This document shows positions 1 through 64,000 of a stretch of 64,000 nucleotides of DNA, in pieces. The translations under genes were made by a program, and so were the position numbers. This DNA is from a bacterium (lineage in GTDB: Bacteria > Bdellovibrionota_B > Oligoflexia > Oligoflexales > RGVZ01). The notes beneath the pieces are model-generated. The model did not search any database, had not been told where the DNA came from, and was given only the letters and a program-made list of their open reading frames with translations. The stretch is taken from contig JAYVPO010000019.1 of assembly GCA_043757325.1 (NCBI GenBank), positions 18,624-82,623 of the forward strand. Direction: 5' to 3'. Within the stretch, counting starts at the first letter, position 1. Every line of letters starts with the position of its first letter.

Positions 1-1
1 A

Positions 2-391
2 TTAGGTGGAACGCTAGGCTGGCTCGTTGGAGCGGGAGCATTATTTATCCCGGGAGTGGGACCATTTTTAGCTGCTGGACCAATCATGGCGGCATTAGCA
101 GGCGCGGGAGTTGGTGGTGCGGTCGGTGGTGTTGGTGGGTCATTAGTTGGTGCTGGCATTCCAGAATATGTTGCTATACGCTATACCGGAAGTGTTGAAA
201 AAGGAAATGTCTTATTATCTGTGCATTGTGATTCTGGAGAATGGGCTAATCAAGCAAAGGTTATTTTAAGTCGAGAAGGTGCTCAAGATATCGATAATGC
301 GACAGAGAGTTCGGCAAATGTTGTTGAAGGAACTTCGACGGATAGACCCTATAGTCGAAATACTACAAGAGACTTGCACAGTACACTCTAG
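2..391 (+). CDS. Gly/Ala-rich (glycine-zipper) membrane general-stress-like protein, N-terminus outside the window
   Basis: The frame is open from base 2 (LGGTLGWLVGAGALFIPG...), upstream of the ORF-track start at 56. A Gly-zipper TM stretch is followed by the soluble tail VLLSVHCDSGEWANQAKVILSREGAQDI. A strong terminator follows. Confidence 0.6.
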   Translation, partial: LGGTLGWLVGAGALFIPGVGPFLAAGPIMAALAGAGVGGAVGGVGGSLVGAGIPEYVAIRYTGSVEKGNVLLSVHCDSGEWANQAKVILSREGAQDIDNATESSANVVEGTSTDRPYSRNTTRDLHSTL

Positions 392-420
392 CGCCACTGG
401 ATTGTTGAATGAATTCTGAC

Positions 421-448
421 AACGCCCAAACTCTTGGGCGTTTTTTTT
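421..448 (+). terminator. Rho-independent terminator
   Basis: aacgcccaa (421-429) pairs with ttgggcgtt (434-442): 9-bp stem, 4-nt loop, run of 8 T. Confidence 0.85.
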
Positions 449-618
449 CTGTCCTGATACAGATTTGCTACATTTTTGAAGGTATTTCGATGCGTCAATT
501 AAGTCTTTTAAATGTTTTACTAAGATTTTTACTGGCACAAATATTGAATAAGTATTTGGGAAGAAACATAACGGCGATAAGTCCGTTCGTAGTTTAAAAA
601 ATTTTTAAGGAGAAAATT

Positions 619-1188
619 ATGAATTTAGCTCAATTTGCACAGAAAGCATCTCAAACACTTTTTCACACAAACTCAGATGCAGAAAATCAGGCTCTTTTAA
701 GTGATCCTATTGATTTACTGAAATCCCAACACTCTGAAGTTGATGAGCTGTTTAAAGAAATTCAGGAGCTAAGTCCAAAAGCTCATAAGTCGAAGCAAAA
801 AATATTCGAAACTATTGCAAAGAAATTAGAGATGCACACTCATATAGAAGAAAAAGTCTTCTATCCTGCAGCTAAAAGCACAGACAAAAGTTTGGTTTTA
901 GAAGCTTACGAAGAGCATGATGTTGTGAAAGATCTAATAGACAAAATACATTCTGCTGGTTCCGAGGATGAAACTTTTGATGCAAAGATTCAGGTACTAA
1001 AGGAAGCCGTTCAGCATCACGTTAAGGAAGAAGAGCATGACCTATTTCCAAAATGTCGCGCGGCTTTTTCGAGTGATCGTATGAAAGAGGTCAACGATCT
1101 TATGAGAAAAGAGCAGGCAAAGCTGGAAGAAAAGCAGAATGAAATTCATCGTCCGGCTAAGAAAAAACTCGAGCGTAAACGGGCTTAA
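619..1188 (+). CDS. Hemerythrin-like (HHE cation-binding) domain protein
   Basis: AGGAG lies just upstream of the ATG. Spaced His/Glu motifs HSEVDELF, HTHIEEKVFYP, EEHDVV and HHVKEEEHDLFP are typical of hemerythrin four-helix bundles. Confidence 0.8.
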   Translation: MNLAQFAQKASQTLFHTNSDAENQALLSDPIDLLKSQHSEVDELFKEIQELSPKAHKSKQKIFETIAKKLEMHTHIEEKVFYPAAKSTDKSLVLEAYEEHDVVKDLIDKIHSAGSEDETFDAKIQVLKEAVQHHVKEEEHDLFPKCRAAFSSDRMKEVNDLMRKEQAKLEEKQNEIHRPAKKKLERKRA

Positions 1189-2330
1189 TTTTTAACCGAT
1201 AACCGCCACTTTTCACGCGACTCAATTAGCAGCGCATTTAAACCTCCGGTTAAAATGCGCTGCTTTATTTCACCCATAAATTTCTCGTAAAAAGTTAAAT
1301 TATGAAGCCCCAAAAGTTGGCGAACAATATGCTCCTTGGCCTTTACCATATAGTGTAAAAATGCCCTGGAATAATTCTTACAGGCATAACAAACACAAGT
1401 CGGGTCTAGCGCAATATCTTGATCTTTAAAAAAGCTTTTTCTTAAATCGACTTTTCCTTCCGAAATAAAAACAAGACCTTGTTGCCCTAACGCCGTCGGC
1501 AGAATGCAATCGAACATGTCTATTCCTCGACTTACTGCTTCGACGATATCAGACGGTGTTCCCACTCCCATTAAATAGCGTGGTTTATCGTATGGCAAAG
1601 ACTCGGCTGAGATCTCGGTAAAATCACAGCGCTCCTGATAGCTTTCTCCCACTGCCAAACCACCCACCGCATAACCGTCGAAATTTAAATCCGTCAGAAC
1701 TTTCGCACTTTCACGCCGCAGATCGCTAAAACAAGCACCTTGCACAATTCCAAAGAGTTTCTGCTTTGCCGAATCTCTTTCGGCATCTAGGCATCTTTTA
1801 GCCCATCGATGGGTTCTTTCCATGGCAAGCTTAGCGGTTTGATGATCGACAGTTGATGCGACACACTCATCTAGAACCATCATAATATCGCTGCCAATTG
1901 CGCGTTGCATTGCAATACTTCGCTCCGGACTCAGAACAATTTTATCGCCATTGATGTAGTTTCTAAATTCGGCTCCGTGTTCGGTTATTTTTCGTTCTGT
2001 CGGCTGACAAAAAATTTGAAAGCCTCCAGAATCTGTTAAAACCATCCGGTCCCAGCCATTAAAGGCGCGTAAGCCGCCGCGTTTTTGCAAAAATTCCTCA
2101 CCGAGTCGCACCAAAAGGTGATAGGTATTTGCAAGCAGAATTTTAATATCGAGTTTTCTTAAATCTTCAAAACGCTGCATACGCACAACGCCGTGAGTAC
2201 CCACAGGCATAAAGACGGGAGTTTTGACAACGGACTCAATTCCATCTCGTAGAAATCGCAGAGTGCCAAGTCGTGCCTTGCTTTCCTTATCTCTAGCATC
2301 CACAGAAAAAAACGAATCTTTTGAATCCAT
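1185..2330 (-). CDS. tgt: Queuine tRNA-ribosyltransferase (tRNA-guanine transglycosylase)
   Basis: Hallmark motifs TPVFMPVGT, LANTYHL, TDSGGFQ, MVLDEC, FGIVQG, GYAVGGLAVGE, YLMGVGTP and FDCILPT. Confidence 0.95.
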   Translation of the reverse strand: MDSKDSFFSVDARDKESKARLGTLRFLRDGIESVVKTPVFMPVGTHGVVRMQRFEDLRKLDIKILLANTYHLLVRLGEEFLQKRGGLRAFNGWDRMVLTDSGGFQIFCQPTERKITEHGAEFRNYINGDKIVLSPERSIAMQRAIGSDIMMVLDECVASTVDHQTAKLAMERTHRWAKRCLDAERDSAKQKLFGIVQGACFSDLRRESAKVLTDLNFDGYAVGGLAVGESYQERCDFTEISAESLPYDKPRYLMGVGTPSDIVEAVSRGIDMFDCILPTALGQQGLVFISEGKVDLRKSFFKDQDIALDPTCVCYACKNYSRAFLHYMVKAKEHIVRQLLGLHNLTFYEKFMGEIKQRILTGGLNALLIESREKWRLSVKN

Positions 2331-2426
2331 TAAGTATTTTTGTCCTTGTTTTTAAGGTCGTTAGAAACGGTAGCCCTGCTACTGTAGCCTTCCATCAATA
2401 TAATAAACTCTGCTCGATTTTTATTT

Positions 2427-2849
2427 TTACGCTGCCCGGCTATCAAACGCAACTTTGTACATTACTCGCGGCAAATGCACTTCAATAACACTATAATCAT
2501 AGATCAACATAGGCGCTTTGCTGCCCCGCTTATCATTCGACTCTTCAAACCGAATAAAACCATGCCCAGCTAACAATTCGCAATCCCTGGCCACATTCTG
2601 TTGGGCGCGTCCAAGAATTTTCGCTAACTGATAAACCGAAGGCGGCGCGTACTTTCGAATCGCGGCCAAGATTGCGTATTTCTGGTCACTCATAAACTGC
2701 TGATAAGCCTCAACAGACGACCAAATCAGCTCATCCTTCTTCTGAACAATTCGCCTTTTGCTCTTAAGCGCACCTTTCAACTCGCGTTTTGAGCGGGTTG
2801 CAAAGTCGTCTAAACTTTCAAAAAATATTCTTAGCTTTTTAACCGCCAT
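2427..2849 (-). CDS. HTH DNA-binding protein, antitoxin-like transcriptional regulator
   Basis: 140 aa. Winged-HTH-like core SVYQLAKILGRAQQNVARDCELLAGHGFIRF, preceded by a charged N-terminal region. Preceded by a 34-codon RelE-like remnant ORF. Confidence 0.6.
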   Translation of the reverse strand: MAVKKLRIFFESLDDFATRSKRELKGALKSKRRIVQKKDELIWSSVEAYQQFMSDQKYAILAAIRKYAPPSVYQLAKILGRAQQNVARDCELLAGHGFIRFEESNDKRGSKAPMLIYDYSVIEVHLPRVMYKVAFDSRAA

Positions 2850-3100
2850 TTTGAACTATCTTCTTTACTTCTTGCCAGAACACGTCCAAAGCATCAACGT
2901 CTTGAGCTCGACGCGATATTTCTCTGAAATTTCGATGCGAAAATCCATTAAGATTTTTGCTTTGGGCATTTATAGGCCCACATATACATCAATCGAACGT
3001 ATATGACTAGATTAATGTAATCTAATGAAATTGTAAAATTTTAATTGACTTCGATAGGCGTCAAAAAGGTATACAGGGCTAGAAATCGCTGAATTTTCGT

Positions 3101-3319
3101 TCATACACAGGAGCTTTTTTGAAAGTTGTCCCTTCGAGGTTCTTGTCCTTGATTTGCGGGAACTTTACTACTGAATTGGCGGTAAACTTGGTCGTCTAAG
3201 AGGTCAATCCAATAAGTATTTCTTTCCGCAAAAAGATCAGCAATAAGAGTGGATTTTCCTGTTCCTCTTCCTCCTAATAGAAAAAAGCTTTTATTTAACG
3301 ATGGTTTAAGAAGTCTTTT
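3101..3319 (-). pseudogene. Fragment of an AAA+ ATPase (P-loop, COG1373/DUF4143-type) gene
   Basis: The minus-strand reading YKRLLKPSLNKSFFLLGGRGTGKSTLIADLFAERNTYWIDLLDD contains a Walker A motif. There is no start codon, an upstream in-frame TAG, and a stop after about 70 codons. Confidence 0.55.
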
Positions 3320-3373
3320 GTACTAGTACCGAAATGGTACGGCATTCTCGGCATGACCACATCTTACAAATTC

Positions 3374-3561
3374 GCTTAGGGCCCGTCACAAAATAACTTG
3401 TGGTTCTTGCCGACAAGTTGTGTTCAGATTTGAAAGTTTTCTTAGCAAAAAATACCGGAGTTTGTCCGCGACAAATGAGGATTTTTTTACCAAGAAAAAT
3501 TGTGAAGATGAATAGAAATTGTCGGCAAGAAGTATAAGTTATTTTGTGACGGGACCTTAGC
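3374..3561. repeat. MITE-like inverted repeat (43-nt arms, about 102-nt centre)
   Basis: 3374-3416 (gcttagggcccgtcacaaaataacttgtggttcttgccgacaa) is complementary to 3519-3561 (ttgtcggcaagaagtataagttattttgtgacgggaccttagc), apart from a 4-nt block and two further mismatches. Confidence 0.7.
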
Positions 3562-3596
3562 CTTTCCAAACAGTTTAATGCCGCCCGCGTTGTTAT

Positions 3597-4670
3597 TTAA
3601 TATGCTTCACCGCAATTCAAAACGCGCGCAGGTTTTTGCGGGTAGTCAAAATCTTTATTGTTGAACGGTGCCAAACCAATACGTGTATGCGGCTCGCCTG
3701 TTCGTGGTTGAAACCAGAACCAACTAAAATCTTCGCTATTGGTCGACAGTGCTTTCATTCCAGTATTCTCGATTTTGGGGACTATTACCTGAAGCCAAGT
3801 TTTGCTTTCAGTGATTAAATTTAAAGACGAAAAGCTCGGTCCTAGATCGCGCTCAAGAAGGCACGTCCAGCGTTCGTTCCATGAGGATTCAAGGCCGCGA
3901 ACGATGAAACTTTTGCCGTGAATTTTCGCAACTAAATCGGGCTGTGAAGCGATAAGCCGCATTGTCAATCCGAGAACGGACCCACCACCGCTGTGCGCCC
4001 AAGCAACTTTTCCGCCACAAGTCATCGACTCAAAAACTGCTGCTACGGCTTCTTGCATAAATCGATTAGTTTTATCGACCCCGCGATGTGTCACATAGTC
4101 TTCGAGTTCGATTTTATCTCGTGCAGCAACCCGCCCCCCAAAATGTGAGCCATCTAGCGCATCCGCAGGCCAGGTCATCGCCAAAAAACTCTCACGCGAA
4201 AGAATATTATTACGCACACTGAGCATACGCGCTTCGTCTTCGTCACCCCAAACCGTGACATGCTGCCCAGATTTTTGATAGTAACGGTAAATTGAACGTG
4301 ATTCGCGTTCAGTAACTTTTACATTGGCCGGAAATTCACCTCGCGAGCGGTTGTAATAATTCAAAATATGCCAATTTTTACCGCTCGACTTGGCGGCACT
4401 GACATAGATTTCGCCGACGTCCTCATCTTCACCCCAATCGCTGAACGGGCTTTCGCCTTTGTCGAACGCCTGAATTCCTGGAAAATAAGGAGTAAATAAA
4501 ACTTTCGGGCAAGAACGAGCGAGCATTTTTTTCTTAAATGCAGGAGTTAAAATATACTCTGCCGAGAATGTTTCTCGGTCGGCAGGCCCAAGGTCTTCGG
4601 GACTGAGTTTTTGCTTCGGATGGCAGGCAGTAAAGACCAAGGCCGTTAGTATAATATTCAGTGTTTGCAT
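3597..4670 (-). CDS. Lipoprotein, putative alpha/beta-hydrolase fold
   Basis: Signal peptide with lipobox LVFTAC. Nucleophile-elbow-like WAHSGGGSVLG. No closer family assignment is possible by eye. Confidence 0.7.
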   Translation of the reverse strand: MQTLNIILTALVFTACHPKQKLSPEDLGPADRETFSAEYILTPAFKKKMLARSCPKVLFTPYFPGIQAFDKGESPFSDWGEDEDVGEIYVSAAKSSGKNWHILNYYNRSRGEFPANVKVTERESRSIYRYYQKSGQHVTVWGDEDEARMLSVRNNILSRESFLAMTWPADALDGSHFGGRVAARDKIELEDYVTHRGVDKTNRFMQEAVAAVFESMTCGGKVAWAHSGGGSVLGLTMRLIASQPDLVAKIHGKSFIVRGLESSWNERWTCLLERDLGPSFSSLNLITESKTWLQVIVPKIENTGMKALSTNSEDFSWFWFQPRTGEPHTRIGLAPFNNKDFDYPQKPARVLNCGEAY

Positions 4671-4749
4671 TTATTTTTTTACCTAGGTATCTGCTAACAA
4701 GATTACCAGAAAATAGTTGTTCAAGTTTATTTACTTCTCCGAATGATCT

Positions 4750-5079
4750 TCAGTCCTGGATAATCCAAGAAATCCTTATCTTGTTGTCTTCACTAAAAGG
4801 AACTAATTTAACAAACTGATGTGTCGATTTAATGACCTTTAAAAATGCATCAAGCTCTTCGTCGGACACGGGCCCGATCTTTGTTCCATAGTCTTGAATG
4901 CTCATTTTTTTAATCTTAGCAGCCGGCTGATCTGCAGTCATGTCAATGAGGAGCCGTTGCTTAGTGGTTAAACCTATTCTTGGTCGAGATGCACTCACTT
5001 TTTCACCATTGTTTTTGGCAATTTCCAGCTTTAACTCTCCAAGTTCTATCGGTTTTTCGTGAAGTTTCTTGAGCACCAA
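4750..5079 (-). CDS. Hypothetical protein
   Basis: 109-codon ORF with a TTG/GTG start and an AGGTG 9 nt upstream. No recognisable motif. Confidence 0.4.
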   Translation of the reverse strand: MVLKKLHEKPIELGELKLEIAKNNGEKVSASRPRIGLTTKQRLLIDMTADQPAAKIKKMSIQDYGTKIGPVSDEELDAFLKVIKSTHQFVKLVPFSEDNKIRISWIIQD

Positions 5080-5494
5080 CTGTCACTGCACCTGTATTTT
5101 ACCCTAAACTATTTTAATTGTTTCTGCCACGGACACCTATATTGTCCATACCGTTGCTCAATAGATATCCACTTGGTAAAATTAACACAGCTAAGGCTTG
5201 TGCTCAAATCGACTTTAACTTGTTGAAAATAATATCGCTTTCTCCCACAATATTGTTTCTTAGAAGTATCGCAAAGAGAAAGAAATTGAGATTGACCATA
5301 AGTGACCAGGTATTGTCTCGACTAAAGCAAATTCTAAAAACTTTTGGTATTCATTTTTCAAAAAAAATTCGCGCATTTATTGAGACCGTTTTGGGAAATA
5401 TTTCCGGTCAAAGTAAAAAATATCAAAAATAATTTCATTAAATGTACCTCTCGTTTTAGTTTAGCTTGATCTATTGTTTGCATCAACTTAGGTG

Positions 5495-5885
5495 AGCATT
5501 GCGGGGTACAGTTTTTGTGCGCGAGTAAAGTTTTAGAAGACTACTGCGTCTACGTCTTTTCAGGTCCTTTGCATTTGCCTTTTCCTAAACATAAGCTTTG
5601 CGCCTGATTGTGATGGTCGCCTGGAGGCGTTACCCTCAACGACTGACTTCATTCTTGTTTATATTGAGGAGAAAACACAAATTAAAGTTAGAAAATTACT
5701 GATTTCCATAGTCTCGAAATTCTCAAAATTTTGTATGCAAAGGTAAACGCCTCTCGGCGACCACCACGATCACGCGCAAAGCTTTAGTTAAGGAAAAGGC
5801 AAATGTCAAAGACTCGAACAAACGTTGGCTAGGCAATCCCAGAAAACTTAACTGGCGCAGGAAAACTGCATCCAATCGTTGCTTC
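5495..5885. repeat. Long imperfect foldback element, family 2 copy C
   Basis: Arms of about 140 nt (about 5497-5637 and 5745-5882) are complementary at roughly 70-75 percent of positions by eye. The arms are homologous to those of the element at 52168-52534. Confidence 0.75.
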
Positions 5886-5968
5886 TACAGCAGAACCACC
5901 GACCTCATCGAACTGCAATACATGCTTGTCTGAAACACGTACTGATTTATCCTCAAGCGGATTCGAGA

Positions 5969-8254
5969 TTAGGAAAACGCGAACGAAAGTTCTGGTTCAC
6001 CTTCAACATTTGTCACAAGGCAGTTTCCACCTTTTTCCAACTTCCCAAATAAAATATGTTCGGCAATAGGATTGGCAATCTTATCTTGAATCAAACGCGC
6101 AATCGGCCGCGCTCCGTAAATAGCGCTGTATCCGGTTTTGGCAATCCACGCACGTGCCTTGTCGTCAGCCGTCAGCACAACTTTTTTCGCATATAATTTC
6201 AGCTGCAGCTGCTTAATAAATTTATCTACAACCTGGGCAATCATTGCGGTATCGAGTTGGTTAAATGTTACAACCCGGTCTAACCGGTTGCGAAATTCAG
6301 GAGAAAAAGTGATTTTTAGAGTCTCATTTTCACCTTCTAAAGCCGTAAAAATTGGACGATTAAAACCAATTGAACCAGAGGTCATTTCTCGGGCTCCAGC
6401 ATTGGTTGTTAAAATAATAATCGTGTTCCTAAAATCAGTTTCGCGACCATTGCTATCGGTCAGTGTTCCGTGATCTAAAACTTGCAGCAGAATATTTTGC
6501 ATATCAGGATGCGCTTTTTCGATCTCATCAAAAAGCACAACTGAATAAGGATTTTTATTGATGGAATCCGTTAACAATCCGCCTTGATCAAATCCCACAT
6601 ATCCAGGCGGGGCCCCGATCAGCCTCGAGACCGTATGTTTTTCCATGTATTCGCTCATGTCATACCGCACGAAACTAATCGCCATGGTTTCTGCCAATTG
6701 TTTTGCGACTTCGGTTTTTCCAACGCCGGTTGGCCCCGCAAACAAAAAACTTCCAATCGGTCGGTCGATCGATCCGAGTCCGCTCTTTGACACCTTTATA
6801 ACTGAAACCAGCGCCTCAATGGCCGAATCTTGGCCAAAAACCACGGATTTTAATCTCCCTTCGAGATTTCTAATATCATCTTTTTGCGATTGATTTATTT
6901 TCTGCAGAGGAACTTTTGCCATTTTCGCGACAACGGTTTCGATATCACTTAAGCTGACTTTTTTAGGTTTGTCAGAAGTTTTTGAGCCCTTTAATGTGTA
7001 CACAGCCCCAACTTCATCAATCACATCGATGGCTTTATCGGGTAATTTTTTGTCGCGTAAATAACGCATCGATAAATCAACCGCTAATTTAATCGCTTCA
7101 ACACTAAGCTGAATATTGTGAAACTGCTCGTACTTGGATTTTAAACCTTTAAGTATCTCGATCGTGTCATCACCAGATGGCTCATCAATATCTACCCGTT
7201 GGAAACGGCGCGAAAGAGCGTGATCATTTTCGAAAAAATTGCGAAATTCTTTAAAGGTTGTGGAACCCATGCACCGAATTTCTCCCGACGACAATGCAGG
7301 CTTAAGTAAATTCGACGCGTCCATTGTTCCGCCGCCCACAGATCCCGCACCAATAACCGTGTGAATTTCATCGATAAATAAAATCGCATGGCGCTTTTTT
7401 TTAAGCTCTCCCACAATGCCTTTTAATCTTTGCTCGAAATCCCCACGAAATTTCGTTCCCGCCAAAAGGGTACCCATATCCAAAGAATAAATTTTGGCAT
7501 CCTTTAAAAAATCTGGCACTGACTTTTCGGTTATTTTTAAAGCCAAACCTTCAACAAGAGCCGTCTTACCGACACCCGCATCACCCACCAGTAGAGGATT
7601 ATTTTTGCGGCGTCGACAAAGAATTTGCACAAGCCTTTCAACTTCGTTGCGCCGGCCTATTAAAGGATCGATTTTGCCTTCCACTGCGCGCGCGCAAAGA
7701 TCTACGGTGTAAAGAGCTAAAAAGCTTTTATTAGATGGATCAGAGTCTTCTTCATCAAAATCCGAAACCGGTTTTTGCGTTTTTAAATCGTCAACTTTCG
7801 CTTCGTCAATCTGGTCGACTCCGGTTTTGTATATTCCGTGTGAAATATAATTTATGATATCGAATCGACTAATATGTTGCTTCTGCAGCAAATAAACCGC
7901 AAAAGAATCACGCTCCGAAAAAATCGACACCAAAATATTCTCGCCTTTAATGCGTTCTTTGCCAGAAGCTCTTACCTGCTGTGCGGCGCGCTGGATCACC
8001 CGTTGAAAGCCGACGGTGGGCTGAGGCATCTGGCCGGCTTTTAATATTCCAGATAGCAGATGTTCTTGAAAAAATTCTTCGATTTCTAAACGCGTTTTGT
8101 CAACCGAGCCACCACAAGCTCTAACCGCCCTGGTGGCGGATTCATTTTGCAAAAGCGCATACAGAACATGCTCAATAGTTACATACTCGTGGCCTCGTCT
8201 CGCGGCCTCACTAACAGCTAAATTTAAACTGATTTCAAGATCGTGATTGATCAT
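5969..8254 (-). CDS. clpA: ATP-dependent Clp protease ATP-binding subunit ClpA
   Basis: 761 aa. Clp N-domain, two AAA+ modules ([18 protein letters not shown]) and no ClpB-type long middle domain. clpS lies immediately upstream with a 4-nt overlap. Confidence 0.95.
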
Positions 8255-8631
8255 GTTTCAACCTTTTCCATGGTGCACTGAAGAGGATGCTCGTTTTCAC
8301 GGGCGCATTCTAAAACCCCCGCAACTTTTGTTTCGGCAATTTCATAAGGAAAAACCCCACAAACCGCAAGGCCCTTACTGTGAACAATCATCATAATTTC
8401 GTTTGCAGCTTGTTTATCTTTGTTGAAAAAATTTTCCAAAACCATCACCACAAAATCCATCGGTGTAAAATCGTCGTTATGAAGTAAGACTTTGTAGAGC
8501 GCTGGCCTTTTTAATTGGAGTTTTTTCTCGGTGATGATGCTAACACCGGTGCGCTGAGGTAGATCATTTTCTTCGTAATGAGACGAATCGGAATGGAATG
8601 TTTTATTCTTATCATCGAGATTTAATATCAT
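8251..8631 (-). CDS. clpS: ClpS adaptor protein
   Basis: [20 protein letters not shown] and HSKGLAVCG motifs. Overlaps the clpA start. Confidence 0.9.
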
Positions 8632-8671
8632 CTCTTCAATCTGGCTCTTAAAGGTCGGTTAGTCAAGTGCC

Positions 8672-9340
8672 CTATTCAATTCGGATTACCACACGTCGGT
8701 TGGCCGAGCGCGCTCGCAATAAATCCTCACCTTTCAAGTGAAGTGTTGCAATTTTGGGTCTAGTATGGGCATAAGCAACAACGGCCATTCGAGTTGATTC
8801 TATGCCGCGACCTTCAAATTGGCGTAGGAGCGCAATCCCGCGGGCCGAGCTAAGCTCCCAGTTGGAAGGGTATTTTCCACCCGAAACTGGCGTATCATCC
8901 GTGTGGCCTTCGATTTTCAGCTGATAGCGCGCGGGAGTTTTGGCGATAAGATCCATAACTTTGTTGACAGTCTGGCGAAATCTAGGATTTGGTTCCGCAG
9001 ATCCAAAATCAAATAGAACACCATCTTTAAACTCAATGCTAACTCCTGTGCTGTCGATAGTGACTTCAGTATTTTTGTCGAGTTTTAATTTTTTGAGAAT
9101 TTCTTCGAGATGATTCGAAATGGTCACAAGGTTTACGGCGGACGTTTGACTTGTTTTGGAGTTTTCATTCTGTCGCATGGCATCTACTACCAGCTCTGCT
9201 TTGCGCTTGTCGATTTGTGTAAACGAGAGCATCAATATAAAAAAAGAAATTAAAATCATACTTAGATCTGCAAACGATAGCAGCCATAGCGCCTCGTTTT
9301 TTTTAACTTTTCGAAAGCTTTTTTTGGTGGTAGCCGTCAC
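8672..9340 (-). CDS. motB: MotB/OmpA-family stator protein
   Basis: N-terminal WLLSFADLSMILISFFILML TM/plug region. C-terminal OmpA-like IEGHTDDTP...SNWELSSARG...NRRVVI. Confidence 0.75.
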   Translation of the reverse strand: MTATTKKSFRKVKKNEALWLLSFADLSMILISFFILMLSFTQIDKRKAELVVDAMRQNENSKTSQTSAVNLVTISNHLEEILKKLKLDKNTEVTIDSTGVSIEFKDGVLFDFGSAEPNPRFRQTVNKVMDLIAKTPARYQLKIEGHTDDTPVSGGKYPSNWELSSARGIALLRQFEGRGIESTRMAVVAYAHTRPKIATLHLKGEDLLRARSANRRVVIRIE

Positions 9341-9350
9341 TTTAAAAGCC

Positions 9351-10172
9351 TTATTTCTGACCGGAAACTTTTAGTTCTGGAGAATTCGAAATTTTGCCGT
9401 AGGTTTTCACAAGATTTTGTAAGTGAAGTGTGGATTTTTTCTCTTGAATTTGCAGAACGCCTTCGAGAACCAGCCGATCGTTTTCAAGAATTTTATCGGC
9501 TTCGATAAGAATCTTCTCTCCCCAAGGCCCGTAAATACAGGTTCCAAGAATCAGTCCGTAGAGAGTTGTGATCATCGCCATGGCCATCCCGCCGCCTAGT
9601 TTAGTTGGATCGTCGAGATGAGAAAGCATGTGAATAAGGCCAAATAAAGTTCCGATCATGCCAACACCTGGACAGAGTTTTGACATGTTTTCAAAAAGAT
9701 TTGCCGCGGTTTGCATGTGCATTTGCTTGGCTTCGATTTTTGCTTCGAGGTTATGCCGGACCTCGTCTGGTTTAAAGTCATTGAGCACAAGCGATAATCC
9801 TTCATTCAGAAAGTCATAACGGACATGCCCACGCACATTGGAAAGTACCCCAAGGCCTTCTTGGCGGACTGCTTTTGAAGCCACAGTCAAAACATGCACA
9901 ATTTCTTTTTGGATCGATTTTTGGTGTTTAAAACTTGCCGAGATTAAAAGCTTCACCCCAAGAAATAAATCTATCAAGGTATGCGATAAAAGCATGACGG
10001 AAGGCGGCATAATACTTAGCATCACAAAAGCATGATCGTCGAAATACCCTGTAAATCCTTTAGCCGGGTGCGACATGACGTACCAAAGCGCATAAATGAT
10101 TCCCGACAGTCCTAAAAGTTGGCTCACGTTGATATTTACCTTGATTGTTAATAAGTATTTTAAGCCATGCAT
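9351..10172 (-). CDS. motA: MotA/TolQ/ExbB-family proton channel
   Basis: 273 aa, four TM segments, conserved PGVGMIGTLFGLIHML and ITTLYGLILG. Directly upstream of motB. Confidence 0.75.
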   Translation of the reverse strand: MHGLKYLLTIKVNINVSQLLGLSGIIYALWYVMSHPAKGFTGYFDDHAFVMLSIMPPSVMLLSHTLIDLFLGVKLLISASFKHQKSIQKEIVHVLTVASKAVRQEGLGVLSNVRGHVRYDFLNEGLSLVLNDFKPDEVRHNLEAKIEAKQMHMQTAANLFENMSKLCPGVGMIGTLFGLIHMLSHLDDPTKLGGGMAMAMITTLYGLILGTCIYGPWGEKILIEADKILENDRLVLEGVLQIQEKKSTLHLQNLVKTYGKISNSPELKVSGQK

Positions 10173-10380
10173 TAAAAATAAGCAGTCAGCAATAATTTCC
10201 TGTTATTAAAAAATCTTAAAATAAAAAATCAATATTATTGACGAGTTAAATTTCTTTTGATAATTTTTGAAATACGTTTTGGTTAACTGTCAAGTGTCCC
10301 TTGGAATTTTCGCGGCTGCCGTTGTAGTCGCAAACGAAAATCTTTGGCCACTGGGCGAACGTTCGAGGGGGTTACGGGCG

Positions 10381-11274
10381 ATGAAACGTGTGGCCGAAAT
10401 TCGCTTTCCGCAGTCAGCGAATCTTTTTCAATTTTGCAAAAAAATATTAGATCACAAATTTGGTAGCATTCGCATCATCGATCAGGATGTGGGGCAGATC
10501 CTTGGCTTTGATCCAGCCGATTGTAGCCATTGGAAAAAAGGCAAAAAAAACGTCCGTTCAATTTATTCAATGAAGGCAATCGCCGAACACCTCGGAATCG
10601 ACGAACAGCTAGTTGTTGATGTGGCAGCGGGTGGTTTGAATGCTGAAGAAGGATTTTTTGAATTTAATGGTTACGGAAATTTTGAGGTCGACCATAAATT
10701 CTTCGAAAATCTTCGCAAAGAAACCATCAAAAAGAACATACCATGGTCAAAAAATTCTGAATCAGAGCTTAAATCTGTCTCCGAGCAAGCCTTCCATAAA
10801 ATTGATGAAATCATCTCAGACATTCATAAATCAATAGATCTTCAAGAAGCGCCCGTTTACTTGCCAGAAATATTCTCGCAAAATCCTGCAATAAAATACC
10901 AGGCTGTAGAAACTTTAAAAAATAAAGACTTAGAGTTTCAAACCACTGCGGGCGGGCTAGAAATCACTTGCCAAAAATCAAACGAAATCCGCCCACATAT
11001 TAGATTCCAGCTTGCACGGACTTTAGCAAAATATTACCTGCGCGACGTGCTGAAAGAGACCGAAACCCAGCATAAAGAACTTAGCAGCCGGCTCAACGAA
11101 ATTTATTGCAATCAGTTTGGTGCACGGCTTTTAACCCCAAAGTTTCTCATTCAGAAAGAAATTCAATCAGTTGATATTAGTAAAGACATTGTACTGCAGC
11201 TTAGTGAACGATTTTGGGTGTCCAAGCATTTCTTAAATCGCCGTCTTAAAGAAGCTCTGCAAAACTTAAGTTAA
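10381..11274 (+). CDS. Hypothetical protein with N-terminal HTH-like segment
   Basis: The preferred start is ATG 10381, with GAGGGGG 9 nt upstream, rather than the ORF-track TTG at 10267. QDVGQILGFDPADCSHWKKGKKNVRS resembles an XRE-type HTH. Confidence 0.6.
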   Translation: MKRVAEIRFPQSANLFQFCKKILDHKFGSIRIIDQDVGQILGFDPADCSHWKKGKKNVRSIYSMKAIAEHLGIDEQLVVDVAAGGLNAEEGFFEFNGYGNFEVDHKFFENLRKETIKKNIPWSKNSESELKSVSEQAFHKIDEIISDIHKSIDLQEAPVYLPEIFSQNPAIKYQAVETLKNKDLEFQTTAGGLEITCQKSNEIRPHIRFQLARTLAKYYLRDVLKETETQHKELSSRLNEIYCNQFGARLLTPKFLIQKEIQSVDISKDIVLQLSERFWVSKHFLNRRLKEALQNLS

Positions 11275-11341
11275 TCCTAGATTTCGGCCTATATTGGAAA
11301 TTTTGCTCACGCTAAAACGCCGTGATTTTTTTGATTTGGAT

Positions 11342-12268
11342 TTAAAAAAGTGGTTTTCCATTTGGCATGGAAATCCACACACTATCTGTCACTTCAACCG
11401 GTTTTAAAGTGCTTTTTAAAAGCGTCTTAGAAATTATTTCGGGGTCGTACTCGCGCTTGCGGCATTTTTCCACTCGGTAAATCTTTGAATGAAAAGTTAT
11501 CATTTTTCCTTCTAGACCTTTGCATGCTTCATTGATAGAAATTATATCAACAGAAGACTTATAAGGGCTTTCTACGTTTTCTTTCCGGTCAATGGTTGAA
11601 GAAAAAGGACTTCCGTCTTTAATCCGGGCAAGCTCTTCCGGGGTAAGGATAGTTAGTTCCATTTTTTTGCCTTTTTTACGGGCGTGATCAGAAAAAGTTT
11701 CGTAGTCGGGAAGCAGTCTTTTGCTGCAGTTTTCAATATAATAAATTTCAGTGCTTGAATATGTCACATATTGAGAAGCCACATCTTTGCATGTTCTTTT
11801 TCCGCTATTTTTGACTGTTGACTCGATGGGCTTTCCACTGCCTATCGCAGCGAGATTTCGGGGGTCAACTTCCGTGATTTTAACACCGGATCTTTGGAGC
11901 TGAAAAATAATTTCCGAATCTGCAATCAAGCGCCGCTGGCAGTTTTCAATTTTGAATATTTCGCCAAAAATGGAAATAAATGAGCCGTTGTACTTGCCAC
12001 AAATTTTTCGTCGTTCGGAGTCTGAAAAAGTTTTGACAACAGTTACTGTCCGATCTTTTGGAAAATGAATGACGTTTTCGTCTTCAGCGCCACCGGCGGG
12101 ATTTGATTTTTTTGGTTCGTAGGTGCTTCCCGAATCGACAGCAGGAGGTGCTGAGAAATCATTTGGTTCATCAAAATCATTTTGGGCTTGTCCGGAAAAC
12201 GAAAAGAAACCAAGCAGGGAAAGCAAAGCTAGGTTTATGTAAAAGCGTATTTTATTAGTTAAAAGCAA
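11342..12268 (-). CDS. Secreted protein with three tandem Cys-pair domains
   Basis: Signal peptide. Three repeats of about 70 aa, each C-x(15-20)-(I/V)ExC-(Q/S/R)(R/K)R ... G(K/S)P. AGGAGA upstream of a TTG start. Confidence 0.75.
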   Translation of the reverse strand: MLLTNKIRFYINLALLSLLGFFSFSGQAQNDFDEPNDFSAPPAVDSGSTYEPKKSNPAGGAEDENVIHFPKDRTVTVVKTFSDSERRKICGKYNGSFISIFGEIFKIENCQRRLIADSEIIFQLQRSGVKITEVDPRNLAAIGSGKPIESTVKNSGKRTCKDVASQYVTYSSTEIYYIENCSKRLLPDYETFSDHARKKGKKMELTILTPEELARIKDGSPFSSTIDRKENVESPYKSSVDIISINEACKGLEGKMITFHSKIYRVEKCRKREYDPEIISKTLLKSTLKPVEVTDSVWISMPNGKPLF

Positions 12269-12394
12269 GGTTCTTCTATTCTCCTAGGATCTTCTTCGGC
12301 ATTTTCACAAGGCCTCTTAGGAAAAAGGCCTTATATGAGTAAAAATGTCAATGATTATCGCGAGAAAGCTTTTTATTCGATCGAGATCAATCGC

Positions 12395-12883
12395 TTATTT
12401 AATGCTAGCAACTTGATCTTTTTTCTGAAAATGTGCCGCGATTTTCTTGCGCTTATGGTGTTTCTTTTTATGGGCATAATGATGACCATGCTTATGCTTT
12501 TTATGTTTAGCATATTTATGGCCACGGTGTTTTTTGTGTTTTTTAGCAAACTTTTTAGAATGCTTACCATGAGATTTTTTAGTTATTTTCTTTTCAGAAC
12601 CAAAGAAACTCTTTGCACTGTCGACAATTTTGTCTTTTGATTTAAAAGAGTTTAAAAACGCTGGAGAACTTGCTGGCGTTTTATCTGCTACTGGATAATC
12701 TCGAACGACCGGCGTACTTGCTCTACGAGAATACGTATTATTCGAATCACCGCTAGATTTGAATCCATAGATCCCCGCGGCCGTTACCGTTCCGAGACCT
12801 AAAACAGAAATTAAAATAAGCTTTAATTTACTTTTCGCTTCGGGCTTTTTATAGCTTTCATACATCGTTTTAATCGTTTTCAT
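12395..12883 (-). CDS. Membrane-anchored Lys/His-rich protein
   Basis: Start at MKTIK (AGGAG 7 nt upstream). One TM segment (LILISVLGLGTVTAAGIYGF). C-terminal about 60 aa is almost only K/H (HGKHSKKFAKKHKKHRGHKYAKHKKHKHGHHYAHKKKHHKRKK). Confidence 0.75.
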   Translation of the reverse strand: MKTIKTMYESYKKPEAKSKLKLILISVLGLGTVTAAGIYGFKSSGDSNNTYSRRASTPVVRDYPVADKTPASSPAFLNSFKSKDKIVDSAKSFFGSEKKITKKSHGKHSKKFAKKHKKHRGHKYAKHKKHKHGHHYAHKKKHHKRKKIAAHFQKKDQVASIK

Positions 12884-12951
12884 TTTCAACTCCTGATTGT
12901 GATTCATCTGCAACAACTTCCAGCTTTTGATTTGCTGGTTACTCTTATTAA

Positions 12952-12967
12952 AGCAATGCGCGTACCA
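12952..12967 (-). promoter_or_regulatory. Sigma-54 (-24/-12) promoter candidate for the Lys/His-rich protein gene
   Basis: The minus strand reads TGGTACG-CGCA-TTGCT against the consensus TGGCACG-N4-TTGCW, with correct GG-N10-GC spacing, about 70 nt upstream of the ATG. Confidence 0.55.
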
Positions 12968-13053
12968 AATGTTAGTTGTGAATTATTCGGGACTTACGTT
13001 TTTGAAATGTGAATGGGTTACGACAAGTGTCAAAATTTTTGACAGATAAGACA

Positions 13054-13084
13054 TAAAAAAAGCCGCAGAATCTGCGGCTTTTTC
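13054..13084 (-). terminator. Rho-independent terminator (bidirectional-looking)
   Basis: agccgca/tgcggct stem flanked by an A7 run on the + strand (T7 on the minus strand). Sits 20 nt downstream of the stop of the 13100-13849 gene. Confidence 0.8.
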
Positions 13085-13099
13085 GTTTAATATCATCAG

Positions 13100-13849
13100 T
13101 TAGCTGTCAATCGACCAGGCGCTGTTTCCCATATCTTTGTCACCCTTCCAATTTGACATGCCCATTTCGATTTGAACTTCAACATCTGTATCTGATCCGT
13201 TTCCTGGAGGATTTGCTGGTGGATTCGTACCACCGCCTCCTGGAGGATTTGCTGGAGGTTTTGTACCGCCACCGCCACCTGGAGGATTTGCTGGAGGTTT
13301 TGTGCCACCACCGCCTCCTGGAGGATTCGGTCCACTGCCACCTGAGCAAGGAACAACTTTGCTAAATTCGACTGTAATTCTTAGGCTTGAAATCATCTGA
13401 GAATCTTCAAAACAAAGGACGGGTTGAGAATTTGCTGAAATCTGCAAAGTGAATTTAGTCGTTTTATTTTGAGTTAACCCTTGAATCTTTCCAAGAAGGA
13501 TAGAACTAGCAGATTTTTCCAAGGTGTTACTTGTTGTCGTTGCACCGGAATCGTTTGAGGCAAAGGTATAACTTAAAGCCGCTTGCTGGATGTTTGCTGG
13601 TATAGCTGCGGATAAGACAGTAGGCGAAATCCGGCCTTCAGCAACGGCCGTAAGTTTAGAGTTCGGACCGCTTGGATCGCCTCCGGGTCCAGGCTTAATT
13701 CCATTACCAGGCCCTCCAGGAAGTCCAGATCCGGAATCGGGTTTTTTTGCTGGCGAATTGTTTTCGACTGTTGGACTTTTCTGTACGCACGACAAAAGTG
13801 ACGACGCAATAAAAGCAAGACCAAACCATTGATTGATTGAGCGATTCAT
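13100..13849 (-). CDS. Lipoprotein with C-terminal Gly/Pro repeats
   Basis: Signal peptide with lipobox LLSC. C-terminal PNPPGGGGGTKPPANPPGGGGGTKPPANPPGGGGTNPPANPP. Confidence 0.8.
   Translation of the reverse strand: MNRSINQWFGLAFIASSLLSCVQKSPTVENNSPAKKPDSGSGLPGGPGNGIKPGPGGDPSGPNSKLTAVAEGRISPTVLSAAIPANIQQAALSYTFASNDSGATTTSNTLEKSASSILLGKIQGLTQNKTTKFTLQISANSQPVLCFEDSQMISSLRITVEFSKVVPCSGGSGPNPPGGGGGTKPPANPPGGGGGTKPPANPPGGGGTNPPANPPGNGSDTDVEVQIEMGMSNWKGDKDMGNSAWSIDS
13205..13329. repeat. Tandem 36-39 bp repeat (about 3.3 units) inside the lipoprotein gene
   Basis: Units tggaggatttgctgg(a/t)gg(a/t)tt(c/t)gt(a/g)cc(gcc)accgcc(t/a)cc encode the GGGGTKPPANPP repeat. Confidence 0.85.
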
Positions 13850-13895
13850 AATTTAAGCCCTCATAAAATCTATAAACGACATTTTCTTTAGTATT

Positions 13896-13911
13896 TGCAA
13901 AAACGAGGCCC
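13896..13911 (-). promoter_or_regulatory. Weaker sigma-54-type promoter candidate for the Gly/Pro lipoprotein gene
   Basis: The minus strand reads gGGCctc-gttt-TTGCA. GG-N10-GC spacing is correct and the -12 TTGCA is perfect. The -24 box is only GGC. About 47 nt upstream of the ATG. Confidence 0.3.
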
Positions 13912-13978
13912 GCTATAACCCTCTACAACCTTTACCAAAACACCGTTAAAAAGCGGCTAAAGCTTAGACACTGTCGAC

Positions 13979-14848
13979 TTATGTGATTGTCGGTTGAGCC
14001 GCGAGACTATTATATGAGGCCAAATGTCCTGCTGTTCTTAACCCTAAATGCGCCATTACCTGATCGAGGGTTTTTCCTTGGCGAAATTGGTGACCGATAG
14101 CGTGTGATCGAAGTTCTTCGGTATTGAGTTTTTTAATTTCGCAATGATCACCAAGTTCATAGAGCGTAAACTTCACACCGTGTCTGGTTAAAGAAGTTAG
14201 ATGAACCGAAGAATGCTTGCCTTTAAATGCAATAAAAACATTTCCCGTGGATGAATACTTTCCGCATTCTTGAAACGTCGAGCGATAGTGTCGGAGTTGG
14301 GTAATGGTTTCGGAGCTCAAAATCAGCGTTCGAGGTCGCTGGCCTTTAATGCGAAGACTACCTTCGAAGCCAGACATTACAAGCTGTGACCAGGTTAGTT
14401 CCACAAGCTCACTCGCCTTTACCCCTTCCAACCCAAGTAAACATAATAAAGCCTGATCGCGCGCTGCTTTGAGACTAGAAAGTTGCGATTGGGCCGCAGC
14501 CATTAATTTTTCAAAAACTTCTTGATTGACCGAGATGCGTTTTTGTTCGGCACGATTTGGGATAACGACATGGGATGTGGGATTTTCGTTAACGTCACCT
14601 TGCACAATTAAAAATCGATAGAATTGCCTTAGACCAAGCAAAGCGCGCCGTGCAGAATTTATTTTTCCTGAGGAAAGTCTTGCCAACACAAATTCCGAAA
14701 CCGATTCCGCCGCCACAGCAAAAAAATTAAGTTTATGCGCGGTACAAAATTCTAGAAAAAGCTTTGTGTCACTGATGTAGGCTTCGCAAGTTGCGTCGGA
14801 TTTCCCGTGCGACTTAAGAAAAATTTTAAATTGAATTAAGTTTTCCAT
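13979..14848 (-). CDS. Tyrosine-recombinase (XerC/D, phage-integrase) family protein, catalytic motifs apparently degenerate
   Basis: SAM-like N-domain (FKIFLKSHGKSDATCEAYISDTKLFLEF) and a C-terminal ELRSHAIGHQF...AHLGLRTAGHLASY. Start taken at ATG 14848 (MENLIQF). Confidence 0.7.
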   Translation of the reverse strand: MENLIQFKIFLKSHGKSDATCEAYISDTKLFLEFCTAHKLNFFAVAAESVSEFVLARLSSGKINSARRALLGLRQFYRFLIVQGDVNENPTSHVVIPNRAEQKRISVNQEVFEKLMAAAQSQLSSLKAARDQALLCLLGLEGVKASELVELTWSQLVMSGFEGSLRIKGQRPRTLILSSETITQLRHYRSTFQECGKYSSTGNVFIAFKGKHSSVHLTSLTRHGVKFTLYELGDHCEIKKLNTEELRSHAIGHQFRQGKTLDQVMAHLGLRTAGHLASYNSLAAQPTIT

Positions 14849-14871
14849 TTTTTTAATGTTATCATAAAATA

Positions 14872-15477
14872 ATGCTTCACCGCCTAATTTTATTTTTTGT
14901 TGTTGTCTCAACCTCAAGTTTTGCTAGAGGTAGATCTTGCAAACTCATTTTTGAAGTCAACAAAACCAAAAGGGAAATCACAACCTCGGACACTTTGACT
15001 CTTTATCGCGGCGATCTTGTAAAACTAATAAAAACCTCACACTGTGGGTCTGATATGGTTTTTGAGTTTGTTGGTTTGAAACGCGATACTGAAAATCAAC
15101 CGCCGGTAAATGACCTTAATAACTTAATCGATACTGCCTATGCCTTTTCTGATGGAATTTATGCGCAAGGTAAATTTCAAATTTTTATGCGCAACTCTGC
15201 CGCCGAACTGAAAAGTCAAATTCAAGGTACGCTTTCAGAACCGGAGCTACACTATGCCGTGCTAACAACATCAGGAAGCGAAAGAATCGTAAGAAACGGC
15301 GATGTCATTGAGTTAATGGCGAAGCAAAAACTAAAAGTCTCACGGGTCGAAACAAATTTGACCGAAAAAAAGTTAATCAACGTGGAATTTAAAAACACGG
15401 GCCATTCAAACCGCGTTCAGTTGTTTGTAAAATATCAAAATTTTAAATTTGCAACTATTGAAACTCGGATCCGCTAA
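14872..15477 (+). CDS. Secreted hypothetical protein
   Basis: Signal peptide MLHRLILFFVVVSTSSFA. Its stop lies 2 nt before the start of the following kinase gene. Confidence 0.6.
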   Translation: MLHRLILFFVVVSTSSFARGRSCKLIFEVNKTKREITTSDTLTLYRGDLVKLIKTSHCGSDMVFEFVGLKRDTENQPPVNDLNNLIDTAYAFSDGIYAQGKFQIFMRNSAAELKSQIQGTLSEPELHYAVLTTSGSERIVRNGDVIELMAKQKLKVSRVETNLTEKKLINVEFKNTGHSNRVQLFVKYQNFKFATIETRIR

Positions 15478-15479
15478 GA

Positions 15480-17720
15480 ATGAGCTCAAAAGTTGCTCGC
15501 CGCCGCCGGATCATTCAACTTATAATCTCAATCGCAGCCATTACTTTTTTTGTGTTAATTTCCAGGTTAGAAGTTAGACTTTTTCAACTTGCTGAACTTT
15601 TGGCCCAAGAAAGAAATTTCATAGCCACAGTGATATACTTTGGCAGTATCAACTTAAATGTTGTTATAGTCTTACTTCTTTCACTACTTATTTTGCGCAA
15701 CTTGGCAAAGCTTTTTCTGGAGAGAAAACGCGGGGTATTTGGCTCGCGTCTGCGCACAAAAATTTCGATGGTTTTGGTGATTTTTACGATCGCACCGTCT
15801 GCCATATTGTTCTATGTGTCCACATCTTTTGTGTCCAAAAGTTTTGACTCGTGGGTTAATAACCGACTAAAAACTCTTATTCGTGAAACGCAAAACACAA
15901 GTTTAAAAATCTTCTCCCAGGATCAAAAAAGACTCGAGTCCATCGCACGTTCCGCCGCAACCAAAATCGAATGCCAAGATGAGTTGTTCACTACCCCTAC
16001 TTGCAATTTGCAAAGCCTGCATTCATTGGGTCAAGATTATAATTTGTATAAAACTGTTTTTTTCCGGCCAGATGGCACGATTTCTTACACTTCAAAAACT
16101 GATTCGATAGATATCGGCTATTCCGAAGTAGAATTTGTTCAAGAAATTATTCCTTATTTTACAGGTAGTGATCCAAGTGACTCATTTTCCACAATCGAAT
16201 CACAGCCCGACCTTGATAGTGCGGCGGCCCTGATTCCGGTTTATTCAAAAACCGGCCAGCTTGGCGGCGTTTTACTTTTACGCGAAAAATTCGAATCAGG
16301 AATCTTAAGAAACATCGAAAATACGCTTACTGGAATAGCCAATTTGAAGCCCGCTTCGCAGACCGTAAAACTTGGGTTTTTTGTTCTTCTGGCCATGATG
16401 ATCTTATTGATTGTTTTTGCGGCGATTTGGTTAGCGCTTGGCATTGCTCGCGGTATTACGCAGCCTTTAAGAAGCCTTGCAGAAGCAACCGTAAAAGTCG
16501 CGGCCGGCGACTACTCGTTTTTTCTAACACCTCAGTCAGAAGACGAAACCGGAAGCCTAGTAAGGTCGTTTAATAAAATGGTAACAGACCTGAGACAGCA
16601 CCGCGATCTTGTGGAACATTCGCGTTTAAAGCTTGAGATAACCAACCACGAACTTGAAGGGCGCAACCAATTTATTGAAGTTATCATGCAAAATGTTTCG
16701 GCAGGGGTGATCGCCTTTGATGCAACCGAAAGCATCACTTTAATAAATATTGAGGCCCAAAATATTTTAAAGATTCCTGAAGCAACCTACGTGGGCAAAA
16801 CGTTAAGCCAGCTTTTTTCGCAAGGTTCCTTAAAAAAACTACGCGAACTATGGAGGACGGACCCATCGAGTCCTTCGGCTCTAAAAAATAGTGCAAAAGA
16901 AATTAGCATTGAGGTCGCGACGGTGACTTTGAACTTAATTGTCCGCATCACTCACCTGCGCGGCATGTCAGACCAAGATTTTGGCAAAATTATGGTTTTT
17001 GAAGATGCCACCGAAAAACTGCAATTTCAACGAATGGTGGCATGGAAAGAAGTCGCGCAAAGAATTGCGCACGAAATTAAAAACCCCGTCACTCCCATTC
17101 GTTTAAATGCCGAACGACTGCAAAAAAAATATAGCGGTCGATTTGTCAACGAAGATAAAGAAATTTTTGATAAATGTTTGACGTCAATTTTAAACCAAGT
17201 GGACTCGCTTAAAGACCTCGTAAATGCCTTTGCAAATTTTTCGAAGCTTCCGTCTGCAAATTTTGTTACCTTGGATATCAGTAAATTGTTGATGCAAAGT
17301 TTAGAGACCCTAGGGCTTTTAGAATCTCAAATCGATATCAAGATTTGTAAAGGCGAAGCACTTGTTTTGGGAGATAAAGAGCAATTACTGAGGGTTTTTT
17401 TAAATGTTCTATCAAATTCACTCGAAGCTTTTAAACAGGCAACGGCAAACAATAAGTCTGGAAATCTAAAAATTACCGTAGAAACAAAAATTATTTCCGA
17501 AAAAAATCGTGTTACCATTCTATTTGCCGATAATGGACCAGGCATCCCGCAGAATCTTTTAAGTCGGATTATCGAACCGTACTTTTCTACTAAAGTGCAT
17601 GGAACGGGTCTTGGACTCGCCATAGTGGATCAAATTATCATGGAACATAAAGGCAGGTTAGAAATTAAAAATAATGCACAAGGCGGAGCTTGCGTTGTGA
17701 TTGAATTACCGCTCGTATAA
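15480..17720 (+). CDS. NtrY-like sensor histidine kinase (multi-TM, HAMP, PAS, HisKA, HATPase)
   Basis: H-box AHEIKNPVTPI, N/G boxes LSNSLEAF and DNGPGI...GTGLGLAIV, HAMP-like segment after the TM helices. Confidence 0.9.
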   Translation: MSSKVARRRRIIQLIISIAAITFFVLISRLEVRLFQLAELLAQERNFIATVIYFGSINLNVVIVLLLSLLILRNLAKLFLERKRGVFGSRLRTKISMVLVIFTIAPSAILFYVSTSFVSKSFDSWVNNRLKTLIRETQNTSLKIFSQDQKRLESIARSAATKIECQDELFTTPTCNLQSLHSLGQDYNLYKTVFFRPDGTISYTSKTDSIDIGYSEVEFVQEIIPYFTGSDPSDSFSTIESQPDLDSAAALIPVYSKTGQLGGVLLLREKFESGILRNIENTLTGIANLKPASQTVKLGFFVLLAMMILLIVFAAIWLALGIARGITQPLRSLAEATVKVAAGDYSFFLTPQSEDETGSLVRSFNKMVTDLRQHRDLVEHSRLKLEITNHELEGRNQFIEVIMQNVSAGVIAFDATESITLINIEAQNILKIPEATYVGKTLSQLFSQGSLKKLRELWRTDPSSPSALKNSAKEISIEVATVTLNLIVRITHLRGMSDQDFGKIMVFEDATEKLQFQRMVAWKEVAQRIAHEIKNPVTPIRLNAERLQKKYSGRFVNEDKEIFDKCLTSILNQVDSLKDLVNAFANFSKLPSANFVTLDISKLLMQSLETLGLLESQIDIKICKGEALVLGDKEQLLRVFLNVLSNSLEAFKQATANNKSGNLKITVETKIISEKNRVTILFADNGPGIPQNLLSRIIEPYFSTKVHGTGLGLAIVDQIIMEHKGRLEIKNNAQGGACVVIELPLV

Positions 17721-17733
17721 GCTGGAGAAGATA

Positions 17734-19116
17734 TTGAGTCAGAAATCAGAAAAGCCGCTTGCACTCATTGTCGACGATGAAAAAACCATCGGCGAAGCAC
17801 TGGCTGGCGTTCTAGAGGATGAAAATTGGCGCACAGATTACGCCGCATCAGGCCTTGAGGCGTTACAGGCATTTAACAAGAAAAAACCTGATTTAATTTT
17901 TCTAGATATTTGGATGCCCGGAATGGATGGCATCGAAACACTTCAGCGCCTAAGAGAAATAGATAGCGAAGTTCCCATATATATTATGAGTGGTCACGGA
18001 ACAATTGAAACAGCAGTAAAAGTAACTAAGCTTGGGGCTACTGATTTTTTGGAAAAACCCTTGGCAATTGACCGTATTATAAAAATTCTGCAAGCCACTA
18101 AAATCAAAGATTCAACCGCGGCAAAAAATACTCCGACTCATCCTATCATCATTGGTGTATCGCCACACATTGAGGCCATACGTGATCTCATAAAAATGAT
18201 AGCCCCGCGCCCTAGTTCGATTTTAATAACGGGAGAAAACGGCACAGGCAAGGAAGTTCTTGCGCGCAATATTCATCAGTTTAGCGATCGTTCGAAGGCT
18301 CCGTTCATTGCCGTTAACTGCGCCGCAATTCCTGAAGAGCTAATCGAAAGTGAATTGTTCGGTCATGTTAAAGGAGCGTTTACGGGTGCCATTGCGGCCA
18401 AAAAAGGTAAGTTTGAACAAGCCCACGGCGGTACATTGTTTCTCGATGAAATAGCCGATATGTCGCTTCGAACTCAAGCCAAAATTCTGCGCATCATTCA
18501 AGATAAAAAGTTTGAAAAACTTGGCGATGAAAGTGCTGTCAGTGTAGATGTGCGACTTATAGCGGCTACTAATAAAGATTTAAATCAAGAAATTTCCGCG
18601 GGGCGATTTCGTGAAGATCTATTCTATAGGTTAAACGTTGTTCCAATTCATATGCAGCCACTGCGGCAACGTAAAGAAGATATATTGCCATTGGTAGAAT
18701 TTTTTTTGAAAGAATTAAAAAAAGATCTCGGCGGTTTGCAAAAAGATTTTAGCGAAGCGTCATTTTCCGCCCTTCAGACCTATCATTTTCCTGGAAATGT
18801 TCGCGAATTAAAAAACCTCGTCGAAAGACTTTGTGTCACAGTTGCTAGTCCAAAAATCGACTTAAGTCATCTTCCCATTGAAATTATTTCCGAATATGAA
18901 AAAAACCTTGCACGCCCTGACACTATTCCTACCAATTCCTTAAAAGACGCCAAACAACATTTTGAAAAGCTATTTTTGTTGGAAAAACTTCAAGAAAATA
19001 ATTGGAATATCTCGCGTACTGCCGAAGTTATTGGGGTTGAACGAAGTCATCTGCATAAAAAAATTAAACTTCTGGGAATTGATTCGAACCAACTTAAAGA
19101 TAGTGAGGATTTATGA
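17734..19116 (+). CDS. Sigma-54-dependent response regulator (receiver + AAA+ + Fis-type HTH)
   Basis: LIVDDE receiver, Walker [15 protein letters not shown] loop, C-terminal [27 protein letters not shown] 17734 with GGAG upstream is preferred over TTG 17701. Confidence 0.9.
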
Positions 19117-20342
19117 CTTTTAAAACTATGGCTATTAAGCAAGATAACTCGGGCATTTATTTTGATGCTGCTCACCTTGATATGGGAAAAAAATGGGAGG
19201 CACGAGTTGTTGATGAAAATCGCATTTTACTGCAATCTTCAAACTTTCCTTTTATCACTGAAAATTATCTAGATGGATTTGCAAAATGCAGCGCCGAGGT
19301 ATTTCGCGATCTTTTGGTGGGAATAAATCAACGAAAATGGTCTGGCCTCATCACCACCGATTCTGGCTTTGGAGTCAAAAAAATTTTTTTTAGTGAAGGT
19401 GAAATAATTTTCGCTTCGTCAAATTTAATAGATGATCGTCTTGGTGAGATTATTTACAGAGAAAGCATGATTACTTTAGACCAGCTTACCGAAGCTGCCG
19501 TGAAAGTTGATCGAAATAATAAATTTGGCCAGGTTTTGTTAACCGGAAAAGTTTTTGACAACAATAAACTCTGGACTGCTTTGAAACTGCAAGTTAGGTC
19601 TATTTTTTACAGTTTATTTTTACCCGACGAAATATTTTTTCAACTTGAGAGCGGAAAAAATCTAACCGCAAATGAAATTGTTTTTGAAGACGGCACCGCG
19701 CAACTCATAGACGAAGGGTTTGCATTGGGATGCCAATTTCATTCTTTTCGAAATCGCTTGACCGAAGCTACAACAATCGAAATTTCAAATTTAGACTGGC
19801 AGACAAGTATTCAAGAAGGGACGTTTATGCACGATCTTTTTGAACTTATCGGGGTGGACTCACATGTGGATTTGGTCATTAAAAATTCAAAGCTTTCGCA
19901 ATTGAATACCCTGAACTTAATTTTTCGATTTTCGCAGCTCGGATTTTGTAAATTACGTAACCGCAAAGATTCGCATCGTAGTTTAAACACTCCTGTTTTA
20001 AGTCGAATTCGAGCTCGTCTAGACACCTATTCGATGCTTCTACATTTTGTTAAAAGCAGCTTTCAAGCAACTGAAATCGCCTTTCCATTTAACGAACTTC
20101 GCCAATTTGCATTGAGTTTGAATTCTAATTATGTAACGTCTTTTTTTATCGATTCCGACGGAATGGTTGATGCCGACTGTGTTGAATCCATTGCCGAGCA
20201 GTGCTTAGCACATCCTGCAAGTTCAAATTTTTTTGAAACTCGAATCCATAGCCTCACGCGATTTATTTTTCAAATAGCTTTAGACAATTTACCTCAGTCG
20301 CAGACTCTTAAACTGAAAGATTTTCTGCGGGATATACATTGA
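19113..20342 (+). CDS. Hypothetical protein, possible DUF4388 (PATAN-like) N-terminal domain
   Basis: The ATG overlaps the upstream stop (ATGA). GLITTDSGFGVKKIFFSEGEIIFASSNLIDDRLGEIIY resembles the DUF4388 signature. Confidence 0.6.
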   Translation: MTFKTMAIKQDNSGIYFDAAHLDMGKKWEARVVDENRILLQSSNFPFITENYLDGFAKCSAEVFRDLLVGINQRKWSGLITTDSGFGVKKIFFSEGEIIFASSNLIDDRLGEIIYRESMITLDQLTEAAVKVDRNNKFGQVLLTGKVFDNNKLWTALKLQVRSIFYSLFLPDEIFFQLESGKNLTANEIVFEDGTAQLIDEGFALGCQFHSFRNRLTEATTIEISNLDWQTSIQEGTFMHDLFELIGVDSHVDLVIKNSKLSQLNTLNLIFRFSQLGFCKLRNRKDSHRSLNTPVLSRIRARLDTYSMLLHFVKSSFQATEIAFPFNELRQFALSLNSNYVTSFFIDSDGMVDADCVESIAEQCLAHPASSNFFETRIHSLTRFIFQIALDNLPQSQTLKLKDFLRDIH

Positions 20343-21034
20343 CAGAAATCAACAATATATTTTTGATTGAGGGGCTGCCGATCGTGGAAGAGTATGTGCG
20401 AAATCGCCCTCTTGCGATTGAGAAGATCTATGCTCGTTCCAACGATTTTGATTTAGTCCAGAAAACTTTTCGCACGTTTAAGGTTACAAAAAACGATCAA
20501 CTATCGCGGCAAAGTTGCTTTGCTCACATAAAAATAGAGCTCAAAGATTTTGATTATCTAACTAAAAATCTCGCGGAAAAAGAAGTCATAGTAGCTTTAG
20601 ACCATGTGCAAGACCCAAGAAATGTCGGTGCCATTACGCGCACGTGCGCTTTTTTCGGTGTGCGATTTCTTTTGGCGCCCAAAGATCGGCAAGCGCTTTT
20701 AACGCAAAGCTCGGTAGCTACTGCGCAAGGTGGTTTCTCAGCTGTGGACTTGGTGCAGGTCACAAATCTTAAAACAGCCCTCGAACAGCTTAAAAAACAA
20801 GATTTTTGGATATTTGGTTCGGAAATGAACGGCAAATCTTTGCATACATACGATTTAAATTTTAAACGCTCGGTGATTATATTGGGTAACGAAGAGACGG
20901 GCCTGAAAAAAGGCGTTATTGAGTCCTGTGACGAGATCTTGTCCATTCCGACATTACGAAAAAAAATCGATTCTTTAAATGTATCGGTGGCCGCGGGCAT
21001 TTTTATATCTCACTTCGCTCGAAATCTCGCTTAG
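20339..21034 (+). CDS. rlmB: SpoU/TrmH-family RNA 2'-O-methyltransferase (RlmB-like)
   Basis: LDHVQDPRNVGAITRTCAFFGV, ILGNEETGL and IPTLRKKIDSLNVSVAAGI motifs. Confidence 0.85.
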   Translation: MTEINNIFLIEGLPIVEEYVRNRPLAIEKIYARSNDFDLVQKTFRTFKVTKNDQLSRQSCFAHIKIELKDFDYLTKNLAEKEVIVALDHVQDPRNVGAITRTCAFFGVRFLLAPKDRQALLTQSSVATAQGGFSAVDLVQVTNLKTALEQLKKQDFWIFGSEMNGKSLHTYDLNFKRSVIILGNEETGLKKGVIESCDEILSIPTLRKKIDSLNVSVAAGIFISHFARNLA

Positions 21035-21242
21035 TCTATTGGAATTTTTAAGGAGTTTTATTCTTTTTTTGGGCTTTTTATTTAGAAAATATAAAACGTT
21101 TCAGGGATGATTCGACCGGGAGGAATCTGCAAAGCAAAAGGTCACGGGGCCGGTCTGCATATATCCCTGAAACGTTTTATATTTTCTAAATAAAAAGCCC
21201 AAAAAAAGAATAAAACTCCTTAAAAATTCCAATAGACTAAGC
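21029..21242. repeat. Giant hairpin element, family 1 copy A
   Basis: 21031-21107 is a perfect reverse complement of 21164-21240 (77 bp, plus 2 more flanking bp). Inner 56 nt is tgattcgaccg-N32-cggtctgcatata. The left arm starts in the rlmB stop codon. Confidence 0.9.
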
Positions 21243-21324
21243 AAGTTTACGTCTCCGTTCGAAGTTTCAAAAGGAACGAGCGGGAAGGGGAGGGGGAGAA
21301 AATTTTTTGGCCGGAAACAATAGT

Positions 21325-21511
21325 TTATTCAATTTCTTTAAATTTAATCATCTTTTTTTAATTTTTAAAAATAAAAACATTTCAGGGGATATATGCAGAC
21401 CGACCCGCAAATTGTATTCAAAAAAGACTGTTCGATCGGTCGAATCATCCCCTGAAATGTTTTTATTTTTAAAAATTAAAAAAAATGATTAAATTTAAGG
21501 AAATTGAATAA
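21325..21511. repeat. Giant hairpin element, family 1 copy B (core inverted relative to A)
   Basis: Arms 21325-21389 and 21448-21511 are complementary except for one mismatch and a 1-nt indel. Inner part is tatatgcagaccg-N34-cggtcgaatca. Confidence 0.9.
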
Positions 21512-21570
21512 CCTATTTTTTCCGTCCTAAACTTTTTTGAACACCGAATTAAGTTTAAAGTTTCAATCGC

Positions 21571-21599
21571 TTGACACCGGAATGCACCAGTAGTATCAA
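21571..21599 (+). promoter_or_regulatory. Sigma-70-type promoter candidate for the tRNA-tuf operon
   Basis: TTGACA (21571-76), 17-nt spacer, TATCAA (21594-99). AT-rich upstream region. About 65 nt before the first tRNA. Confidence 0.45.
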
Positions 21600-21666
21600 T
21601 TATTACTCGTCTATTTTGAAACAAGATTAATCTTTTGTGCATCATGGATTGTTTTCGTATCGTGTT

Positions 21667-21742
21667 GCTGGTGTAGCTCAATTGGTAGAGCAGCTGATTT
21701 GTAATCAGCAGGTTGCGGGTTCAAGTCCCATCGCCAGCTCCA
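21667..21742 (+). tRNA. tRNA-Thr (anticodon TGT)
   Basis: 76 nt cloverleaf folded by hand. Acceptor gctggtg/cgccagc, anticodon loop tttgtaa, encoded CCA. One C-A mismatch in the T stem. Confidence 0.9.
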
Positions 21743-21779
21743 GTGATATGTTTAGATCGTTGAAGTGAGGGAGTAGTGG

Positions 21780-21865
21780 GGATGGATACCCAAGTGGCCA
21801 AAGGGGACGGGCTGTAAACCCGTTGACAATAGTCTTCGAAGGTTCGAATCCTTCTCCATCCACCA
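21780..21865 (+). tRNA. tRNA-Tyr (anticodon GTA)
   Basis: 86 nt. Acceptor ggatgga/tccatcc, anticodon loop ctgtaaa, long variable arm, T-loop ttcgaat, CCA. Confidence 0.9.
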
Positions 21866-21873
21866 AAATTGTT

Positions 21874-21949
21874 GCGGGTGTAGCTCAGCTGGTAGAGCAT
21901 TAGCCTTCCAAGCTAAATGTCGCGAGTTCGATTCTCGTCGCCCGCTCCA
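21874..21949 (+). tRNA. tRNA-Gly (anticodon TCC)
   Basis: 76 nt. Acceptor gcgggtg/cgcccgc, anticodon loop cttccaa, CCA. Confidence 0.92.
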
Positions 21950-21957
21950 GCTTTTCT

Positions 21958-22033
21958 GCCCAGGTAGCTCAGCTGGTAGAGCACGTCCTTGGTAAGGACG
22001 AGGTCACGGGTTCGAGTCCCGTTCTGGGCTCCA
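21958..22033 (+). tRNA. tRNA-Thr (anticodon GGT)
   Basis: 76 nt. Acceptor gcccagg/tctgggc, anticodon loop ttggtaa, CCA. Confidence 0.92.
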
Positions 22034-22060
22034 GAGTTTACTTGTTAAGCAGACTCGATG

Positions 22061-22097
22061 AAGCTTTTTAAATAAAGCTTTTTGATTTGGTTTTTTT
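22061..22097 (+). terminator. Weak hairpin + U-rich tract after the tRNA cluster (possible attenuator)
   Basis: aagcttt (22061-67) pairs with aaagctt (22074-80), followed by tttgatttggttttttt. The stem is AT-rich. Confidence 0.3.
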
Positions 22098-22203
22098 GAG
22101 ATGAAGTGTCGATTGGCGCAAATGACTGCAAATGTCTATTGTCTCTTTGGTTGATAAGGTTTAGGTTCTTTAAATATATTTTTACTCTTCAGGAGGATTT
22201 TGA

Positions 22204-23397
22204 ATGTCGAAAGAGAAGTTTGAGCGTAAAAAACCGCACGTTAATATTGGCACGATTGGCCACGTTGACCACGGTAAAACAACATTAACAGCAGCTATTA
22301 CTCGAGTGATGTCGGTGAAATTTGGTGGTCAGGCTTTAAGCTACGATCAGATTGACAAATCACCTGAGGAAAAAGCGCGCGGTATTACCATTTCAACTTC
22401 GCACGTTGAGTACGAATCTGAAAAACGGCATTACGCTCACGTGGATTGTCCAGGTCATGCTGACTACGTTAAAAACATGATCACGGGTGCGGCCCAGATG
22501 GACGGCGCTATTTTGGTTGTGAGTGCGTCTGACGGTCCGATGCCACAAACTCGTGAACACATTCTTTTAGCTCGCCAGGTTGGTGTGCCAAAAATTGTTG
22601 TGTTCCTTAATAAATGCGACATGGTTGATGACGCAGAATTACTTGACCTTGTAGAAATGGAAGTTCGTGAACTTCTTACACTCTATAAGTTTCCTGGCGA
22701 CGACACACCGATTATTCGTGGTTCCGCTTTAAAGGCTTTAGAATCAGGAACTCCAGATTCTGAATGGGGCAAAAAAATTGTAGAATTGATTGCGGCTTGC
22801 GATGAATATATTCCCATGCCACACCGTCCAATCGAAAGGCCGTTTTTGATGCCAATCGAAGACGTGTTTTCTATCTCCGGTCGCGGTACGGTTGTGACTG
22901 GCCGTATCGAAAGAGGAATTGTTAAAAACGGTGAAGAAATCGAAATTATCGGCATCAATCCAACAACAAAAACTGTATGTACGGGTGTTGAAATGTTCCG
23001 AAAACTTCTTGATGAGGGCCGTGCAGGCGATAACGTCGGCGTACTTTTACGCGGAACAAAACGCGAAGAAGTTGTACGTGGTCAAGTTCTAGCGAAGCCA
23101 GGTTCGATTACTCCTCACAAAAAATTCAAGGCACAGGTGTATATTCTGACCAAGGAAGAAGGCGGTCGTCACACTCCGTTTTTCAAAGGATACAGACCTC
23201 AGTTTTACTTTAGAACAACTGATGTTACCGGTGATATAAAGTTGCCAGATAATGTCGAAATGGTGATGCCCGGTGACAACATTGCGATGGACGTAGAATT
23301 AATATCTCCAATTGCGATGGATACGGAACTACGTTTTGCGATCCGTGAAGGCGGCAGAACAGTTGGTGCCGGTGTGGTTGCTGAGATTACAGATTAA
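22204..23397 (+). CDS. tuf: Elongation factor Tu
   Basis: 397 aa. [18 protein letters not shown] and NKCD G-motifs. AGGAGG upstream. Confidence 0.98.
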
Positions 23398-23444
23398 GTT
23401 TTTGGTTAATTAAAAAAAATCAATCCATTCGTCGCTTTAGTTTT

Positions 23445-23520
23445 AGGCGGGTAGCTCCAACGGTAGAGCGACGGATTCCAAATCCGTATGTTGTGGGTTC
23501 GAATCCCACCCCGCCTGCCA
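23445..23520 (+). tRNA. tRNA-Trp (anticodon CCA)
   Basis: 76 nt. Acceptor aggcggg/cccgcct, anticodon loop ttccaaa, T-loop ttcgaat, CCA. Confidence 0.92.
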
Positions 23521-23558
23521 ATTTAAAATGAAGATCTTTCCGAGAAGGGTTATGAAAA

Positions 23559-23939
23559 GTGCAAAAAGACGATAGAACCTGGCTTAATATCTGTTTGGTG
23601 TGTTTGGTCCTAATCGTTTCTCTTTTATTTTGGAAAGCAATTTCTTTCGCAACTTTCAAATTATTGCCTGCTTACACAACAGAACTGTGGTTTAGTCCGT
23701 TGGTAATTTTAGCTTCTGTAGGTTTGGGTCTAGCAGCAACATATGCTTTGTATCATGACTCTAACCGTGAAGAATTTTTGTTGGGTTCCGTTTCGGAAGT
23801 TCGCAAAGTAAGCTGGCCGACGTGGGAAGTGACTCGCAAATTAACCATGATTGTATGTATTGTTGTTGCTTTCTTTGCAGTGGTGTTATTTATTTTTGAT
23901 GGTATCTGGGGTCGAATACTTCATCAGTTACTGACCTAA
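23559..23939 (+). CDS. secE: Preprotein translocase subunit SecE
   Basis: Three TM segments. Conserved EVRKVSWPTWEVTRKLTMIVCIVV C-terminal helix. Sits between tRNA-Trp and nusG. The GTG start is uncertain. Confidence 0.8.
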   Translation: MQKDDRTWLNICLVCLVLIVSLLFWKAISFATFKLLPAYTTELWFSPLVILASVGLGLAATYALYHDSNREEFLLGSVSEVRKVSWPTWEVTRKLTMIVCIVVAFFAVVLFIFDGIWGRILHQLLT

Positions 23940-23964
23940 TGGAAGTAAAAAGGAAATTTTTTAA

Positions 23965-24546
23965 ATGTCGAGTTCGTTAGAAACTCCTGTATCTCAAAGT
24001 GAATTACCGAAACGCTGGTACATAGTGCACACTTATTCAGGTTTTGAGGAAAAGGCACGAACGGCTTTGCTGGAACGTGTTAAAACACAAAAAATTGAGC
24101 ATAAATTTGGAAACATTTTTGTGCCGCGCACATCAAGCGAGCAAATTTTAAAAAGCGGAAAGAAAAAGCAAGTCGTTAAAACATCATTTCCGGGTTATAT
24201 ATTAATCGAAATGGCGTTTGATGACGAGTCGAGCGCTTTGGTTCGTGGAACACCGAAAATCACAGGATTTGTTGGGAATGCTCGAAATCCAAGCGCTGTT
24301 CCCGAGCATGAGGTTTTAAGAATCACAAATCCCGAAGCCATGAAGCCAGACGAAAAATCTGCAATGGTGGCGGAATCTCGGTTTAAACGAGGCGATGTGG
24401 TTAAAGTAAAAGAAGGACCATTTAGTAATTTTGATGGCGTCGTGGATGAAGTCAAAATGGATAAGATGAAATTAAGAATTATTGTTAAAATTCTCGGTCG
24501 CGAAACTCCGGTTGACTTAGATTTTAATCAAGTCGACAAATCTTAA
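23965..24546 (+). CDS. nusG: Transcription termination/antitermination factor NusG
   Basis: WYIVHTYSGFEEKA NGN motif and KOW GDVVKVKEGPFSNFDGVV. Confidence 0.95.
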   Translation: MSSSLETPVSQSELPKRWYIVHTYSGFEEKARTALLERVKTQKIEHKFGNIFVPRTSSEQILKSGKKKQVVKTSFPGYILIEMAFDDESSALVRGTPKITGFVGNARNPSAVPEHEVLRITNPEAMKPDEKSAMVAESRFKRGDVVKVKEGPFSNFDGVVDEVKMDKMKLRIIVKILGRETPVDLDFNQVDKS

Positions 24547-24558
24547 TTTTTTTTTTGT

Positions 24559-24587
24559 TTGACAGTCAAAATTTCGTTAGATATACC
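24559..24587 (+). promoter_or_regulatory. Sigma-70-type promoter candidate for rplK-rplA
   Basis: TTGACA (24559-64), 17-nt spacer, TATACC (24582-87). Confidence 0.4.
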
Positions 24588-24619
24588 AATAGGCTATGTT
24601 TTTTAATTGAGGATACCAA

Positions 24620-25048
24620 GTGGCAAAGAAAATTGTCGGCTACATAAAGTTACAAATCCCTGCAGGAAAAGCAAATCCATCACCTCCAATTGGTCCAGCA
24701 TTGGGTCAAAGAGGTGTGAATATTATGGGTTTTTGTAAAGAATTTAATGCAAAAACTCAGAAGCAAACTGGAGATATCTTACCAACGATCATCACAGTCT
24801 ATGCCGATAAAAGTTTTTCTTTCATCACAAAAAGTCCGCCTGCGACCCAGTTGTTAAAAAAATTCGCAAAACTTGAAAGCGGGTCGCAAACTCCCGGAAA
24901 AACATCCTGTGGAACGATTTCCATGGCTCACGTCCGAGAAATTGCAAAAATGAAAATGGAAGATTTAAACGCAACAGACATTGAAAACGCTTCGCGCATG
25001 ATTGCAGGATCGGCGCGTAGCATGGGATTAGAAGTCGTCGGTCAGTAG
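24620..25048 (+). CDS. rplK: 50S ribosomal protein L11
   Basis: GTG start with GAGGA upstream. [28 protein letters not shown]. Confidence 0.97.
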
Positions 25049-25108
25049 AAATAATACTGTGGGAGTTGTGATTAAATTTACGACGCTTGTACCACTTGGA
25101 GGTTTTAG

Positions 25109-25801
25109 ATGAGTCGCGGAAAGAAATATAAAAGCAGCGCCGAAAAGTACAGTCGAGAAAAACTCTACGACTTGTCAGAGGCCGCTAAAGTTTTAAAAGA
25201 AATTTCATACAGCAAGTTTGATGGAACCGTCAATTTAGCTGTGAATTTGGGTGTAGATCCACGTCAGGCGGATCAGAACGTGCGAGGCGCTACGGTGCTT
25301 CCCAATGGTTTGGGTAAATCTGTTAGGATTGTGGTTTTTGCTAAAGGCGAGAACGCATCTATTGCGTCCCAAGCTGGAGTCGAAGCTGTTGGAGCAGATG
25401 ATCTAGCAGTAAGAATTAGCGGTGGATGGCTTGATTTCGATCAAGTTGTTGCCACTCCCGATATGATGGGAGTTGTTGGGCGTCTTGGTAAGGTTTTAGG
25501 ACCACGGGGACTTATGCCTAACCCGAAATTAGGAACTGTTACTGCAGATGTAGGCAAAGCTATTAGTGAGCTTAAAGCCGGTAAAGCTGAATATCGAGTC
25601 GATAAAGCTGGAATTGTTCATGCTCCGGTAGGGAAGGTTAGCTTTGAAAGCGAAAAAATCGCCGAGAACGTTAGAGCTGTCATGGATGCTTTAATCAGGC
25701 TAAAGCCGCAAACATCTAAAGGTACGTATATTAAAAAAGTTTCCCTCTCGGCGACCATGAGCCCTGGTATCAAAATTGATCCGTCGCCTTACCGAATGTA
25801 G
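25109..25801 (+). CDS. rplA: 50S ribosomal protein L1
   Basis: 230 aa. [24 protein letters not shown] and [10 protein letters not shown] motifs. Confidence 0.97.
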
Positions 25802-25848
25802 ATTTTAGTCGGAATTTCTGTAAGTCAAAGCATTTACCAAAGGAACAT

Positions 25849-26376
25849 TTGAGTATGACAATAGATAAGAAGAAAAAGGCAGTTTTAAAGACACTTTTTC
25901 AAGAAAAATTCGACAAGGCAAGCTCTGCATTTGTCGCAGAATACCGCGGATTGAGCGTTGCCGATTTAACCATCCTTAGAAAAAATCTGTTTAAAGTGAA
26001 TGCGGAGTTTAAAGTTTTAAAAAACCGAGTGGCAATTAAAGCCGTTGAAGGTACGCCACACTCTATTATTAAACAGAGCCTGAAAGGGCCTATCGGTGTT
26101 GTTTATGTTTATGGTGATCCTGCACCGGTCGCAAAAGCATTGGTGGATTTTGCCAAGACCAACGAGCATTTTAAATTAACCTCGGGTCTTATGGATGCAG
26201 CTCTTTTATCGCCATCCCAATTGAAAATGATTTCGGAACTTCCAAGCCGTGAGGTTCTGTTGGGTCAGATAGCTGGTCTTCTTGTGTCGCCTCATCGCTC
26301 AATTTTGGGCATCTTGAATGCGGTTCCAAGAAGTCTAGTGCAAGTTATTAATGCCATCAAAGAAAAGAAGGCATAA
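25849..26376 (+). CDS. rplJ: 50S ribosomal protein L10
   Basis: Position between rplA and rplL. FVAEYRGLSVADLTILRKNL. The start is either TTG 25849 or ATG 25855. Confidence 0.92.
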   Translation: MSMTIDKKKKAVLKTLFQEKFDKASSAFVAEYRGLSVADLTILRKNLFKVNAEFKVLKNRVAIKAVEGTPHSIIKQSLKGPIGVVYVYGDPAPVAKALVDFAKTNEHFKLTSGLMDAALLSPSQLKMISELPSREVLLGQIAGLLVSPHRSILGILNAVPRSLVQVINAIKEKKA

Positions 26377-26440
26377 GTTTAAATTTTTGAAAAGTTATTG
26401 AGTGACAATAACTTTTCAAGTCACAAATTAGGAGGACATC

Positions 26441-26815
26441 ATGTCTTTATCAAAGGAACAAGTAATTGAGTATCTTGGCAATCTAACTCTTATTCAGGCC
26501 GCAGAGCTTGTAAAAGAATTGGAAACTAAATTTGGCGTGTCAGCCGCAGCACCAGTGGCCGTGGCCGCTATGCCGGGAGCATCCGCAGCACCTGCTGAAG
26601 AGCAAACCGAATTTACGCTTATTCTTAAAGAAGGCGGCGATAAGAAAATTAACGTGATTAAAGAAGTTCGCACGATCACAGGTCTTGGGCTGAAAGAAGC
26701 TAAAGATCTGGTAGAAGGAGCTCCAAAGACCGTTAAAGAAGGCTTAAACAAAGCCGATTCGCAAAAGTTCAAAGCACTGCTTGAAGCCGCTGGAGCAAAA
26801 GTAGAACTGAAATAA
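26441..26815 (+). CDS. rplL: 50S ribosomal protein L7/L12
   Basis: Ala-rich hinge, then [28 protein letters not shown]. Confidence 0.97.
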
Positions 26816-26876
26816 TTCTACCGAAGATTTTATGAAGGTAACGTTTTAGATTGAATAAAAGTTAATCATTTAAGAG

Positions 26877-26916
26877 CCCCACGAAGCACGTTGTTGTGCT
26901 TTTGGGGTTGTTTTTG
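26877..26916 (+). terminator. rplL-rpoB intergenic hairpin + T-tract (attenuator-type partial terminator)
   Basis: cccc..aagcac (26877-89) pairs with gtgctt..gggg (26896-907), followed by ttgtttttg. This is the same position as the known rplL-rpoB attenuator in E. coli. Confidence 0.55.
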
Positions 26917-26955
26917 TCTCGTCAGCTACCCAATTCGAAAGAGGAACCTCTTCCC

Positions 26956-29900
26956 ATGACGTCTCTCGCATCTAGTTTTACTCGTCCTCGAAAAAGCTTT
27001 GCAAAAGTAACTTCTGCTATTGAAATTCCCTATTTAATAGAAATTCAAAAGAATAGTTATAACCAATTCCTTCAGTCGGATATCGACCCAAGCAAGCGTA
27101 AGAACGTTGGCCTGGAATCCGTATTTCGCTCGGTTTTCCCAGTTGAAGACCAGTCGGGAGCTGCGACCTTGGAATATGTTAATTATTATTTCGATGACCC
27201 TAAGTATAATGTGGACGAATGCCGTCAAAGGGGCATGAGTTATGCGGCTCCACTGCAAGTTAAAATCAAACTTGTGCGTTTTGAAATTGATAAAAACACT
27301 GGCGCTAAAGGCTTAGGACTTATCAGTGAGCAATGGGTTTATTTTGGCGAAATTCCACTTATGACCAACGACGGTACTTTTATCATAAATGGTATCGAGC
27401 GAGTCATTGTTTCGCAGCTTCATCGTTCATCAGGGGTCTTTTTTGACCACGATAAAGGTAACAACAGCACTACAGGAAAAGTCCTTTATACCGCCCGCAT
27501 TATTCCTTACCGCGGAAGCTGGCTTGATTTTGAATTTGACTCGAAGGATATTTTACATGTGCGAATCGACAAGCGCCGCAAACTGCATGCGTCGATTCTT
27601 TTAAAAGCTCTCGGATACACCGAAGCTCAATTGCTGGATTATTTTTACAAAAAAGAACAGGTTTTTATCCGCGACGGTAAATTCTTGAAACAACTTGATT
27701 TTGATTTGCTGAAATCGCAAAGAGCAAGTTCTGATATTACTGATCCGAAAACCGGGAAAGTTTTTGTGCGACGTGGTCGCCGAATTTCGGCAGGAGCCAT
27801 TCGTCAAATGCAGCAGGCAGGTCTTGAATTTCAAGACTTAAGTGCTGAGGACTTACTAGGAAAAGTGACCGCGGAAGAAGTTGCGGATAAGAACGGTGAC
27901 GTTGTTATTCCTTTGAACACGGAAATTGAAAAAGAACAGTTAAAAAATATTTTTAAAAGCGGAATCGATGAATTTAAAATCTTATTTATTGATGATTTAA
28001 ACGTCGACGCTGCCTTTCGAAATACTCTTGTAAACGATAAAGTCACCACGAAAAATGAGGCCGTCGTTGAGATATTTAAACGTCTACGGCCAGGTGAACC
28101 ACCGACTTTAGAAGAAGCTAACAAGGTTTTTGATAATCTATTTTTTAATCCTGATCGTTACGATTTAACTACTGTTGGTCGGTTAAAAATTAACGCACGT
28201 CTGGGAGTTGATGCGGATTTAGAGCAAAGAACCTTAAGTAAAGAAGACATTTTAAAAACCGTTGAATATCTTTTGAAATTAAAAAATGGCGACGGAGAAA
28301 TCGACGATATTGATCACCTTGGAAATCGCCGCGTACGCGCGGTTGGCGAGCTTTTAGAAAATCAGTATCGCCTAGGTCTTTTGCGAATGGAAAAGCAAAT
28401 TAAAGAAAAACTTCAGTCGCATGATTTGGCAAATGCGTTGGCTTCGGATTTTATTAACAACAAACCCGTGACTGCGGTGGTTAAAGAATTTTTTGGAAGT
28501 TCGCAGCTCAGTCAGTTTATGGATCAGACAAATCCTCTATCAGAGATCACGCACAAAAGGCGCCTATCCGCCCTTGGACCTGGTGGTTTGAGTCGAGATC
28601 GCGCAGGTTTCGAAGTGCGCGACGTGCATCCAACGCACTACGGAAGAATTTGTCCTGTTGAAACACCAGAGGGACCAAATATTGGTTTGATTTCATCTTT
28701 GGCTTGTTTTGCGCGAGTGAATGAATATGGGTTTATCGAAACTCCATTTCAAAATATTAAAGATGCCTCTGTAAAATATTATTCTGCTAACGAAGAACAC
28801 AAAAATCACGTGGTGGCCCAAGCGACTTTTGATCACAGCCAACCTGGTGATAATTTTATCGGTGCTCGCCGAAGCGGTGAGAGCGAAATTGTGCGAGCGG
28901 AAGAAGCCGATTTGAAGGATGTTGGGACGAATCAACTGGTTTCTGTGGCAGCTTCTTTGATCCCATTTTTACAAAATGACGATGCGAACCGCGCTCTAAT
29001 GGGTTCCAACATGCAGCGCCAAGCAGTGCCGTTAATTCGAACTGCAGCTCCATTGATTGGCACTGGCCTTGAGAGAACCGTGGCTCGAGATTCTGGTGCT
29101 ACTGTTGTTGCTAAACGGGATGGTGTCGTTGTGGCACTTGATTCCGATCGTATTGTTTTAAAAACTTTCGAAGCCGATACGGACAATTTGACCGAAGTCG
29201 GAGCCGATGTTGATATTTACAATTTGCAGAAATACAAGCGCTCTAATGTTGACACCTGTATTAACCAACGCCCGATTGTTCAAAAAGGTGAAACTGTTCG
29301 TAAAGGCGATATCATAGCTGATGGATTCGCGACTGAACTTGGAGAACTTGCCTTAGGCCAAAATGTCGTAGTGGCATTTATGCCTTGGAATGGTTACAAC
29401 TTTGAAGATTCAATTCTTATTTCCGAACGAGTTGTGAAAGAAGATTTATTCACCAGTGTTCATATTCAAGAATTTGAATGTATTTCTCGAGACACAAAGT
29501 TAGGCGCCGAAGAAATCACCGGTGATATACCTAACGTGGGTGAAGAAGCTCTTAAGAATCTCGACGATGCAGGAATCATTCGAATTGGTGCTGAAGTCAA
29601 GCCTAGCGATATTTTGGTTGGAAAAATCACCCCAAAAGGCGAAACCCAACTCACCCCAGAAGAAAAACTGTTAAAAGCTATCTTCGGTGAGAAAGCAGGG
29701 GACGTTCGTGATACCTCTTTGCGAGTACCGCCAGGAGTTGTAGGAACCGTTATCGGAGCCAAGGTTTTTGCCCGTGCTGGTGAAGAAAAAGATTCGCGCA
29801 GTTTGCAGATTGAAGCTCAGGAAGTTGCGAAAATCAAAAAAGATGAATCTGATAAAATTTCTATCATCAAGGACTCGGCAGTTGGAAAGATCGCGCGAAT

Positions 29901-31077
29901 TTCGGCTGCTGATGAACTTGCTGCAGATATTAAAGATGACAGTGGCGAAGTTGTGGCCAAAAAAGGCTCCAAAGTCGACGCGGCATTTTTAGAAAATCTC
30001 GATTACAGCCTTTGGGAACAAGTTACGGTTAAAAAGTTAGAAAATAGCTCGAATCTCAAAAAAGCTTTAGATAACTTAAAAGAGAAAATTAATTTAATTC
30101 GCTTTATTAGTGATGAACAAATTAAAAAAGTTAAAAAAGGCGACGAGTTGCCGCCAACGGTTATCAAGCTTGTAAAAGTTTATGTGGCTATTAAACGTAA
30201 ACTTGCAGTCGGTGATAAAATGGCAGGACGGCACGGGAATAAAGGGGTTGTTTCGCGCATCCTTCCCGAAGAAGATATGCCATTTTTAGCCAACGGCAAA
30301 CCAGTTGACGTGGTGTTAAATCCTCTCGGTGTTCCGTCACGTATGAATGTGGGACAAATTCTTGAGACACATTTGGGTTGGGCTGCCAAAGGAATCGGCG
30401 AAAAAATAAGTCGCTTTTTAGAAGAAAATTCTCCTAAAGAAGAACTACAAAAGTATGCGCTTAGTGTTTGGAAAAACGATCCAGAAGTGGAAAAATTTGT
30501 AAAATCTGCTACCGAAGATCAGCTTAAAACTTTTTTAAGCAAATATAAAAACGGTGTGCATTTTGCAAACCCAGTTTTTGATGGGGCTACGGAAGAAGAA
30601 ATTCGCGATACTCTGACGCTAGCGGGATTTGACCGCACTGGACAGGTTTATCTCTACGATGGAAGAACAGGCAATAGATTCGACAAGCCCGTTACGGTGG
30701 GAGTGATGTATGTGCTTAAACTTCATCACTTGGTCGACGAAAAAATTCATGCACGAGCAACCGGACCCTACAGTCTTATTACACAGCAGCCTTTAGGCGG
30801 AAAAGCACAATTCGGTGGTCAGCGACTTGGAGAAATGGAAGTTTGGGCTATGGAGGCTTATGGCGCCGCGTTCACACTTCAGGAATTTCTAACAGTGAAG
30901 TCTGATGATGTTGTAGGACGAACACGGATGTATGAAGCGATTGTTAAAGGTACTAACATCATGACGCCAGGACTTCCTGAAAGTTTCAACGTGCTGATTA
31001 AAGAACTGCAAAGTCTTGGTCTTGACGTATCGCTATTACGTAAAGACGGAGATCAAGTTGTGTCCCATGAGATTTGA
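26956..31077 (+). CDS. rpoB: DNA-directed RNA polymerase subunit beta
   Basis: Start taken at ATG 26956 ([22 protein letters not shown] upstream). The ORF-track GTG 26896 lies inside the attenuator hairpin. Conserved motifs occur throughout ([15 protein letters not shown] etc). Confidence 0.97.
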
Positions 31078-31139
31078 AAAAAAATAAATAACGAAGCGAG
31101 TTACCGTTTAACTCTGTTAGTAGAAAAAAAGGATATTGC

Positions 31140-34100
31140 ATGAATGATTTCTTAACTTTTAGCCCTAAGCCTAGTGATCCTTTAAGCTTTACTGGGGTAA
31201 AAATTTCGGTTGCTTCACCAGAAAAGATTCGAAGCTGGTCTTATGGTGAAGTGAAAAAATTCGAAACGATTAATTACCGAACATTCAAGCCTGAGCGCGA
31301 CGGTTTGTTTTGTGCAAAAATCTTTGGACCAGTGCGCGATTTTGAATGTATTTGCGGCAAATATAAGCGCATGAAGCATCGTGGAATTGTGTGCGATAAG
31401 TGTGGCGTAGAAGTGATTCAAGCCAAAGTTCGTCGTGAGCGTTTGGGGCATATTAACCTCGCAACACCAGTGGCTCATATTTGGTTTTTGAAATCCCTGC
31501 CATCTCGGATCGGAGCGATTCTAGATATTTTACTCAAAGACGTTGAACGAATTCTTTACAGCGAATCGTATGTTATTTTGGATCCGGGTAATGAAACGGT
31601 TACAAAAATGTCTAAAGGTGATGTTCTTTCGCAAGAAGAATACGACAAAGCACTTAGTGAATTCGGCAACGGAACTTTTCGAGTTGGCTCAGGCGGCGAA
31701 GCGATTCAAGAACTTCTTGGTGGTCTGCGTATTGAAGAGTTAGCCGATCAACTAAGAATTGACCTTGATGGCACAACTTCAGATGCGGCCCGTAAAAAAA
31801 TCCAAAAGCGTTTGAAGGTTGTTGAAGCTTTCAATCAGATGGACGAGAGCGGCGAATTTATGGCCAAACCACAATGGATGATGTTAAGTGTTATCCCAGT
31901 TTTGCCTCCTGATTTAAGACCTTTGGTGCCTTTGGAAGGTGGACGTTTTGCCAATTCCGATTTAAATGATCTTTACCGACGAGTGATTTCTCGAAACAAC
32001 CGTTTGATTAAATTAATTGAAATGAATGCGCCGGAACTTATCGTTCGTAACGAAAAACGCATGCTCCAAGAATCAGTCGACGCGCTGTTTGATAACGGTC
32101 GTCGGGGCAAGCATTATGTTGGTGCAAACAAGAGGCCACTGCGTTCACTTTCGGATATGCTCAAAGGAAAACAAGGTCGTTTTCGTCAAAATTTATTGGG
32201 AAAACGCGTGGATTATTCCGGTCGTTCAGTCATTGTTGTGGGTCCGGAACTTCGGCTTCATCAGTGTGGACTTCCTAAAAAGATGGCCATTGAACTATTT
32301 AAGCCGTTTCTTTACAATAAACTTGAAGAACACGGAATTGTTTCCAATATTCGTAGTGCCAAAAAACTTGTGGAGAAAGAACGCCCAGAAGTTTGGGATT
32401 GCCTCGAAGAAGTAACTAAAGAACATCCGATTTTGCTCAACCGAGCCCCAACTCTGCACAGACTTGGAATTCAAGCTTTTGAGCCGGTATTAATTGAAGG
32501 AAAAGCGATCCAACTTCATCCGCTTGTTTGTTTTGCATTTAATGCGGACTTCGACGGTGACCAGATGGCCGTCCACGTACCTTTATCAGTGGAAGCCCAG
32601 ATGGAAGCGCGTGTTCTGATGATGTCGACCAATAATATTTTAAGTCCGGCATCGGGAAGCCCGGTTATAGTTCCATCGCAAGATATTGTTTTGGGAATTT
32701 ATTATTTAACAAAAGACGATATTAGTGCCACGGGAGCTGGCAAATCTTTTTCTTCCATCGAAGAAGTACGCGTTGCTTTTGATCATGGATTAGTGGCCAT
32801 TCAGGCTCCGATTAAAGTTCGGATTGATAATGAAAGTTTTGATACCACCGTCGGCCGGGTATTATTGTCTGAAGTATTGCCAGAGAATTTATCTTTTTCT
32901 CACATCAATAAAGTTTTGGGCAAAAAAGAAATGGCCAAGCTAGTAAATTTTGTATTCCATCTTTGTGGACCAAAAAGAACAGTGTTGCTAGCTGATGCTC
33001 TACGATCTATGGGCTACCGCTATTCGACCAAGGCCGGTCTGTCAATTTCTATTGGCGACATGGTAGTACCAACTAGCAAACCAAAACTTCTAGAAGGTGC
33101 TTATGACGAAGTTAAAAAAATTAAAGAGCAGTACTCTGAAGGTCTTTTGACTGAAGGCGAACGGTACAATAAAGTAGTAGATATTTGGGCCAAAGTTACA
33201 GAAAGCATCGCCCATGAAATGTTTGAAAATATCGCTGAGACCGATAAAATTGACTACAAAGGTGTAAAGCAACGTGTAGCCAGCGATAACTCGATCTTTA
33301 TGATGGCGGACTCTGGAGCGCGGGGTTCTGCTCAGCAGATTCGTCAGCTTGCGGGTATGCGCGGACTTATGGCGAAACCAAGCGGGGAGATTATTGAAAC
33401 GCCAATTACCTCGAACTTTCGCGAAGGTCTGTCGGTTTTGGAATATTTTACTTCGACTCACGGTGCACGTAAAGGTCTGGCTGATACTGCTTTAAAAACC
33501 GCAAGCTCTGGTTATTTGACAAGACGACTTGTGGATGTGGCCCAGGATGCAATCGTGTCTGAATTTGATTGTGGTACCACCGATGGTATCAACATGACTC
33601 CGCTGCGGGAAGGTTCCGATATTAAAGAAACCTTGGGCGAAAGAATTCTAGGACGAGCATCTGTCGAAGATATTACACATCCTAAAACCGGTGCCTTAAT
33701 TTTGGCAGCTGGGGAATTATTTGACGAGAAGTTGGCAAAAATTGTTGACGAAGTTGGTATTGAAACTGTCAAAATCCGTTCGGTGTTAACCTGCGAATCA
33801 CGCCGCGGAACCTGTGCAAAATGTTATGGCCGCGACTTGGCGTTTGGACGCTTGGTTAACGTCGGCGAAGCTATCGGGGTCATTGCAGCGCAATCTATCG
33901 GAGAGCCTGGTACTCAGCTTACTATGCGTACTTTCCACTTTGGTGGAACGATTTCTCACAAGGTTGAAAAAACGACTTTAGATAGCAAGTTCTCTGGTTT
34001 TACTCGATTTAAAAATCTAAAAACCGTCGCAAACCGCGATGGTCAGTTGGTGGTGTTAAGCCGAAACGGTGAAATCGAACTTGTCGACGACAAAAGTATT

Positions 34101-35270
34101 GTAAAAGATGTTTACCCGATTGTTTACGGTTCAACTTTGCTGGTGAAAGATAAGCAAGCCGTACTTGCAGGTGCGAGACTTGCTGAATGGGATCCGTTTG
34201 CTGTTCCGATTGTTTCGGAATTTTTGGGAACCGTAAAATACGTTGATTTGCGTGAAGGCCATACCATTGAAGAGCGGCTAGACGAAAACACGTTTTTGTC
34301 ACGTAAAACAGTTATTGAATCCAAAAGCAGCGAACTTAAACCTGCATTAGAAGTTGTTCAAGGTGGCGGCAAAAAAGACACCCGTTACAATCTTCCGGTT
34401 GGAGCAATTATTGCGTTTGAAAATGGTGGCCAAGTTGCTCCTGGTGATATTATAGCAAAAATTCCTCGCGAAACTGCCAAAACTAAAGACATTACTGGTG
34501 GTCTACCTCGCGTAGCTGAATTATTTGAGGCGCGAAAGCCTAAAGATGTTTCCATCATGGCTGATCGTGACGGTACGGTGACTTTTGGGCCGGACACAAA
34601 GGGTAAAAGAAAACTTCTATTAACTGACGATGAAGGTAACGAAAAAGAATATCTAATTCCGAAGGGCAAGCACGTTGTAGTAACCGAAGGTGACTACGTG
34701 CGAAAGGGCGAAGCTTTAGTCGATGGTTCGCCAAATCCTCACGAAATTCTCGAAGTACTCGGTCGTACTGCTTTAGCTCGTTACTTAACCGACGAAGTCC
34801 TAGAGGTTTACAGGCTTCAAGGTGTTAAAATTAACGACAAGCATATTGAAGTTATCGTGCGACAAATGCTACGCCGCGTGAAAGTATCTGATAGCGGAGA
34901 AAGTAAATTCCTAGTCGGCGAACAAGTCGAAAAAGCCGACGTTGATGAATTAAACGTCACGCTTGCGGCAGAAGGAAAACGAGTTGTTAAGTACGATGCA
35001 TTGCTACTTGGGATTACGAAAGCATCGCTCGCAACCGATAGCTTTATCTCGGCGGCATCTTTCCAAGAAACGACTAAGGTTCTAACTGAGGCTAGTATTT
35101 ATAGCCGAACTGACGACTTAAAGGGATTAAAAGAAAACGTCATTATGGGGCGTTTGATTCCAGCTGGAACAGGAGCTACTATTTATCGCTCAATTAAATC
35201 TCGACTTGATGGTGAAGAAGAACATACTTCTGAGGTTGTTGAAGTTGAAAAAGAAGCATCTCGAGCTTAA
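31140..35270 (+). CDS. rpoC: DNA-directed RNA polymerase subunit beta'
   Basis: Zn-finger [20 protein letters not shown] and catalytic [12 protein letters not shown]. Confidence 0.98.
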
Positions 35271-35387
35271 ATCAGGATGATTTTATTGCTTCGTAAGTAA
35301 ATTTAGGTTAGAAAATAAGTCTTAGTAAACAAGATATTGAGAAAAAAGCAGCTATAAACGTATTAAAGGTTAAAAGAAGAGAAAAGA

Positions 35388-35768
35388 ATGCCAACAATTA
35401 ATCAACTTATAAGAACGGGCAGAACCCAGGCTAAAAGAAAAACCAAGGCTCCTGCTTTACAAAATTGTCCGTCACGACGTGGAGTTTGTGTTCGTGTTTA
35501 TACGGCAACCCCTAAAAAGCCTAACTCAGCTTTGCGAAAAGTTGCTCGTGTTAGGCTTACAAATGGCATGGAAGTGACTTCTTACATTGGCGGTGAAGGC
35601 CACAATCTTCAGGAACACTCCGTCGTACTTGTGCGTGGCGGTAGAGTCAAAGACTTACCGGGTGTGCGGTATCACGTTGTCCGTGGTTCCCTCGATACAG
35701 CAGGTGTTAATGCTCGCCGTCAAGCGCGCAGTAAGTACGGCGCTAAACGACCTAAAGCAGCAACTTAA
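35388..35768 (+). CDS. rpsL: 30S ribosomal protein S12
   Basis: MPTINQLIR...[16 protein letters not shown]. Confidence 0.98.
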
Positions 35769-35817
35769 GAATTTTAAAAATAAAATGAAAAATACAATTT
35801 GAAGGAAAGATTTTAAT

Positions 35818-36306
35818 ATGGCCCGTCGTCGTGAGATACCAAAGAGAACTATTCTCCCAGATCCAAAGTTTAAAGATATTTTAGTTTCAAAATTTATGAA
35901 TTGCATGATGAAGCACGGCAAAAAAAGTGCGGCTGAAAAGGCTTTTTATAGCGCAATTGATTCGATCGATGCCAAAGGGCTTCAAGGCCTTGGAACTTTC
36001 AAAAGTGGTATTGATGTATTTAAAAATGCGGTGGAAAACACTAAGCCCCTGGTTGAAGTGAAATCTCGCAGAGTCGGTGGTTCTAATTACCAAGTGCCGA
36101 TTGAAGTACGGTCTGACCGCAGACAGGCTTTAGCAATTCGCTGGCTGATTGAATTTGCACGGGACCGTACTGGGAAAAGTATGTCCGAAAAATTGGCCGG
36201 TGAATTTTTTGATGCTGCCAATAAGCGAGGCGGCGCTATTAAACGACGCGAAGATGTTCATAAAATGGCTGAGGCTAACAAAGCTTTCGCACATTTTAGA
36301 TGGTAG
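35818..36306 (+). CDS. rpsG: 30S ribosomal protein S7
   Basis: [10 protein letters not shown]...[12 protein letters not shown]...AFAHFRW. Confidence 0.98.
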
Positions 36307-36394
36307 ATTAGTACTACAACGGTAACTTTTAGAAAAATTAATTACCGTGCAATTAGCGTTGTCTTCATAGCTAGATATTGTTTTAATTTTAAAG

Positions 36395-36427
36395 CTGACT
36401 ATCGAAATCGATGATCAGTTTTTTTTA
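36395..36427 (+). terminator. Hairpin + T9 run between rpsG and fusA (terminator/attenuator-like)
   Basis: ctgactatcga (36395-405) pairs with tcgatgatcag (36408-18) with an internal 2-nt mismatch, followed by ttttttttt. Confidence 0.45.
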
Positions 36428-36450
36428 TTTAATTTGATTGAAAATATATT

Positions 36451-38523
36451 ATGTCTCTTCAGTACTCAGTTGAAAATCTTCGCAACGTTGGGATTATGGC
36501 TCATATCGATGCCGGTAAAACCACTACCACAGAACGTATTTTATTTTATACCGGCCTTATTCACAAAGTCGGAGAAGTTCACGAAGGAACTTCTACCATG
36601 GACTGGATGCCTCAAGAACAAGAACGCGGGATTACCATTACAGCAGCTGCTATAACGTGTTTTTGGAAAAACAATCAAATTAATATTATCGATACGCCTG
36701 GCCACGTGGATTTTACCGTGGAAGTCGAGCGGTCGTTGCGTGTTCTTGACGGAGCTGTTGCTGTTTTCGACAGTGTGCAAGGAGTTGAACCTCAATCTGA
36801 GACCGTGTGGCGACAGGCCGATAAATATAAAGTCGCAAGAATTTGTTTTATAAATAAAATGGATCTTGTGGGTGCTGATTTTGCTGCATCGGTGCAGTCA
36901 ATAAAAGAAAAGTTAGCCGCAAATCCTGTGCCTATTCAATTTCCAGTTGGAGCAGAAGATCAGTTTCAGGGAGTTATAGACCTGTGCACTATGAAATTTT
37001 TTGACTGGGGAATTGGTGAAGCCGATGGCACAAAATTTTCGGAAAAAGACATACCAGAACATTTAACAACCGACTGCCAGATTGCACGGGAAGTTCTGAT
37101 TGAAAGCTTGGCGGACTGCGACGAAGAGTTTGGAGATTTATTTTTATCGGGAGAGCCGATTTTAAGCACTCATCTACAGCAGGCTATTCGGCGAACAAGC
37201 ATTGCGTTAAAAATAACACCAGTAGTTTGTGGCAGCTCTTTTCGAAATAAAGGGGTTCAACTTTTGCTTGATGCTATCATTAATTATCTGCCCTCACCTA
37301 AAGATTTAACCGCGATTTCTGGACTTAGCGCAGATGATCAAGAAAAACCATTGGTGCGAGAGCGCAAAGCAGATCAGCCTTTTTCTGCTATTGCGTTTAA
37401 AATCATGAGTGATCCCTTTGTTGGTCAGTTGATTTTTTGTCGCGTCTATTCTGGAGTATTGTTAACCGGAGGTGTTGTTTTAAATACTCGAACTGGCAAA
37501 CGCGAACGGGTCGGAAAAATTGTGTTGATGCAGGCCAACGATCGCAAGGAAGTAGAGCGCGTAGAAGCTGGAGAAATTTGTGCATTGTCCGGCTTAAAAA
37601 ATATTATGACTGGAGACACATTATCCGATCAGCACCACACCATTCGCTTTGAAAGCCTTATATTTCCTGAGCCAGTTATTTCAATTGCGATCGAACCGCG
37701 AACGTCAGTTGATTCCGATAAGTTAAGCAAAGCTCTGGAACGTTTGGCGGGGGAAGATCCGTCGCTTAAAATTTCAGTGGATGGCGAAACCGGCCAAATG
37801 ATCTTAAGTGGAATGGGTGAATTACACCTGGATGTTTGTGTTGATAGACTTAAACGAGAATTTAAAGTTGAAGTTAACGTTGGTACGCCGCAAGTTTCTT
37901 ATCGTGAAGCGCCAGTTGCACCCATGACTCGAGAAGAAGTTTTTGAACGAGAAATTGGCAGCCTCAGACAGTTTGCCCGTGTCAAAGTGACCGTACGACC
38001 TAATAATATTGCGACCGTTAAAAATTCTATTTCAGCTAAAGAAACCGCTATTCCTAAAACATTCTACGAAGGCGTAAGACGCGGCATGGAAGAAGGACTG
38101 CTATCTGGTCCGACAGCTGGATTTCCTGTGATCGGAGTCGATATTGACGTGGAAGATGGCGCTTTTATTTTGCCAGGTTCTGATAACAATGTGTTTAAAA
38201 TCGCTACGGCTCAAGCTATTCGCGAGGCTCTGCGGGCCGCTAAAACAAAGCTTTTAGAGCCTTTAATGGCTTTAGAAGTTACGGTACCCCATGATTTTTT
38301 GTCTAACGTGATTTCGGATTTGAATTCGCGGCGCGCCCACGTGAACAACGTTGACAATAGAGGGCATTTGGAAATCTTAAGTGCCGATGCGCCGTTATCT
38401 GAAATGTTTGGCTATTCCACTCGTCTGCGCTCGGTGACCCAGGGTCGTGGAACGTTTACAATGAAATTTAAAACCTACCAACAAGTTTCCCTCGCGACTT
38501 TAAAGTTGATTACTGGCACTTAA
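36451..38523 (+). CDS. fusA: Elongation factor G
   Basis: 690 aa. [20 protein letters not shown] and NKMD motifs. Follows rpsL-rpsG. Confidence 0.95.
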
Positions 38524-38566
38524 AAACGGTAAAACCAACATAACACGAAAAAAGGGAGAAAAATTT

Positions 38567-39445
38567 ATGGGCCATTTTGTATTTTTGATATTTTTAGCTT
38601 TTTATAGTCCCTTAATATCTGCACAAGTAAATAAACCGCAAAAAACTTATTCCATAGGATTAATCGGCGATTCTATTTCTACAGGATTTGACTCAGAAAA
38701 ATTTTTAGACAACAGAGATTTAGTTTGGGCGACGGGTTTGGATGAAAGGGTGCAAAGTCACGCTTTACGTCTGCAAAAAATTCTAAACCCGTTTGAGGTC
38801 AAAGTTTTGGCTAAAAATGCAGCTAGAGCCAGCGCAAGGTCCAGTAGCTTAGATGTGCAGTGGTCTTGGCTTAAAAATTCCAATCCGGATTATTTAGCTG
38901 TTTTTATGGGCGCCAACGATATATGCAAACCATATGACACCGCAGGCAACACGATTCCGTATGAGGATGTTCAAGCGGCGTATATCAAGAATATCGAAGA
39001 TTTAATCGCAAAAGTACGTCAGCATAGTAAACAAACCCGAATTGTTTTTCTGGGAATTCCAGATGTAAATCGCGTGTTTCAACTTTTCGAAACATATAAA
39101 AACAATCCTAAATACCCATGGGTTAAATCCTGCCCAAATAAATGGCGTCTTGGAGGAATTGTGAATTACAGAATGTGTAAGCCTGCTCTTTACGAAGGTA
39201 CTGACGAAACATCTCGCAATGATTTCGAAAATGCTAGGCTAAGCGCCAACAAAGAGGTCGCAAAGTTGATTGCAGATTTACAAGATCCGTATATCAAGTA
39301 CGACAATAGCACCGCAATTGAAAAGTTTGAGATCGATTTTGTTTCGCCTCTCGATTGTTTTCATCCGTCTGTCCTTGGTCAGAAAACTTTGTCCGAGAAA
39401 ACTTTCGATGCGAAATTTGCTTTGAAAGATTTTTTCACAAAATGA
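38567..39445 (+). CDS. Secreted SGNH/GDSL-family esterase/lipase
   Basis: Signal peptide. Block I GLIGDSISTG, block III FMGANDIC, block V DCFHPS. Confidence 0.8.
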   Translation: MGHFVFLIFLAFYSPLISAQVNKPQKTYSIGLIGDSISTGFDSEKFLDNRDLVWATGLDERVQSHALRLQKILNPFEVKVLAKNAARASARSSSLDVQWSWLKNSNPDYLAVFMGANDICKPYDTAGNTIPYEDVQAAYIKNIEDLIAKVRQHSKQTRIVFLGIPDVNRVFQLFETYKNNPKYPWVKSCPNKWRLGGIVNYRMCKPALYEGTDETSRNDFENARLSANKEVAKLIADLQDPYIKYDNSTAIEKFEIDFVSPLDCFHPSVLGQKTLSEKTFDAKFALKDFFTK

Positions 39446-39957
39446 TGGATTTAACTTCTTATATAAGAAACATCGAAAATTTCCCGTCACCGGGAATATT
39501 ATTCAAAGATATAACCCCGTTATTGGCCGATCCCGAGGCTTTTAAATTTGCATTGGAACGGATGGCGGAATTTTTCGATCCAAAATCGGTTGATGTTATC
39601 GCGGCTATCGAATCAAGAGGCTTTATTTTGGGTGCACCGCTTGCTCTGGCTCTTAAAAAGCCTCTTGTGTTGCTAAGAAAACCGGGAAAACTTCCCTTCA
39701 AAACCATTTCGGAAAGTTATGACTTGGAATACGGTAAAGCCGAACTTCATATGCATATCGACAGCATCAAACCCGGAAATAAAGTTGCACTGATCGACGA
39801 CGTACTCGCCACGGGTGGCACAATGAAAGCCAGTGCGAATTTAATTGAAAAAAGCGGCGGCCAAGTGTTGGGCTGTGGATTTTTAATCGAAATTAATTTT
39901 TTACAGGGCCGCAAAAAACTTGAAGGTATCTACTGTAAAAGTGTCTTAGAATACTGA
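39442..39957 (+). CDS. apt: Adenine phosphoribosyltransferase
   Basis: Start at the ATG overlapping the upstream stop (ATGA). FPSPGILFKDITPLL and the PRPP loop VALIDDVLATGGT. Confidence 0.93.
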   Translation: MMDLTSYIRNIENFPSPGILFKDITPLLADPEAFKFALERMAEFFDPKSVDVIAAIESRGFILGAPLALALKKPLVLLRKPGKLPFKTISESYDLEYGKAELHMHIDSIKPGNKVALIDDVLATGGTMKASANLIEKSGGQVLGCGFLIEINFLQGRKKLEGIYCKSVLEY

Positions 39958-39972
39958 TCAAGGTTCGATACA

Positions 39973-41508
39973 TTGTTAAGCTCCAAAATAGTTTTGCAAA
40001 ATAAATGGCCGCGGTTTTACTTTAAAGCAATTTTTTTTGAAGCGATTTTTTTCTGTCTTCCTATTCTGTGGTGGATGGGCCTGAATGTCATGGATTTGGC
40101 TCGTCTTTTTTTAATTGTTATTGCGTATCTTTACCTGAAATATCCTGAAGTTCGCAAATTTGCCTTTGTACCATCAAAACTTAAATTGAATTTACTTTGC
40201 ATTTTAATAATTTCTTTTCTTGTTCTTCTGCCGTTAGAGCTCAATTTAAGAAACTTTCTTGGGCATACCGTTAATGACACGAATATTTTTAATCAAGCAG
40301 CCGTTAACTTTGCAAATCATGGTCGATTCTGGGTAACTTTAAATCGTGCCGGACAAAACGATTTTTTAGCTGACCACGTTTCTCCAATACTACTGATACC
40401 GGCCTTTTTTTACAAACTCGGTATCCCTGCTTACTCAATTTCGATTGTCTTCCAGCAGATATGCTTTTTGATCGGGAGTTATTTTGCAATTAAGATCCTA
40501 AAAGAGTTAAAATTCGACATATTTAGTTCACTGCTTATACTTTTGCTTCTTCTCTATCAGCCAACTTTTCGAAGCCAACTTACCTGGAGTGTTCAGGTGG
40601 AATATATGAGTTTCCCCTTTATTGCTGCGAGCTATTTTTTTTGGTTAAAAGATAAAAATTGGCTTTCGGTTTTCACGGCTGTTTTAAGTTGGTCCTGCAA
40701 GGAATCCCTTGCTTGTTGGAGTGTTGGATTTGGTCTCTTTGCTTTGGCTTATTTGTTGGTTTATCGGCGGAATTACTTCTGGCAAAAAAGCCTGCCTTTT
40801 TTAGTTCTGACAATTTCAGGAAGCTTTTATTTTTACCTCGTCATTTACCACCACAGCCTTTTTTTTGGTCGGGATTACGACTATCTTTCAAGGCTTGATT
40901 TCACTTGGATTTGGCAAAATCCTTTGCTTGTTTTTAAAAAACTTAGATATCTATGTTTTTTCATTGCTAGTGTTTTCTTCATTCCAATTCAAAAACCTAA
41001 ATACTTGATATTTTTACTACCGGTGTTACCGAACTTTGGAATGAGTCTGGTATCTGGTTTTGACGATATGTACGAAATCAGCAAACAATATGCTTTATTT
41101 CCTGCTATGATTTTATTTCTGACCACTATTTTAGCAACAAAAGTATTGTTTCCAATTAAAAAAAACTCAATCCTGAAGCTACCACTGGTTCCATGTTGTC
41201 TACTTATGTGCTTTTATTTTTCCTTTCTTTCTTTAAGGCCGATGAAGATTTTTAAGGAGTGGATTTTTGAAGACTTCTATCACGCCGATGATTTTACTCA
41301 AATTCCACTTACAGAAAATGTCTTTGCAACCTTGAAATCAGCGCCATTTCTATTAGATCGCAAAGGAGTTTTTCTAAGCGATTACGATTCGAAATTGAGT
41401 TATGCTCTGGTACACCACTCGGAAATTTCTAAAATACCACAAACTATTATCGAGAAAACTTCAATCTGCCTTGATACAAAGGAATGGTATGCACGCTGTG
41501 CCAACTAA
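39973..41508 (+). CDS. Polytopic membrane protein, DUF2079-type (putative GT-C glycosyltransferase), paralog 1
   Basis: At least 10 predicted TM segments. DTNIFNQAAVNFANHGRFWVTLNR...FLADHVSPILLIPAFFYKLG and SWSCKESLACWSVGFGLFAL. TTG start. Confidence 0.8.
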   Translation: MLSSKIVLQNKWPRFYFKAIFFEAIFFCLPILWWMGLNVMDLARLFLIVIAYLYLKYPEVRKFAFVPSKLKLNLLCILIISFLVLLPLELNLRNFLGHTVNDTNIFNQAAVNFANHGRFWVTLNRAGQNDFLADHVSPILLIPAFFYKLGIPAYSISIVFQQICFLIGSYFAIKILKELKFDIFSSLLILLLLLYQPTFRSQLTWSVQVEYMSFPFIAASYFFWLKDKNWLSVFTAVLSWSCKESLACWSVGFGLFALAYLLVYRRNYFWQKSLPFLVLTISGSFYFYLVIYHHSLFFGRDYDYLSRLDFTWIWQNPLLVFKKLRYLCFFIASVFFIPIQKPKYLIFLLPVLPNFGMSLVSGFDDMYEISKQYALFPAMILFLTTILATKVLFPIKKNSILKLPLVPCCLLMCFYFSFLSLRPMKIFKEWIFEDFYHADDFTQIPLTENVFATLKSAPFLLDRKGVFLSDYDSKLSYALVHHSEISKIPQTIIEKTSICLDTKEWYARCAN

Positions 41509-43033
41509 AAAAAACAGCTCACACGGCTTGTTTATATTATTTTTAAGTTTACCTATCTGTTGGCTTTCAGGCCTAAGTATTATTGATATTTCACGTATTA
41601 TACTCGGAATGATTGTCATTTTATTTTTAAAATATCCGAAGATAGTATCGTTAGTTTTTCCAAATACGGTGTGGTCAAAAACTTCAATAACTACAGTGAT
41701 CGTCACCATTTTGATTTTTGTACCTTTAGTTTTAAATCTGCGAAATTTTATTGGTGAAAGTGTTGTTGATACACAGATCTTTAATCAAGCTGCTGTAAAT
41801 TTTGCTAATCACGGTCGTTTTTGGGTTAGTTTAAATCGATTTTGGCTAAGTGATTTTTTAGCAGATCACGTATCACCAATTTTAATAGCACCAGCTTTTC
41901 TTTATCGGTTAGGGATCCCGGCTTATAGTTGTGCGATATTTTTTCAAATGCTAACCACAGGTTTAGGTTCCTGGTGTTTATTTTATCTAGCCAAGATATT
42001 AAAATTTGACACCATGTCATCGCTTGCTGTCTGCCTTATATTCCTTTGTCTTGGACCCATTCGAAATCAACTAACGTGGAATGTGCAGGCCGAATATATG
42101 AGTTTTCCGTTTGTTGTTTTAACTTATTATTTTTGGGTAAAAAAATATCACTGGGTTGCAGTAACCGCGGCGGTTCTAAGCTGGTCATGTAAGGAAACTC
42201 TAGCCTGCTGGAGTGTGGGTTTTGGACTTTTCGCACTTGCGTATGATTTGATTGTTGTACGCCAAAAATCCTTTCGAACGGTTTTACCTTATTTGTTACT
42301 TGTGGTTTGCGGAACAGCGTATTTTTTTGGGTTGGTGATTTTTCATGAATTTATTTTTGGCCGAAGTTTTGATTACTTGGGCCGTATAGATTTGCAAAGT
42401 ATTTTTGAGAGTCCAAAGATATTTTTGGAAAAAATTGGGTATATCGTCTTCTTTTTGAGCGCGGGGCTCTTTTATTTTTTCTGGAAGAAAATAAATATGA
42501 TTTTTCTTTTGCCGATACTACCTCATTTTATTATAAGTTTTATTTCCAATTCATCGCATATGAGAGAACTAGGTCGCGAGTACGCACTTTTTCCTGCAAT
42601 GGCTGTGTATATTGCGACTATTACTGCTTTTGGCCTCAATAAAAATATTTCGAATTCCAAAGTTCGGCCTTTCACAATCCCAGCATGCGCGGGCGTATTT
42701 GTTTTGGCATTGTACTTTGCGTTTTTACCGTCAAAGCCAATGGGAGTTTTACATGATTATTTTGCATTGCCTAAACTGTCAACCGAGTCATTACAGTTTA
42801 TTCCGCGAGAAGCCGACGTTTATGTAAGTTTGCGAGCAGCACCGTTTCTACTGGATAGGCATATTCTTTACTTATACACGGCCCGAACGGAAAAGTGGCC
42901 TGAATTTGATTATCTTGTTATTCATCAAAACGAACTCAAAGATTTAACCCAAATAATTAAAGAAAAAACTAGGGCCTGTTTTGAATCTATTGATTGGCAT
43001 GTACGGTGCAAACTTAATGCCACGAAACCATAA
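41489..43033 (+). CDS. DUF2079-type membrane protein, paralog 2
   Basis: Very similar to paralog 1 in the conserved blocks (QIFNQAAVNFANHGRFWVSLNR...FLADHVSPILIAPAFLYRLG). ATG 41489 overlaps the end of paralog 1 by 20 nt. Confidence 0.8.
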   Translation: MHAVPTKKNSSHGLFILFLSLPICWLSGLSIIDISRIILGMIVILFLKYPKIVSLVFPNTVWSKTSITTVIVTILIFVPLVLNLRNFIGESVVDTQIFNQAAVNFANHGRFWVSLNRFWLSDFLADHVSPILIAPAFLYRLGIPAYSCAIFFQMLTTGLGSWCLFYLAKILKFDTMSSLAVCLIFLCLGPIRNQLTWNVQAEYMSFPFVVLTYYFWVKKYHWVAVTAAVLSWSCKETLACWSVGFGLFALAYDLIVVRQKSFRTVLPYLLLVVCGTAYFFGLVIFHEFIFGRSFDYLGRIDLQSIFESPKIFLEKIGYIVFFLSAGLFYFFWKKINMIFLLPILPHFIISFISNSSHMRELGREYALFPAMAVYIATITAFGLNKNISNSKVRPFTIPACAGVFVLALYFAFLPSKPMGVLHDYFALPKLSTESLQFIPREADVYVSLRAAPFLLDRHILYLYTARTEKWPEFDYLVIHQNELKDLTQIIKEKTRACFESIDWHVRCKLNATKP

Positions 43034-44534
43034 TAAAATATTGAACAAAATACTGCCTACAATTTTTTTTGCAATACCAACATTTTGGCTTCTAGGCATA
43101 AGTGTACAAGACCTGTGCAGAATTCTTACCCTCGGAATAATTATCCTTGGCTTTAACAGACCGAAATTTTGGGAAATTACGTTTGCAAACTCAAAGGCAA
43201 TTACCATGCTTTCTGGCGGCATCCTTTTCGGCCTTATTTTAATACTAACAGTAAGCCTTGCTCAGCGTGTATTTTTGGGAAGCACTTTTATCGATACTGT
43301 GATTTTTTCCGAAGCGGCTCAGAAATTCGCAACTTCAGGAGAGTTTACAACTTCGATTAACCGACTTTTTATCAATAATTTTATGGCGGATCACTTTGCG
43401 CCTATTCTTATTATACCTGCGTTTTTAATTAAACTAGGCATTCCGAACTATTGGAGTTCCATAGGCGCTCAGTTTTTATTTTTGATTTTTGGAGCACTTG
43501 CGGCTTTTAAACTTATGCGTGCACTGAATTACAACAATGCTTCCGCATCAATTTTGACAACGTTACTTTTTTTTCAAGCAACTGTACGCGGAAATCTTTA
43601 TTGGCAGGTTCAAATTGAGTACTGGTCTATTGGTTTTGTTTGTTTGGCATTTCTTTTTTGGTTTAAAGAAAAGCCCATCTTAAGTTTTTTGTTTGCGGTT
43701 CTAAGTTGGACGTGTAAAGAATCTCTGGCGCTATGGACGATTAGTTTTGCCCTTTTTGCAATAACTCATGAATTAGTATTTCGGCATGGTAGGTCAAAAA
43801 AAATCTACATTTTTCTATTATTTGTAGCGCTTGGTTATTTTTCTACGTTAATTTACGCGCATACGTTTTTATTTGGTCGGCGCTATGATTATCTTTCGCG
43901 GATCGAATGGCGAGGTATTTTTGAAGATTTAGCACAACTTCAAAATAAGGTTTTTTATTTAATTTTTTTTCTAGCATCGGTAGGATTTTATTTGCTGCGC
44001 ACAAAAAAAAGGTTTGTATATCTTTTGCCGCTTGCTTCGATTTTTGCTTTAGCGTTAGTTTCTAACAAAAGTGATATGCATGATATCACAAAACAGTATT
44101 CGTTTTTTCCAGGTTTTTTGATTTTTTTAATTACCGCAATTGCCTACTCCGATTCAGCTAAAAAAAGCGCCGAACATTTGATTTCGGTACCCATCCTACC
44201 CGCGGTTTTCTCCATGTGTTTTAGCTTTATGTTTTTTCCACTTCGACCCATTAAATTAATCCGAAATTATTCTCAAAATAAGTTAAACCCCAGTCCTTTA
44301 AATAATATTCCTATCACTTCTCGAGTTGTCGTCACCACAAAAAGTGCCCCGTTTTTGCTTGATAGAATGCAGCTAATTGAAATGCAGAATATCGGAGACA
44401 ATCTGGTTTCTTTTGATTTTATTGCTGTGGAGAAAAACGCAGAAAAAGACATACCTCAATCGATTAAAAATCAAACTAGATCTTTCCTAGTAGCACATGA
44501 CTGGATTATTCTAGCAAGGAGAACGGATCATTAA
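42999..44534 (+). CDS. DUF2079-type membrane protein, paralog 3 (more diverged)
   Basis: FSEAAQKFATSGEFTTSINR...FMADHFAPILIIPAFLIKLG and SWTCKESLALWTISFALFAI. The start is ATG 42999 (or 43017) and overlaps the end of paralog 2. Confidence 0.78.
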   Translation: MYGANLMPRNHNKILNKILPTIFFAIPTFWLLGISVQDLCRILTLGIIILGFNRPKFWEITFANSKAITMLSGGILFGLILILTVSLAQRVFLGSTFIDTVIFSEAAQKFATSGEFTTSINRLFINNFMADHFAPILIIPAFLIKLGIPNYWSSIGAQFLFLIFGALAAFKLMRALNYNNASASILTTLLFFQATVRGNLYWQVQIEYWSIGFVCLAFLFWFKEKPILSFLFAVLSWTCKESLALWTISFALFAITHELVFRHGRSKKIYIFLLFVALGYFSTLIYAHTFLFGRRYDYLSRIEWRGIFEDLAQLQNKVFYLIFFLASVGFYLLRTKKRFVYLLPLASIFALALVSNKSDMHDITKQYSFFPGFLIFLITAIAYSDSAKKSAEHLISVPILPAVFSMCFSFMFFPLRPIKLIRNYSQNKLNPSPLNNIPITSRVVVTTKSAPFLLDRMQLIEMQNIGDNLVSFDFIAVEKNAEKDIPQSIKNQTRSFLVAHDWIILARRTDH

Positions 44535-44601
44535 CTTTTCAAAAAAAAACACTTTTTTATCTTTTTTAACTTCCAAAAAAATTTTTGGGTTTTTTGTTTT
44601 A

Positions 44602-45963
44602 ATGGCGGTGTTTCGGATTGTTTCTGGTGTTATCTCTTCCATTCACCCAATTACATCGCCGCACACTTGGCGCCAAGTCGATACCTTGAGCGTAGCTTTT
44701 CGCTATTGGCAAAGGTGGACATTGGACACCGATCATACTTTGTGGTTTTTCCCTGCGGTGCTAAATTCATCCGACAAGTATGGGTTTATGTTAATGGAAT
44801 TTCCCCTGTTGAATATTTTTTTGGCCCCAGCGTTTTTTTTAGGGATTGAAACGGGCAGATCTGCAGCACATTTAATATTAATTTTTCTAGTGGTGGTTTT
44901 TTGCTTTTTAAATTTTAAAATTTGGCAGAAAAAATCTCTTCTGCAAACCGAAACTTCCTCCAAGTTAGTGGCTTTCGCGGCTGCGCTTTTTCCATTTTTT
45001 TCTTTTTGTTCGGCATTTACATTTAAGTGCATTCCCGATGTTTTTTCTGTACAGCTTGTTTTACTTGGCTTGGGACTTTTTGTGAGTAAATGTTCTCGAA
45101 AGCGTTTAATTTACGCAGTTGTTTGCGTTATTTTAGGTTGTTTAATTAAACCTGTTAGTATTTTTGTATTTGGATTTTTCATTGTTATTTTCCATGAAAC
45201 AAATTTTAAATTAAAGGCAAAAGTGATATTCCTATTTACCATTTGTGCTTTTTCTTGCTGGATTTATTACACTAAGCTTCTGCCTCATTTTTCTTACCTT
45301 GTCGAACTGGCGCCGAAATTTGCGGTTAAACCGCGTGGTTTTTTGGATAATCTCCAAGGACTTAAAGGTGAATCCTTTATTCAGGTTTTAGATTTTTTTA
45401 ACTATCATTTGATGGCGCCTTGGGTTTTGGTTCTCTTGTTGTTTGTAAATTACGCAAGACAAAAGCTGGTTTTGGTAGTTGGTGTAGTTTTATTGCAGAT
45501 CGTCAGCATTCTATTGGTCGACGGCCCGCATGCTTTTGTTCATGCTTATTATTTTTCAGCTTTGGCACCATTGTTTCTTTATTTGACTTTAAAAGTCGTG
45601 CTTTCTAATCGATTATTAGGTTTTTTAATTCTTTTACTGATTTTTGTAAGGAATTCAGAAAACACCATTGCGGATTTTAAGAATTTTAATCCTGCCTCAA
45701 AAATATCGGTAATGTTTGCAGAATGCGCAACTTTCAAATTTGAATTCCCCAATTTTCCATGGGGTAAAAATCTTACTTTTCGCAGTTCAAACGAAATTTA
45801 CCCTTTGCTTGGCCTGTGTTTTGGTGAGCGCCAAGACTCGAACACTTCCGACTTTGGATTTTATTATGGAAATGATCCATTACCCAGTGACTGTCGTGAA
45901 ATCGCAAGAAAACACGAGTTGAAGTTAGCAGACTGCAGCGGCAAAACAAGCTCAACCTTCTAA
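44602..45963 (+). CDS. Polytopic membrane protein, ArnT/PMT_2-like GT-C glycosyltransferase candidate
   Basis: N-terminal WRQVDTLSVAFRYW...GFMLMEFPLLNIFLAPAF resembles the WRQxDTAxIARNF...EFPLY signature of PMT_2/ArnT-like enzymes (recalled from memory). Many TM segments. Confidence 0.7.
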   Translation: MAVFRIVSGVISSIHPITSPHTWRQVDTLSVAFRYWQRWTLDTDHTLWFFPAVLNSSDKYGFMLMEFPLLNIFLAPAFFLGIETGRSAAHLILIFLVVVFCFLNFKIWQKKSLLQTETSSKLVAFAAALFPFFSFCSAFTFKCIPDVFSVQLVLLGLGLFVSKCSRKRLIYAVVCVILGCLIKPVSIFVFGFFIVIFHETNFKLKAKVIFLFTICAFSCWIYYTKLLPHFSYLVELAPKFAVKPRGFLDNLQGLKGESFIQVLDFFNYHLMAPWVLVLLLFVNYARQKLVLVVGVVLLQIVSILLVDGPHAFVHAYYFSALAPLFLYLTLKVVLSNRLLGFLILLLIFVRNSENTIADFKNFNPASKISVMFAECATFKFEFPNFPWGKNLTFRSSNEIYPLLGLCFGERQDSNTSDFGFYYGNDPLPSDCREIARKHELKLADCSGKTSSTF

Positions 45964-46068
45964 TTATCACGAATGCAAATTCTCAGTTTTCATTGCTTTT
46001 ATTTGACTTTCAGACTTGATAAATTAAAGATATCATCAAACGACTTAAACCACTTTCGAAATAAAATT

Positions 46069-46779
46069 ATGAAGATATTATTTTTACTGCTGCTTACGGT
46101 TGCCTATGCTAACACATCGAGTGCGAGTGAATATCATCAGTATTTTCTCTTGCGCCGTGGAAAGCAAATTTTAAAACAAGATTCTATCCAATCCAAAGCG
46201 CACTTAACCGGATTGCAGTCCGATTTAGTGTTGCCCTATTTAGGACGTTTACAAATTTCATTCGACATGTCTCCAAATGTCACAAACGATACGAGCCTTG
46301 GAATAGAAAGCCTGCAGTGGAATCGTGGCACAGTTGGAAAGCCTTTCACAAAAGATTTTAAAAGCAGTTCTATTGACTTTACTCTTAGGGCTAGGTTGAC
46401 TAATTACCGCAGCAATTTGCCTACTATTGTGGATGGCGTAGAAACTGAAATCACCAACTTGGATATTGTCAATTGTGGCATTGCGGTAGCCGAACTGGGT
46501 TACGAGAAAAGAATTGCAACCGACTGGCTAAGAATTTATTACAACTACGGGTTATCTGTTCTTCGTAAGTCCCCCACGAAAGTCTGGGAGCATCAGGCAG
46601 GTGCCCATTATTTTCTTCCACTTTTCTCTACAGCTTCGCATTTTTCTGTTTTGATTAACGCATTTGCAGAGTTCGACAGTTTTAAATTTAGAAAACCTTC
46701 CGAGTCAGATGAAACCATCGATAGTGAACTCCGCGGCTCGACAGTTTTTGTCGGAGTCGGTTTAGGTTTTTCATTTTAA
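46069..46779 (+). CDS. Small outer-membrane beta-barrel-like protein
   Basis: Start at MKILFLLLLTVAYANTSSA (signal peptide). Alternating-hydrophobic strands. C-terminal GVGLGFSF ends in Phe. Confidence 0.65.
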   Translation: MKILFLLLLTVAYANTSSASEYHQYFLLRRGKQILKQDSIQSKAHLTGLQSDLVLPYLGRLQISFDMSPNVTNDTSLGIESLQWNRGTVGKPFTKDFKSSSIDFTLRARLTNYRSNLPTIVDGVETEITNLDIVNCGIAVAELGYEKRIATDWLRIYYNYGLSVLRKSPTKVWEHQAGAHYFLPLFSTASHFSVLINAFAEFDSFKFRKPSESDETIDSELRGSTVFVGVGLGFSF

Positions 46780-48131
46780 AATATTTTAAGACATTCAAGA
46801 TCTTTTAAAAAATCCGCAAAAGCTTTTTCTTGATTTTCTCGTGCTCGAAGGATGGCAGATGGATGGGTCGTTACTAATATTTTTGCATTATTTTTCAACT
46901 GAATAAGACTCCCGCGGACGTCTTTAATTTTTACAACTTTGCCTAAAATAGCTTGGGCAGCAGTTGCCCCTAAACAAACAATTATTTCAGGTTTTATAAG
47001 TTCCAACTCGTGATCAAGCCAGGATTTGCAAACAGCAATTTCTCTGGATTCAGGATTTTGATGGATACGCTTTCGACCTTCACCGGGTGTCCACTTAAAA
47101 TGTTTGACCGCATTCGTAATGTAAATCTGTTGACGATTTATCCCCAATATTTCCAATGCTCGATCAAGAAGCTGTCCTGCCGGGCCAACAAAAGGCAGTC
47201 CTGCTAAATCTTCTTGATCACCGGGCTGTTCTCCGACAAAAACAATTTTCGCATCTTTGGGCCCTTCTCCAAAAACGGTTTGCGTTGCATTTTTATGAAG
47301 GGGACAAAAAGTGCAACTTTTCGCAAGAGTTTTTAAATCCTCTAAAGTTGAGTTTACGGTCGTATGCTCTTGGATAAATTTTTCTGGAGAAGGCGGCTGC
47401 CAGGAAAGCATTTCCTCAACACGCTGTGGAGCTTTTTGTAACATAGATTCGATAATTTTGGTTTCGGGCAAAGTTTTCCAATGACGTACCGGCATTTCGT
47501 TTTTCATGGCTTTAATTTTAATGCGCGCAGGATTAAAAATATGCGCATAGTAAGTTAACCAATAGGTTTCAAAATCATCTTTTAAGCAAGGATCGATTTC
47601 GACTCCAGCCGAATAAATTAATTTTTTGCCGTCCCAATGCATCGACTCGTCAGGTGTCAAAATCGACCATTTCATAATTGCAAACCGCTCAACAAAAAAT
47701 GGCGCCGCAAGACGGACCACAAAATGATCGGGATTGTGCCAAGCGATATAAGTGTTTTCGTCAACTTGTTTAAATCGCACAAACGCTTTCATTTTATGGG
47801 TATCACGATGAACCGCTTTGGCACGCCGCTGAAGTTTTATAATGTCGTCATCTGTTAAATTAAGCATCAGAGTTTTGTCTTCGAATTGTAACCGCCACAA
47901 AAGCCGATACAACAAATCCCACCTGTCTTCTGATCTGAATAATCCGGCCTTTTCAGCTAATGAGACAAACTCACGCGGCACAAAAATTTGACTTTTTTGC
48001 GGATAGGAAATTTCTGTGCTGAGATCTCTAAGCTGCCAATTAACTTCTTCGGGCATTATTTTTAAATTAACCAGCGCTCGTGCAACCTTTCGCCAATTTG
48101 CAAAAGTTCCATCGATCGCGACGGTTTTCAC
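46776..48131 (-). CDS. DUF4130 domain fused to a family-4 uracil-DNA glycosylase of UdgX type
   Basis: Motif A GEQPGDQEDLAGLPFVGPAGQLLD, motif B HPSAILR, and the UdgX-type insertion GRKRIHQNP (RKRIH at 47061-47075). N-terminal FVRFKQV...WHNPDHFVV...FFVERF (DUF4130/TIGR03915-like). Confidence 0.85.
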   Translation of the reverse strand: MKTVAIDGTFANWRKVARALVNLKIMPEEVNWQLRDLSTEISYPQKSQIFVPREFVSLAEKAGLFRSEDRWDLLYRLLWRLQFEDKTLMLNLTDDDIIKLQRRAKAVHRDTHKMKAFVRFKQVDENTYIAWHNPDHFVVRLAAPFFVERFAIMKWSILTPDESMHWDGKKLIYSAGVEIDPCLKDDFETYWLTYYAHIFNPARIKIKAMKNEMPVRHWKTLPETKIIESMLQKAPQRVEEMLSWQPPSPEKFIQEHTTVNSTLEDLKTLAKSCTFCPLHKNATQTVFGEGPKDAKIVFVGEQPGDQEDLAGLPFVGPAGQLLDRALEILGINRQQIYITNAVKHFKWTPGEGRKRIHQNPESREIAVCKSWLDHELELIKPEIIVCLGATAAQAILGKVVKIKDVRGSLIQLKNNAKILVTTHPSAILRARENQEKAFADFLKDLECLKIF

Positions 48132-49390
48132 ACAAACTCTCGAATAATAGGCTCGCCAGTAACGGGATCATCAAACAAACTACGTTGAAAATACTTTGGC
48201 AGATGAATTTCATTTTCGAAAATTTTTAATTGCGTTCTGTTTTCTGAAATGGGCTCGTTAACTGTCACAAAGAACTTCACTTTTTCCAAAGAAACTCGCA
48301 TCTTTTTTAAATCCGTCCAGGTCAATAAATGATGCTTACGGACTTGCAGTATTTTTTTAACTGATCCAACACCTAAACCGGGAACTCGCAGAAGTGCTTT
48401 TTCTTGAGCTCGATTTACGTCGACTGGAAAAAAGTGTTTATTACGTAAAGCCCAGCTTAATTTTGGGTCATTTTTTAAGTCTAAATTTGGTTCGGCTTCA
48501 GTGGTTAATTCTTCAACTGCAAATCCGTAGAACCTCAATAACCAGTCTGCTTGGTATAGCCGATGCTCCCGCACTAAAGGCGGCGAAACCAACGGCAAAC
48601 GAGGGTCAGCGTCGGGAATTGGACTAAAAGCAGAGTAATAAACGCGCCGCAGATTATGCTTTTCGTATAAGTGATCTGCGGTTTTTAGAATCGCAGCGTC
48701 CGTGCTTGGAGTGGCTCCAACGATCATTTGAGTGCTCTGGCCACCAGGCGCAAAAATTGCTTTTTTGTCTCCGTCTTTTTTGCGTTCGAAAGAATTTGTA
48801 ATTTCGGATTTGATTGTTGTCATAACGTTTTCAATCGACACGTGGTCTTTCGCTGGAGCGAGTTGATTGAGATCTGCTTGAGTTGGCAACTCGATATTTG
48901 CGCTCAACCGATCAGCCCATTTTCCGGCTTCAATAAATAACTCCGGTGTAGCACCAGCAACCGCTTTTAGGTGAATATACCCACCAAATCGGTGTTTTGT
49001 GCGCAGATTTTTGGCAACTTTTATAAGCTCTTCCATTGTTGCATCAGGCGAACGTTGAACTCCTGAGCTCAAAAATAATCCTTCAATGTAATTGCGTTTA
49101 TAGAATTCAAGAGTAAGAGTCACAACCTCATCAGGAGAGAATTTTGCCCGAGGAATTTGACTAGAAACACGGTTGATACAATAAGTGCAGTCGAATATAC
49201 AGGCGTTGGTTAAAAGGATTTTGAGTAACGAGACACAACGCCCATCTGGAGTATAACTATGACAGATGCCGATCTTCTCGGTGGATCCGAGGCCGTTTTT
49301 AAAGCGTTTTTGCTTAACTCCACTGCTGGCACAGGAAGCATCATATTTGGCTGCGTCTGCAAGAATAGCGAGTTTTTTTTCGAGTTCCAT
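48128..49390 (-). CDS. Putative DNA modification/repair radical SAM protein (TIGR03916-like)
   Basis: CIFDCTYC CxxxCxxC cluster motif. C-terminal helix-hairpin-helix-like LLRVPGLGVGSVKKIL. 4-nt overlap with the UdgX-fusion gene. Confidence 0.85.
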   Translation of the reverse strand: MELEKKLAILADAAKYDASCASSGVKQKRFKNGLGSTEKIGICHSYTPDGRCVSLLKILLTNACIFDCTYCINRVSSQIPRAKFSPDEVVTLTLEFYKRNYIEGLFLSSGVQRSPDATMEELIKVAKNLRTKHRFGGYIHLKAVAGATPELFIEAGKWADRLSANIELPTQADLNQLAPAKDHVSIENVMTTIKSEITNSFERKKDGDKKAIFAPGGQSTQMIVGATPSTDAAILKTADHLYEKHNLRRVYYSAFSPIPDADPRLPLVSPPLVREHRLYQADWLLRFYGFAVEELTTEAEPNLDLKNDPKLSWALRNKHFFPVDVNRAQEKALLRVPGLGVGSVKKILQVRKHHLLTWTDLKKMRVSLEKVKFFVTVNEPISENRTQLKIFENEIHLPKYFQRSLFDDPVTGEPIIREFV

Positions 49391-49420
49391 ATTAGTTAAA
49401 ACCTCATTGCTGTGACTAAT

Positions 49421-49439
49421 TTAATACGTAAAGTATTAA
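49421..49439. promoter_or_regulatory. Perfect 7-5-7 palindrome upstream of the radical SAM gene (operator candidate)
   Basis: TTAATAC-GTAAA-GTATTAA, 31-49 nt upstream of the ATG at 49390. Nested inside a second inverted pair cattgct (49405-11) / agcaatg (49441-47). Confidence 0.4.
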
Positions 49440-49558
49440 AAGCAATGAAGTTTGCGAAAATTCAGATGAAGTTTAACCGACTTATTCTAAAAGAATATTC
49501 TGAATTGCTGTATTACCAGTGTGATACTTAAGCGCCGACCTTTTTATAGTTGGGCACA

Positions 49559-52048
49559 TCAATTGAACTGACTTACTCCAAGTGGTGCTGAACTAACAGT
49601 GCCTGGTCCACAAGCGACTGCAGTTGAAAAACAATATCCATATAAAACTGTTAAAACACCCCTGAATGGATCTTTTACCAGGTCGATTTTACCGAAACTT
49701 GTGTAGGAGATATAATTGGTTGAAAATAGGGAATTTGTACTTGAATTCCAACGCGGCGATCCTAAAGGATCAAAACGATAGGACTGAATCTTCATAGGAG
49801 TATTTTGAGTTGTATTCATCCCGTCAACAAATGCGAGAAGGCCATTGCCTAAATTATCGATAGAGGCATTTAAAAGGCCAGAATATAAGTTGATTGCATT
49901 GGAGTTAACGTTAAATTGATCTCGAATCGTAATCCCGTCTTTATCTAAAATTGCAGCACCCAAGTTATTTGGAGTAGGTAAGTTAGTGACCATAGAATAA
50001 GCGAATAAAACATCACCTTGATCGTTAGAATCAATTGATAATGCTGGTGCATATATTGATCCCGCAGAAGGGTTAAAAATTGACGTAGCGGCAGGGCTGA
50101 AGTTTGCACCATTTCTAGTCACCGCAAAATATACGTTCCCTGTTGTCGAAAGTGCTGATAAGAGAATCCTACCGTCTGGTGTATTTTTAGCTTTGATTTG
50201 ACCTGCAATGATATTTGTAAATAATGGACTCGTCGACCAAGCGCCAGCATTTCTGTAGGCCACGTTAATGATACCGCTAGTTTCTTCATACATAAGAATT
50301 CCACGATCGCTAATTGACGCACCACTATTACTGAATGCCTGAACACTTCTACAAACCGATGAAAGGAAATTTGATGCACCATAGGGATTATTAGCGGTAG
50401 ACAGTCCTGAAAATCCATAACAATTGGTGCTATCCGATAAACCAACAGAAAAGGTGTTATTAATCCCGTCAAAATAGACACTACCAGACAATTTTACAAT
50501 ATTATTTGACGGTATGGAGTTAGAAAATAAGGAGGGAGAACTGCAAAGCATATCAACAAGAAGGCAAATGATTATGTCAGTTTTTGTTGAGCCGAGATTG
50601 TATTTTGAATAAATTAAAAAAGATTGATTTAAAGAATTTGTGACAACATCAAAAGCTATAGGATATGAACTTGAGACAATTAGGGATTCTAAATTGGACC
50701 AGCTGCCGCTGTTAGATCTGTTTGAAAATATCTTGTTGAAACCGCCTGAGTAGACGCCGAAAATAACTCCAGTGGTTGAGACTTGGTTCGAAAAAAACTT
50801 CGCTTGAATCGGGTTGGCTCCGCTCATTGAAGGATAAGTCGGGTTAATTCTACTAGGCGTTCCTAACACTCCTCGATTAATTTGGGCGGTAGATCCATAA
50901 TACATCGAGCCTACATTATCACTCCAGTAAGCTAAAAGCTGTCCCGGCATTAATCCTTTAATAATTCGTGCATCATTAAAACTATTCGCGTTGGCATAGC
51001 TAGGAGTCAATGCTGGACTTCCACTGAGCTGATTCCATATTCCATCTCGTGTTTTAAAAGTTATCGTTGATGGCGTTGCAAAATTTTGACCGTAAGTATC
51101 TTTTAAATCCGGTAGCAATCGGAAATTCTGCCACGCGTTTAAAGGAAACATCCCGTCTGGAGGGAAAATGGTAATGCCTAACTTATCTTGGCTCACTTGG
51201 GTCGGTGGCGAAAAGGTCTGAGCCGTGAAATTTTGCTGATATAGTTTTATATTTGCGCCAACTGTAGACGAATCGATAGGGTTATTAAATTTTAAAAATG
51301 CCTGTGCATAGGGGTCGACTCCAGTAGAATTTTGCCTAGGATTTTGATCCACAAGACTTAATGCAGAAAATTGAGTGGCTGGTGCCGGCGTCGGCGTCGG
51401 AGCTTTCTTTTTGTCAGCAGCGGTTGAAATTTTAAGAATATTTGCTGGAAAAATTCGAGTCCCGGTTTGGGCTGCTGGAATCTTCATGGCTTGATAGGAG
51501 CCAAAATATTTGGTGGTCCAAGCAATAGATTTATTCGAAACTTTAATTTGATCAGTAACAAAAACTTGAATCTTTCCATCCCCTCCATAAATTAAACCAA
51601 CAACACCCATTTTTGTCTCGTCTAGTGCAAATTCAGTCAATCCGGCCGAACCCAGACCTATGGAAATTGTGAACGGATTGGTGCTAGGTGTGTTTGACTG
51701 GGAAGTGGTTATACTTACGGTCTGACTACTACTTTCGGCACTAAATCCCAAGGTCGACTGAGGCATAGCAGACGTCATCGAAATACCTTCCTCGACCGTA
51801 ACCTGAGTTCCGGATGCCAAAGAATTGGGGGAGAATGTAATTGTAGAATCTTTAACCGCAGATGTGACGCTTCCGGTTATAACGTTTACTCGATCTGGAT
51901 TGTACGAAACTGTTTTAACACCATCTACGTCAGAAAGTGCAGGTGCTACAAAAAGCCTTGAACCGCCAGTGCCATTCTGATCGCCAAATTTTGAGGGGCC
52001 GCCGTAGCAACCAGCGATAAAACCCAGTATCAGCATTTTGTAATACAT
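49559..52048 (-). CDS. Large surface lipoprotein with Ig-like (SbsA/Big_5-type) segment and probable beta-propeller/beta-rich body
   Basis: Lipobox GFIAGC. Ser/Thr/Asn/Gly-rich. LVDQNPRQNSTGVDPYAQAFLKFNNPIDSSTV resembles a Big_5 domain start. Confidence 0.75.
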   Translation of the reverse strand: MYYKMLILGFIAGCYGGPSKFGDQNGTGGSRLFVAPALSDVDGVKTVSYNPDRVNVITGSVTSAVKDSTITFSPNSLASGTQVTVEEGISMTSAMPQSTLGFSAESSSQTVSITTSQSNTPSTNPFTISIGLGSAGLTEFALDETKMGVVGLIYGGDGKIQVFVTDQIKVSNKSIAWTTKYFGSYQAMKIPAAQTGTRIFPANILKISTAADKKKAPTPTPAPATQFSALSLVDQNPRQNSTGVDPYAQAFLKFNNPIDSSTVGANIKLYQQNFTAQTFSPPTQVSQDKLGITIFPPDGMFPLNAWQNFRLLPDLKDTYGQNFATPSTITFKTRDGIWNQLSGSPALTPSYANANSFNDARIIKGLMPGQLLAYWSDNVGSMYYGSTAQINRGVLGTPSRINPTYPSMSGANPIQAKFFSNQVSTTGVIFGVYSGGFNKIFSNRSNSGSWSNLESLIVSSSYPIAFDVVTNSLNQSFLIYSKYNLGSTKTDIIICLLVDMLCSSPSLFSNSIPSNNIVKLSGSVYFDGINNTFSVGLSDSTNCYGFSGLSTANNPYGASNFLSSVCRSVQAFSNSGASISDRGILMYEETSGIINVAYRNAGAWSTSPLFTNIIAGQIKAKNTPDGRILLSALSTTGNVYFAVTRNGANFSPAATSIFNPSAGSIYAPALSIDSNDQGDVLFAYSMVTNLPTPNNLGAAILDKDGITIRDQFNVNSNAINLYSGLLNASIDNLGNGLLAFVDGMNTTQNTPMKIQSYRFDPLGSPRWNSSTNSLFSTNYISYTSFGKIDLVKDPFRGVLTVLYGYCFSTAVACGPGTVSSAPLGVSQFN

Positions 52049-52167
52049 ACATCACCTCTTAGTAATACTCTCGGATGACGGTGGTAGAAACTTAGTAGGA
52101 ATTTAAAGATTTGGAGTTTAAGCTATTTTTATCATACATTTTAGCTGGTTAACATCTTCATAACCTC

Positions 52168-52534
52168 CGGTTAACATTGGATGCAGTTTTCTGCGCAGGT
52201 TAATGTTTTCTGAACTTGTTACATCTACGTCTGTCCTTGTCTTTGACATCGGCTTTTTCCTTGCCTTTGGGATGATCGTGATTTTCGCCTAGAGGCGTTT
52301 GCCGTACAACTTTTCGTGCGCTGTTATGAGAATATCGAGAACATCGTTGGATATTTAAATAGCAAGTTTTTCTGGCTTAGCTTTGGGAATCCGCTCATGG
52401 CAAAGCCTCTCGGCGAGGATCACCTTCACCGCAAAGGCAACGAAAAAGTCGATGTCGAAGGAAAGGACAAACGTTAAGGTAACAAGTCCAGAAAACATCA
52501 AACCGCCGCGGAAAATTGCATCCAATGTTAGGCA
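52168..52534. repeat. Long imperfect foldback element, family 2 copy D
   Basis: Arms taacattggatgcag...gaggcgtttgcc (52172-52304) and ggcaaagcctc...tgcatccaatgtta (52399-52530) are complementary at roughly four-fifths of positions by eye. The arms are homologous to 5495-5885. Confidence 0.8.
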
Positions 52535-52650
52535 GAGTTTATTAAGAAGTTACCTCGAGGCTGATTTGAAGCGGCTTCAATAAGGAATATTTATGTCAGA
52601 AGGATTGTGAAAATGGAGTAACTATATTTAGAAATCAACCCTAAATTATT

Positions 52651-54180
52651 TTATGGAATAACATAAAAATTAATGGATTGTTTTTCCAGAAGCATCATTT
52701 TGGAGTCTAAAATTCTAATGACTAAGCGGTGAAGTCCAGGTGTTGTGACAATATCTGCCGCAAAAACCGCGGCCGCTTTTTTGCCTTTAGCAGCAGATAC
52801 TCCATCGATATCTAGCTCAATCCCACTTTGATCTGGAATCGCGGTTCCTTCAAATTGTAGAGTTAGAGTGTTTTTTTTATCAAGGAAAACCACACCGCGA
52901 CTCAGACCATCTATTTGCATGGTGAAATTTTTAAATTTCCCCCAGTTGTTTTCCCAAACCGGTTCTTTCAAAGAATCCGGAAGATTATTTTCATCGGCTC
53001 CAATGGATTTCGCCCAGAGTTTTAGAACTTTGTCGGAATTGACATTGGGATTACTCGAATCTTTTGAGCCGTTTCCTGGTAATATTTCAAAAGCTGCCCA
53101 GACAAATGCAGGATGGGCGGTTTGACTTTCTCTGGCCCACTCTCCACCTACAATAAAGCCATCTACGTCAGTTTCGAGGACATACCTATACTTGGAATTA
53201 TGAGGCTCCAAATGGGGCGCAATACTGCCAAGAGCTTCTTCGTCTGGCGCATTTGCATAAAAGGCCGTCATATGAATATCAAAAAACTTTTTAGCATCCG
53301 GATTAAAAACATAAGTTTTTTCGCCGCTACCAATAATTTTTAATGCAGCCTCGCGATCAACTTCGGCTTTAGTAAATCGATACGCGTAGTGCGGATAATT
53401 CCACACGGCATTATCGGGCGAAATATCCACAACGATTGCCTGATTGGCCCGTGCAATCCAATTGGTCAAAACCGTGTGAAATGTTGCGGCGTTGGTATCA
53501 TCACAGGCGCTTCCAATAGTCGGATTCTTGCGGTTTAGAGCACTCGGGAATTTTTCAGGGTGGTTGCGATCTAAAGGTAATAAACACCTATTTCCAGCCA
53601 AAAATAAATACTTCACATTCATATAAACTTCAGCCAATAAAGCTTTGATATCATGGGGCCTAAAAACCACGCCGTTTTTTGTCACATCTCGATTTGGTTC
53701 TTGACGGTTAGAACTGGCCGCTGAATAGCCATTGCAGTGTCCGGCCCAATTTGGAATGTCTTCGAGTTTTTCTTTCTGCTTTGGTCCGTGATTGAGCATT
53801 TCCCAATCGGCAGCAAGACTTTTTCCGGAATTAAAAACCCGGTCATATTTTTGTAACGGCGAAAACCCATCCGATAAAATGACATTAGTTCCGCCCGCTT
53901 TTTGCGGATACCAGTGGCCTGAATAAGGCTTTTTCTCGTCAGAGACTGAGATTTCTAAAGGAATTAATGGGTCGTTAATATTCTTGATAAAGTTAGTTCG
54001 AAACAAATAGAAAAAGTAATTAGCACTCGTGTCGAGTTCACTACCGGTATTTAATTTTAAAATCGAATCGAAAGGCTGCGACCGATTGGTGTTAGATTTT
54101 GTATCGGGAGCTATATTTTGTTTACACTGCAAAAATAAAAGCGCCGAAAGTAGGTAAAAATATTTAAGACTGTGGCTCAT
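52651..54180 (-). CDS. Secreted lipoprotein, possible Cys-nucleophile (transglutaminase/papain-like) enzyme
   Basis: Lipobox LFLQC. NWAGHCNGYSAAS motif. No confident family assignment. Confidence 0.7.
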   Translation of the reverse strand: MSHSLKYFYLLSALLFLQCKQNIAPDTKSNTNRSQPFDSILKLNTGSELDTSANYFFYLFRTNFIKNINDPLIPLEISVSDEKKPYSGHWYPQKAGGTNVILSDGFSPLQKYDRVFNSGKSLAADWEMLNHGPKQKEKLEDIPNWAGHCNGYSAASSNRQEPNRDVTKNGVVFRPHDIKALLAEVYMNVKYLFLAGNRCLLPLDRNHPEKFPSALNRKNPTIGSACDDTNAATFHTVLTNWIARANQAIVVDISPDNAVWNYPHYAYRFTKAEVDREAALKIIGSGEKTYVFNPDAKKFFDIHMTAFYANAPDEEALGSIAPHLEPHNSKYRYVLETDVDGFIVGGEWARESQTAHPAFVWAAFEILPGNGSKDSSNPNVNSDKVLKLWAKSIGADENNLPDSLKEPVWENNWGKFKNFTMQIDGLSRGVVFLDKKNTLTLQFEGTAIPDQSGIELDIDGVSAAKGKKAAAVFAADIVTTPGLHRLVIRILDSKMMLLEKQSINFYVIP

Positions 54181-55129
54181 CTACAATCATTTTAGCATTA
54201 AAAATGATTTTATTTAAAAGTTTGTGTTCAGCAGAAATATTTTGCGCAACAAAAGGATTTAGATGGTCGAGAACACTCATGAATTTTTTATCAAGCAAAG
54301 GAAAAGGATCCACCGGTTTATTTTCTAAATCTCTGATTTCAAAATGCAAGTGCGAACCACGTGCATTGCCCGTTGTTCCGACATTTGCAATGACGTCACC
54401 TTCCGCAACATAGCTGCCATTTTTTGTTAAATACTTACTAGCATGTGCATAAAGGCTCGCATAGGCACCGTGATCAACGATCACCGTTTTGCCATATCCG
54501 CGAATAAATCGCACTGCGATCACACGCCCCGCTGCTGCTGCTCTAATAGGTGTGCCGTAGGCTCCGCGAATATCAATTCCTTTATGGAATTTCCGGCGCC
54601 TTGGTCCATAAAAACTACTTACGCTACCAGCTACCGGCCATCCAAAAGTACTATCATCCGAAGCCGCAACTTTCTTAAGAGATCTGCCACTAAAAATATC
54701 CTCGGAAAGTTCGCCCTCAAAGTCGACGTTTTCGTCTTTAATTTCCATTTTTTCTTGGATGAGGTTTTTACTTGCAGGAGTATTTACCACTAGCGTTTCA
54801 TCCAAAGCCGCTACTCCAAAAATTCCTCCGGATACTTGATTTTTTCTGGACTGTGAAAGTGGCTGCCGTTGCGCTAATTCTTGCGATTGTGGGAATTTTC
54901 TTTCGATATTGGTGTAGACCGTAAGTATCTGACCGACTCTCAGGCCTTTAACAAGCGCCGCTTTATTCCAATCCACAAGTTTTTCCCAGGACGTATTATA
55001 CTGTCTGGCTATGGTATTTAAAGTATCTCCGGATTCTACTTTGACTTCGACTTTACTAAGTCCAGGTGATTTTTTTTGAGTTGTGACACAACTTGCGAAA
55101 AATGCTGCCAATAAAACAATTCGAATCAT
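54164..55129 (-). CDS. LysM + M23 (LytM) peptidase, NlpD-like lipoprotein
   Basis: Start MIRIVLLAAFFASC (GGAGG upstream). LysM VKVESGDTLNTIARQYNTSWEKLVDWN. M23 HKGIDI and GNARGSHLHFEI. Confidence 0.88.
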   Translation of the reverse strand: MIRIVLLAAFFASCVTTQKKSPGLSKVEVKVESGDTLNTIARQYNTSWEKLVDWNKAALVKGLRVGQILTVYTNIERKFPQSQELAQRQPLSQSRKNQVSGGIFGVAALDETLVVNTPASKNLIQEKMEIKDENVDFEGELSEDIFSGRSLKKVAASDDSTFGWPVAGSVSSFYGPRRRKFHKGIDIRGAYGTPIRAAAAGRVIAVRFIRGYGKTVIVDHGAYASLYAHASKYLTKNGSYVAEGDVIANVGTTGNARGSHLHFEIRDLENKPVDPFPLLDKKFMSVLDHLNPFVAQNISAEHKLLNKIIFNAKMIVDEPQS

Positions 55130-55150
55130 AAATCTTACCTCCAAAAAACA

Positions 55151-55930
55151 TTAACTCTCAAACACTTTTTCTAACCGACCTTGCAGGGTTTTATTTATTC
55201 CCTCATCCCAAAAACTCGCCTTTAAAAAACTCACCGACACATAGCCTTGTTCCGTCAAAGCACAGTCGGAATTTGGAATATCTTCAAACTGATCGCCGCC
55301 GGCTCCCACCCAATAATATGGCCTTCCACGCGGGTCAATTCCTTGCACCATCTCATCGCTATAAAATCGCCTTCCCAACGTTGCAATGCGCACACCCTTA
55401 ATGTCATCCATCGCCAAATTCGGCACATTGATATTGATAACTCCAAGCGCAGCAATATCCTCGACCGCACCTTTGCTTTGTAACAGTCGAAAAGTTATTT
55501 CCGCTGCGGTCTCGTAATGGATTCTATCTCGCGGTTTTCCTAGAGATGAAATCGCCATGGACTTAAAACCAAGTATGGTTCCTTCCATGGCAGCGCCGAC
55601 TGTTCCCGAGTAAAGTGTATCTATTCCTAGATTAGCACCTCGGTTGATTCCACTCAAGACCCAAGACGGTTTTCGTGAAAGAATACGCCTACATGCAAGC
55701 ATTACACAATCGGCTGGTGTGCCCTCAACTGCAAAAACATTATCCTCAACTTCTTCAACTCGTAGAGGTGTTCCAATAGTGATAGCATGACTTGAAGCCG
55801 AGCGTTCGACGTGCGGAGCCACAATAACTACTTCTCCAAAACGAGAAGCCACTTTGGCCAAAGCACGAAGACCTGGCGCGTGTACGCCGTCGTCATTGCT
55901 AAGTAAAAATAAAGGTGATGAAGAATCCAT
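55151..55930 (-). CDS. surE: 5'/3'-nucleotidase SurE
   Basis: LLSNDDGVHAPGL, SGINRGANLG and YSGTVGAAMEG. Confidence 0.93.
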   Translation of the reverse strand: MDSSSPLFLLSNDDGVHAPGLRALAKVASRFGEVVIVAPHVERSASSHAITIGTPLRVEEVEDNVFAVEGTPADCVMLACRRILSRKPSWVLSGINRGANLGIDTLYSGTVGAAMEGTILGFKSMAISSLGKPRDRIHYETAAEITFRLLQSKGAVEDIAALGVININVPNLAMDDIKGVRIATLGRRFYSDEMVQGIDPRGRPYYWVGAGGDQFEDIPNSDCALTEQGYVSVSFLKASFWDEGINKTLQGRLEKVFES

Positions 55931-56042
55931 TTCTGCCTAATTAAACTACATTCGATGTTTAATATTAGCAAAAACTGAGGCCAAAAGTCGTTAAAAAAAT
56001 CCGATTCTAAATTTATTCTATTAAAACAAAAACTTTTCTATT

Positions 56043-58172
56043 TCAAAGTGGATTAAACACAAACGGATAGCTTACCGTAACGGGCTGGCCACCACGTGGC
56101 TTTGGAAATGCCCAACGTGAAATTCTACCGGTTACGCAGCCCCGCATCGAAGCATCGTCTATACTTGAGTCTTGTACATTTACTGTCTGCACCCCGCCAG
56201 AAGTGCTAACCACGAAGTTTACCGTAATTTTACCGGCCGCACTTGGAGAACGCTGTAAAAGCTGTTCATAACAGTGCCGAATTTGATTTAAGTTCGCGCG
56301 AATCACAGCCATAATTTCTTGTGCTGTCAATCCTCCAGATACCGCCGGGTCACCTGGTGGAATCGAAATATTTGCACGGCCATGACCGCCGGCTCCACCT
56401 TGACCATTTCCTCCCGATCCAAATCCGGGTCCGCCACCTGCACCGCCGCGACCACCAGATCCACCTTGACCACCCATAAATCCACCAGAACCCGAACCAA
56501 AATTGTTAACAGCTCCACCGGTTCCGGCAAGGCCTAGAGACTTTCCAGTTCCAACACCACCAAGACCGTAAGTTTTGGCGCCTGATCCCATTCCACCTCC
56601 AGCTCCGCCTGCGTCACTTTTGAAATTGGTAGGAATGCCTCCGGTTTTATTTAAAACTTTTCCTACTCCAAGGCCTAATTTTGATAAATTTACTCCCGAA
56701 GCTTTTTCATTATTGACACCTTCAACACCTTGGACCGAAGCAGCCTTATTTCCCTTAATAGCTCCGCCCGTTTGATTGTTTCCGGAACCTTTTGCACCGC
56801 CGGCAGCACCCATTGCTTTGCCATTCTGCGGGCCAGCAAATTTCATATCGGGAGTTTTACTACCTGTCGAAGGTGTGCCAGAACTTGGTTTCACATCAGC
56901 AGTTTTGGAAACCGCACCCGCGGGTTTTGCTTCAACCGGTTTTTGTTGCGGCACGTCAGGGGTTTTTAAGGCTTGAGTGGTTACGGGCTTTGGAACCGGT
57001 TTTTCCACAGGTTTTTGCTGTACGACTTTTTCTTTTTCCACAGGTTTTGCCGGCTGAACAGGCTTGGGTTTAGGAGGTGGTGGCGCTTTTGGTGGTGGCG
57101 GAGTTGGCTGCTCTTTTTTCTCGGCTAATTTTACTTCTGGTTTTTTAATTTTTTCGGGCTCGGGTTTTTTTAATTCTTCTGGCGAATTTACAATTTCATA
57201 AATATCGTTTTGATCGTCTGTTTTGGGCACAGGAGTCGCAAGCCAAAGAGCCGGCACGGTAAGTAAAAATACTAGAATTCCCGCACCGCCAAGTCCCATC
57301 AAAAAAGGATCGCGCGGGCCGCTGCGCGGAATATCCAATTCGGGTGGACTCACAAAACACATAAAATACCGAACCGAACCGTATTTAATATGCACGACGT
57401 CGTTACGACTTAAAGTCAAAGATGTGGTTTCGTTATCGACTTTCTCGACTCGACCTTTGCGCCGTAAACGCGTTTGCATTCCGGGGCCTAAATTAACGCT
57501 ATAACCACCACCTTCAACAGTAGCTAGTAGGTAGCGATCGATATTGTCTGCACCTGCTGCGATAAAATTTGCTTTGGTTGGATCGCCAATAGTGACAAGA
57601 TTTTTATTTTTTATTTGCGAATGAAAAAGATCCACATCCAAAACCGTGTCGCCCCAGTAAGCAACAACCTCTAAGTAATCTCCACGTGGACGCGCTTCCC
57701 GCGGCGAAAACAATAAATCTTTACGTTGTTCAACTTTAGACTGCTCTGTCACTGGCGCTGGAATAATCGGGTCTTCGGGCGCGAGAATTCCGGCCATAGC
57801 TGGAGGAACAGCTGGAGGGAAAGCAGGTGGAGTTGTAAGCCGTGTTGCGTTAGGAGCTGGCGGAACAAATTCTTGACTTTTCTCGGCAAATTCTATTTCG
57901 ATGGTTCCGATTGTGATACGGTCGCCTGGCTTTAGAGAAGTTTCAACACTGATTGATTGACCGTTTAATTTAGTTCCTGTTTCGGATCCTAAGTCGGTTA
58001 ATAACCAGCGCCCGTCGGCCTGCAATTCGATCATTCCGTGAATGGGTTCCACAAGCGGAGCTCTTATTACAATATGATTTGAGAGTAGAGCACCGATAAT
58101 CATTCGAGGTTGATCCAAAGGAATCGACCGAGAGATTTGACCGGGGATGGTATAGCGAAATTCAAAAGCCAT
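56043..58172 (-). CDS. FHA domain / TM / Pro-rich / Gly-rich / AgmX-PglI C-terminal domain protein (GltG/PglI-like)
   Basis: N-terminal FHA (LLTDLGSETGTKLNGQSI), one TM segment, PPPPKAPPPPKPKP spacer, a long Gly-rich region. C-terminal IRHCYEQLL...GKITVNFVV...MRGCV...WAFPKPRGGQPVTVSYPFVF matches the AgmX/PglI (TonB-C-like) tail. Confidence 0.85.
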   Translation of the reverse strand: MAFEFRYTIPGQISRSIPLDQPRMIIGALLSNHIVIRAPLVEPIHGMIELQADGRWLLTDLGSETGTKLNGQSISVETSLKPGDRITIGTIEIEFAEKSQEFVPPAPNATRLTTPPAFPPAVPPAMAGILAPEDPIIPAPVTEQSKVEQRKDLLFSPREARPRGDYLEVVAYWGDTVLDVDLFHSQIKNKNLVTIGDPTKANFIAAGADNIDRYLLATVEGGGYSVNLGPGMQTRLRRKGRVEKVDNETTSLTLSRNDVVHIKYGSVRYFMCFVSPPELDIPRSGPRDPFLMGLGGAGILVFLLTVPALWLATPVPKTDDQNDIYEIVNSPEELKKPEPEKIKKPEVKLAEKKEQPTPPPPKAPPPPKPKPVQPAKPVEKEKVVQQKPVEKPVPKPVTTQALKTPDVPQQKPVEAKPAGAVSKTADVKPSSGTPSTGSKTPDMKFAGPQNGKAMGAAGGAKGSGNNQTGGAIKGNKAASVQGVEGVNNEKASGVNLSKLGLGVGKVLNKTGGIPTNFKSDAGGAGGGMGSGAKTYGLGGVGTGKSLGLAGTGGAVNNFGSGSGGFMGGQGGSGGRGGAGGGPGFGSGGNGQGGAGGHGRANISIPPGDPAVSGGLTAQEIMAVIRANLNQIRHCYEQLLQRSPSAAGKITVNFVVSTSGGVQTVNVQDSSIDDASMRGCVTGRISRWAFPKPRGGQPVTVSYPFVFNPL

Positions 58173-58459
58173 CTGGAAAATCCTTTTCCAAAAAACCGTA
58201 ATTGGTCTTCATGTGAAACGCGTTAAACTTTCTTTATTTTACCAATTGATTTCGAATAGAGCAAATGGCTAAGAAATAAAAAAATTGGTGATTATTATTT
58301 AGTCTTTGGCGCGTAATTTACAAACTAAGCTGGTGCCAAATGAAAAAAGGACAAGCGACGAAAAAAATCCAACGAAGACAGTGCTATGCGCAGCTAGTCG
58401 CACGGCGAGGAGGATTTTTTGAAGTCAACGCAGTCATTTTTATCATTTCGCGCCAGCGA

Positions 58460-59551
58460 CTATTTAGTCTGAAGTGGGTGGGATGGGGAATTGAGATCAG
58501 ATGGCGTCTCCACCTTTCCAGATTCCGGCTTTGCTTCGCTTTTTCCCGCTTCAACTTTTGCGGGCTGTGGCTTAGTTTCGGCCTTTTTTGCTTGTTCGGC
58601 AGCCGTAAACTCTCGAGCCTCTTGATTATCAATTTCACCAATTATTTTGGCAGCACGTTCGTTCCAAGAAGGATCTCCACCTTCATACTTTAAGGTCTTA
58701 TTCATATAATCCCTTGCCACTTTATAATTCTTTCGCGCCTGAAATTCATTAAGGCCGCAATTGAACAAGGTCGGTTTGTGATTTGGTTTTTTGGCTAAAA
58801 CTTCCGTGCAAAGTTTAGCTGCTTGATCCGTTCCACCGCCCATTCGGTCAATAATTAAAACACCCGACTTTACAAACCAATCGTCCGACATGTCGTTTAG
58901 CATACTCTTGGCCAAATTAAAATCACCACCGCGTAAAGCCAAAAACCCAAGATTTAATTTAGCCGCCACATAACCGCCGTCTTCTTTTAAACTCTGGCGA
59001 AAAGAATTTACGGCTTCCGGAATTTTATTGAGTCGCAAGGCGACGACACCAATAAGATTGTTAATTCCAGCGCGAACTTTTGCGTTTTTGGATTTTAGAA
59101 GTCTATCGTAGAGATGCTCCGCAAAGGCCAATTTACCGACTGAAACAGCGTGGATTGCAAGTTCTAATTCGACCACATCAGGAATTTCTCGTTGTACTCC
59201 GTCTTTTTTAACAATTTGATCAATAAGCTGTCTTGCAGCCTGGATATTTTCCGGCAAGCTTTTCCCGGCCAACCTACTTGCCGCAATAAAAGCCACTTCA
59301 GCGTTAATGTTACCTTCTTTTGCAGGTCCGCTTGATTTTTCTGCAAGATCAGCTGCCGCTTGACGATTGATGACTTTTGATGTCATCGGATTATTGGAAA
59401 AACTCTGTGTCAAAGTTTTTTCTTCAGCAGAATAGGCACTAGCTTTTTCAGTCGGTTTACTTTCCACGGGCTCCGGTTTTCCCTGCGAAGTCTTTTTATT
59501 GTCCGTAGCGCAAGAAGTTATAAATACAAAAAGCACGGCAAAATTTTTCAT
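58460..59551 (-). CDS. TPR lipoprotein (GltE/AglT-like)
   Basis: Lipobox FITSC. TPR-like helical repeats. Charged Lys/Glu/Pro-rich tail. 4-nt overlap with the upstream TPR gene. Confidence 0.75.
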   Translation of the reverse strand: MKNFAVLFVFITSCATDNKKTSQGKPEPVESKPTEKASAYSAEEKTLTQSFSNNPMTSKVINRQAAADLAEKSSGPAKEGNINAEVAFIAASRLAGKSLPENIQAARQLIDQIVKKDGVQREIPDVVELELAIHAVSVGKLAFAEHLYDRLLKSKNAKVRAGINNLIGVVALRLNKIPEAVNSFRQSLKEDGGYVAAKLNLGFLALRGGDFNLAKSMLNDMSDDWFVKSGVLIIDRMGGGTDQAAKLCTEVLAKKPNHKPTLFNCGLNEFQARKNYKVARDYMNKTLKYEGGDPSWNERAAKIIGEIDNQEAREFTAAEQAKKAETKPQPAKVEAGKSEAKPESGKVETPSDLNSPSHPLQTK

Positions 59552-62500
59552 GGATTTCCTCCAACAACGCCACTTGCAACGTCACTTGGCACTTCACCAC
59601 CGATAAAATCAGGAATCACAACAATATCATCAAAGGTGACTTTTTGGCCATTTATTCGTGCCAAACCACTAACCGACCGTGCCGCCCATTGATTATAAAC
59701 TTGAAATTTTTCAATCGACTGAATTGCCTGCTCATAAAACTTTTTGGCCTCCGCTCGCGCAGAATTTGCATCTCCCGCAAGCTGCTTTTTTACATCTTCT
59801 GGACTGGCCCCCTTGATGGCTGGAGGATTAGATAATTCCAAAGCTAGAAGTTCTCGCGAGTACCCAAGTTGATACAAAGCCGCCACACCCCAGTATGGAT
59901 TTTTTGTGGCCAAAACTTGGTCGTAGTTTTTTTGCACTGCCGGAATCATCTGTGCCTTTTTTTGTATGGAATTCGCAAGATTATCCACGGAACCACCAAC
60001 AAGTTTTACGGCTTGGTACTTGGCCATTATGGAATTTACATCATTAAAAATCATTTCTGCGATATAGCGAGTCGATTCGGAACTTAAAGTAGACTGAGAT
60101 TGCTTGTAAATTCCAAACATTTGTTTTGCGGCACTTGTAGCCGCGGGGCCACGCCCGCTATTGGCAAAATAAATTTTTTGTAAAGCCGAGATTTTTTCAT
60201 CAGGAGTTAAATTAAATTTAAAGTATGTATTAGAAATCAGTCCTGTCATTTTCGGATAATTTTTTGCGAACTCAAATTCTCGAATCATCCGCGCAATAAA
60301 AAACTTTGCACCGTCAGGATCTTTTTTTGCAAGTAAAAGGCAGGTATTCAAGGCGCTTGGATTATCGCTTGCACTCTGTAAATCACAGGCTTTTCCTACC
60401 GACTGAATAGCCTCTTTTTCTTTGGGATATCTTTTTGCAAAAGTTAGGTAAGCAGCACTTGCGTTATTAAAATCCAGTCTCTTCTCATGCAGTTTTGCCA
60501 CTTGCAAAATCGAATCTTTAACTTGCGCAGACTGCGGGTAGCCTTTAATCAGCGCCATGTAGGCATTTATTCCTTGAATCAACATCCCTGCTTTTAAGTA
60601 ATCGTCGGCTGCATTAAAAAGCAATTTATCAGCGTCTGGAGATTTGGGGTTTTTCTTGGCTTGATCTTCATAAGCCTTGGCTCTTTTACCGGTATCAGCA
60701 ATTTTGCCAATTTCTTCGATTTCGGCCCCGCGTTGCAGATCGCGCAGGTTTTTACCAATATCGCCTTTTTGGTACGCAGGAATTTTTAAAAGTTCTTGAG
60801 AAAGTTTTAACAAGGCTTTTTTATCGTCTTTATACAAAGGAATAAGCTCTTCCACCGCAGCTGGGCCCTCTTTTTCATTTGGATATTTAATCGCTAACAG
60901 ATAAAGAAACTTGCGAGAATTTTCTTTGTCTTGGTTGCGATAAAAAATTGCGGTCACATAAATATCACATTCGCGAGTTGATTTTTTGTCAGCTGGATAC
61001 CATTGTTTATAGTATTCGCAGGCTTTAACATAGTTTTTGGCTTCGACACTAAGTGGTTTGGCGGGTTTTGAAAAATCAGGTTTAATTTTCAATAGGACTT
61101 TGTACTGACTTTCAAAATCGAGGCCATAAGAATCAAGCATGTATCGAGAAACTTTTGCGTGAATATTTTCGGATTTTTTATCGTGTGCATCGGAGATGAC
61201 GGCTTTATCTTTACCCATTAAAGCCACTTCCAAATAAAGTTTTCCGGCGTCGCGGTATTTTTTCTCAACAAATAAGATATCGGCCATTAAGTATTTGACT
61301 TCGGTAACTTCGCGCGTATTAGGATAATTCTTTAAATAAAGAGCATACCCACGTACTGCTTCTGCATAGCCTGCGGGGTTGTCGTTTTTCTGTGCGGATT
61401 TGTGGGTTAATTTTGCGTAGTAAAGTATTTGATCTTTAATTAGTTGTTGAACTTCCATAACCCGTTTTTTATCAGTTGCATTCACTTGTGCCCAACGACT
61501 CTGTGATCCATATAATTTCGGAAAGTTTTCTAACTCAGCCCAGACATTTTTCAGTTTATTCAGATCGAAATAGAGACCCACAATATCTTTTTGAGTCTCA
61601 GGAACTTCTGGGGAAGTTGGAGCAACCTGTTGAAACCTTTTGAGTGTTCGAATAGCTTCGCCATATTTTCCTTGATCCGAAAAAGTCTGCGAAAGCAGTA
61701 GTAAAAACTTTCCAATATATTTTTCGCCGCCATTGGCTCGGTAATAAGCGATCGCAGGTTCAACTTGTTTTAGTTCGGCAAACGAAAAAACCATATCCCG
61801 CAAAGCTTCGTCTTTAAGTTGAATTGTACCCTTGTTTTCAGCTTGTTTTGCAGTAACTACCGTTTGTTTCCAATAATTTAATGACCCGTTGAAATCATTT
61901 AAATTGTACGCACACCAACCGAGTTTAAACAAAGCCCAAGTATAACTTTTTGCCTTTCGGTATTTTAAAGCTTGCTTGTAGTTGTTAGACGCATTTCTAA
62001 AATCCAATTTATCAAAATAGTAATCTCCCAATTGAAAATACGCTTCGCCTGCTTTGGCACTATTGGGATAGCGCTGAATGAGTTGCGAGTAAGTTCGTGC
62101 GCTTTCTTTTTCCAAACCAATAAACTGCTGGGCGACACCCATATCAAAAAGCGTTTGATCGGAATTTTTACTGCGTGGAAATTCTTTTAGTACGTATTCA
62201 GCCTGAGAAATAACCTGCTTCCATTCCTGATTGGATTGGGCATTAGACATTTTTGGAGCTTTGCCTTTTTTGCCGCCTGCTTCCCAAGTTTCAAATGCTT
62301 TGTCGTAATCTCGTAATTCCGTATTGGCCACATACACCGCTTGTTCTAGGTGTAAATTTACAAGTTTTTCTAACATTTCAAGGCGCGCAGTTGATTGTTT
62401 TGGAAGGCGCCGTTCCGTTTTTGCCAGATAGTCTACGGCTTTTCTAATTTCTCCAATTAACCGCACTTCGGTGGCGGTTATAAAGCTACGGCTTTTAGTA

Positions 62501-62649
62501 AACACAGGTTTGGTATCTTCACGGTCGCTTTTTTCTTTTTTACGCGATTCAACTGCCACATCGGCTTTGCCGTGTTGGCGGGTTTTATCTGCTGTTTGAG
62601 CAGAAAGTAGTTGTGAAAAGAGTGAAATAAAAATTAAAAACGTTTTCAT
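59548..62649 (-). CDS. Large multi-TPR periplasmic protein (GltD/AgmU-like)
   Basis: 1033 aa, signal peptide, repeated TPR/YfgC-like units (AxxYxxLxxxYPxS motifs such as LIQRYPNSAKAGEAYFQLG and LIKGYPQSAQ). Confidence 0.8.
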   Translation of the reverse strand: MKTFLIFISLFSQLLSAQTADKTRQHGKADVAVESRKKEKSDREDTKPVFTKSRSFITATEVRLIGEIRKAVDYLAKTERRLPKQSTARLEMLEKLVNLHLEQAVYVANTELRDYDKAFETWEAGGKKGKAPKMSNAQSNQEWKQVISQAEYVLKEFPRSKNSDQTLFDMGVAQQFIGLEKESARTYSQLIQRYPNSAKAGEAYFQLGDYYFDKLDFRNASNNYKQALKYRKAKSYTWALFKLGWCAYNLNDFNGSLNYWKQTVVTAKQAENKGTIQLKDEALRDMVFSFAELKQVEPAIAYYRANGGEKYIGKFLLLLSQTFSDQGKYGEAIRTLKRFQQVAPTSPEVPETQKDIVGLYFDLNKLKNVWAELENFPKLYGSQSRWAQVNATDKKRVMEVQQLIKDQILYYAKLTHKSAQKNDNPAGYAEAVRGYALYLKNYPNTREVTEVKYLMADILFVEKKYRDAGKLYLEVALMGKDKAVISDAHDKKSENIHAKVSRYMLDSYGLDFESQYKVLLKIKPDFSKPAKPLSVEAKNYVKACEYYKQWYPADKKSTRECDIYVTAIFYRNQDKENSRKFLYLLAIKYPNEKEGPAAVEELIPLYKDDKKALLKLSQELLKIPAYQKGDIGKNLRDLQRGAEIEEIGKIADTGKRAKAYEDQAKKNPKSPDADKLLFNAADDYLKAGMLIQGINAYMALIKGYPQSAQVKDSILQVAKLHEKRLDFNNASAAYLTFAKRYPKEKEAIQSVGKACDLQSASDNPSALNTCLLLAKKDPDGAKFFIARMIREFEFAKNYPKMTGLISNTYFKFNLTPDEKISALQKIYFANSGRGPAATSAAKQMFGIYKQSQSTLSSESTRYIAEMIFNDVNSIMAKYQAVKLVGGSVDNLANSIQKKAQMIPAVQKNYDQVLATKNPYWGVAALYQLGYSRELLALELSNPPAIKGASPEDVKKQLAGDANSARAEAKKFYEQAIQSIEKFQVYNQWAARSVSGLARINGQKVTFDDIVVIPDFIGGEVPSDVASGVVGGNP

Positions 62650-64000
62650 TACTTTGCCTTTTCATCTGCTACAGGGCTTTTTTCGACTGCCTTATCGGAA
62701 TTTCCAGACTGGCATTTGCTATTAATGTTATAAACATAACCGCCAAGTTCATCTTCCCAATATTCCCCTTGAAATGGCCAGTATTCGAGCTCGGCTCCAA
62801 CTTCCAAAGGTTGCATCCCACCAATAAACTGCTGTCTTGGATCGGCTGTTCCCACATTAAGTTGCTTGCGAAAGGCATCGACCCGGCCTAGAACAAGTTC
62901 GGCATTTATAAGCTGAGTCTGATCCGATAATTCTTTTAGATAAGAATAATATCCTTTGGCTTTATCAAAAAGCCTAATGCCAGAATCCTGGATTGATGCT
63001 TGCTTTTTCTTTTGGAGAAACTGCGTTAAATCATCTGCAAGACCAGAGCCACCCCACCGTGCTTTTTCGTTGGACAGTCTAGCAATCTCGTTATCCGAAA
63101 ACCGAATGGTGTTTCCTGCTTCACGGTAGAAATCTGTGCGCGACAATGCATCGAGAATTTCCCACACGCTGCGGTATTTATTTAAAGTTCCTACCCGGTA
63201 GTCATAGACAACTTTAAAAAATCCTTTGGTATCATTTCCGTATTGGCTAAGTAATGTCCGCATATCTTGAAACGCTGATTTATATCTATTCTTAAATAGA
63301 ACTAGGGATTTTTTAACTTCTTCATAACGACATAGCCGCAAAAAAGTAATCGCTTGTAGAATATAACTTTCGGGATAAAAACGGGTTTCAAAAAATGGTG
63401 AATGCAATGTGTGAATGTTTCCCAAAGTATTATTGTGTTTTTGCATCAGAAAAAACGCCCAGCCCGATTCAAAAATAGCCTCAAGCCAATTATCAGAATC
63501 TCGAGGCACTTGTGCATAATAGCGCAGAGCTTCGGGGTAGCGTTTGGTTTCGTAATAAACTCGCGCAATATTCATCGACGTGCTTTCATCGATCCAGCGC
63601 GATTCGGTGTCGGAGTTCTTTAAGTTTGAATGGACATTTTCAAAATACCGCAAAGCCCGGCTATGACTTCCAGAAAGGTTTGAGATCACCCCTAAATGAA
63701 AAAGCGCTTTGGTATAGTAGGGAGAATTCGCAGGCACTCGTTTAAAATAATTTCCCGCCACTTCGAATTTTTTTTCTAAAAAAGCTTCGACACCGAGATA
63801 AAAAAAGTAAAACCCGCGCGAAGGACCAGGAACTGACGCGGCATCAATTTTGGTCCTAAATAATTGAACTACGTGCGATTGACCAAGAGAAACCGTACTA
63901 TTTATAACCCCAAGTTCTGCAAATGCTTTTTTAAAGTACGGATTACTTGCGGCCGGGCCGCGCCGCACGATAATCGAATAATACTTGGAGGCCGAATATA
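62649..64000 (-). CDS. TPR-like protein, N-terminus probably outside the window
   Basis: The frame stays open from the ORF-track GTG (63968) to the window edge (YSASKYYSIIVRRG...). TPR-like YYTKALFHLGV and ARVYYETKRYPEALRYY. The stop overlaps the next ATG by 1 nt. Confidence 0.7.
   Translation of the reverse strand, partial: YSASKYYSIIVRRGPAASNPYFKKAFAELGVINSTVSLGQSHVVQLFRTKIDAASVPGPSRGFYFFYLGVEAFLEKKFEVAGNYFKRVPANSPYYTKALFHLGVISNLSGSHSRALRYFENVHSNLKNSDTESRWIDESTSMNIARVYYETKRYPEALRYYAQVPRDSDNWLEAIFESGWAFFLMQKHNNTLGNIHTLHSPFFETRFYPESYILQAITFLRLCRYEEVKKSLVLFKNRYKSAFQDMRTLLSQYGNDTKGFFKVVYDYRVGTLNKYRSVWEILDALSRTDFYREAGNTIRFSDNEIARLSNEKARWGGSGLADDLTQFLQKKKQASIQDSGIRLFDKAKGYYSYLKELSDQTQLINAELVLGRVDAFRKQLNVGTADPRQQFIGGMQPLEVGAELEYWPFQGEYWEDELGGYVYNINSKCQSGNSDKAVEKSPVADEKAK

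Follow-up and report, generated by a model that had tools for sequence, protein, structure and literature searches.

What kind of element is the long imperfect palindrome that lies downstream of clpA, and is its pairing kept by selection? An initial sequence-only reading had offered two answers, a large intergenic palindromic repeat resembling ERIC and YPAL, or a rod-shaped structured RNA sitting in a 3' UTR. We show here that it belongs to a family of dispersed non-coding foldback repeats of about 400 bp, each with two ~150-nt reverse-complement arms and a ~100-nt centre. The family has the appearance of mobile "junk" DNA in decay and not of a conserved structured RNA, and we put the probability at roughly 0.6 that it is an old non-autonomous foldback repeat family of the MITE/ERIC/Correia kind, known so far only from this genome.

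The window (the whole 64,000-nucleotide stretch of DNA analysed here) is ordinary chromosome, carrying clpS-clpA, motAB, a tRNA cluster, tgt, surE and lipoprotein genes among others. Between 22204 and 38523 lies a series of ORFs that, on size alone, would fit a tuf-rpoBC-fusA cluster, and three tandem paralogous genes encoding DUF2079 membrane proteins of 511, 543 and 517 aa lie at 39973-44534 on the plus strand. As judged from its sequence, the host is an uncultured lineage related to the Bdellovibrionota/Oligoflexia; its ClpA is at most 71% identical to the other matches listed, apart from an identical entry in NCBI and Logan, and about 60% identical to the proteins of Oligoflexus and Pseudobacteriovorax.

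Anatomy and folding of the palindrome downstream of clpA

The gap after clpA had been described as noncoding and nearly 900 bp long, and it measures 889 bp from the clpA stop (5969) to the start of the next called gene (5079). The two imperfect reverse-complement arms of about 140 nt reported within it were recovered by a repeat search as an inverted repeat at 5504-5636 and 5741-5873, with 133-nt arms that are 74% complementary and 104 nt between them. In the element, referred to as copy A, arms of ~135-145 nt (72–74% complementary) form a long, imperfect palindrome around an AT-rich, unrelated centre of ~100 nt. The span first given for it, 5495-5885, widens to ~5466-5911 once a more degenerate outer extension is counted; its total length is ~390-446 bp. 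A conserved terminal motif, TTGGATGCAGTTTTC, is found in the right arm on the minus strand at 5861-5875. The parts of copy A are as follows.

5466..5640, unstranded: left arm of copy A; paired core 5504-5636, outer 30 nt degenerate; nhmmer match of the five-arm profile at 5466-5636, E = 4e-38
5641..5736, unstranded: centre (loop) of copy A; 27% G+C, unlike the centre of copy D (below)
5737..5911, unstranded: right arm of copy A; core 5741-5873; nhmmer match at 5911-5741, E = 7e-39

The 401-nt stretch of copy A is predicted to fold into a single long hairpin, with a minimum free energy (MFE) of -171.5 kcal/mol for the minus strand and -165.8 kcal/mol for the plus strand. Shuffles of the same stretch give about -99 ± 6 kcal/mol, and the RNA fold z-scores are -13.5 (minus) and -10.9 (plus). 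Promoter- and terminator-like sites were found at no more than shuffled expectation, and no terminator-like U tract follows the hairpin.

Further copies in the same genome

Copy A had been claimed to be homologous to an element at 52168-52534. Sensitive blastn searches of the window with either element agree with this claim: apart from the query in both of its orientations, they returned only the other copy (E = 1e-18, 62–69% identity). The second element, copy D, spans 52150-52552. The short strings quoted earlier as common to the arms of A and D are all present. Copy D is made up of the following parts.

52150..52305, unstranded: left arm of copy D; sharp outer terminus TAACATCTTCATAACCTCCGG...; nhmmer E = 3e-44
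52306..52395, unstranded: centre (loop) of copy D; 39% G+C, unlike the centre of copy A
52396..52552, unstranded: right arm of copy D; outer terminus ...AGAGTTTATTAAGAAGTTA; nhmmer E = 8e-43

The repeat search placed the arms of copy D at 52195-52299 and 52402-52506 and an outer extension at 52150-52201 and 52501-52552, for a total of 403 bp, and its fold z-score is -15.7 as RNA and -15.6 as DNA. In arm-profile searches with nhmmer the four arms of A and D have E-values between 1e-35 and 1e-44, and their alignment contains 63 invariant columns. The two centres had been called unrelated, and so they appear in global alignment (z = 0.4 and 1.7 against shuffles). They are nearly equal in length, 104 nt in A and 102 nt in D, despite their unrelated sequences, and have G+C contents of 27% (A) and 39% (D), compared to 44–49% for the arms and a window average of 41%. 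Conserved arms around non-conserved centres are the pattern expected of terminal repeats as against internal sequence.

Contigs of the same genome in the Logan collection overlap the window, with L021 reaching 2.5 kb before its start and L020 5.9 kb past its end. A third copy, E, is present at L021:1-117, 2.4–2.5 kb before window position 1 (profile match L021:1-124, E = 5e-27). Only its right arm is represented, the contig end cutting off the rest, and it ends at L021:117, 89 nt upstream of the ATG of a gene for a 530-aa FAD-dependent protein. The search for further copies proposed at the outset thus yielded a third, partial one just outside the window in the same genome, for a total of at least three (A, D and the partial E) within ~72 kb, or 2.3 copies' worth of sequence. 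Copies D and E have a common outer terminus, TAAC(A/T)TCTT(C/A)ATAA(C/A)CTC, with unrelated flanks beyond it, and this outer part is present in copy A in a degenerate version only. The short motif TAAC(A/T)T recurs 22 nt apart at the outer arm end, and a 7-nt insertion seen in copy A is missing from copy E. Identity is 75% between the left and right arms of D, 76% between D left and E, and 71% between D right and E, with the copies overall at 51–76%; the E arm is thus closest to those of D, and the three values describe a star-like decay. In the alignment of all five arms 40 of ~125 columns are invariant, which we estimate from these identities to be about what uniform neutral decay would predict; the conserved blocks would then need no special cause.

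The settings of the three copies are unrelated: A follows clpA, D lies between genes for a transglutaminase-elicitor-like protein and a Big_5 lipoprotein, and E precedes the FAD-protein gene. Copies A and D each lie between co-directional minus-strand genes, and their reported position ~85-115 nt past a minus-strand stop codon is borne out, the distance being 84-87 nt in A and 99 nt in D. A place past a stop codon is not the whole pattern, as D and E lie upstream of a start codon (their ends are ~100 and 89 nt before it, respectively).

No transposase gene was found in the 64-kb window or in 8.4 kb of extra flank, and no matching IS end in the window. The sole recombinase in the window, at 13979-14917, has the Phage_integrase and SAM-like domains usual for a tyrosine recombinase.

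Comparison with coding sequences, RNA families and sequence collections

The elements do not encode protein. Every translated alignment of A and D contains stop codons, and indels of 1 nt and 7 nt break the frame. Small ORFs of the type I toxin kind, at 5723..5875 and 52355..52525 on the minus strand and starting at a conserved TTGGATGCA, were considered and dropped, their frames not being conserved and their alignments containing stops. The idea that single arms act as RNA units by themselves was likewise dropped, as RNAalifold, run on the four arms of A and D in both orientations, returned only a 4-bp CGCC/GGCG mini-hairpin.

A scan of the window with Rfam 15 gave nothing on the elements at the gathering threshold. 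At E <= 10, copy A matches only the plant miRNA model MIR7533, whose gathering score is 230 bits; the match scores 63 bits and is a generic long-hairpin artefact. Elsewhere in the window, the Salmonella sRNA STnc40 matches 13056-13125 on the minus strand at exactly its gathering score (45 bits, E = 1e-4); this is probably a false positive, as the match partially overlaps the 3' end of an ORF and the host is very distant.

Two well-known classes of bacterial hairpin elements were also set aside. REP units are 20–40 nt and REPINs ~90 nt long, and they are mobilised by RAYT (Y1) transposases. The present elements likewise pair two inverted units in a hairpin and are scattered between genes, but their arms are ~150 nt long and no Y1_Tnp domain is present among the annotated genes of the window. 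Integron attC sites are imperfect palindromes of 57–141 bp that mark the cassette boundaries of an array adjoining intI; here the element is 400 bp, the copies are isolated among ordinary chromosomal genes, and no integron integrase was found in the window.

A blastn search of plasmid and phage collections with copy D gave no match. For larger collections we used the pattern GGATGCARTTTTCN{12,15}GTTTTCTG, which fits only three of the five known arms and so would miss diverged relatives. It gave two matches in 185,579 species-representative genomes, twelve in 241 million JGI metagenome records and none in the IMG/VR viral contigs; all fourteen are chance matches, with neither flanking similarity nor an inverted partner.

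Occupancy of the clpA locus in relatives

A close relative was reached through the ClpA cluster mate P0121. It is represented by the ENA contigs L017 and L018, with ~75% DNA identity to the window, and has the same gene order: a gene for an M78 peptidase-like protein, motA, motB, clpS, clpA, tgt and hemerythrin. In these contigs at most a few tens of nucleotides separate the clpA stop codon from the start of the tgt coding sequence. In the window the two genes are separated by an additional segment:

1185..2330, minus strand: tgt
2331..5968, unstranded: intervening segment between tgt and clpA, 3.6 kb, missing from L017/L018; copy A is at its clpA-proximal edge

In the comparison with relatives suggested earlier, copy A is thus absent between clpA and tgt of L017/L018, but the whole 3.6 kb is gone and not the element alone, so that an insertion of the size of the element is not isolated. 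Reading from clpA, the segment contains copy A, ~390 bp of AT-rich DNA and two genes without known function (encoding 109 aa and a 357-aa lipoprotein), and further towards tgt a palindrome at 3374-3561, a 48-aa remnant of an AAA_14/DUF4143 ATPase and a gene for a winged-helix regulator. Searches of its genes with Pfam, NCBIfam and PADLOC identified the winged-helix regulator (HVO_A0114/MarR-like) only, and tied none of them to the element. Copy A therefore lies in a variable, mosaic segment. The ATPase remnant (3170-3319, minus strand) corresponds to residues 3-50 of AAA_14/DUF4143 and is 44% identical to an intact homologue at L020:56-1207 (E = 4e-8).

In a more distant relative, L016, whose ClpA is 71% identical, a gene begins 95 nt after clpA. 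At the site of copy D, the flanking transglutaminase-elicitor-like and M23 proteins have best homologues in the collection that are 37–43% identical, with no close orthologue. We note a second indel between the window and the close relative, in which the relative carries a gene for a 394-aa M28/M20 peptidase (L017:604-1788) where the window has only ~70 nt (11268-11342).

A 13-mer of the D terminus, TAATAAACTCTGC, recurs on the plus strand at 2401-2413, 70 nt from the tgt start and at the far edge of the 3.6-kb segment. We considered it as the remnant of a second end, but the similarity does not extend beyond the 13-mer; its recurrence is probably chance, as by our estimate one or another 13-mer of the element would be expected to give ~0.8 matches of this kind.

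Patterns of change in the arms

Where A and D differ in one arm, they also tend to differ in the other (odds ratio 5.6, p = 5e-6). The mirrored columns number 15 where 1.8 are expected, a total reached by none of 5000 column permutations, and a 7-nt indel is mirrored in both arms as well. The A-T versus G-C pair singled out earlier as compensatory is real and is one of these 15 columns, but descent from palindromic subfamily masters explains it as well or better. RNA stems typically compensate along a GC-GU-AU route; the 15 mirrored changes include eight transversions and several neighbouring positions, and are thus unlike such stepwise, G·U-mediated compensation. Mismatches that are G·U on the plus and minus strands number 9 and 12 in copy A and 9 and 7 in copy D, showing no strand bias, and the better-folding strand by MFE is opposite in A and D. 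Four asymmetric conserved columns share one orientation and none has the other, with two of the four being G·U on the minus strand.

The picture differs within the D lineage. With A as the outgroup, 24 single-arm changes break pairs compared to three that are clearly mirrored (at most 3-5), or about 8 to 1 since the split of D and E, albeit that about 0.4 mirrored changes are expected by chance. As to the question raised at the outset, of whether substitutions preserve or break pairing, mirrored changes between A and D exist, but within the D/E subfamily pairing decays and is not compensated. Furthermore, the partner arms of D are no closer to each other than to the arm of E, which argues against locus-level selection on the helix. 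This is the pattern expected if, as the sequences suggest, a single palindromic master gave rise to both D and E, whose arms then drifted independently, and A came from a different master subfamily.

These observations bear directly on whether the element is a selected cis-acting structured RNA, in which a hairpin in the 3' or 5' UTR of adjacent genes on the minus strand would stabilise 3' ends, be a site for RNase III or regulate translation, and selection would keep the pairing at each locus. The very stable predicted folds (z from -11 to -16), the excess of mirrored A/D substitutions, the single orientation of the asymmetric columns with their two G·U pairs on the minus strand, the similar lengths of the centres, and the positions of A and D past stop codons of co-directional genes and of D and E ahead of start codons are all consistent with such a role. 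We nonetheless consider it unlikely, given that neither strand has an excess of G·U, that the better-folding strand differs between A and D, and that pair-breaking changes predominate in D, whose arms have no special affinity to each other. The loop, the usual seat of conserved RNA motifs, is not conserved, the element falls in no Rfam family and lacks a terminator-like U tract, and it is absent at clpA of the closest relative. The rod-shaped RNA kept in a 3' UTR, as proposed in the sequence-only reading, is thus not supported, in view of the missing G·U bias, the opposite MFE strands, the lack of an Rfam family, the decay in D/E and the location of D and E ahead of a start codon.

Mirrored changes could also arise by mutation, if intrastrand template switching (quasi-palindrome correction) maintained the palindromy of a few ancient duplicated segments, with neither transposition nor function. 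This would fit the mirrored multi-nucleotide changes and the mirrored 7-nt indel that separate A from D, and the fact that half of the mirrored changes are transversions. It leaves unexplained, however, why the same arms with sharp common termini are found at three unrelated intergenic sites, and little correction is evident in the D arms since their split from E; we regard it as very improbable.

We have also weighed a function at the DNA level, whose symmetry would fit the missing strand bias. This would be a non-mobile palindromic site, with each arm bound by a dimeric regulator, a nucleoid protein or a recombinase, whose copies were duplicated with a regulatory role. A candidate local palindrome, TCGCC-NNNN-GGCGTT, is present at the inner end of every arm and is the only locally conserved mini-hairpin, TCGCCNRGAGGCGTT is confined to the four arms of A and D (4 matches against 0.4 expected), and D and E are ~90-100 nt upstream of start codons. 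Yet the neighbouring genes share neither function nor family, the invariant columns (40 of ~125) are by our estimate about as numerous as neutral decay predicts, the element is missing from the orthologous clpA site of the relative, and arms of 150 nt are not needed for a binding site. Such a site seems to us improbable.

A more speculative idea, to which we give little credence, is that the ~400-nt hairpin is itself active, either as the substrate of an undescribed hairpin-recognising system of single-strand DNA mobilisation with unusually long arms (~150 nt) or as a long double-stranded RNA module that sits ~90-100 nt ahead of start codons, like D and E, and regulates the gene behind it by way of RNase III. 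In that case function would constrain the near-equal centre lengths and the invariant TCGCC-N4-GGCGTT mini-palindrome where the loop begins.

A probable family of non-autonomous foldback repeats

The reading that we prefer remains that of an old non-autonomous repeat family. Palindromic master copies would have entered intergenic DNA through the action of an enzyme provided in trans, and the element would thus behave as a non-autonomous mobile element of the MITE, ERIC or Correia kind, transposition being presumed. After insertion, each arm of each copy would drift on its own and the hairpins would slowly decay. Copy A would derive from one master subfamily and D and E from another, and since A and D/E would then stem from separate palindromic masters, the differences between A and D are mirrored in both arms. 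When transcribed within a neighbouring mRNA, a copy would be predicted to form a long hairpin, and if this altered the stability of mRNA 3' ends, read-through or cleavage by RNase III, the effect would be incidental to insertion and not the reason for the sequence. Such side effects on neighbouring mRNAs are plausible by likeness to ERIC, Correia and RUP elements; they could come from a hairpin 84-99 nt past the stop codons of clpA and the transglutaminase-elicitor-like gene, or from one ~90-100 nt ahead of a start codon.

Prokaryotic MITEs are defined as multi-copy, non-coding, intergenic elements of <500 bp with inverted-repeat ends and a stable stem-loop transcript, and their terminal inverted repeats are typically 4–30 bp (PMC10969869). 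The present elements are under 500 bp, lack coding capacity, have inverted termini (72–80% complementary), occur as dispersed intergenic copies and have a stable predicted stem-loop. They resemble MITEs such as Coxiella QMITE2, Neisseria Correia and pneumococcal RUP/BOX/SPRITE in size, in being non-coding, intergenic and multi-copy, in their inverted ends and perhaps in a presence that varies between relatives. They differ in that the inverted repeat makes up ~75% of the element at ~150 nt per arm, in arms that are G+C-richer than their surroundings, in having no demonstrable direct repeats and no known parent IS, and, compared to MITEs of a recent burst, in that the copies are old and divergent (51–76% identity).

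Several of these differences count against the mobile reading. A target-site duplication is not demonstrable, and at the ends of D and E only a TA dinucleotide could be duplicated, which is trivial in AT-rich intergenic DNA; neither a transposase nor a matching IS end was found in the window. The absence of A from the relative is confounded with the loss of the surrounding 3.6 kb, and the comparison covers 2.3 copies that are 51–76% identical. The length of the arms, ~150 nt versus 4–30 bp in MITEs, and their higher G+C content are unusual, the equal lengths of the unrelated centres could hint at a spacing constraint, and the three mirrored changes in D exceed the chance expectation of about 0.4.

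ERIC (~127 bp, enterobacteria) and YPAL (~167 bp, yersiniae) sequences are imperfect palindromes over their whole length, intergenic, transcribed and located near gene ends, with subfamilies that differ by internal insertions. The elements described here are likewise imperfect palindromes near gene ends, but they are 3–4 times larger and have a large unrelated central loop; by their descriptions, ERIC and YPAL are set apart by size (127–167 bp against 400 bp) and by host phylum. The suggestion of a large intergenic palindromic repeat resembling them has gained from the third copy, the unrelated contexts, the non-coding nature of the element and the absence from the relative of the segment that carries copy A. 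There are also parallels to eukaryotic foldback elements and to the Tc1/mariner derivatives with long terminal repeats (IR/DR), which similarly have very long inverted repeats, a variable centre and possibly TA flanks; the TAAC(A/T)T repeat spaced by 22 nt can be counted as a further likeness. Unlike these, the present elements are in a bacterial host, there is no sign of an IS630/Tc1-type transposase, and the TA flank is not diagnostic.

If this reading is right, the elements constitute a palindromic repeat family that had not been described before, from an uncultured lineage of which little has been sampled, and their very long arms stretch the usual definition of a MITE. There is no pointer to a new biological mechanism; only the unusual length of the arms and the unrelated centres of equal length might reward further work. 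The practical weight of such repeats is that short-read contigs of this genome break at E and at other palindromes, that they mark variable regions, and that they can add hairpins to mRNAs.

Other palindromes in the window

The window contains three more long palindromes belonging to other families, and none was found in 9.3 kb of the relative. Two AT-rich palindromes, at 21020-21251 and 21299-21537, lie directly upstream of the tRNA cluster (21667-22030). One has a pair of 89-nt arms that are 97% complementary and the other 78-nt arms that are 83% complementary, and both contain the inner motif ...CCCTGAAACGTTTTATATTTTCTAAA..., constituting a family distinct from that of A, D and E. The palindrome at 3374-3561 is of a third kind, with 79-nt arms (80% complementary) and a 30-nt loop. 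Short-read assemblies seem to be interrupted by such palindromes: within the one at 3374-3561, two Logan contigs from this genome stop at window positions 3524 and 3433, and another starts at ~21108, at the edge of an arm of the palindrome at 21020-21251.

Follow-up and report, generated by a model that had tools for sequence, protein, structure and literature searches.

Two giant interrupted palindromes with a shared, inverted core between rlmB and a tRNA-tuf operon: candidate copies of a lineage-specific DNA repeat

The gap between rlmB and a tRNA-tuf operon contains two giant hairpins, A and B, which share the asymmetric core TATATGCAGACCG-N32/34-CGGTCGAATCA, found on the minus strand in A and on the plus strand in B. 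With moderate confidence, they are read as two diverged copies of one interrupted-palindrome repeat, about 230-240 bp each, best described as a lineage-specific, MITE/REP-like element acting at the DNA level. They match no catalogued family. The features detected in the 64-kb stretch of DNA analysed (the window) are reported in Table 1. An initial annotation of the same DNA had proposed two oppositely oriented hairpins with an identical core in this gap; this arrangement was borne out, with small corrections to the coordinates.

Table 1. Features of the hairpin locus and of its surroundings, in window coordinates
Feature	Coordinates	Strand	Remarks
rlmB, SpoU/TrmH-family 23S rRNA methyltransferase	20339..21034	+	ORF, translation, Pfam SpoU_methylase; NCBIfam RlmB just under cutoff
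Copy A left arm	21020..21108	none	perfect from 21029; 6/9 further pairs outward
Copy A asymmetric centre	21109..21162	-	box 1, loop and box 2 read on the - strand
Copy A box 1, TATATGCAGACCG	21163-21151	-
Copy A loop	21150-21119	-	32 nt
Copy A box 2, CGGTCGAATCA	21118-21108	-
Copy A right arm	21163..21251	none	pairs with left arm
Spacer between copies	21252..21298	none	includes a G-rich polypurine run
Copy B left arm	21299..21389	none	37 core-proximal positions perfect (38 with 21390, first base of box 1); outer part imperfect
Copy B core	21390..21447	+	box 1 21390-21402, loop 21403-21436 (34 nt), box 2 21437-21447
Copy B right arm	21448..21537	none
Promoter-like TTGACA-17-TATCAA of tRNA-tuf operon	21571..21599	+	kept in relative; putative function
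tRNA-Thr(TGT), Tyr, Gly, Thr(GGT)	21667..22033	+	context
tuf	22204-23397	+	after tRNAs; context

In copy A, 80 consecutive perfect pairs were found (21029-21108 with 21163-21242). The arms are perfect complements, as initially described, but extend beyond the 77 bp plus 2 first assigned to them (21031-21107 and 21164-21240); taken at 89 nt, including the imperfect outward positions, they are 97% complementary. The left arm, said to begin within the rlmB stop codon, does contain the stop, but also covers the last sense codon (GCT TAG, 21029-21034). The asymmetric centre measures 54 nt, and the outermost base of either box remains paired. Copy B is indeed an imperfect palindrome, but longer than the 21325-21511 originally delimited, since it reaches approximately 21299-21537 if 5 mismatches and an indel of 1 nt are allowed. 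Its 38 inner pairs (21353-21390 with 21447-21484) are perfect; the mismatches are confined to the outer arm, without a strand-consistent G-U pattern, and the centre measures 56 nt. The arms are AT-rich, 80-95 nt long and act, in layout, as terminal inverted repeats, and the ends of the hairpins read GCTTAGTC.../AATAGTTT.... DNA fold z-scores were -21 for A and -15 for B, and for 93 16-mers the reverse complement was found no more than 300 nt away, a number that was 0-3 in shuffled sequences; the spacer between the copies has no significant structure on either strand (z -0.04 and +0.78).

Comparison of the two copies showed that the boxes are identical at 24/24 positions, and their exact motif matched twice in the sequence and never in 100 shuffles, in agreement with the earlier claim of identical boxes inverted between copies. 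Similarly, the unrelatedness of the two loops was confirmed, as the score of their alignment falls within the shuffle distribution. Each loop is closed by a mini-stem of 5-6 bp, GACCG(R)/(Y)CGGTC, whose sixth pair covaries (G-C in A, A-T in B), next to an asymmetric internal loop with ATATGCA opposite GAATC. Conservation between the copies is limited to the two boxes, the mini-stem and the inner 35 nt or so of each arm, for which homology is clear (z = 6.6 against shuffles). Gapped identity declines from 93% near the core to 82% and 68% outward, and at the termini homology is barely detectable (p = 0.03 and 0.16 against shuffles).

The two arms of each copy have changed together. Of 14 arm substitutions between the copies, 13 keep Watson-Crick pairing in both, and several indels (5 nt and 2 nt long, among others) recur as mirror images on the two arms. 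In an RNAalifold analysis of A and B, 20 of the 67 pairs were changed on both sides and 2 on one side only (G-U type). Since compensation is almost purely Watson-Crick and indels are mirrored, copying of DNA from arm to arm is favoured over selection on an RNA. Compensatory change and arm-to-arm conversion had both been suggested initially; the data point to the second. This also serves as a caution, because 'compensatory change' in a DNA palindrome is no proof of a functional RNA.

The same data bear on an unlikely alternative, according to which the hairpins act in cis as RNA at the 3' end of rlmB, where read-through transcripts would provide RNase III sites, blocks to 3'-exonucleases or insulators between rlmB, with its weak expression, and the strong promoter of the tRNA-tuf operon. 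Copy A begins at the rlmB stop and would be co-transcribed, unless transcription ends earlier; as RNA, the inner 100 nt fold with very high stability (z about -8 to -9), and the window's other giant palindromes are likewise found shortly after the ends of genes. Either strand folds as well as the other, however, the near lack of G-U pairs and the mirrored indels are unlike selection at the RNA level, and the nearest relative does without the hairpins. Neither copy has the short GC-rich stem followed by a U-tract of intrinsic terminators, and the number of terminator-like sites in 20800-21800 was 0.

Ordinary DNA-copying mechanics accounts for most of the odd features of the locus. The complementarity of the arms may be maintained by arm-to-arm copying, either through template switching during replication or through intramolecular conversion at a single-stranded DNA hairpin, so that a substitution or indel in one arm would be passed on to its partner. 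Such copying could also extend a palindrome outward, in A into the rlmB stop codon, and the same process, or recombination between the arms, could flip the centre. For engineered E. coli palindromes and for quasipalindromes, work on template switching describes tolerance, hairpins on the lagging-strand template, homogenisation and extension of arms and inversion of spacers (PMC4245961, PMC8604942, PMC7202029), the last three as results of template switching itself (PMC8604942). Because spacers are inverted by template switching or by arm recombination, the opposite orientation of the two cores is to be expected. In the organism under study, template switching is a putative mechanism.

From the length of the palindromes, the initial annotation had deduced instability, and hence selection or a very recent origin. 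This deduction does not hold: the centres measure 54-56 nt, and interrupted palindromes are tolerated in E. coli. In recombination-proficient cells this applies to palindromes of 246-480 bp with centres of 20-24 bp (PMC4245961), so that the persistence of A and B needs no special selection. The engineered constructs (246 bp around a 24-bp centre, 480 bp around one of 20 bp) have the same geometry as A and B, with arms of about 80-110 bp, and the asymmetric centre would be what makes the natural palindromes tolerable. Neither they nor short natural repeats, however, account for a specific core conserved in two natural copies. Neutral DNA mechanics likewise leaves unexplained the 24/24 identity of the boxes around loops that are similar only at random level, yet nearly equal in length, and the covarying sixth pair of the mini-stem. 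Most likely, the conserved unit serves as the core for recognition or nucleation in a selfish repeat of the non-autonomous, MITE/REP-like kind; it may, for instance, bind a trans-acting protein encoded elsewhere. The apical loop would be unconstrained and was probably replaced in one copy. The role of template switching as homogeniser, the origin of the copies by mobility or duplication and the binding of a protein to the boxes are inferred.

The hairpins are no assembly artefact. Palindromes are a recognised class of such artefacts, and the DNA comes from a draft contig, 88.6 kb long, of an uncultured organism; nevertheless, it is extremely improbable that the hairpins arose in the assembly or in the library, for instance from a chimeric read folded back on itself or from an inverted duplication that was wrongly joined. 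A separate Logan k-mer assembly of run SRR23617274 matches rlmB and the left arm of A base for base, and its contig, common to two samples, ends exactly at 21108, the last base shared by both core orientations, as a true palindrome predicts. In addition, the core is common to both copies while their arms differ and those of B contain mismatches, a pattern that artefacts do not produce. The orientation of the core of copy A, as assembled, is only as reliable as the reads spanning it, because the perfect arms are 80 nt long.

Comparison with the nearest relative showed that conservation is interrupted between rlmB and the tRNA promoter, itself conserved, and that A, the spacer and B together account for exactly this gap. 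The relative lacks the hairpins and carries a 2.6-kb insert in the rlmB/tRNA gap instead; the alignment resumes at about 21547-21560, just past copy B. The spacer that the hairpins occupy, from rlmB to the promoter of the tRNA-tuf operon, would be dispensable. No hairpin remnant was found at the borders of the relative's insert, where only a 16-nt AT-rich match was detected (E = 0.34).

Further copies were searched for with patterns built on the core. Genome and metagenome contigs were scanned with TATGCAGACCG-N20-50-CGGTCGAATCA. The motif was absent from 185,579 species genomes, from the JGI metagenomes, from IMG/VR, from phage and plasmid collections and from the rest of the window. The matches to this pattern (2 in genome contigs and 1 in metagenome contigs) were GC-rich, stemless and close to the chance rate. 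Viral contigs gave 0 matches to the strict pattern; 14 were obtained with a relaxed one, all with a flank complementarity of at most 0.57 and attributable to chance. No dispersed copy was detected in the window or in some 8 kb of adjoining DNA of the same organism, and a covariance model of the inner 126 nt, run with filters off, revealed no further copy in the window. When the whole locus and each loop were compared with phages and plasmids by BLAST, all matches were AT-rich or due to chance. As far as the collections searched show, A and B form a two-member family in one deep, poorly sampled, Oligoflexia-like lineage, whose EF-G shares no more than 63% identity with any other protein. Restriction of the motif to this locus is an outcome that the initial annotation had itself listed, in advance, against its proposal.

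Its alternative suggestion of a REPIN- or MITE-like element remains the nearest analogy. Hairpin MITEs, such as the Correia/CREE elements of Neisseria, ERIC/IRU, RUP and the Rickettsia palindromic elements, are like A and B intergenic, protein-less and 100-250 bp long, fold into a single hairpin through their inverted-repeat ends and are missing from orthologous sites in relatives; they often adjoin or overlap a stop codon and share the transcript of the gene before it, a position comparable to that of copy A. These families, however, comprise tens to hundreds of dispersed copies, whereas only two are known here, adjacent to each other. They also have conserved termini, defined target-site duplications and, for several, a known parent IS, none of which was seen at A and B, where the arms are far longer and nearly perfect. 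In addition, the gradient of conservation is reversed with respect to a classical MITE, the core being the most conserved part and the termini being barely alignable. Tests for a MITE found the terminal inverted repeats, but neither dispersed copies in the window and about 8 kb of adjoining sequence nor a transposase domain in the 52 ORFs of the window.

At the borders, palindromic dinucleotides (TA, GC, CG) flank A and a T-run flanks B, both indistinguishable from the palindrome itself, and no target-site duplication was found beyond these uninformative dinucleotides. A classical terminal repeat with a TA duplication was considered and rejected, as the alignment of the termini (TAGTCTATTGG and TAGTTTATTCAA) is not significant against shuffles and both palindromes reach beyond the TA.

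REP/REPIN-RAYT systems and BIMEs similarly contain palindromic units arranged as oppositely oriented neighbours in the 3' regions of genes. A hairpin on single-stranded DNA, with presumed recognition by a trans-acting HUH protein, would be a further likeness. REPs, on the other hand, are GC-rich imperfect palindromes of 20-40 nt with a 5' GTAG, which number in the hundreds and are accompanied by a RAYT gene, while A and B have AT-rich arms of 80-95 nt and no GTAG, and the window encodes no Y1/HUH transposase. The lack of a RAYT or HUH gene in the window, like that of a transposase, weighs against the preferred reading of a MITE/REP-like repeat.

It is also possible, though unlikely, that the hairpins are recognised as folded DNA. 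A single-stranded or cruciform hairpin would show the internal loop and mini-stem to a structure-specific enzyme, for instance a tyrosine recombinase (as at attC or CTX attP), a HUH nuclease or a transposase, the asymmetry marking the strand, and A and B would serve for recombination or integration at a hot spot close to tRNA genes. In attC-type sites the stems are free in sequence but complementary, and a conserved asymmetric bubble is present. The same logic is seen in A and B, and integron attC sites share with them a conserved structure, unpaired asymmetric bases, which in attC define the recombined strand, and a variable terminal structure. The rlmB/tRNA gap is, moreover, a variable hot spot, as the insert of the relative indicates. 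The attC boxes (R''/R', L''/L') lie at the base of the hairpin, however, and A and B have theirs close to the apex; an attC site also measures 57-141 nt and has cassettes and an IntI gene as neighbours, which is not the case here. The core sites RYYYAAC...GTTRRRY are absent from the hairpin base, no cassette-like ORFs occur between or beside the hairpins, and the relative's insert borders lack hairpin remnants. The initial annotation had excluded an integrase and similar genes from the immediate neighbourhood; this is true, but a divergent Xer-like tyrosine recombinase, with profile scores under cutoffs, is encoded 6 kb upstream, a point in favour of the folded-DNA reading. It is the only tyrosine recombinase found and is separated from the hairpins by a kinase-regulator-PatA-rlmB block, of which PatA_N-rlmB is syntenic in the relative. 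A link between it and the hairpins was dropped, as neither position nor sequence provides evidence for one.

The initial annotation had likened the layout to that of guide-type structured RNAs. In a reading of this kind, as RNA or DNA, a trans-acting effector would meet the loop of 32-34 nt on its scaffold, and the loop, being programmable, would set the nucleic-acid target. A conserved scaffold with an unrelated apical segment is found in these two copies, but the guide function deduced from it received no positive evidence, and such a function is very unlikely. In its favour, identical boxes surround unrelated segments of near-equal, spacer-like length, the mini-stem stays paired through the double change at its sixth pair, and the loop of B has 12/13 complementarity to the right edge of copy B. 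This last match has no counterpart in A and falls in an A/T run. The guide reading is unsupported because, with n = 2, a single loop replacement explains the apparent 'hypervariability'. The loops have no target above chance in the window, in 50,697 phage records or in 72,556 plasmids, and no match in the window is longer than 12 nt. The boxes are not direct repeats, as CRISPR would require, and the motif occurs in no other genome searched.

A known RNA or guide partner was equally lacking. Only tRNAs pass the Rfam gathering threshold, the hairpins match no family, and a permissive scan retrieved only generic long-hairpin models of plant miRNAs, far under threshold (89 against 230 bits). No promoter was detected for the hairpins. 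The 52 ORFs of the window include no transposase, RAYT, HUH, RT, cas or other CRISPR-type effector, TnpB or IS110-type gene; the lack of an RT domain also excludes a retron in the window. Even less credit is given to a programmable scaffold of an undescribed class, in which a free-sequence stem with a conserved bubble would be bound by a protein encoded elsewhere in the lineage, and the 32-34-nt loop, as a guide or a specificity cassette that can be exchanged, would serve in recombination, regulation or defence. With its replaced loop, the conserved asymmetric core is the only part of the locus that could lead to new biology.

If the preferred reading of a DNA-level repeat is right, natural, near-perfect interrupted palindromes of about 230 bp persist in a bacterial chromosome, and their two arms evolve in concert, as the mirrored indels and the Watson-Crick-only compensation show. 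A and B would be useful for the study of the birth, growth (here into a stop codon) and tolerance of hairpin repeats. Since k-mer assemblies break exactly at the arm/core junction, such elements are under-represented in metagenome-assembled genomes.

Two other readings were evaluated and rejected. ATG-started ORFs of 19 and 20 codons are open in the two copies, but the frames of box 2 differ and the peptides are unrelated. Similarly, a tRNA-derived element or att remnant was considered, as box 2 resembles a T-arm; the resemblance is not significant after multiple testing, tRNA models gave no match on the hairpins at E <= 10, and ARAGORN reports only the real tRNAs.

Two further giant intergenic palindromes, which have no sequence in common with A and B, are located in the same 64 kb at 3374-3561 and 5504-5873; this genome tolerates or generates giant palindromes.

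The two related hairpin repeats of about 235 bp located between rlmB and the tRNA-tuf operon, copies A and B, are real and statistically strong features. Direct reading, repeat analysis and comparison with shuffled sequences confirmed the long complementary arms, the identical boxes on opposite strands and the unrelated loops described in the initial annotation. Single-strand folding gave z = -21 for A and -15 for B, and the box motif, matched twice in the window, did not occur in 100 shuffles. The boxes are identical between the copies at 24 of 24 positions, around loops (32 nt in A, 34 nt in B) which are nearly equal in length and similar only at the level of shuffled sequences. The boxes pair through a 5-bp mini-stem, GACCG/CGGTC, which gains a covarying sixth pair, G-C in A and A-T in B. 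In copy A, 6 of the 9 positions directly outward of the arms also pair, by repeat analysis. Copy B is an imperfect palindrome spanning about 21299-21537; its 5 mismatches and single 1-nt bulge all fall in the outer part, and the mismatches follow no strand-consistent wobble pattern.

Features of the hairpin locus, its neighbours and other elements of the window
Feature	Position	Description
Copy A arms	21029-21108 with 21163-21242	80 uninterrupted Watson-Crick pairs; direct reading and repeat analysis
Copy A centre	between 21108 and 21163	54 nt, non-palindromic
Copy B inner arms	21353-21390 / 21447-21484	38 perfect pairs
Box motif, copy A		TATATGCAGACCG-N32-CGGTCGAATCA, - strand
Box motif, copy B		TATATGCAGACCG-N34-CGGTCGAATCA, + strand
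Upstream genes		histidine kinase, sigma-54 response regulator, PatA_N/DUF4388 protein, rlmB
Promoter-like TTGACA-17-TATCAA	21571-21599	downstream of copy B
Downstream genes, in order		tRNA-Thr/Tyr/Gly/Thr, tuf, tRNA-Trp, secE, nusG, ribosomal-protein genes and rpoBC
Divergent Xer-like tyrosine recombinase	13979-14917	6 kb off, beyond the kinase-regulator-PatA-rlmB block; far below XerC/XerD cutoffs
Giant imperfect intergenic palindrome	3374-3561	79-nt arms, 80%; 30-nt centre; DNA-fold z -10.8
Giant imperfect intergenic palindrome	5504-5873	133-nt arms, 74%; 104-nt centre; DNA-fold z -10.3

Once their cores are oriented alike, A and B can be aligned over their whole length, with a gapped identity of 93% over the 34 nt next to the core, then 82%, then 68% outward. 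Against shuffles, homology is clear in the inner arm (first 34 nt, z = 6.6), marginal in the outer arm (p = 0.03) and not significant in the terminal 32 nt. Of the 14 substitutions that separate the copies, 13 have a Watson-Crick partner in each of them; of 67 pairs predicted by RNAalifold, 20 are altered on both sides and only 2 on one side, and several indels (e.g. of 5 nt and 2 nt) occur on both arms of one copy. Matched indels and a near-absence of G-U intermediates are the pattern expected of copying from arm to arm, and not of independent compensatory mutation under RNA-level selection; of the two explanations initially offered, compensatory change or arm-to-arm conversion, the latter is favoured. 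The left arm of A includes the final sense codon of rlmB and its TAG stop; beside such a pattern of arm copying, it is rather improbable that the hairpin acts in cis as RNA at the 3' end of rlmB.

Template switching at inverted repeats, documented in E. coli quasipalindrome mutagenesis (PMC7202029), homogenises arms, extends them and inverts the spacer (PMC8604942). It would explain why the arms of A are perfect, why the inner arm of B is better preserved than the outer, why the palindrome of A reaches into rlmB and why the cores are oppositely oriented, so that a functional explanation is unnecessary for these four features. Core orientation is the weakest of the observations: because the arms are perfect over 80 nt, the assembled orientation in A depends on only a small number of reads that span the core. 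The hairpins themselves are not an assembly artefact, a prospect considered negligible. When SRR23617274 is assembled separately from k-mers (Logan), rlmB and the left arm of A are identical, and the contig terminates at 21108, exactly the base after which a true palindrome could continue in either of two ways. Hairpin elements of this type fragment short-read assemblies, and are thereby under-represented in public ones.

The argument that palindromes this long are unstable does not apply, since A and B are interrupted palindromes: recombination-proficient E. coli tolerates palindromes of 246 bp with a 24-bp centre and of 480 bp with a 20-bp centre, a perfect 460-bp palindrome being lethal (PMC4245961). 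There is about an even chance that the copies represent a lineage-specific, MITE/REP-like interrupted-palindrome repeat at the DNA level, in which the 'compensatory' arms and the flipped core derive from arm-to-arm copying. This account leaves over the box identity around dissimilar, near-equal-length loops and the covarying sixth pair. These features suggest that the mini-stem and the adjoining asymmetric internal loop are constrained, the simplest role being that of a core for protein recognition or for hairpin nucleation, and that the apical loop is free. That the folded DNA of the hairpins is the target of a structure-specific enzyme is unlikely. As a natural instance of palindromes evolving in concert the locus is clean, and its single conserved core is intriguing, within the limits of two copies.

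With two copies only, a single replacement event in one loop suffices, and the 'hypervariable' apical segment of the initial annotation is not established. The guide-type scaffold proposed there is highly improbable, all tests being negative: neither loop has an above-chance match in the window, phages or plasmids, no promoter or terminator was found at the locus, and folding revealed no structure in the spacer between the copies. A 12/13 complementarity between the B loop (21414-21426) and the right edge of B (21532-21544) falls within a stretch of A and T, is without equivalent in copy A and is judged to be due to chance. The ATG of box 1 opens short ORFs, of 20 codons in B (21393-21455, +) and 19 in A (21161-21102, -), both ended by the same stem TGA. 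A loop longer by 2 nt and a stem longer by 1 nt together preserve the frame, but the two ORFs do not read box 2 in the same frame and specify unrelated peptides; they were judged not coding. A tRNA-derived origin was also discarded, the resemblance of box 2 to the tRNA T-arm being not significant.

Rfam searches at gathering thresholds detected only tRNAs; under permissive settings nothing but generic plant miRNA models for long hairpins matched, far under threshold. Scanning 185,579 species-representative genomes, JGI metagenomes and IMG/VR for the box motif gave few matches, about the number expected by chance, which were GC-rich, mostly coding and devoid of flanking complementarity; no credible copy emerged. 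Phage and plasmid collections contained nothing similar to the hairpin locus, a covariance model of the inner 126 nt detected no third copy in the window, and the boxes do not recur in about 8 kb of adjoining same-organism sequence from Logan loci. The absence of an adjacent transposase, RAYT, reverse transcriptase or cas gene holds across all 52 ORFs of the window, where HUH proteins are also missing and the Xer-like protein is the sole recombinase. No target-site duplication could be defined around the copies. No catalogued family includes the element, nor can it be classed as a MITE, REPIN, attC, CRISPR, retron or terminator, since for each of these some defining features were looked for and not found.

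By protein comparison, the source lineage appears very deep and very poorly sampled. In a collection of 5.8 billion proteins, no other protein exceeds 63% identity to EF-G, named matches being from Oligoflexus or Oligoflexales, and the best relative of RlmB is 68% identical, the next 42%. The source genome is apparently absent from the 185,579 species representatives. The locus of the nearest relative (ENA contig L005) likewise has PatA-rlmB to the left and, to the right, the promoter-tRNA-tuf block; homology ends at the end of rlmB and restarts at about 21547-21560. Between these points L005 carries 2.6 kb (2325-4927, vs 21026-21546 in the window), coding for a 208-aa protein, an AAA_14/DUF4143 ATPase and a DUF6290-ParE toxin-antitoxin pair, and containing neither hairpin nor boxes. 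As homology breaks and resumes around A, spacer and B, the copies fill exactly the dispensable, variable intergenic part, and the rlmB/tRNA-tuf gap is a variable hot spot. A protein with the same AAA_14/DUF4143 domains is encoded about 6 kb past the right end of the window (L007, 56-1207).

The two other giant palindromes are related in sequence neither to A/B nor to each other, and the lineage seems generally permissive for such structures. They flank three ORFs (3597-4670, 4750-5079, 5118-5432) without Pfam, NCBIfam or PHROG match, the first and largest also without PDB match. A Logan contig of the same organism (L006) stops at about 3433, inside the left arm of the first palindrome, which may be coincidence, other Logan contigs here being short too. 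The 10267-15477 block, which encodes the Xer-like recombinase and an IrrE/M78-like protein and holds four ORFs that match no family, may be an integrated element; at 13056-13125, the score of a match to Rfam STnc40, a Salmonella sRNA, equals the gathering threshold, and this match is probably spurious. The region 40000-46000, of low GC (0.35-0.37) and strong AT skew, encodes two tandem DUF2079 membrane proteins and two ORFs without Pfam match, and may be horizontally acquired. At 46776-49390, a DUF4130-uracil-DNA-glycosylase fusion adjoins a radical-SAM/HhH protein, an arrangement suggestive of a pair acting in DNA repair or modification. Finally, an inverted repeat (52150-52552; 52-nt arms, 81%, 299 nt apart) is located in a 600-bp gap upstream of a Big_5 protein gene (49559-52048).

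What the first reader, a model, noticed from the sequence alone, without database searches (positions are those of the whole stretch)
39973..46779. Tandem triplication of DUF2079-type polytopic membrane proteins followed by an ArnT/PMT-like GT-C protein and a small beta-barrel
Seen: three consecutive paralogs of about 511-514 aa share the blocks (I/F)(F/N)xxAAxxFAxxGxFxxxxNR...(F/L)xADH(V/F)(S/A)PIL..PAF and SW(S/T)CKESLAxW. Paralogs 1 and 2 are very close in these blocks. Paralog 3 is clearly older.

They are followed on the same strand by a 453-aa multi-TM protein with a WRQxDT...EFPL signature, and then a 236-aa protein ending in GLGFSF.

Established knowledge: DUF2079 and PMT_2/ArnT proteins belong to the GT-C superfamily, which uses lipid-linked sugar donors on the periplasmic face.

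Inference: an uncharacterised envelope glycosylation module whose acceptor specificity has diversified by duplication. No nucleotide-sugar or polyprenyl-phosphate glycosyltransferase genes are visible nearby, so the donor supply must be encoded elsewhere.
Basis: partly seen in the sequence, partly recalled or inferred. Interest (0 to 1): 0.55.

Follow-up and report, generated by a model that had tools for sequence, protein, structure and literature searches.

The report
Cluster of four GT-C-like membrane proteins
Three old tandem copies of an uncharacterised membrane-protein family (DUF2079) sit next to a fourth membrane protein whose predicted fold is that of lipid-linked-sugar glycosyltransferases. 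It is probably a cell-envelope sugar-decoration locus in an uncultured bacterium: real and poorly studied, but of a familiar general kind.

Summary
Window 39973-46779 carries five co-directional, tightly packed genes.

- **P1-P3, the three paralogs (511, 514 and 517 aa):** they are 34-44% identical to each other. Each exceeds the Pfam DUF2079 gathering score.
- **P4 (453 aa):** it has no Pfam, NCBIfam or PDB sequence match. A confident AlphaFold model (pLDDT 87.6) matches only GT-C glycosyltransferases, with ArnT as the best hit.
- **P4 family:** about 150 clusters at 50% identity. In 7 of 16 other loci a GT2 gene lies beside or close to it (in one only as fragments), and in three of these the GT2 is fused to a GtrA domain. 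This is the classic supplier of polyprenyl-phosphate sugar.
- **P5 (236 aa):** it has a signal peptide and an OMP-like C-terminus. The beta-barrel fold could not be verified, and P5 is not conserved next to P4.

The DUF2079-P4 adjacency recurs only in the closest relative (57% identity). It is absent from 15 more distant loci. The GT-C fold of the DUF2079 copies could not be confirmed because the model was poor (pLDDT 45.6).

Synonymous sites between the paralogs are saturated and GC3 matches the neighbouring genes. The duplication is therefore old, and I see no compositional sign of recent import.

Verdict: a plausible periplasmic glycosylation locus made of unclassified GT-C-type enzymes. 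Interest is moderate to low.

The parts
39973..41508 (+). P1, DUF2079 paralog (511 aa, TTG start, 15 nt after the apt stop)
   Evidence: Pfam PF09852 scores 34.5 bits against a cut-off of 28.2. It is 44% identical to P2 and 37% to P3. It is a singleton cluster in the 15-billion-protein collection.
41489..43033 (+). P2, DUF2079 paralog (514 aa from ATG 41489; the longest ORF starts at 41402). It overlaps the end of P1 by 20 nt.
   Evidence: Pfam PF09852 scores 58.7-59 bits, covering profile positions 11-423 of 459. The 514-aa form is the one on record. The overlap was computed.
42981..44534 (+). P3, DUF2079 paralog (517 aa, TTG start). It overlaps the end of P2 by 53 nt. It lacks the C-terminal Cys pair seen in P1 and P2.
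   Evidence: Pfam PF09852 scores 50 bits. It is 37% identical to P1 and 34% to P2.
44602..45963 (+). P4, a polytopic membrane protein with a GT-C (class A-like) predicted fold and a Cys-containing C-terminal periplasmic domain. The family has no Pfam or NCBIfam model.
   Evidence: The AF2 model has pLDDT 87.6 and pTM 0.89. The high-probability Foldseek PDB hits are all GT-C, with ArnT 5EZM best at E 1.2e-4 and TMq 0.51. No sequence-family hit was found. In a 102-member alignment, R24, E66, P145, D146, H314 and Y316 are invariant.
44527..44601 (+). Possible 5' extension of P4. These in-frame codons encode KK plus the missing half of TM1. There is no ATG, GTG or TTG; the candidate starts ATC 44527 and ATT 44530 overlap the P3 stop codon.
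   Evidence: In-frame translation gives IINFSKKNTFLSFLTSKKIFGFFVL, which runs parallel to the N-terminus of the 57%-identical homolog P0002. The DNA is identical in the Logan assembly L001. This is an inference, not a demonstrated start.
46069..46779 (+). P5, a 236-aa exported protein and candidate outer-membrane protein (signal peptide; C-terminal ...VFVGVGLGFSF)
   Evidence: The sequence is and the called gene. A hydropathy scan finds no TM helix. There is no Pfam, NCBIfam or PDB hit. The amphipathic-strand test was not significant. No homolog occurs next to any P4 homolog.
38567..39957 (+). Upstream co-directional genes: a secreted GDSL/SGNH hydrolase (38567-39445) and adenine phosphoribosyltransferase (about 39442-39957). 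Their membership in the functional unit is uncertain.
   Evidence: Pfam Lipase_GDSL_2 and Pribosyltran. NCBIfam apt equivalog.

Best explanation
The locus encodes four inner-membrane enzymes of the GT-C type. Three are anciently duplicated DUF2079 proteins and one belongs to a separate, unnamed family (P4).

Each probably works on the periplasmic face. It would take a sugar from a polyprenyl-phosphate-linked donor and attach it to an envelope acceptor such as LPS or another surface glycan, a lipid or a protein. The donor would be made and flipped by enzymes encoded elsewhere in this genome. In other lineages a GT2-GtrA fusion next to the P4 homolog does that job.

The genes are packed tightly enough to be co-transcribed and partly translationally coupled. 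All three DUF2079 copies keep the same invariant polar residues, so all are probably active. They may add different residues or linkages, or act on different acceptors.

- **Shown:** the paralogy, DUF2079 membership, the GT-C fold of P4, and the association of the P4 family with GT2 genes.
- **Inferred:** the GT-C nature of the DUF2079 copies, glycosyltransferase activity, a periplasmic site of action, co-operation of the four proteins, and any role for P5.
For: **DUF2079 copies**
- All three hit DUF2079 above the gathering score.
- They share 120 invariant columns. These include D102-T103 just after the third hydrophobic segment, A133-D134-H135, E210, K243-E244, R300/D303 and D462-R463.
- Synonymous sites are saturated (same-codon fraction 0.37-0.44). 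The blocks identical in protein are only 73-82% identical in DNA. The conservation therefore reflects purifying selection on three old genes, not gene conversion.

**P4**
- The model is confident. Eleven of the top 12 PDB matches are GT-C enzymes, and every match with probability 0.8 or higher is one.
- Acidic and basic residues are invariant at the expected positions, and four Cys at 90% or higher sit in the C-terminal domain, which fits a periplasmic location.

**Context of P4 homologs**
- A GT2+GtrA_DPMS_TM fusion lies directly adjacent in L002, L009 and L018.
- GT2 fragments are present in L008.
- A GT2 overlaps the start of the P4 homolog in L017, inside a sugar-epimerase/GT cluster.
- In L016 the homolog sits in a cluster with Bac_transf, Epimerase_2, four GT2 genes and a PMT_2 gene.
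- A GT2 lies 1.2 kb away in L011.

**Linkage**
- P1/P2 and P2/P3 overlap, the apt-P1 gap is 15 nt and the P3-P4 gap is 67 nt or less.
- In the closest relative, a DUF2079 paralog overlaps the P4 homolog by 26 nt.
- GC3 of P1-P5 (0.32-0.40) matches the flanking genes (0.33-0.37). The G+C dip therefore comes from amino-acid composition and does not point to recent import.

**Literature.** The three-component logic (lipid-sugar synthase, flippase, GT-C) is documented in PMC11127046.
Against: - No enzyme activity, donor or acceptor is known for DUF2079 or for the P4 family. No paper in the searched library mentions DUF2079.
- The DUF2079 model was poor (pLDDT 45.6). Its best PDB matches (ALG12 at E 0.058, then PimE, ALG6 and PIG-U) are not significant.
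- Profile-profile comparison between the DUF2079 copies and the P4 family is insignificant (probability 16% and 1%).
- No donor-synthesis or flippase gene was found in the window.
- The DUF2079-P4 linkage is absent from 15 of the 16 other loci that are informative.
- D27 of the WRQxDT motif is Asp in only 91 of 102 family members.
- Promoter and terminator scans do not differ from shuffled sequence, so operon structure is inferred only from gene spacing.
Confidence: 0.5

Rival explanations
1. Two unrelated systems happen to be neighbours. P4 works alone, as it does in most lineages, with a GT2-GtrA synthase encoded elsewhere. The DUF2079 array is an independent unit with its own substrate. P5 and the GDSL protein are bystanders.
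For: - P4 homologs in 15 of the 16 other informative loci have no DUF2079 gene within 6-10 kb (or up to the contig end), and none has a P5 homolog.
- The sequence profiles of the two families are unrelated.
- In the closest relative the gene downstream of P4 is a different, lipoprotein-like ORF.
Against: - In the nearest relative a DUF2079 gene overlaps the P4 homolog by 26 nt.
- In the window the P3-P4 gap is at most 67 nt. An in-frame, homolog-like TM1 coding stretch reaches back to the P3 stop codon.
- No convincing terminator lies between the genes.
Confidence: 0.25
2. The three DUF2079 proteins are subunits of one hetero-oligomeric enzyme. This would resemble EmbA-EmbB or Pmt1-Pmt2, rather than three enzymes with separate acceptor specificities.
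For: - The overlapping reading frames favour equimolar, coupled synthesis.
- All three have been retained for a long time.
- Known tandem GT-C paralogs form heterodimers: EmbA/B (7BVG) and Pmt1/2 (6P2R), both listed in PMC11127046. This is otherwise established knowledge.
Against: - There is no structural or interaction evidence here.
- All three keep the full set of candidate catalytic residues. Scaffold subunits would not need them, although EmbA and EmbB also both keep theirs.
Confidence: 0.15
3. The DUF2079 proteins are not glycosyltransferases. They could instead be polytopic proteins with another role, such as a glycan polymerase or ligase, a lipid-linked-intermediate transporter, or a scaffold like PIG-U.
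For: - DUF2079 has no characterised member in the searched literature.
- The fold test was inconclusive.
- PIG-U, a non-catalytic protein related to GT-C, is among the weak structural matches.
Against: - Acidic and His residues are invariant in the long loop after the third hydrophobic segment. The conserved polar residues resemble GT-C active-site architecture.
- The only PDB matches with TM-scores clearly above background are GT-C-type proteins, at 0.23-0.34 against 0.17 or less for all others.
Confidence: 0.1

Closest known systems
ArnT (GT83, PDB 5EZM) and other class-A GT-C enzymes (PglB/AglB/STT3, EmbB, AftA)
   Same: P4's confident model aligns best to ArnT (TMq 0.51, probability 1.00), followed by AglB, ALG9, STT3, PglB, EmbB and AftA/B. 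P4 has a short TM1. A juxtamembrane helix follows, carrying a conserved R-Q-x-D-T motif. An invariant Glu (MEFPL) then sits at the start of the next helix, with invariant PD and KP motifs further on.
   Different: No sequence-level relation to any solved GT-C or to Pfam PMT_2/PMT/STT3 was found. P4 is smaller, at about 450-480 aa. It has its own C-terminal domain with four conserved Cys and the motif PWGxxxxFRS...YPLLGLCFGER. Donor and acceptor are unknown.
Three-component extracytoplasmic glycosylation systems (GtrA/GtrB/Gtr*, CsbB/GtcA/YfhO, GT136 systems)
   Same: P4 homologs in other lineages sit next to a GT2 fused to a GtrA_DPMS_TM domain. That is synthase plus putative flippase plus GT-C. 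The logic is described in PMC11127046.
   Different: In this window neither the synthase nor the flippase is present. Instead the GT-C gene follows three DUF2079 genes. No O-antigen or other glycan backbone genes are nearby.
Mycobacterial embC-embA-embB (three tandem paralogous GT-C arabinosyltransferases)
   Same: Three adjacent, co-directional paralogous polytopic GT-C-type genes, retained over a long time and each with a C-terminal extracytoplasmic domain. This is established knowledge; the Emb structures are cited in PMC11127046.
   Different: The family is different (DUF2079, about 510 aa, against GT53, about 1,100 aa). No carbohydrate-binding-module-type C-terminal domain was identified. 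The organism appears to be a Gram-negative, Oligoflexia-like lineage, judged from the MAG names of P4 homolog loci. No biochemical data exist.
Pfam DUF2079 (PF09852)
   Same: All three paralogs score above the gathering threshold, and P2 covers almost the whole profile.
   Different: They are very divergent members (34-59 bits). Word-index searches of 5.8 billion proteins returned only the window's own proteins. Two metagenome scans found nothing. The only relative seen is the partial gene in L015.

Membership tests
Pfam DUF2079 (PF09852) | Whole-protein HMM score at or above the gathering score of 28.2 bits | tested here: met
   P1 scores 34.5 bits, P2 58.7-59 and P3 50.0.
GT-C superfamily (applied to P4) | Polytopic membrane core whose fold matches solved GT-C enzymes | tested here: met
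GT-C superfamily (applied to P4) | Conserved acidic residue(s) in the first extracytoplasmic loop after TM1 | tested here: met
   D27 (WRQxDT) is Asp in 91 of 102 members. E66 (MEFPL) and D146 are present in 102 of 102. That the loop faces the periplasm is inferred from the model and the GT-C analogy, not measured.
GT-C superfamily (applied to P4) | Uses a polyprenyl-phosphate-linked sugar donor | not testable with these tools
   The support is indirect. A GT2 or GT2+GtrA gene lies beside or close to P4 homologs in 7 of 16 loci, in L008 only as fragments.
ArnT/PMT_2 (GT83) or PMT (GT39) family (applied to P4) | Sequence-profile match to PF13231, PF02366 or a solved member | tested here: not met
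   No Pfam or NCBIfam hit was found even at E up to 10. A profile of 18 homologs found no PDB chain at E up to 10. Ten further family members also gave no GT-C Pfam hit.
GT-C superfamily (applied to DUF2079 paralogs P1-P3) | GT-C fold | tested here: inconclusive
   Only a 3-sequence alignment was available, and the model reached pLDDT 45.6. The best Foldseek hits were ALG12 (E 0.058), PimE, ALG6 and PIG-U, with TMq 0.23-0.34 against 0.17 or less for non-GT-C hits. hhalign against the P4 family was insignificant. Pfam's assignment of PF09852 to clan GT-C is from my memory and was not verified here.
GT-C superfamily (applied to DUF2079 paralogs P1-P3) | Conserved Asp in a long extracytoplasmic loop early in the protein | tested here: met
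   D102-T103 and D134-H135 (P1 numbering) are invariant in the roughly 55-residue loop after the third hydrophobic segment. The orientation is inferred from the positive-inside rule only.
Outer-membrane beta-barrel protein (applied to P5) | N-terminal signal peptide, and a C-terminal beta-signal ending in an aromatic residue | tested here: met
   The N-terminus reads MKILFLLLLTVAYANTSSA. The C-terminus reads ...TVFVGVGLGFSF, with alternating hydrophobic residues and a terminal Phe. A hydropathy scan finds no TM helix.
Outer-membrane beta-barrel protein (applied to P5) | Beta-barrel fold, or a match to an OMP family | tested here: inconclusive
   There is no Pfam, NCBIfam or PDB match. The crude amphipathic-strand count was 4 against 2.4 +/- 1.3 in shuffles.
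Gtr-type three-component glycosylation locus | A polyprenyl-phosphate sugar synthase (GT2) and a flippase encoded with the GT-C gene | tested here: not met
   No GT2 or GtrA was found in the window by tblastn or by Pfam. They are present at homologous loci L002, L009 and L018.

The most novel reading that the evidence does not exclude
The four proteins could form a dedicated periplasmic assembly line, in the manner of Emb/Aft enzymes. It would be built from two GT-C families that have never been characterised. It would make or decorate a lineage-specific envelope glycan in an Oligoflexia/Bdellovibrionota-like bacterium, with P3 and P4 translationally coupled through a non-canonical start codon. 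P4 would then found a new CAZy GT-C family, and DUF2079 would receive its first function.
Probability: 0.12. Interest if true: 0.6.

Novelty: new member of a known kind. Interest (0 to 1): 0.35.

Why it matters
GT-C enzymes build and decorate bacterial surface glycans, which shape antigenicity, phage and predator-prey recognition, and antibiotic resistance (ArnT is an example).

Two points give the locus some value.

- **P4 family.** It has about 150 clusters at 50% identity and 1,064 hits at E up to 0.001. It has no Pfam or NCBIfam model, yet it has a confident GT-C fold and a recurring GT2-GtrA partner. That makes it a well-defined candidate for a new glycosyltransferase family.
- **DUF2079.** I found no experimental work on it in the searched literature. 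A genome with three retained copies offers a natural system for asking what it does.

Beyond this the locus follows a familiar pattern, and no mechanism here is unexpected.

Tried and rejected
- **Horizontal transfer.** The G+C dip to 0.35-0.37 is not a sign of foreign origin. GC3 matches the neighbouring genes, and the dip lies in codon positions 1 and 2 of these Phe/Leu/Ile-rich proteins.
- **Recent duplication or gene conversion between P1 and P2.** Rejected, because synonymous sites are saturated.
- **P4 as a fourth, diverged DUF2079 copy.** Rejected by hhalign (probability 16% and 1%).
- **Structure of a DUF2079 paralog.** The only alignment available had 3 sequences, and the model was unusable at normal standards.
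- **A deeper DUF2079 alignment.** Two word-index searches returned only the window's own proteins. Two metagenome scans found nothing.
- **Literature.** Searches for DUF2079 and PF09852 gave nothing useful. Papers that mention clan CL0111 do not list DUF2079.
- **Promoter and terminator scan.** Counts were no different from shuffled sequence.
- **P5 strand-periodicity test.** Not significant.
- **Organism identity.** The NCBI record could not be retrieved. Lineage is guessed only from the MAG names attached to P4 homolog loci.

Full report
**1. What is in the sequence**

Window 39973-46779 holds five co-directional ORFs on the + strand.

| Gene | Coordinates | Length | Note |
|---|---|---|---|
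| P1 | 39973-41508 | 511 aa | TTG start |
| P2 | 41489-43033 | 514 aa | longest ORF starts at 41402; the 514-aa form is the one in the protein collection |
| P3 | 42981-44534 | 517 aa | TTG start |
| P4 | 44602-45963 | 453 aa | see section 5 for a possible earlier start |
| P5 | 46069-46779 | 236 aa | the 268-aa ORF from 45973 merely adds 32 residues in front of an obvious signal peptide |

Upstream on the same strand lie rpoB/rpoC-size ORFs, rpsG and fusA (identified from their translations). They are followed by a secreted GDSL/SGNH hydrolase and adenine phosphoribosyltransferase. Downstream and convergent is a UdgX-family/TIGR03915 fusion with its TIGR03916 radical-SAM partner.

Gene packing is tight:
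- GDSL and apt overlap.
- The apt-P1 gap is 15 nt.
- P1/P2 overlap by 20 nt and P2/P3 by 53 nt.
- The P3-P4 gap is 67 nt and the P4-P5 gap is 105 nt.

A consensus scan for promoters and terminators gave counts no different from shuffled sequence. Operon structure is therefore inferred from spacing only.

**2. The triplication**

The three proteins are clear paralogs: P1/P2 44% identity (E 6e-146), P1/P3 37% (3e-100), P2/P3 34% (5e-96). Each exceeds the Pfam DUF2079 gathering score of 28.2 bits, at 34.5, 58.7 and 50.0 bits.

The duplications are old:
- Among identical residues, only 37-44% use the same codon.
- The longest identical peptide blocks of P1 and P2 are just 73-82% identical in DNA.

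The blocks are therefore held by selection on the proteins, not by gene conversion.

GC3 of P1-P5 (0.32-0.40) equals that of the flanking genes (0.33-0.37). The local G+C dip therefore comes from amino-acid composition and does not point to recent import.

Over 232 shared columns of the C-terminal ~270 residues, the three copies are equidistant at 33-35%. The partial paralog from the closest relative (L015) is 43% identical to P1 over the same columns. This suggests that the copies diverged before the two organisms split.

This DUF2079 subfamily is almost an orphan:
- Two word-index searches of 5.8 billion proteins returned only the window's own proteins.
- Two metagenome scans found nothing.
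- All the proteins are singleton clusters.

**3. Are the DUF2079 copies GT-C enzymes?**

I could not show this. With only three sequences to align, AlphaFold gave pLDDT 45.6.

The best Foldseek matches of that poor model are GT-C-type proteins: ALG12 (E 0.058, TMq 0.34), PimE, ALG6 and PIG-U. Unrelated folds stay at TMq 0.17 or below. This is suggestive but not significant.

Sequence and rough topology do fit a GT-C enzyme. About three N-terminal hydrophobic segments come first. A loop of roughly 55 residues follows, with invariant D102-T103 and A133-D134-H135. Further invariant polar residues follow (E210, K243-E244, R300/D303), and a C-terminal alpha/beta domain carries an invariant LLDR.

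That Pfam places PF09852 in the GT-C clan is my recollection. No paper in the library mentions DUF2079.

**4. P4**

P4 has no Pfam or NCBIfam hit even at E up to 10. A profile of 18 homologs finds no PDB chain either.

A word-index search found 19 relatives. An exhaustive profile search found 153 cluster representatives at E up to 1e-30 and 1,064 at E up to 0.001. Ten of these, scanned against Pfam, had no GT-C hit.

With the 18-sequence alignment, AlphaFold gave a confident model (pLDDT 87.6, pTM 0.89). Its PDB matches are ArnT 5EZM (E 1.2e-4, TMq 0.51), AglB, ALG9, STT3, PglB, EmbB, AftA and AftB. Every match with probability 0.8 or higher is a GT-C enzyme.

In a 102-member alignment:
- R24, E66, P145-D146, H314 and Y316 are invariant.
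- Q25, T28, K183-P184, Y317 and four Cys in the C-terminal domain are conserved at 90% or more.
- D27 of the WRQxDT motif is Asp in 91 of 102 members.

The 'ArnT/PMT-like GT-C' label is therefore right for the fold and wrong for family membership.

**5. A start-codon oddity**

The annotated ATG leaves P4 with a TM1 of only 13 residues. The 29 in-frame codons upstream contain no ATG, GTG or TTG. They encode ...KKNTFLSFLTSKKIFGFFVL, which continues TM1 and parallels the N-terminus of the 57%-identical homolog.

A start at ATC 44527 or ATT 44530 would overlap the P3 stop codon. It would give a protein of 477-478 aa, in line with homologs of 457-480 aa. This would couple P3 and P4, as the 26-nt overlap does in L015. 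It is an inference.

**6. Genomic context elsewhere**

I examined 16 informative loci carrying P4 homologs (L002-L013 and L015-L018).

A GT2 gene lies beside or close to the homolog in seven of them:
- A GT2+GtrA_DPMS_TM fusion is directly adjacent in L002, L009 and L018.
- GT2-GtrA fragments are present in L008.
- A GT2 overlaps the start of the homolog in L017, within a cluster of epimerases and GTs.
- L016 is a glycan cluster with Bac_transf, Epimerase_2, four GT2 genes and a PMT_2 gene.
- A GT2 lies 1.2 kb away in L011.

A DedA/VTT gene precedes the homolog in L005. SAM methyltransferases recur in L008, L009, L012 and L017.

This is the pattern of the known three-component extracytoplasmic glycosylation systems (PMC11127046). 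It is the best evidence that the P4 family uses a polyprenyl-phosphate sugar.

A DUF2079 gene is adjacent only in L015, the closest relative. It is absent from the other 15 loci, and P5 is never found.

Pfam scans of the window ORFs of 150 aa or more found no GT2, GtrA or sugar-nucleotide gene; I did not scan the ORFs of the ribosomal-protein and RNA-polymerase block.

**7. P5**

P5 has a signal peptide, no TM helix, and a C-terminus (...VFVGVGLGFSF) typical of outer-membrane proteins. It has no family or PDB match. My crude strand-periodicity test was not significant. The beta-barrel reading is plausible but unverified, and nothing supports P5 belonging to the module.

**8. Interpretation**

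The most likely reading (about 0.5) is a locus of four periplasm-facing GT-C-type transferases that use lipid-linked sugars made elsewhere. The DUF2079 copies would have separate roles and would be functionally coupled to P4 in this lineage.

Rivals:
- Two independent systems that merely neighbour each other (0.25).
- A hetero-oligomer of the three copies, as in EmbA/B (0.15).
- DUF2079 proteins that are not transferases (0.10).

The nearest architectural analogue is embC-embA-embB. The nearest mechanistic analogue is the Gtr-type three-component system. The nearest structural analogue of P4 is ArnT.

**9. Verdict**

This is a new member of a known kind: unclassified GT-C-type families in a familiar role.

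Interest is 0.35. The value lies in the P4 family as a candidate new GT family, and in DUF2079 having no described function in the literature I could search.

Noticed in passing
window 44515-44601: The 29 in-frame codons before the annotated P4 ATG contain no canonical start. They encode KK plus a hydrophobic run that completes TM1, as in homologs. ATC 44527 and ATT 44530 overlap the P3 stop codon, so a non-canonical start or translational coupling is possible. The DNA is identical in the Logan assembly L001.
   Followed up: partly
window 46776-49390 (- strand): A UdgX-family uracil-DNA-binding domain is fused to a TIGR03915 domain. Next to it is its TIGR03916 radical-SAM partner. This is the known 'DNA modification/repair' gene pair. 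It is convergent with P5, and the two gene ends overlap by 4 nt.
   Followed up: partly
window 38567-39445: A GDSL/SGNH hydrolase with a signal peptide lies directly upstream and overlaps the apt start. SGNH enzymes often act on glycan O-acyl groups, so it might belong with the envelope genes. However, apt lies in between and there is no synteny evidence.
   Followed up: no
L009:1267-4546; L008:6596-9241; L018:6001-8523; L002:10001-12580: A recurring arrangement: the P4 homolog sits with a GT2+GtrA_DPMS_TM fusion. In L009 and L008 a class-I SAM methyltransferase follows. In L008 only fragments of the GT2-GtrA gene are detectable, which suggests a frameshift or decay.
   Followed up: partly
L016:1-13365: Here the P4 homolog sits inside a full glycan-biosynthesis cluster. 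The cluster has Bac_transf, Epimerase_2, four GT2 genes, a PMT_2 GT-C gene and several polytopic proteins with no Pfam match.
   Followed up: no
window 41470-41508, 42990-43033; L015:1-822: P1, P2 and the L015 paralog end with a conserved Cys pair (C-x9-C, as in ICLDTKEWYARC). P3 has lost both Cys residues. This hints at a periplasmic disulfide in the C-terminal domain of some copies only.
   Followed up: no
L015:1-822: The DUF2079 gene next to the P4 homolog in the closest relative is most similar to P1 (43%), not to P3 (36%). P3 is the copy that occupies that position in the window. Gene order or copy number therefore differs between the two organisms.
   Followed up: partly
window 10267-14917: This stretch holds an M78/IrrE-like peptidase, three ORFs with no Pfam hit and a tyrosine recombinase. 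It may be a small integrated element.
   Followed up: no
window 49559-54180 (- strand): An 829-aa Ser/Thr/Asn-rich protein has only a weak Big_5 hit, and a 509-aa protein carries a TGase_elicitor domain. Neither has an NCBIfam match.
   Followed up: no

Follow-up and report, generated by a model that had tools for sequence, protein, structure and literature searches.

The window analysed here, a stretch of 64,000 nucleotides of bacterial DNA, harbours two adjacent genes on the minus strand, namely a radical SAM gene (TIGR03916/COG4277; positions 48128..49390; a 420-aa ORF with an ATG start) and a gene encoding a fused DUF4130-UdgX protein (46776..48131; a 451-aa ORF with a GTG start, assigned by profile matches). 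Their junction reads ...ttt gtg tga aaa..., in which the radical SAM gene ends with TGA (48130-48128) and the fused gene begins with GTG (48131-48129), so that the two genes overlap by the four nucleotides GTGA at 48128..48131 on the minus strand. This 4-nt overlap, a sign of translational coupling, had already been noticed in the preliminary description and is also found in the related loci L002, L003 and L090. Profile searches with TIGR03914, TIGR03915 and TIGR03916, which had been proposed as a check, gave scores far above the curated cut-offs in all three cases. The locus is orthologous to a known two-gene DNA-damage-response module in which a radical SAM gene is followed by a DUF4130 (TIGR03915)-UdgX (TIGR03914/COG1573) gene, and it is a real but unremarkable instance of this widespread and already catalogued bacterial module rather than something new. 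The earlier statement that the trio is a recurrent gene neighbourhood with no established function agrees with the literature (PMC3765255; PMC8565304; bioRxiv 10.64898/2026.08.19.745780). The neighbouring genes in the window encode a Big_5 protein, a TGase_elicitor homologue, DUF2079 membrane proteins, SurE and an M23 peptidase, and no SOS genes were found near the module in the window.

The C-terminal domain of the fused protein (residues 227-446; 46794..47453, minus strand) matches TIGR03914, the 'UdgX family uracil-DNA binding protein' model, with 281.3 bits (cut-off 189.95), and the protein also matches Pfam UDG (3e-37). In line with the proposed UdgX type, its best PDB sequence matches are the structures of Mycobacterium smegmatis UdgX (E = 2e-54), and the predicted domain fits crystal structures of UdgX with an rmsd of 1.5-1.9 A and TM-scores of 0.86-0.91 (normalised to the target). 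The motifs that had been read as those of a family-4 UDG are present in the translation: motif A, GEQPGD (residues 300-305; 47217..47234, minus strand), opens the segment GEQPGDQEDLAGLPFVGPAG (residues 300-319) and is invariant in alignment A1, and motif B, HPSAILR (residues 423-429; 46845..46865, minus strand), differs from the UdgX pattern HPS(S/A)(L/V)(L/V)R at one position, which is Ile and not Leu/Val. In the alignment, G300-E-Q-P-G304 lies opposite residues 51-55 of M. smegmatis UdgX, with E301, Q302 and D305 corresponding to E52, Q53 and D56, and the UdgX-specific Gln is present; according to PMC10359453, the UdgX motif A GEQPG carries this Gln where family-4 UDGs have Ala/Gly. The previously described insertion GRKRIHQNP spans residues 352-360 and includes the R-loop RKRIH (residues 353-357), encoded by cgaaagcgtatccat exactly at 47075..47061 on the minus strand. 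R353-K-R-I-H357 faces K105-R-R-I-H109 (GRKRIH vs GGKRRIH, with one residue less ahead of the loop), and the suggested alignment of this loop places H357 opposite the cross-linking H109 and R355 opposite R107. Residues E301, Q302, D305, D308, N340, R355, H357 and H423 are invariant in 114 fused homologues, as are the putative Fe-S cysteines C273, C276 and C368, which align with C24, C27 and C120 of M. smegmatis UdgX; no fourth cluster ligand emerged from the alignment, in which C386 lies opposite a Leu.

One could argue that the domain is a turnover family-4 UDG of ordinary base-excision repair, acting for example after error-prone synthesis, and that the radical SAM gene is merely a co-regulated neighbour. 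Such a role would fit the family-4 fold and motifs, as reflected in the 166.6 bits of the family-4 model TIGR00758 on the same domain and in TM-scores of ~0.85 to the UDGs of T. maritima and T. thermophilus. However, TIGR03914 outscores the family-4 model on this domain (281 vs 167 bits), and the invariance of the UdgX-specific Gln of motif A and of the Arg and His of the R-loop in the 114 homologues speaks against a conventional enzyme. Likewise, the near-universal synteny described below, the 4-nt overlap and the fusion to DUF4130, a domain that binds the radical SAM enzyme in a structural model, argue for a physical complex. We therefore regard ordinary repair as unlikely.

As had been proposed, a DUF4130 domain is fused N-terminally to the UDG domain: TIGR03915 covers residues 6-224 (47460..48116, minus strand) with 192.6 bits (cut-off 112.25), and Pfam DUF4130 matches with 4e-39 and 134.4 bits (cut-off 27). 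Its invariant residues include R18, Y75, D110, H112, K113, F117-R119, R149, W166, W191, Y194, Y195, N200, R203 and E223. The AF2 model of the fused protein, whose homologues form >8000 clusters at 90% identity, has a pLDDT of 92.6 and a pTM of 0.70. A sequence search of the PDB with the DUF4130 domain returned no relative, and a fold search with the fused model gave matches to the UDG domain only and none to DUF4130, for which a DHH-like fold has been claimed.

The radical SAM protein scores 570.8 bits against TIGR03916 (cut-off 343.5), shares 60-69% identity with its homologues in different phyla and belongs to a family of >8000 clusters (90% identity). The CxxxCxxC motif reported for the upstream gene is found as C64-x3-C68-x2-C71 (49178..49201, minus strand), the site of the radical SAM [4Fe-4S] cluster, and is invariant in alignment A2 and in 71/71 genome-locus sequences. 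The same alignment and the genome-locus sequences show four further invariant residues, C20, C43, H44 and C52, in an N-terminal segment (AKYDASC ... GICHSYTPDGRC; 49235..49333, minus strand), whose peptides were picked out as the most conserved ones. Residues 18-42 lie below pLDDT 50 in the AF2 model. The segment is a candidate auxiliary Fe-S or catalytic site. A putative DNA-binding segment resembling a helix-hairpin-helix (residues 322-354; 48329..48427, minus strand) is well folded in the model (pLDDT ~95), and its match to Pfam HHH_3 is weak (22.2 bits, E = 1.5e-4, below the gathering score of 27).

No sequence match at E <= 0.01 was found between the radical SAM protein and PDB chains, those of spore photoproduct lyase (SPL) included, and the best 50 fold matches of the model comprise HydE, HydG, BioB, ThiH, LipA/LIAS, MiaB and similar enzymes. 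An SPL-like photolyase was considered and rejected on the grounds that the protein has no PDB sequence match and that SPL is absent from these best 50 fold matches. The partner has been called 'SplB-like' (Aravind 2013), and COG1533 (SplB) and COG4277 have been handled as separate SOS genes (PMC8565304). The window enzyme shares with SplB the trait of being a radical SAM enzyme tied to DNA damage, but it has no sequence or structural likeness to it beyond the generic core and is not a member of the SplB family.

The coupling to a radical SAM gene, as had been postulated from the single locus, is a general feature: of the 80 GTDB genomes sampled, which cover many phyla, 77 have this gene directly upstream and in the same orientation. 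In an all-against-all clustering of the ORFs of these 80 loci no third conserved partner gene was found; only the two genes recur, and the other large clusters are antisense ORFs in high-GC DNA or reflect lineage-specific synteny. The pair itself is variable at its C-terminal end. Directly downstream of radical SAM genes that are 54-60% identical to that of the window, one locus (L090) carries a stand-alone DUF4130 and another (L089) a DUF4130-DUF72 fusion, DUF72 being predicted to be endonuclease-IV-like. The conserved core thus consists of the radical SAM enzyme and DUF4130, and the C-terminal module is UdgX, DUF72 or none. That UdgX is an optional add-on to this core had been overlooked in the preliminary description. 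Conversely, mycobacterial UdgX, which forms the characterised clade, is a solo gene, as no gene for a radical SAM enzyme or for DUF4130 occurs within 6 kb of P0243 or P0297 (M. fortuitum). Since the core occurs without UdgX and mycobacterial UdgX without the core, the two activities may be mechanistically independent.

These distributions bear on the idea that the radical SAM enzyme works on the covalent UdgX-DNA adduct, either as its substrate or as an intermediate of the pathway, by resolving the His-C1' link or converting the trapped abasic site to a repaired or altered nucleotide. It would be in keeping with the invariance of the cross-linking His in the radical SAM-linked fused form, with the obligate coupling in the fused architecture and with the lack of any known enzyme that reverses the UdgX adduct; among the 61 UdgX papers in the literature searched, not one refers to radical SAM. 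Nonetheless, a radical SAM-DUF4130 core that is common without any UDG domain, and a solo mycobacterial UdgX lacking both partners in its vicinity, make this rather unlikely.

Neither protein matched the PADLOC defence-system models at E <= 0.01, and among 2.9 million viral contigs a single match was obtained, with no adjacent fused gene in the 855 nt that could be inspected. The module is cellular and is not linked to phages or known defence systems. Anti-phage defence and phage DNA hypermodification were accordingly dismissed as functions.

With respect to regulation, of 46 alphaproteobacterial loci 43 have a LexA box (GAAC-N7-GAAC or GTTC-N7-GTTC; background rate 0.002 per 120 nt) in the 120 nt preceding the radical SAM gene, and the Bradyrhizobium operon is arranged divergently to imuA/imuB-like genes. 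The 'COG1573-COG4277 operon' (Erill laboratory) is described as SOS-regulated (LexA) in Bacteroidetes, Verrucomicrobia and Alphaproteobacteria (PMC8565304), and in Acinetobacter both the radical SAM and the TIGR03915 gene are under positive control of the regulator DdaA (PMC12392091). The damage-inducibility of the operon has hence already been described, and its alphaproteobacterial LexA boxes are reproduced here; that the module had been reported as SOS/DNA-damage regulated was missed in the preliminary description. Upstream of the genes in the window, no match was found to the LexA-box patterns of the alphaproteobacterial, E. coli, Gram-positive, Verrucomicrobia or Xanthomonas types, nor to the Bdellovibrio pattern TTAC-N3-GTAA. 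A perfect palindrome, TTTAATAC-N5-GTATTAAA (49420..49440), lies over the putative spacer/-10 region, 30-50 nt ahead of the ATG of the radical SAM gene, and could be an operator. It occurs only once in the window, is missing at the related loci L002 and L003, including the closest relative, and with a chance expectation of ~5% it is only marginally unlikely to arise by chance.

The fact that DNA-damage regulators control the module in four lineages or more also has to be weighed against the notion that the radical SAM enzyme installs a mark on DNA, for instance by thiolation or methylthiolation as MiaB and LipA do, with DUF4130 conferring specificity and the UDG domain flipping or exchanging the base. 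Structural neighbours such as HydE, BioB, LipA/LIAS and MiaB, several of them with an auxiliary cluster, could be taken to point in this direction, as could the three extra invariant cysteines, the place of DUF4130 in the AlphaFold 3 model, which is that of the MiaB TRAM domain, and NCBI's own name, which leaves 'modification' open. However, the TM-scores to these enzymes are only ~0.4, over the generic barrel, the genes are not accompanied by a methyltransferase, restriction or defence partner, and the module is virtually absent from viral contigs, so that a modification system appears rather improbable to us. It is more doubtful still, and in our opinion very improbable, that the radical SAM-DUF4130 pair acts on tRNA or rRNA in the manner of RlmN, Cfr or MiaB and that the UDG fusion is incidental. 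The preprint on the unfused pair leaves the type of nucleic acid unassigned and notes a narrow single-strand channel (bioRxiv 10.64898/2026.08.19.745780), which speaks for such a role, but the pair is fused to DNA-specific modules, be it UdgX or the endonuclease-IV-like DUF72, and is under LexA or DdaA control and linked to imuA/imuB.

The best explanation, to which we assign a probability of about 0.6, is that of the known two-gene damage-response module, with UdgX as an accessory lesion-handling part of a radical SAM-DUF4130 machine. The two genes are translationally coupled and therefore both proteins are made together. DUF4130 would then dock on the radical SAM enzyme and form a narrow nucleic-acid channel at the place where MiaB carries its TRAM domain, as suggested by the published AlphaFold 3 model of the unfused pair. 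Given that the aligned UDG domain is ~55% identical to M. smegmatis UdgX and that all catalytic residues are conserved, the UdgX domain would probably flip out and excise uracil, whereupon H357 would, by homology, attack C1' of the abasic site and produce a covalent protein-DNA link. One could speculate that this link tethers the radical SAM-DUF4130 core on damaged, probably single-stranded DNA, or that it marks and shields the abasic site there, and that the radical SAM enzyme subsequently applies 5'-deoxyadenosyl radical chemistry to a DNA lesion, possibly also with the aid of an auxiliary cluster bound by C20, C43 and C52. That the His-C1' adduct is a deliberate tether or intermediate rather than a dead end, and that the radical SAM-DUF4130 core acts on the trapped abasic site or a neighbouring lesion by cross-link resolution or base replacement, is a tentative and rather unlikely extension of this scheme.

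If true, this extension would represent a novel type of DNA repair, and UdgX would have the physiological role that it has been without since 2015. To our knowledge, UdgX is the only type of glycosylase that cross-links itself to DNA. The module is among the most widespread bacterial DNA-damage-inducible gene pairs still without a known reaction, and no paper naming both UdgX and radical SAM was found in the literature searched; joining the fields of UdgX biochemistry and radical SAM enzymes could direct experiments. The window locus itself offers nothing beyond thousands of others, which include those of genetically tractable bacteria. The swappable UdgX/DUF72 module, the solo mycobacterial UdgX, the extra invariant Cys/His set and the dissimilarity to SPL are additions that may help in the design of such experiments.

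Compared with known systems, the UDG domain of the window is closest to M. smegmatis UdgX (MSMEG_0265; PDB 6AJO, 6IO9, 6IOD and others; ~55% identity, E = 2e-54), with which it shares membership in TIGR03914 and, in the alignment, motifs A and B, the His of the R-loop and three putative Fe-S cysteines. The latter is a solo protein of ~209 aa with the loop KRRIH, whereas the window protein has RKRIH, one residue shorter upstream, and adds an N-terminal DUF4130 of ~225 aa and the radical SAM coupling; P0243 (97% identical) and P0297 are relatives of the M. smegmatis UdgX clade. Gene pair and order are those of the SOS-regulated COG1573-COG4277 operon and of the DdaA-regulated genes of Acinetobacter, but in place of the LexA box described for the former, the window has only the unconserved palindrome. 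For the adjacent Lachnospiraceae genes encoding a DUF4130 protein (R9IYY8) and a radical SAM enzyme (R9J760), AlphaFold 3 predicts a heterodimer formed via DUF4130 (bioRxiv 10.64898/2026.08.19.745780). Both families, the adjacency of the genes, CxxxCxxC and a putative HhH segment are common to this pair and that of the window, but R9IYY8 lacks the UDG domain, and the window protein adds the UdgX module. A functional analogy is offered by the SOS-associated SRAP shields HMCES and YedK, which also link covalently to abasic sites. The SRAP fold is unrelated to that of UdgX, the link is a Cys thiazolidine and not a His N-glycosidic one, and no base is excised by SRAP. Both appear in the same SOS gene-neighbourhood network (Aravind 2013).

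The two genes under study lie on the minus strand, where, as the preliminary description had held, a radical SAM gene (48128..49390, an ORF of 420 aa) is followed by a fused DUF4130-UdgX gene (46776..48131, an ORF of 451 aa with a GTG start). The junction reads ttt-gtg-tga-aaa, with the radical SAM stop codon TGA at 48130-48128 and the GTG of the fused gene at 48131-48129, and the four bases GTGA are therefore common to both genes. Translation of the ORFs likewise recovered the CxxxCxxC motif of the radical SAM protein (C64-x3-C68-x2-C71), the motifs GEQPGDQEDLAGLPFVGPAG, GRKRIHQNP and HPSAILR of the fused protein, and the RKRIH codons (cgaaagcgtatccat, at exactly 47075..47061), all of them where that description had placed them. 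Immediately upstream of the radical SAM gene, the window encodes a Big_5 protein of 829 aa that probably bears a signal peptide; its gene comes next after that of a bacterial homologue of the "transglutaminase elicitor" family (52651-54180, minus strand; PF16683, E = 3e-37).

The proposed family assignment was borne out by three NCBIfam matches, all well over the curated cut-offs: TIGR03916 for the radical SAM protein (570.8 bits, cut-off 343.5), TIGR03915 at residues 6-224 of the fused protein (192.6 bits, cut-off 112.25) and TIGR03914, "UdgX family uracil-DNA binding protein", at residues 227-446 (281.3 bits, cut-off 189.95). Pfam is concordant (DUF4130, UDG and Radical_SAM) and adds, in the radical SAM protein, an HHH_3 match below threshold (residues 322-354). 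In a search of all PDB sequences, the top matches of the fused protein were the Mycobacterium smegmatis UdgX structures (E = 2e-54). Using the residue numbering and criteria of PMC10359453, H357 aligns with the cross-linking H109 of M. smegmatis UdgX, R355 with R107, G300-EQPG with motif A (residues 51-55), C273, C276 and C368 with C24, C27 and C120, and H423 with H178; none of these positions varies when 114 fused homologues are aligned. AlphaFold2 models the fused protein with confidence (pLDDT 92.6), and the UDG domain of the model fits UdgX crystal structures with an rmsd of 1.5-1.9 A and a target-normalised TM-score of 0.86-0.91. Since H357 stands opposite H109 and is invariant, and the modelled UDG domain superimposes on those structures, the histidine occupies the UdgX loop position, as had been suggested from the sequence alone. 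That the domain is nevertheless an ordinary turnover UDG appears improbable to us.

For the radical SAM protein, no sequence relative was found in the PDB. Its model (pLDDT 81.8) best matches HydE, HydG, BioB, ThiH, LipA/LIAS and MiaB, at TM-scores of about 0.4 over approximately 240 columns, which corresponds to a generic barrel. It is very improbable that the pair constitutes an RNA-modifying enzyme. Spore photoproduct lyase is missing from the top 50 structural matches, and a "SplB-like" label is therefore unsupported. Over the full length of the protein, conservation is highest in the N-terminal AKYDASC and GICHSxTPDGRC, in which C20, C43, H44 and C52 (residues 20-52; 49235-49333, minus strand) are invariant among 56 database homologues and 70 sequences from genome loci; AF2 did not place residues 18-42. 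Judging from this conservation, these four residues may form a second metal or cluster site, possibly an auxiliary Fe-S cluster, or may include catalytic cysteines. In the passages considered here of a 2026 preprint (bioRxiv 10.64898/2026.08.19.745780), only the CxxxCxxC motif is named.

Both window proteins are already present in NCBI, and the homologues of each form over 8000 clusters at 90% identity. For the fused protein, identity reaches only 69% in the nearest relative and about 50% in the following ones, whereas the radical SAM protein shows far stronger conservation, with 89% in the nearest relative and, across phyla, 60-69% in others. When one genome per species was scanned, at least 590 loci were obtained, the best 80 of which derive from Verrucomicrobiota, Planctomycetota, Acidobacteriota, Myxococcota, a Bacteriovoracaceae MAG, many Alphaproteobacteria and Xanthomonas. 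Among these 80, a radical SAM homologue lies upstream on the same strand in 77, mostly directly adjacent; in two of the remaining three the contig ends. Seven loci (sphingomonads, a Rhizobiaceae MAG and Xanthomonas) carry an insert of 0.6-1.4 kb between the two genes, and clustering of all flanking ORFs of the 80 loci gave no third conserved partner gene. In two sphingomonads (L048 5408-5902 and L078 5480-5959) the insert contains an ORF of about 160 aa that is hemerythrin-like, with a weak match to the PA2171 family (47.9 bits, under the cut-off), and inserts of other kinds occur in L076 and L079. The sole viral-collection contig with a TIGR03916-type radical SAM gene (L088 8001-9152, IMG/VR; 55% identity) ends 855 nt downstream of that gene, a stretch in which a match to neither DUF4130 nor UDG was detected.

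A connection of DUF4130, a radical SAM enzyme and a UDG to the SOS network was drawn by Aravind and colleagues in 2013 (PMC3765255), and the COG1573-COG4277 operon, treated apart from SplB/COG1533, is reported to be SOS-regulated in Bacteroidetes, Verrucomicrobia and Alphaproteobacteria (PMC8565304). In Acinetobacter, the radical SAM and TIGR03915 genes are damage-response genes that depend on the WYL activator DdaA (PMC12392091). The published SOS link is reproduced here in the alphaproteobacterial-type loci, as 43 of 46 carry GAAC-N7-GAAC or GTTC-N7-GTTC in the 120 nt preceding the radical SAM start (background rate 0.002 per 120 nt), mostly at -17 to -34. In Bradyrhizobium/Rhodopseudomonas (L013, L021, L022, L025, L032, L038 and L039) the box is found at -96 to -99 instead. 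Since the operon is divergent from imuA/imuB-like genes in several Bradyrhizobium loci (e.g. L022 and L025; ImuA match weak, under the cut-off), the LexA operator is probably common to both transcription units there.

Upstream of the operon in the window, no LexA motif of any described type was found. In the 168-nt spacer preceding the radical SAM gene, a perfect 8+8 palindrome whose arms are 5 nt apart (49420-49440) overlaps a plausible promoter. A palindrome of such size arises by chance in about 5% of shuffles; the one observed has no second copy within the window and is absent from the related loci L002 and L003, in which the promoter region is otherwise alignable.

Elsewhere in the window, three tandem DUF2079 polytopic membrane paralogues and a fourth membrane protein (39973-45963, plus strand) form a block with a G+C content of 35-37% versus about 41% and a strong T-over-A skew, which may be an acquired or fast-evolving envelope locus. 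An IrrE/ImmA-like M78 peptidase ORF (10267-11274, plus strand), a GC-rich hairpin with 13-bp arms (13057-13083) and a tyrosine integrase (13979-14917, minus strand) are set among unannotated small ORFs, and the region 10267-14917 may represent a mobile-element remnant. A perfect palindrome with 14-bp arms, TTGAAAAGTTATTG-N5-CAATAACTTTTCAA (26387-26419), lies in the gap upstream of a 1393-aa ORF (26896-31077), which to judge by size and location is presumably rpoB.

Membership of the families is established, as are the conservation of all UdgX catalytic residues, the translational coupling, the near-universal synteny and, in other lineages, a place in damage regulons, and the NCBIfam matches, the UdgX-position histidine, the coupling and the synteny support the original interpretation of a UdgX-DUF4130 fusion coupled to a radical SAM gene. 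From our point of view, the DUF4130 domain would bind the radical SAM enzyme, as an AlphaFold 3 prediction for an unfused pair suggests (ipSAE 0.80; bioRxiv 10.64898/2026.08.19.745780). The UdgX domain would excise uracil and the abasic site would be trapped via H357, which could bring the radical SAM core, by tethering or targeting, to DNA that is damaged and probably single-stranded, for some radical reaction. That the radical SAM enzyme instead resolves the UdgX adduct is unlikely, and we give an equally small chance to the pair being a DNA-modification system. Family, fusion, operon and damage regulation are already in curated databases and the literature, and the window locus is without a distinguishing feature. 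Which reaction the radical SAM enzyme carries out, and for what reason it is joined to a glycosylase that cross-links itself, is a real question, better pursued in tractable organisms.

When the DUF4130 domain by itself was used in an exhaustive HMMER search, 2140 representatives were returned at 50% clustering (1072 of them at E <= 1e-10), and the best 150 of these comprise 76 with a UDG domain, 54 short stand-alone proteins and at least four fusions with DUF72 in place of the UDG domain (P0392, at L089 5001-6881; P0494; P0469; P0443). A computational prediction makes DUF72 (Tm1631) a DNA repair protein similar to endonuclease IV (PMC3828134). A stand-alone DUF4130 gene (L090) and a DUF72 fusion (L089) each come immediately after a radical SAM gene that shares 54-60% identity with that of the window (55% in L089), in L090 with the same 4-nt overlap and with no UDG gene within 5 kb. 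In the mycobacterial clade with the characterised UdgX, the protein is solo (208-233 aa), and no radical SAM or DUF4130 gene occurs within 6 kb (L084-L087), which may be why no paper in the searched UdgX literature mentions radical SAM. The solo udgX adjoins genes for an alpha/beta hydrolase and an Orn/Lys/Arg decarboxylase, followed in L085 and L086 by an M78 peptidase and two integrases. Given the stand-alone DUF4130 and DUF72 fusions beside a radical SAM gene and the solo mycobacterial UdgX, the conserved core is radical SAM plus DUF4130, and UdgX is one of at least two alternative C-terminal modules handling uracil or abasic sites. At 52%, the similarity of the UDG domain of mycobacterial UdgX to those of the fused forms is nearly the same as that found among the fused forms themselves (55%).
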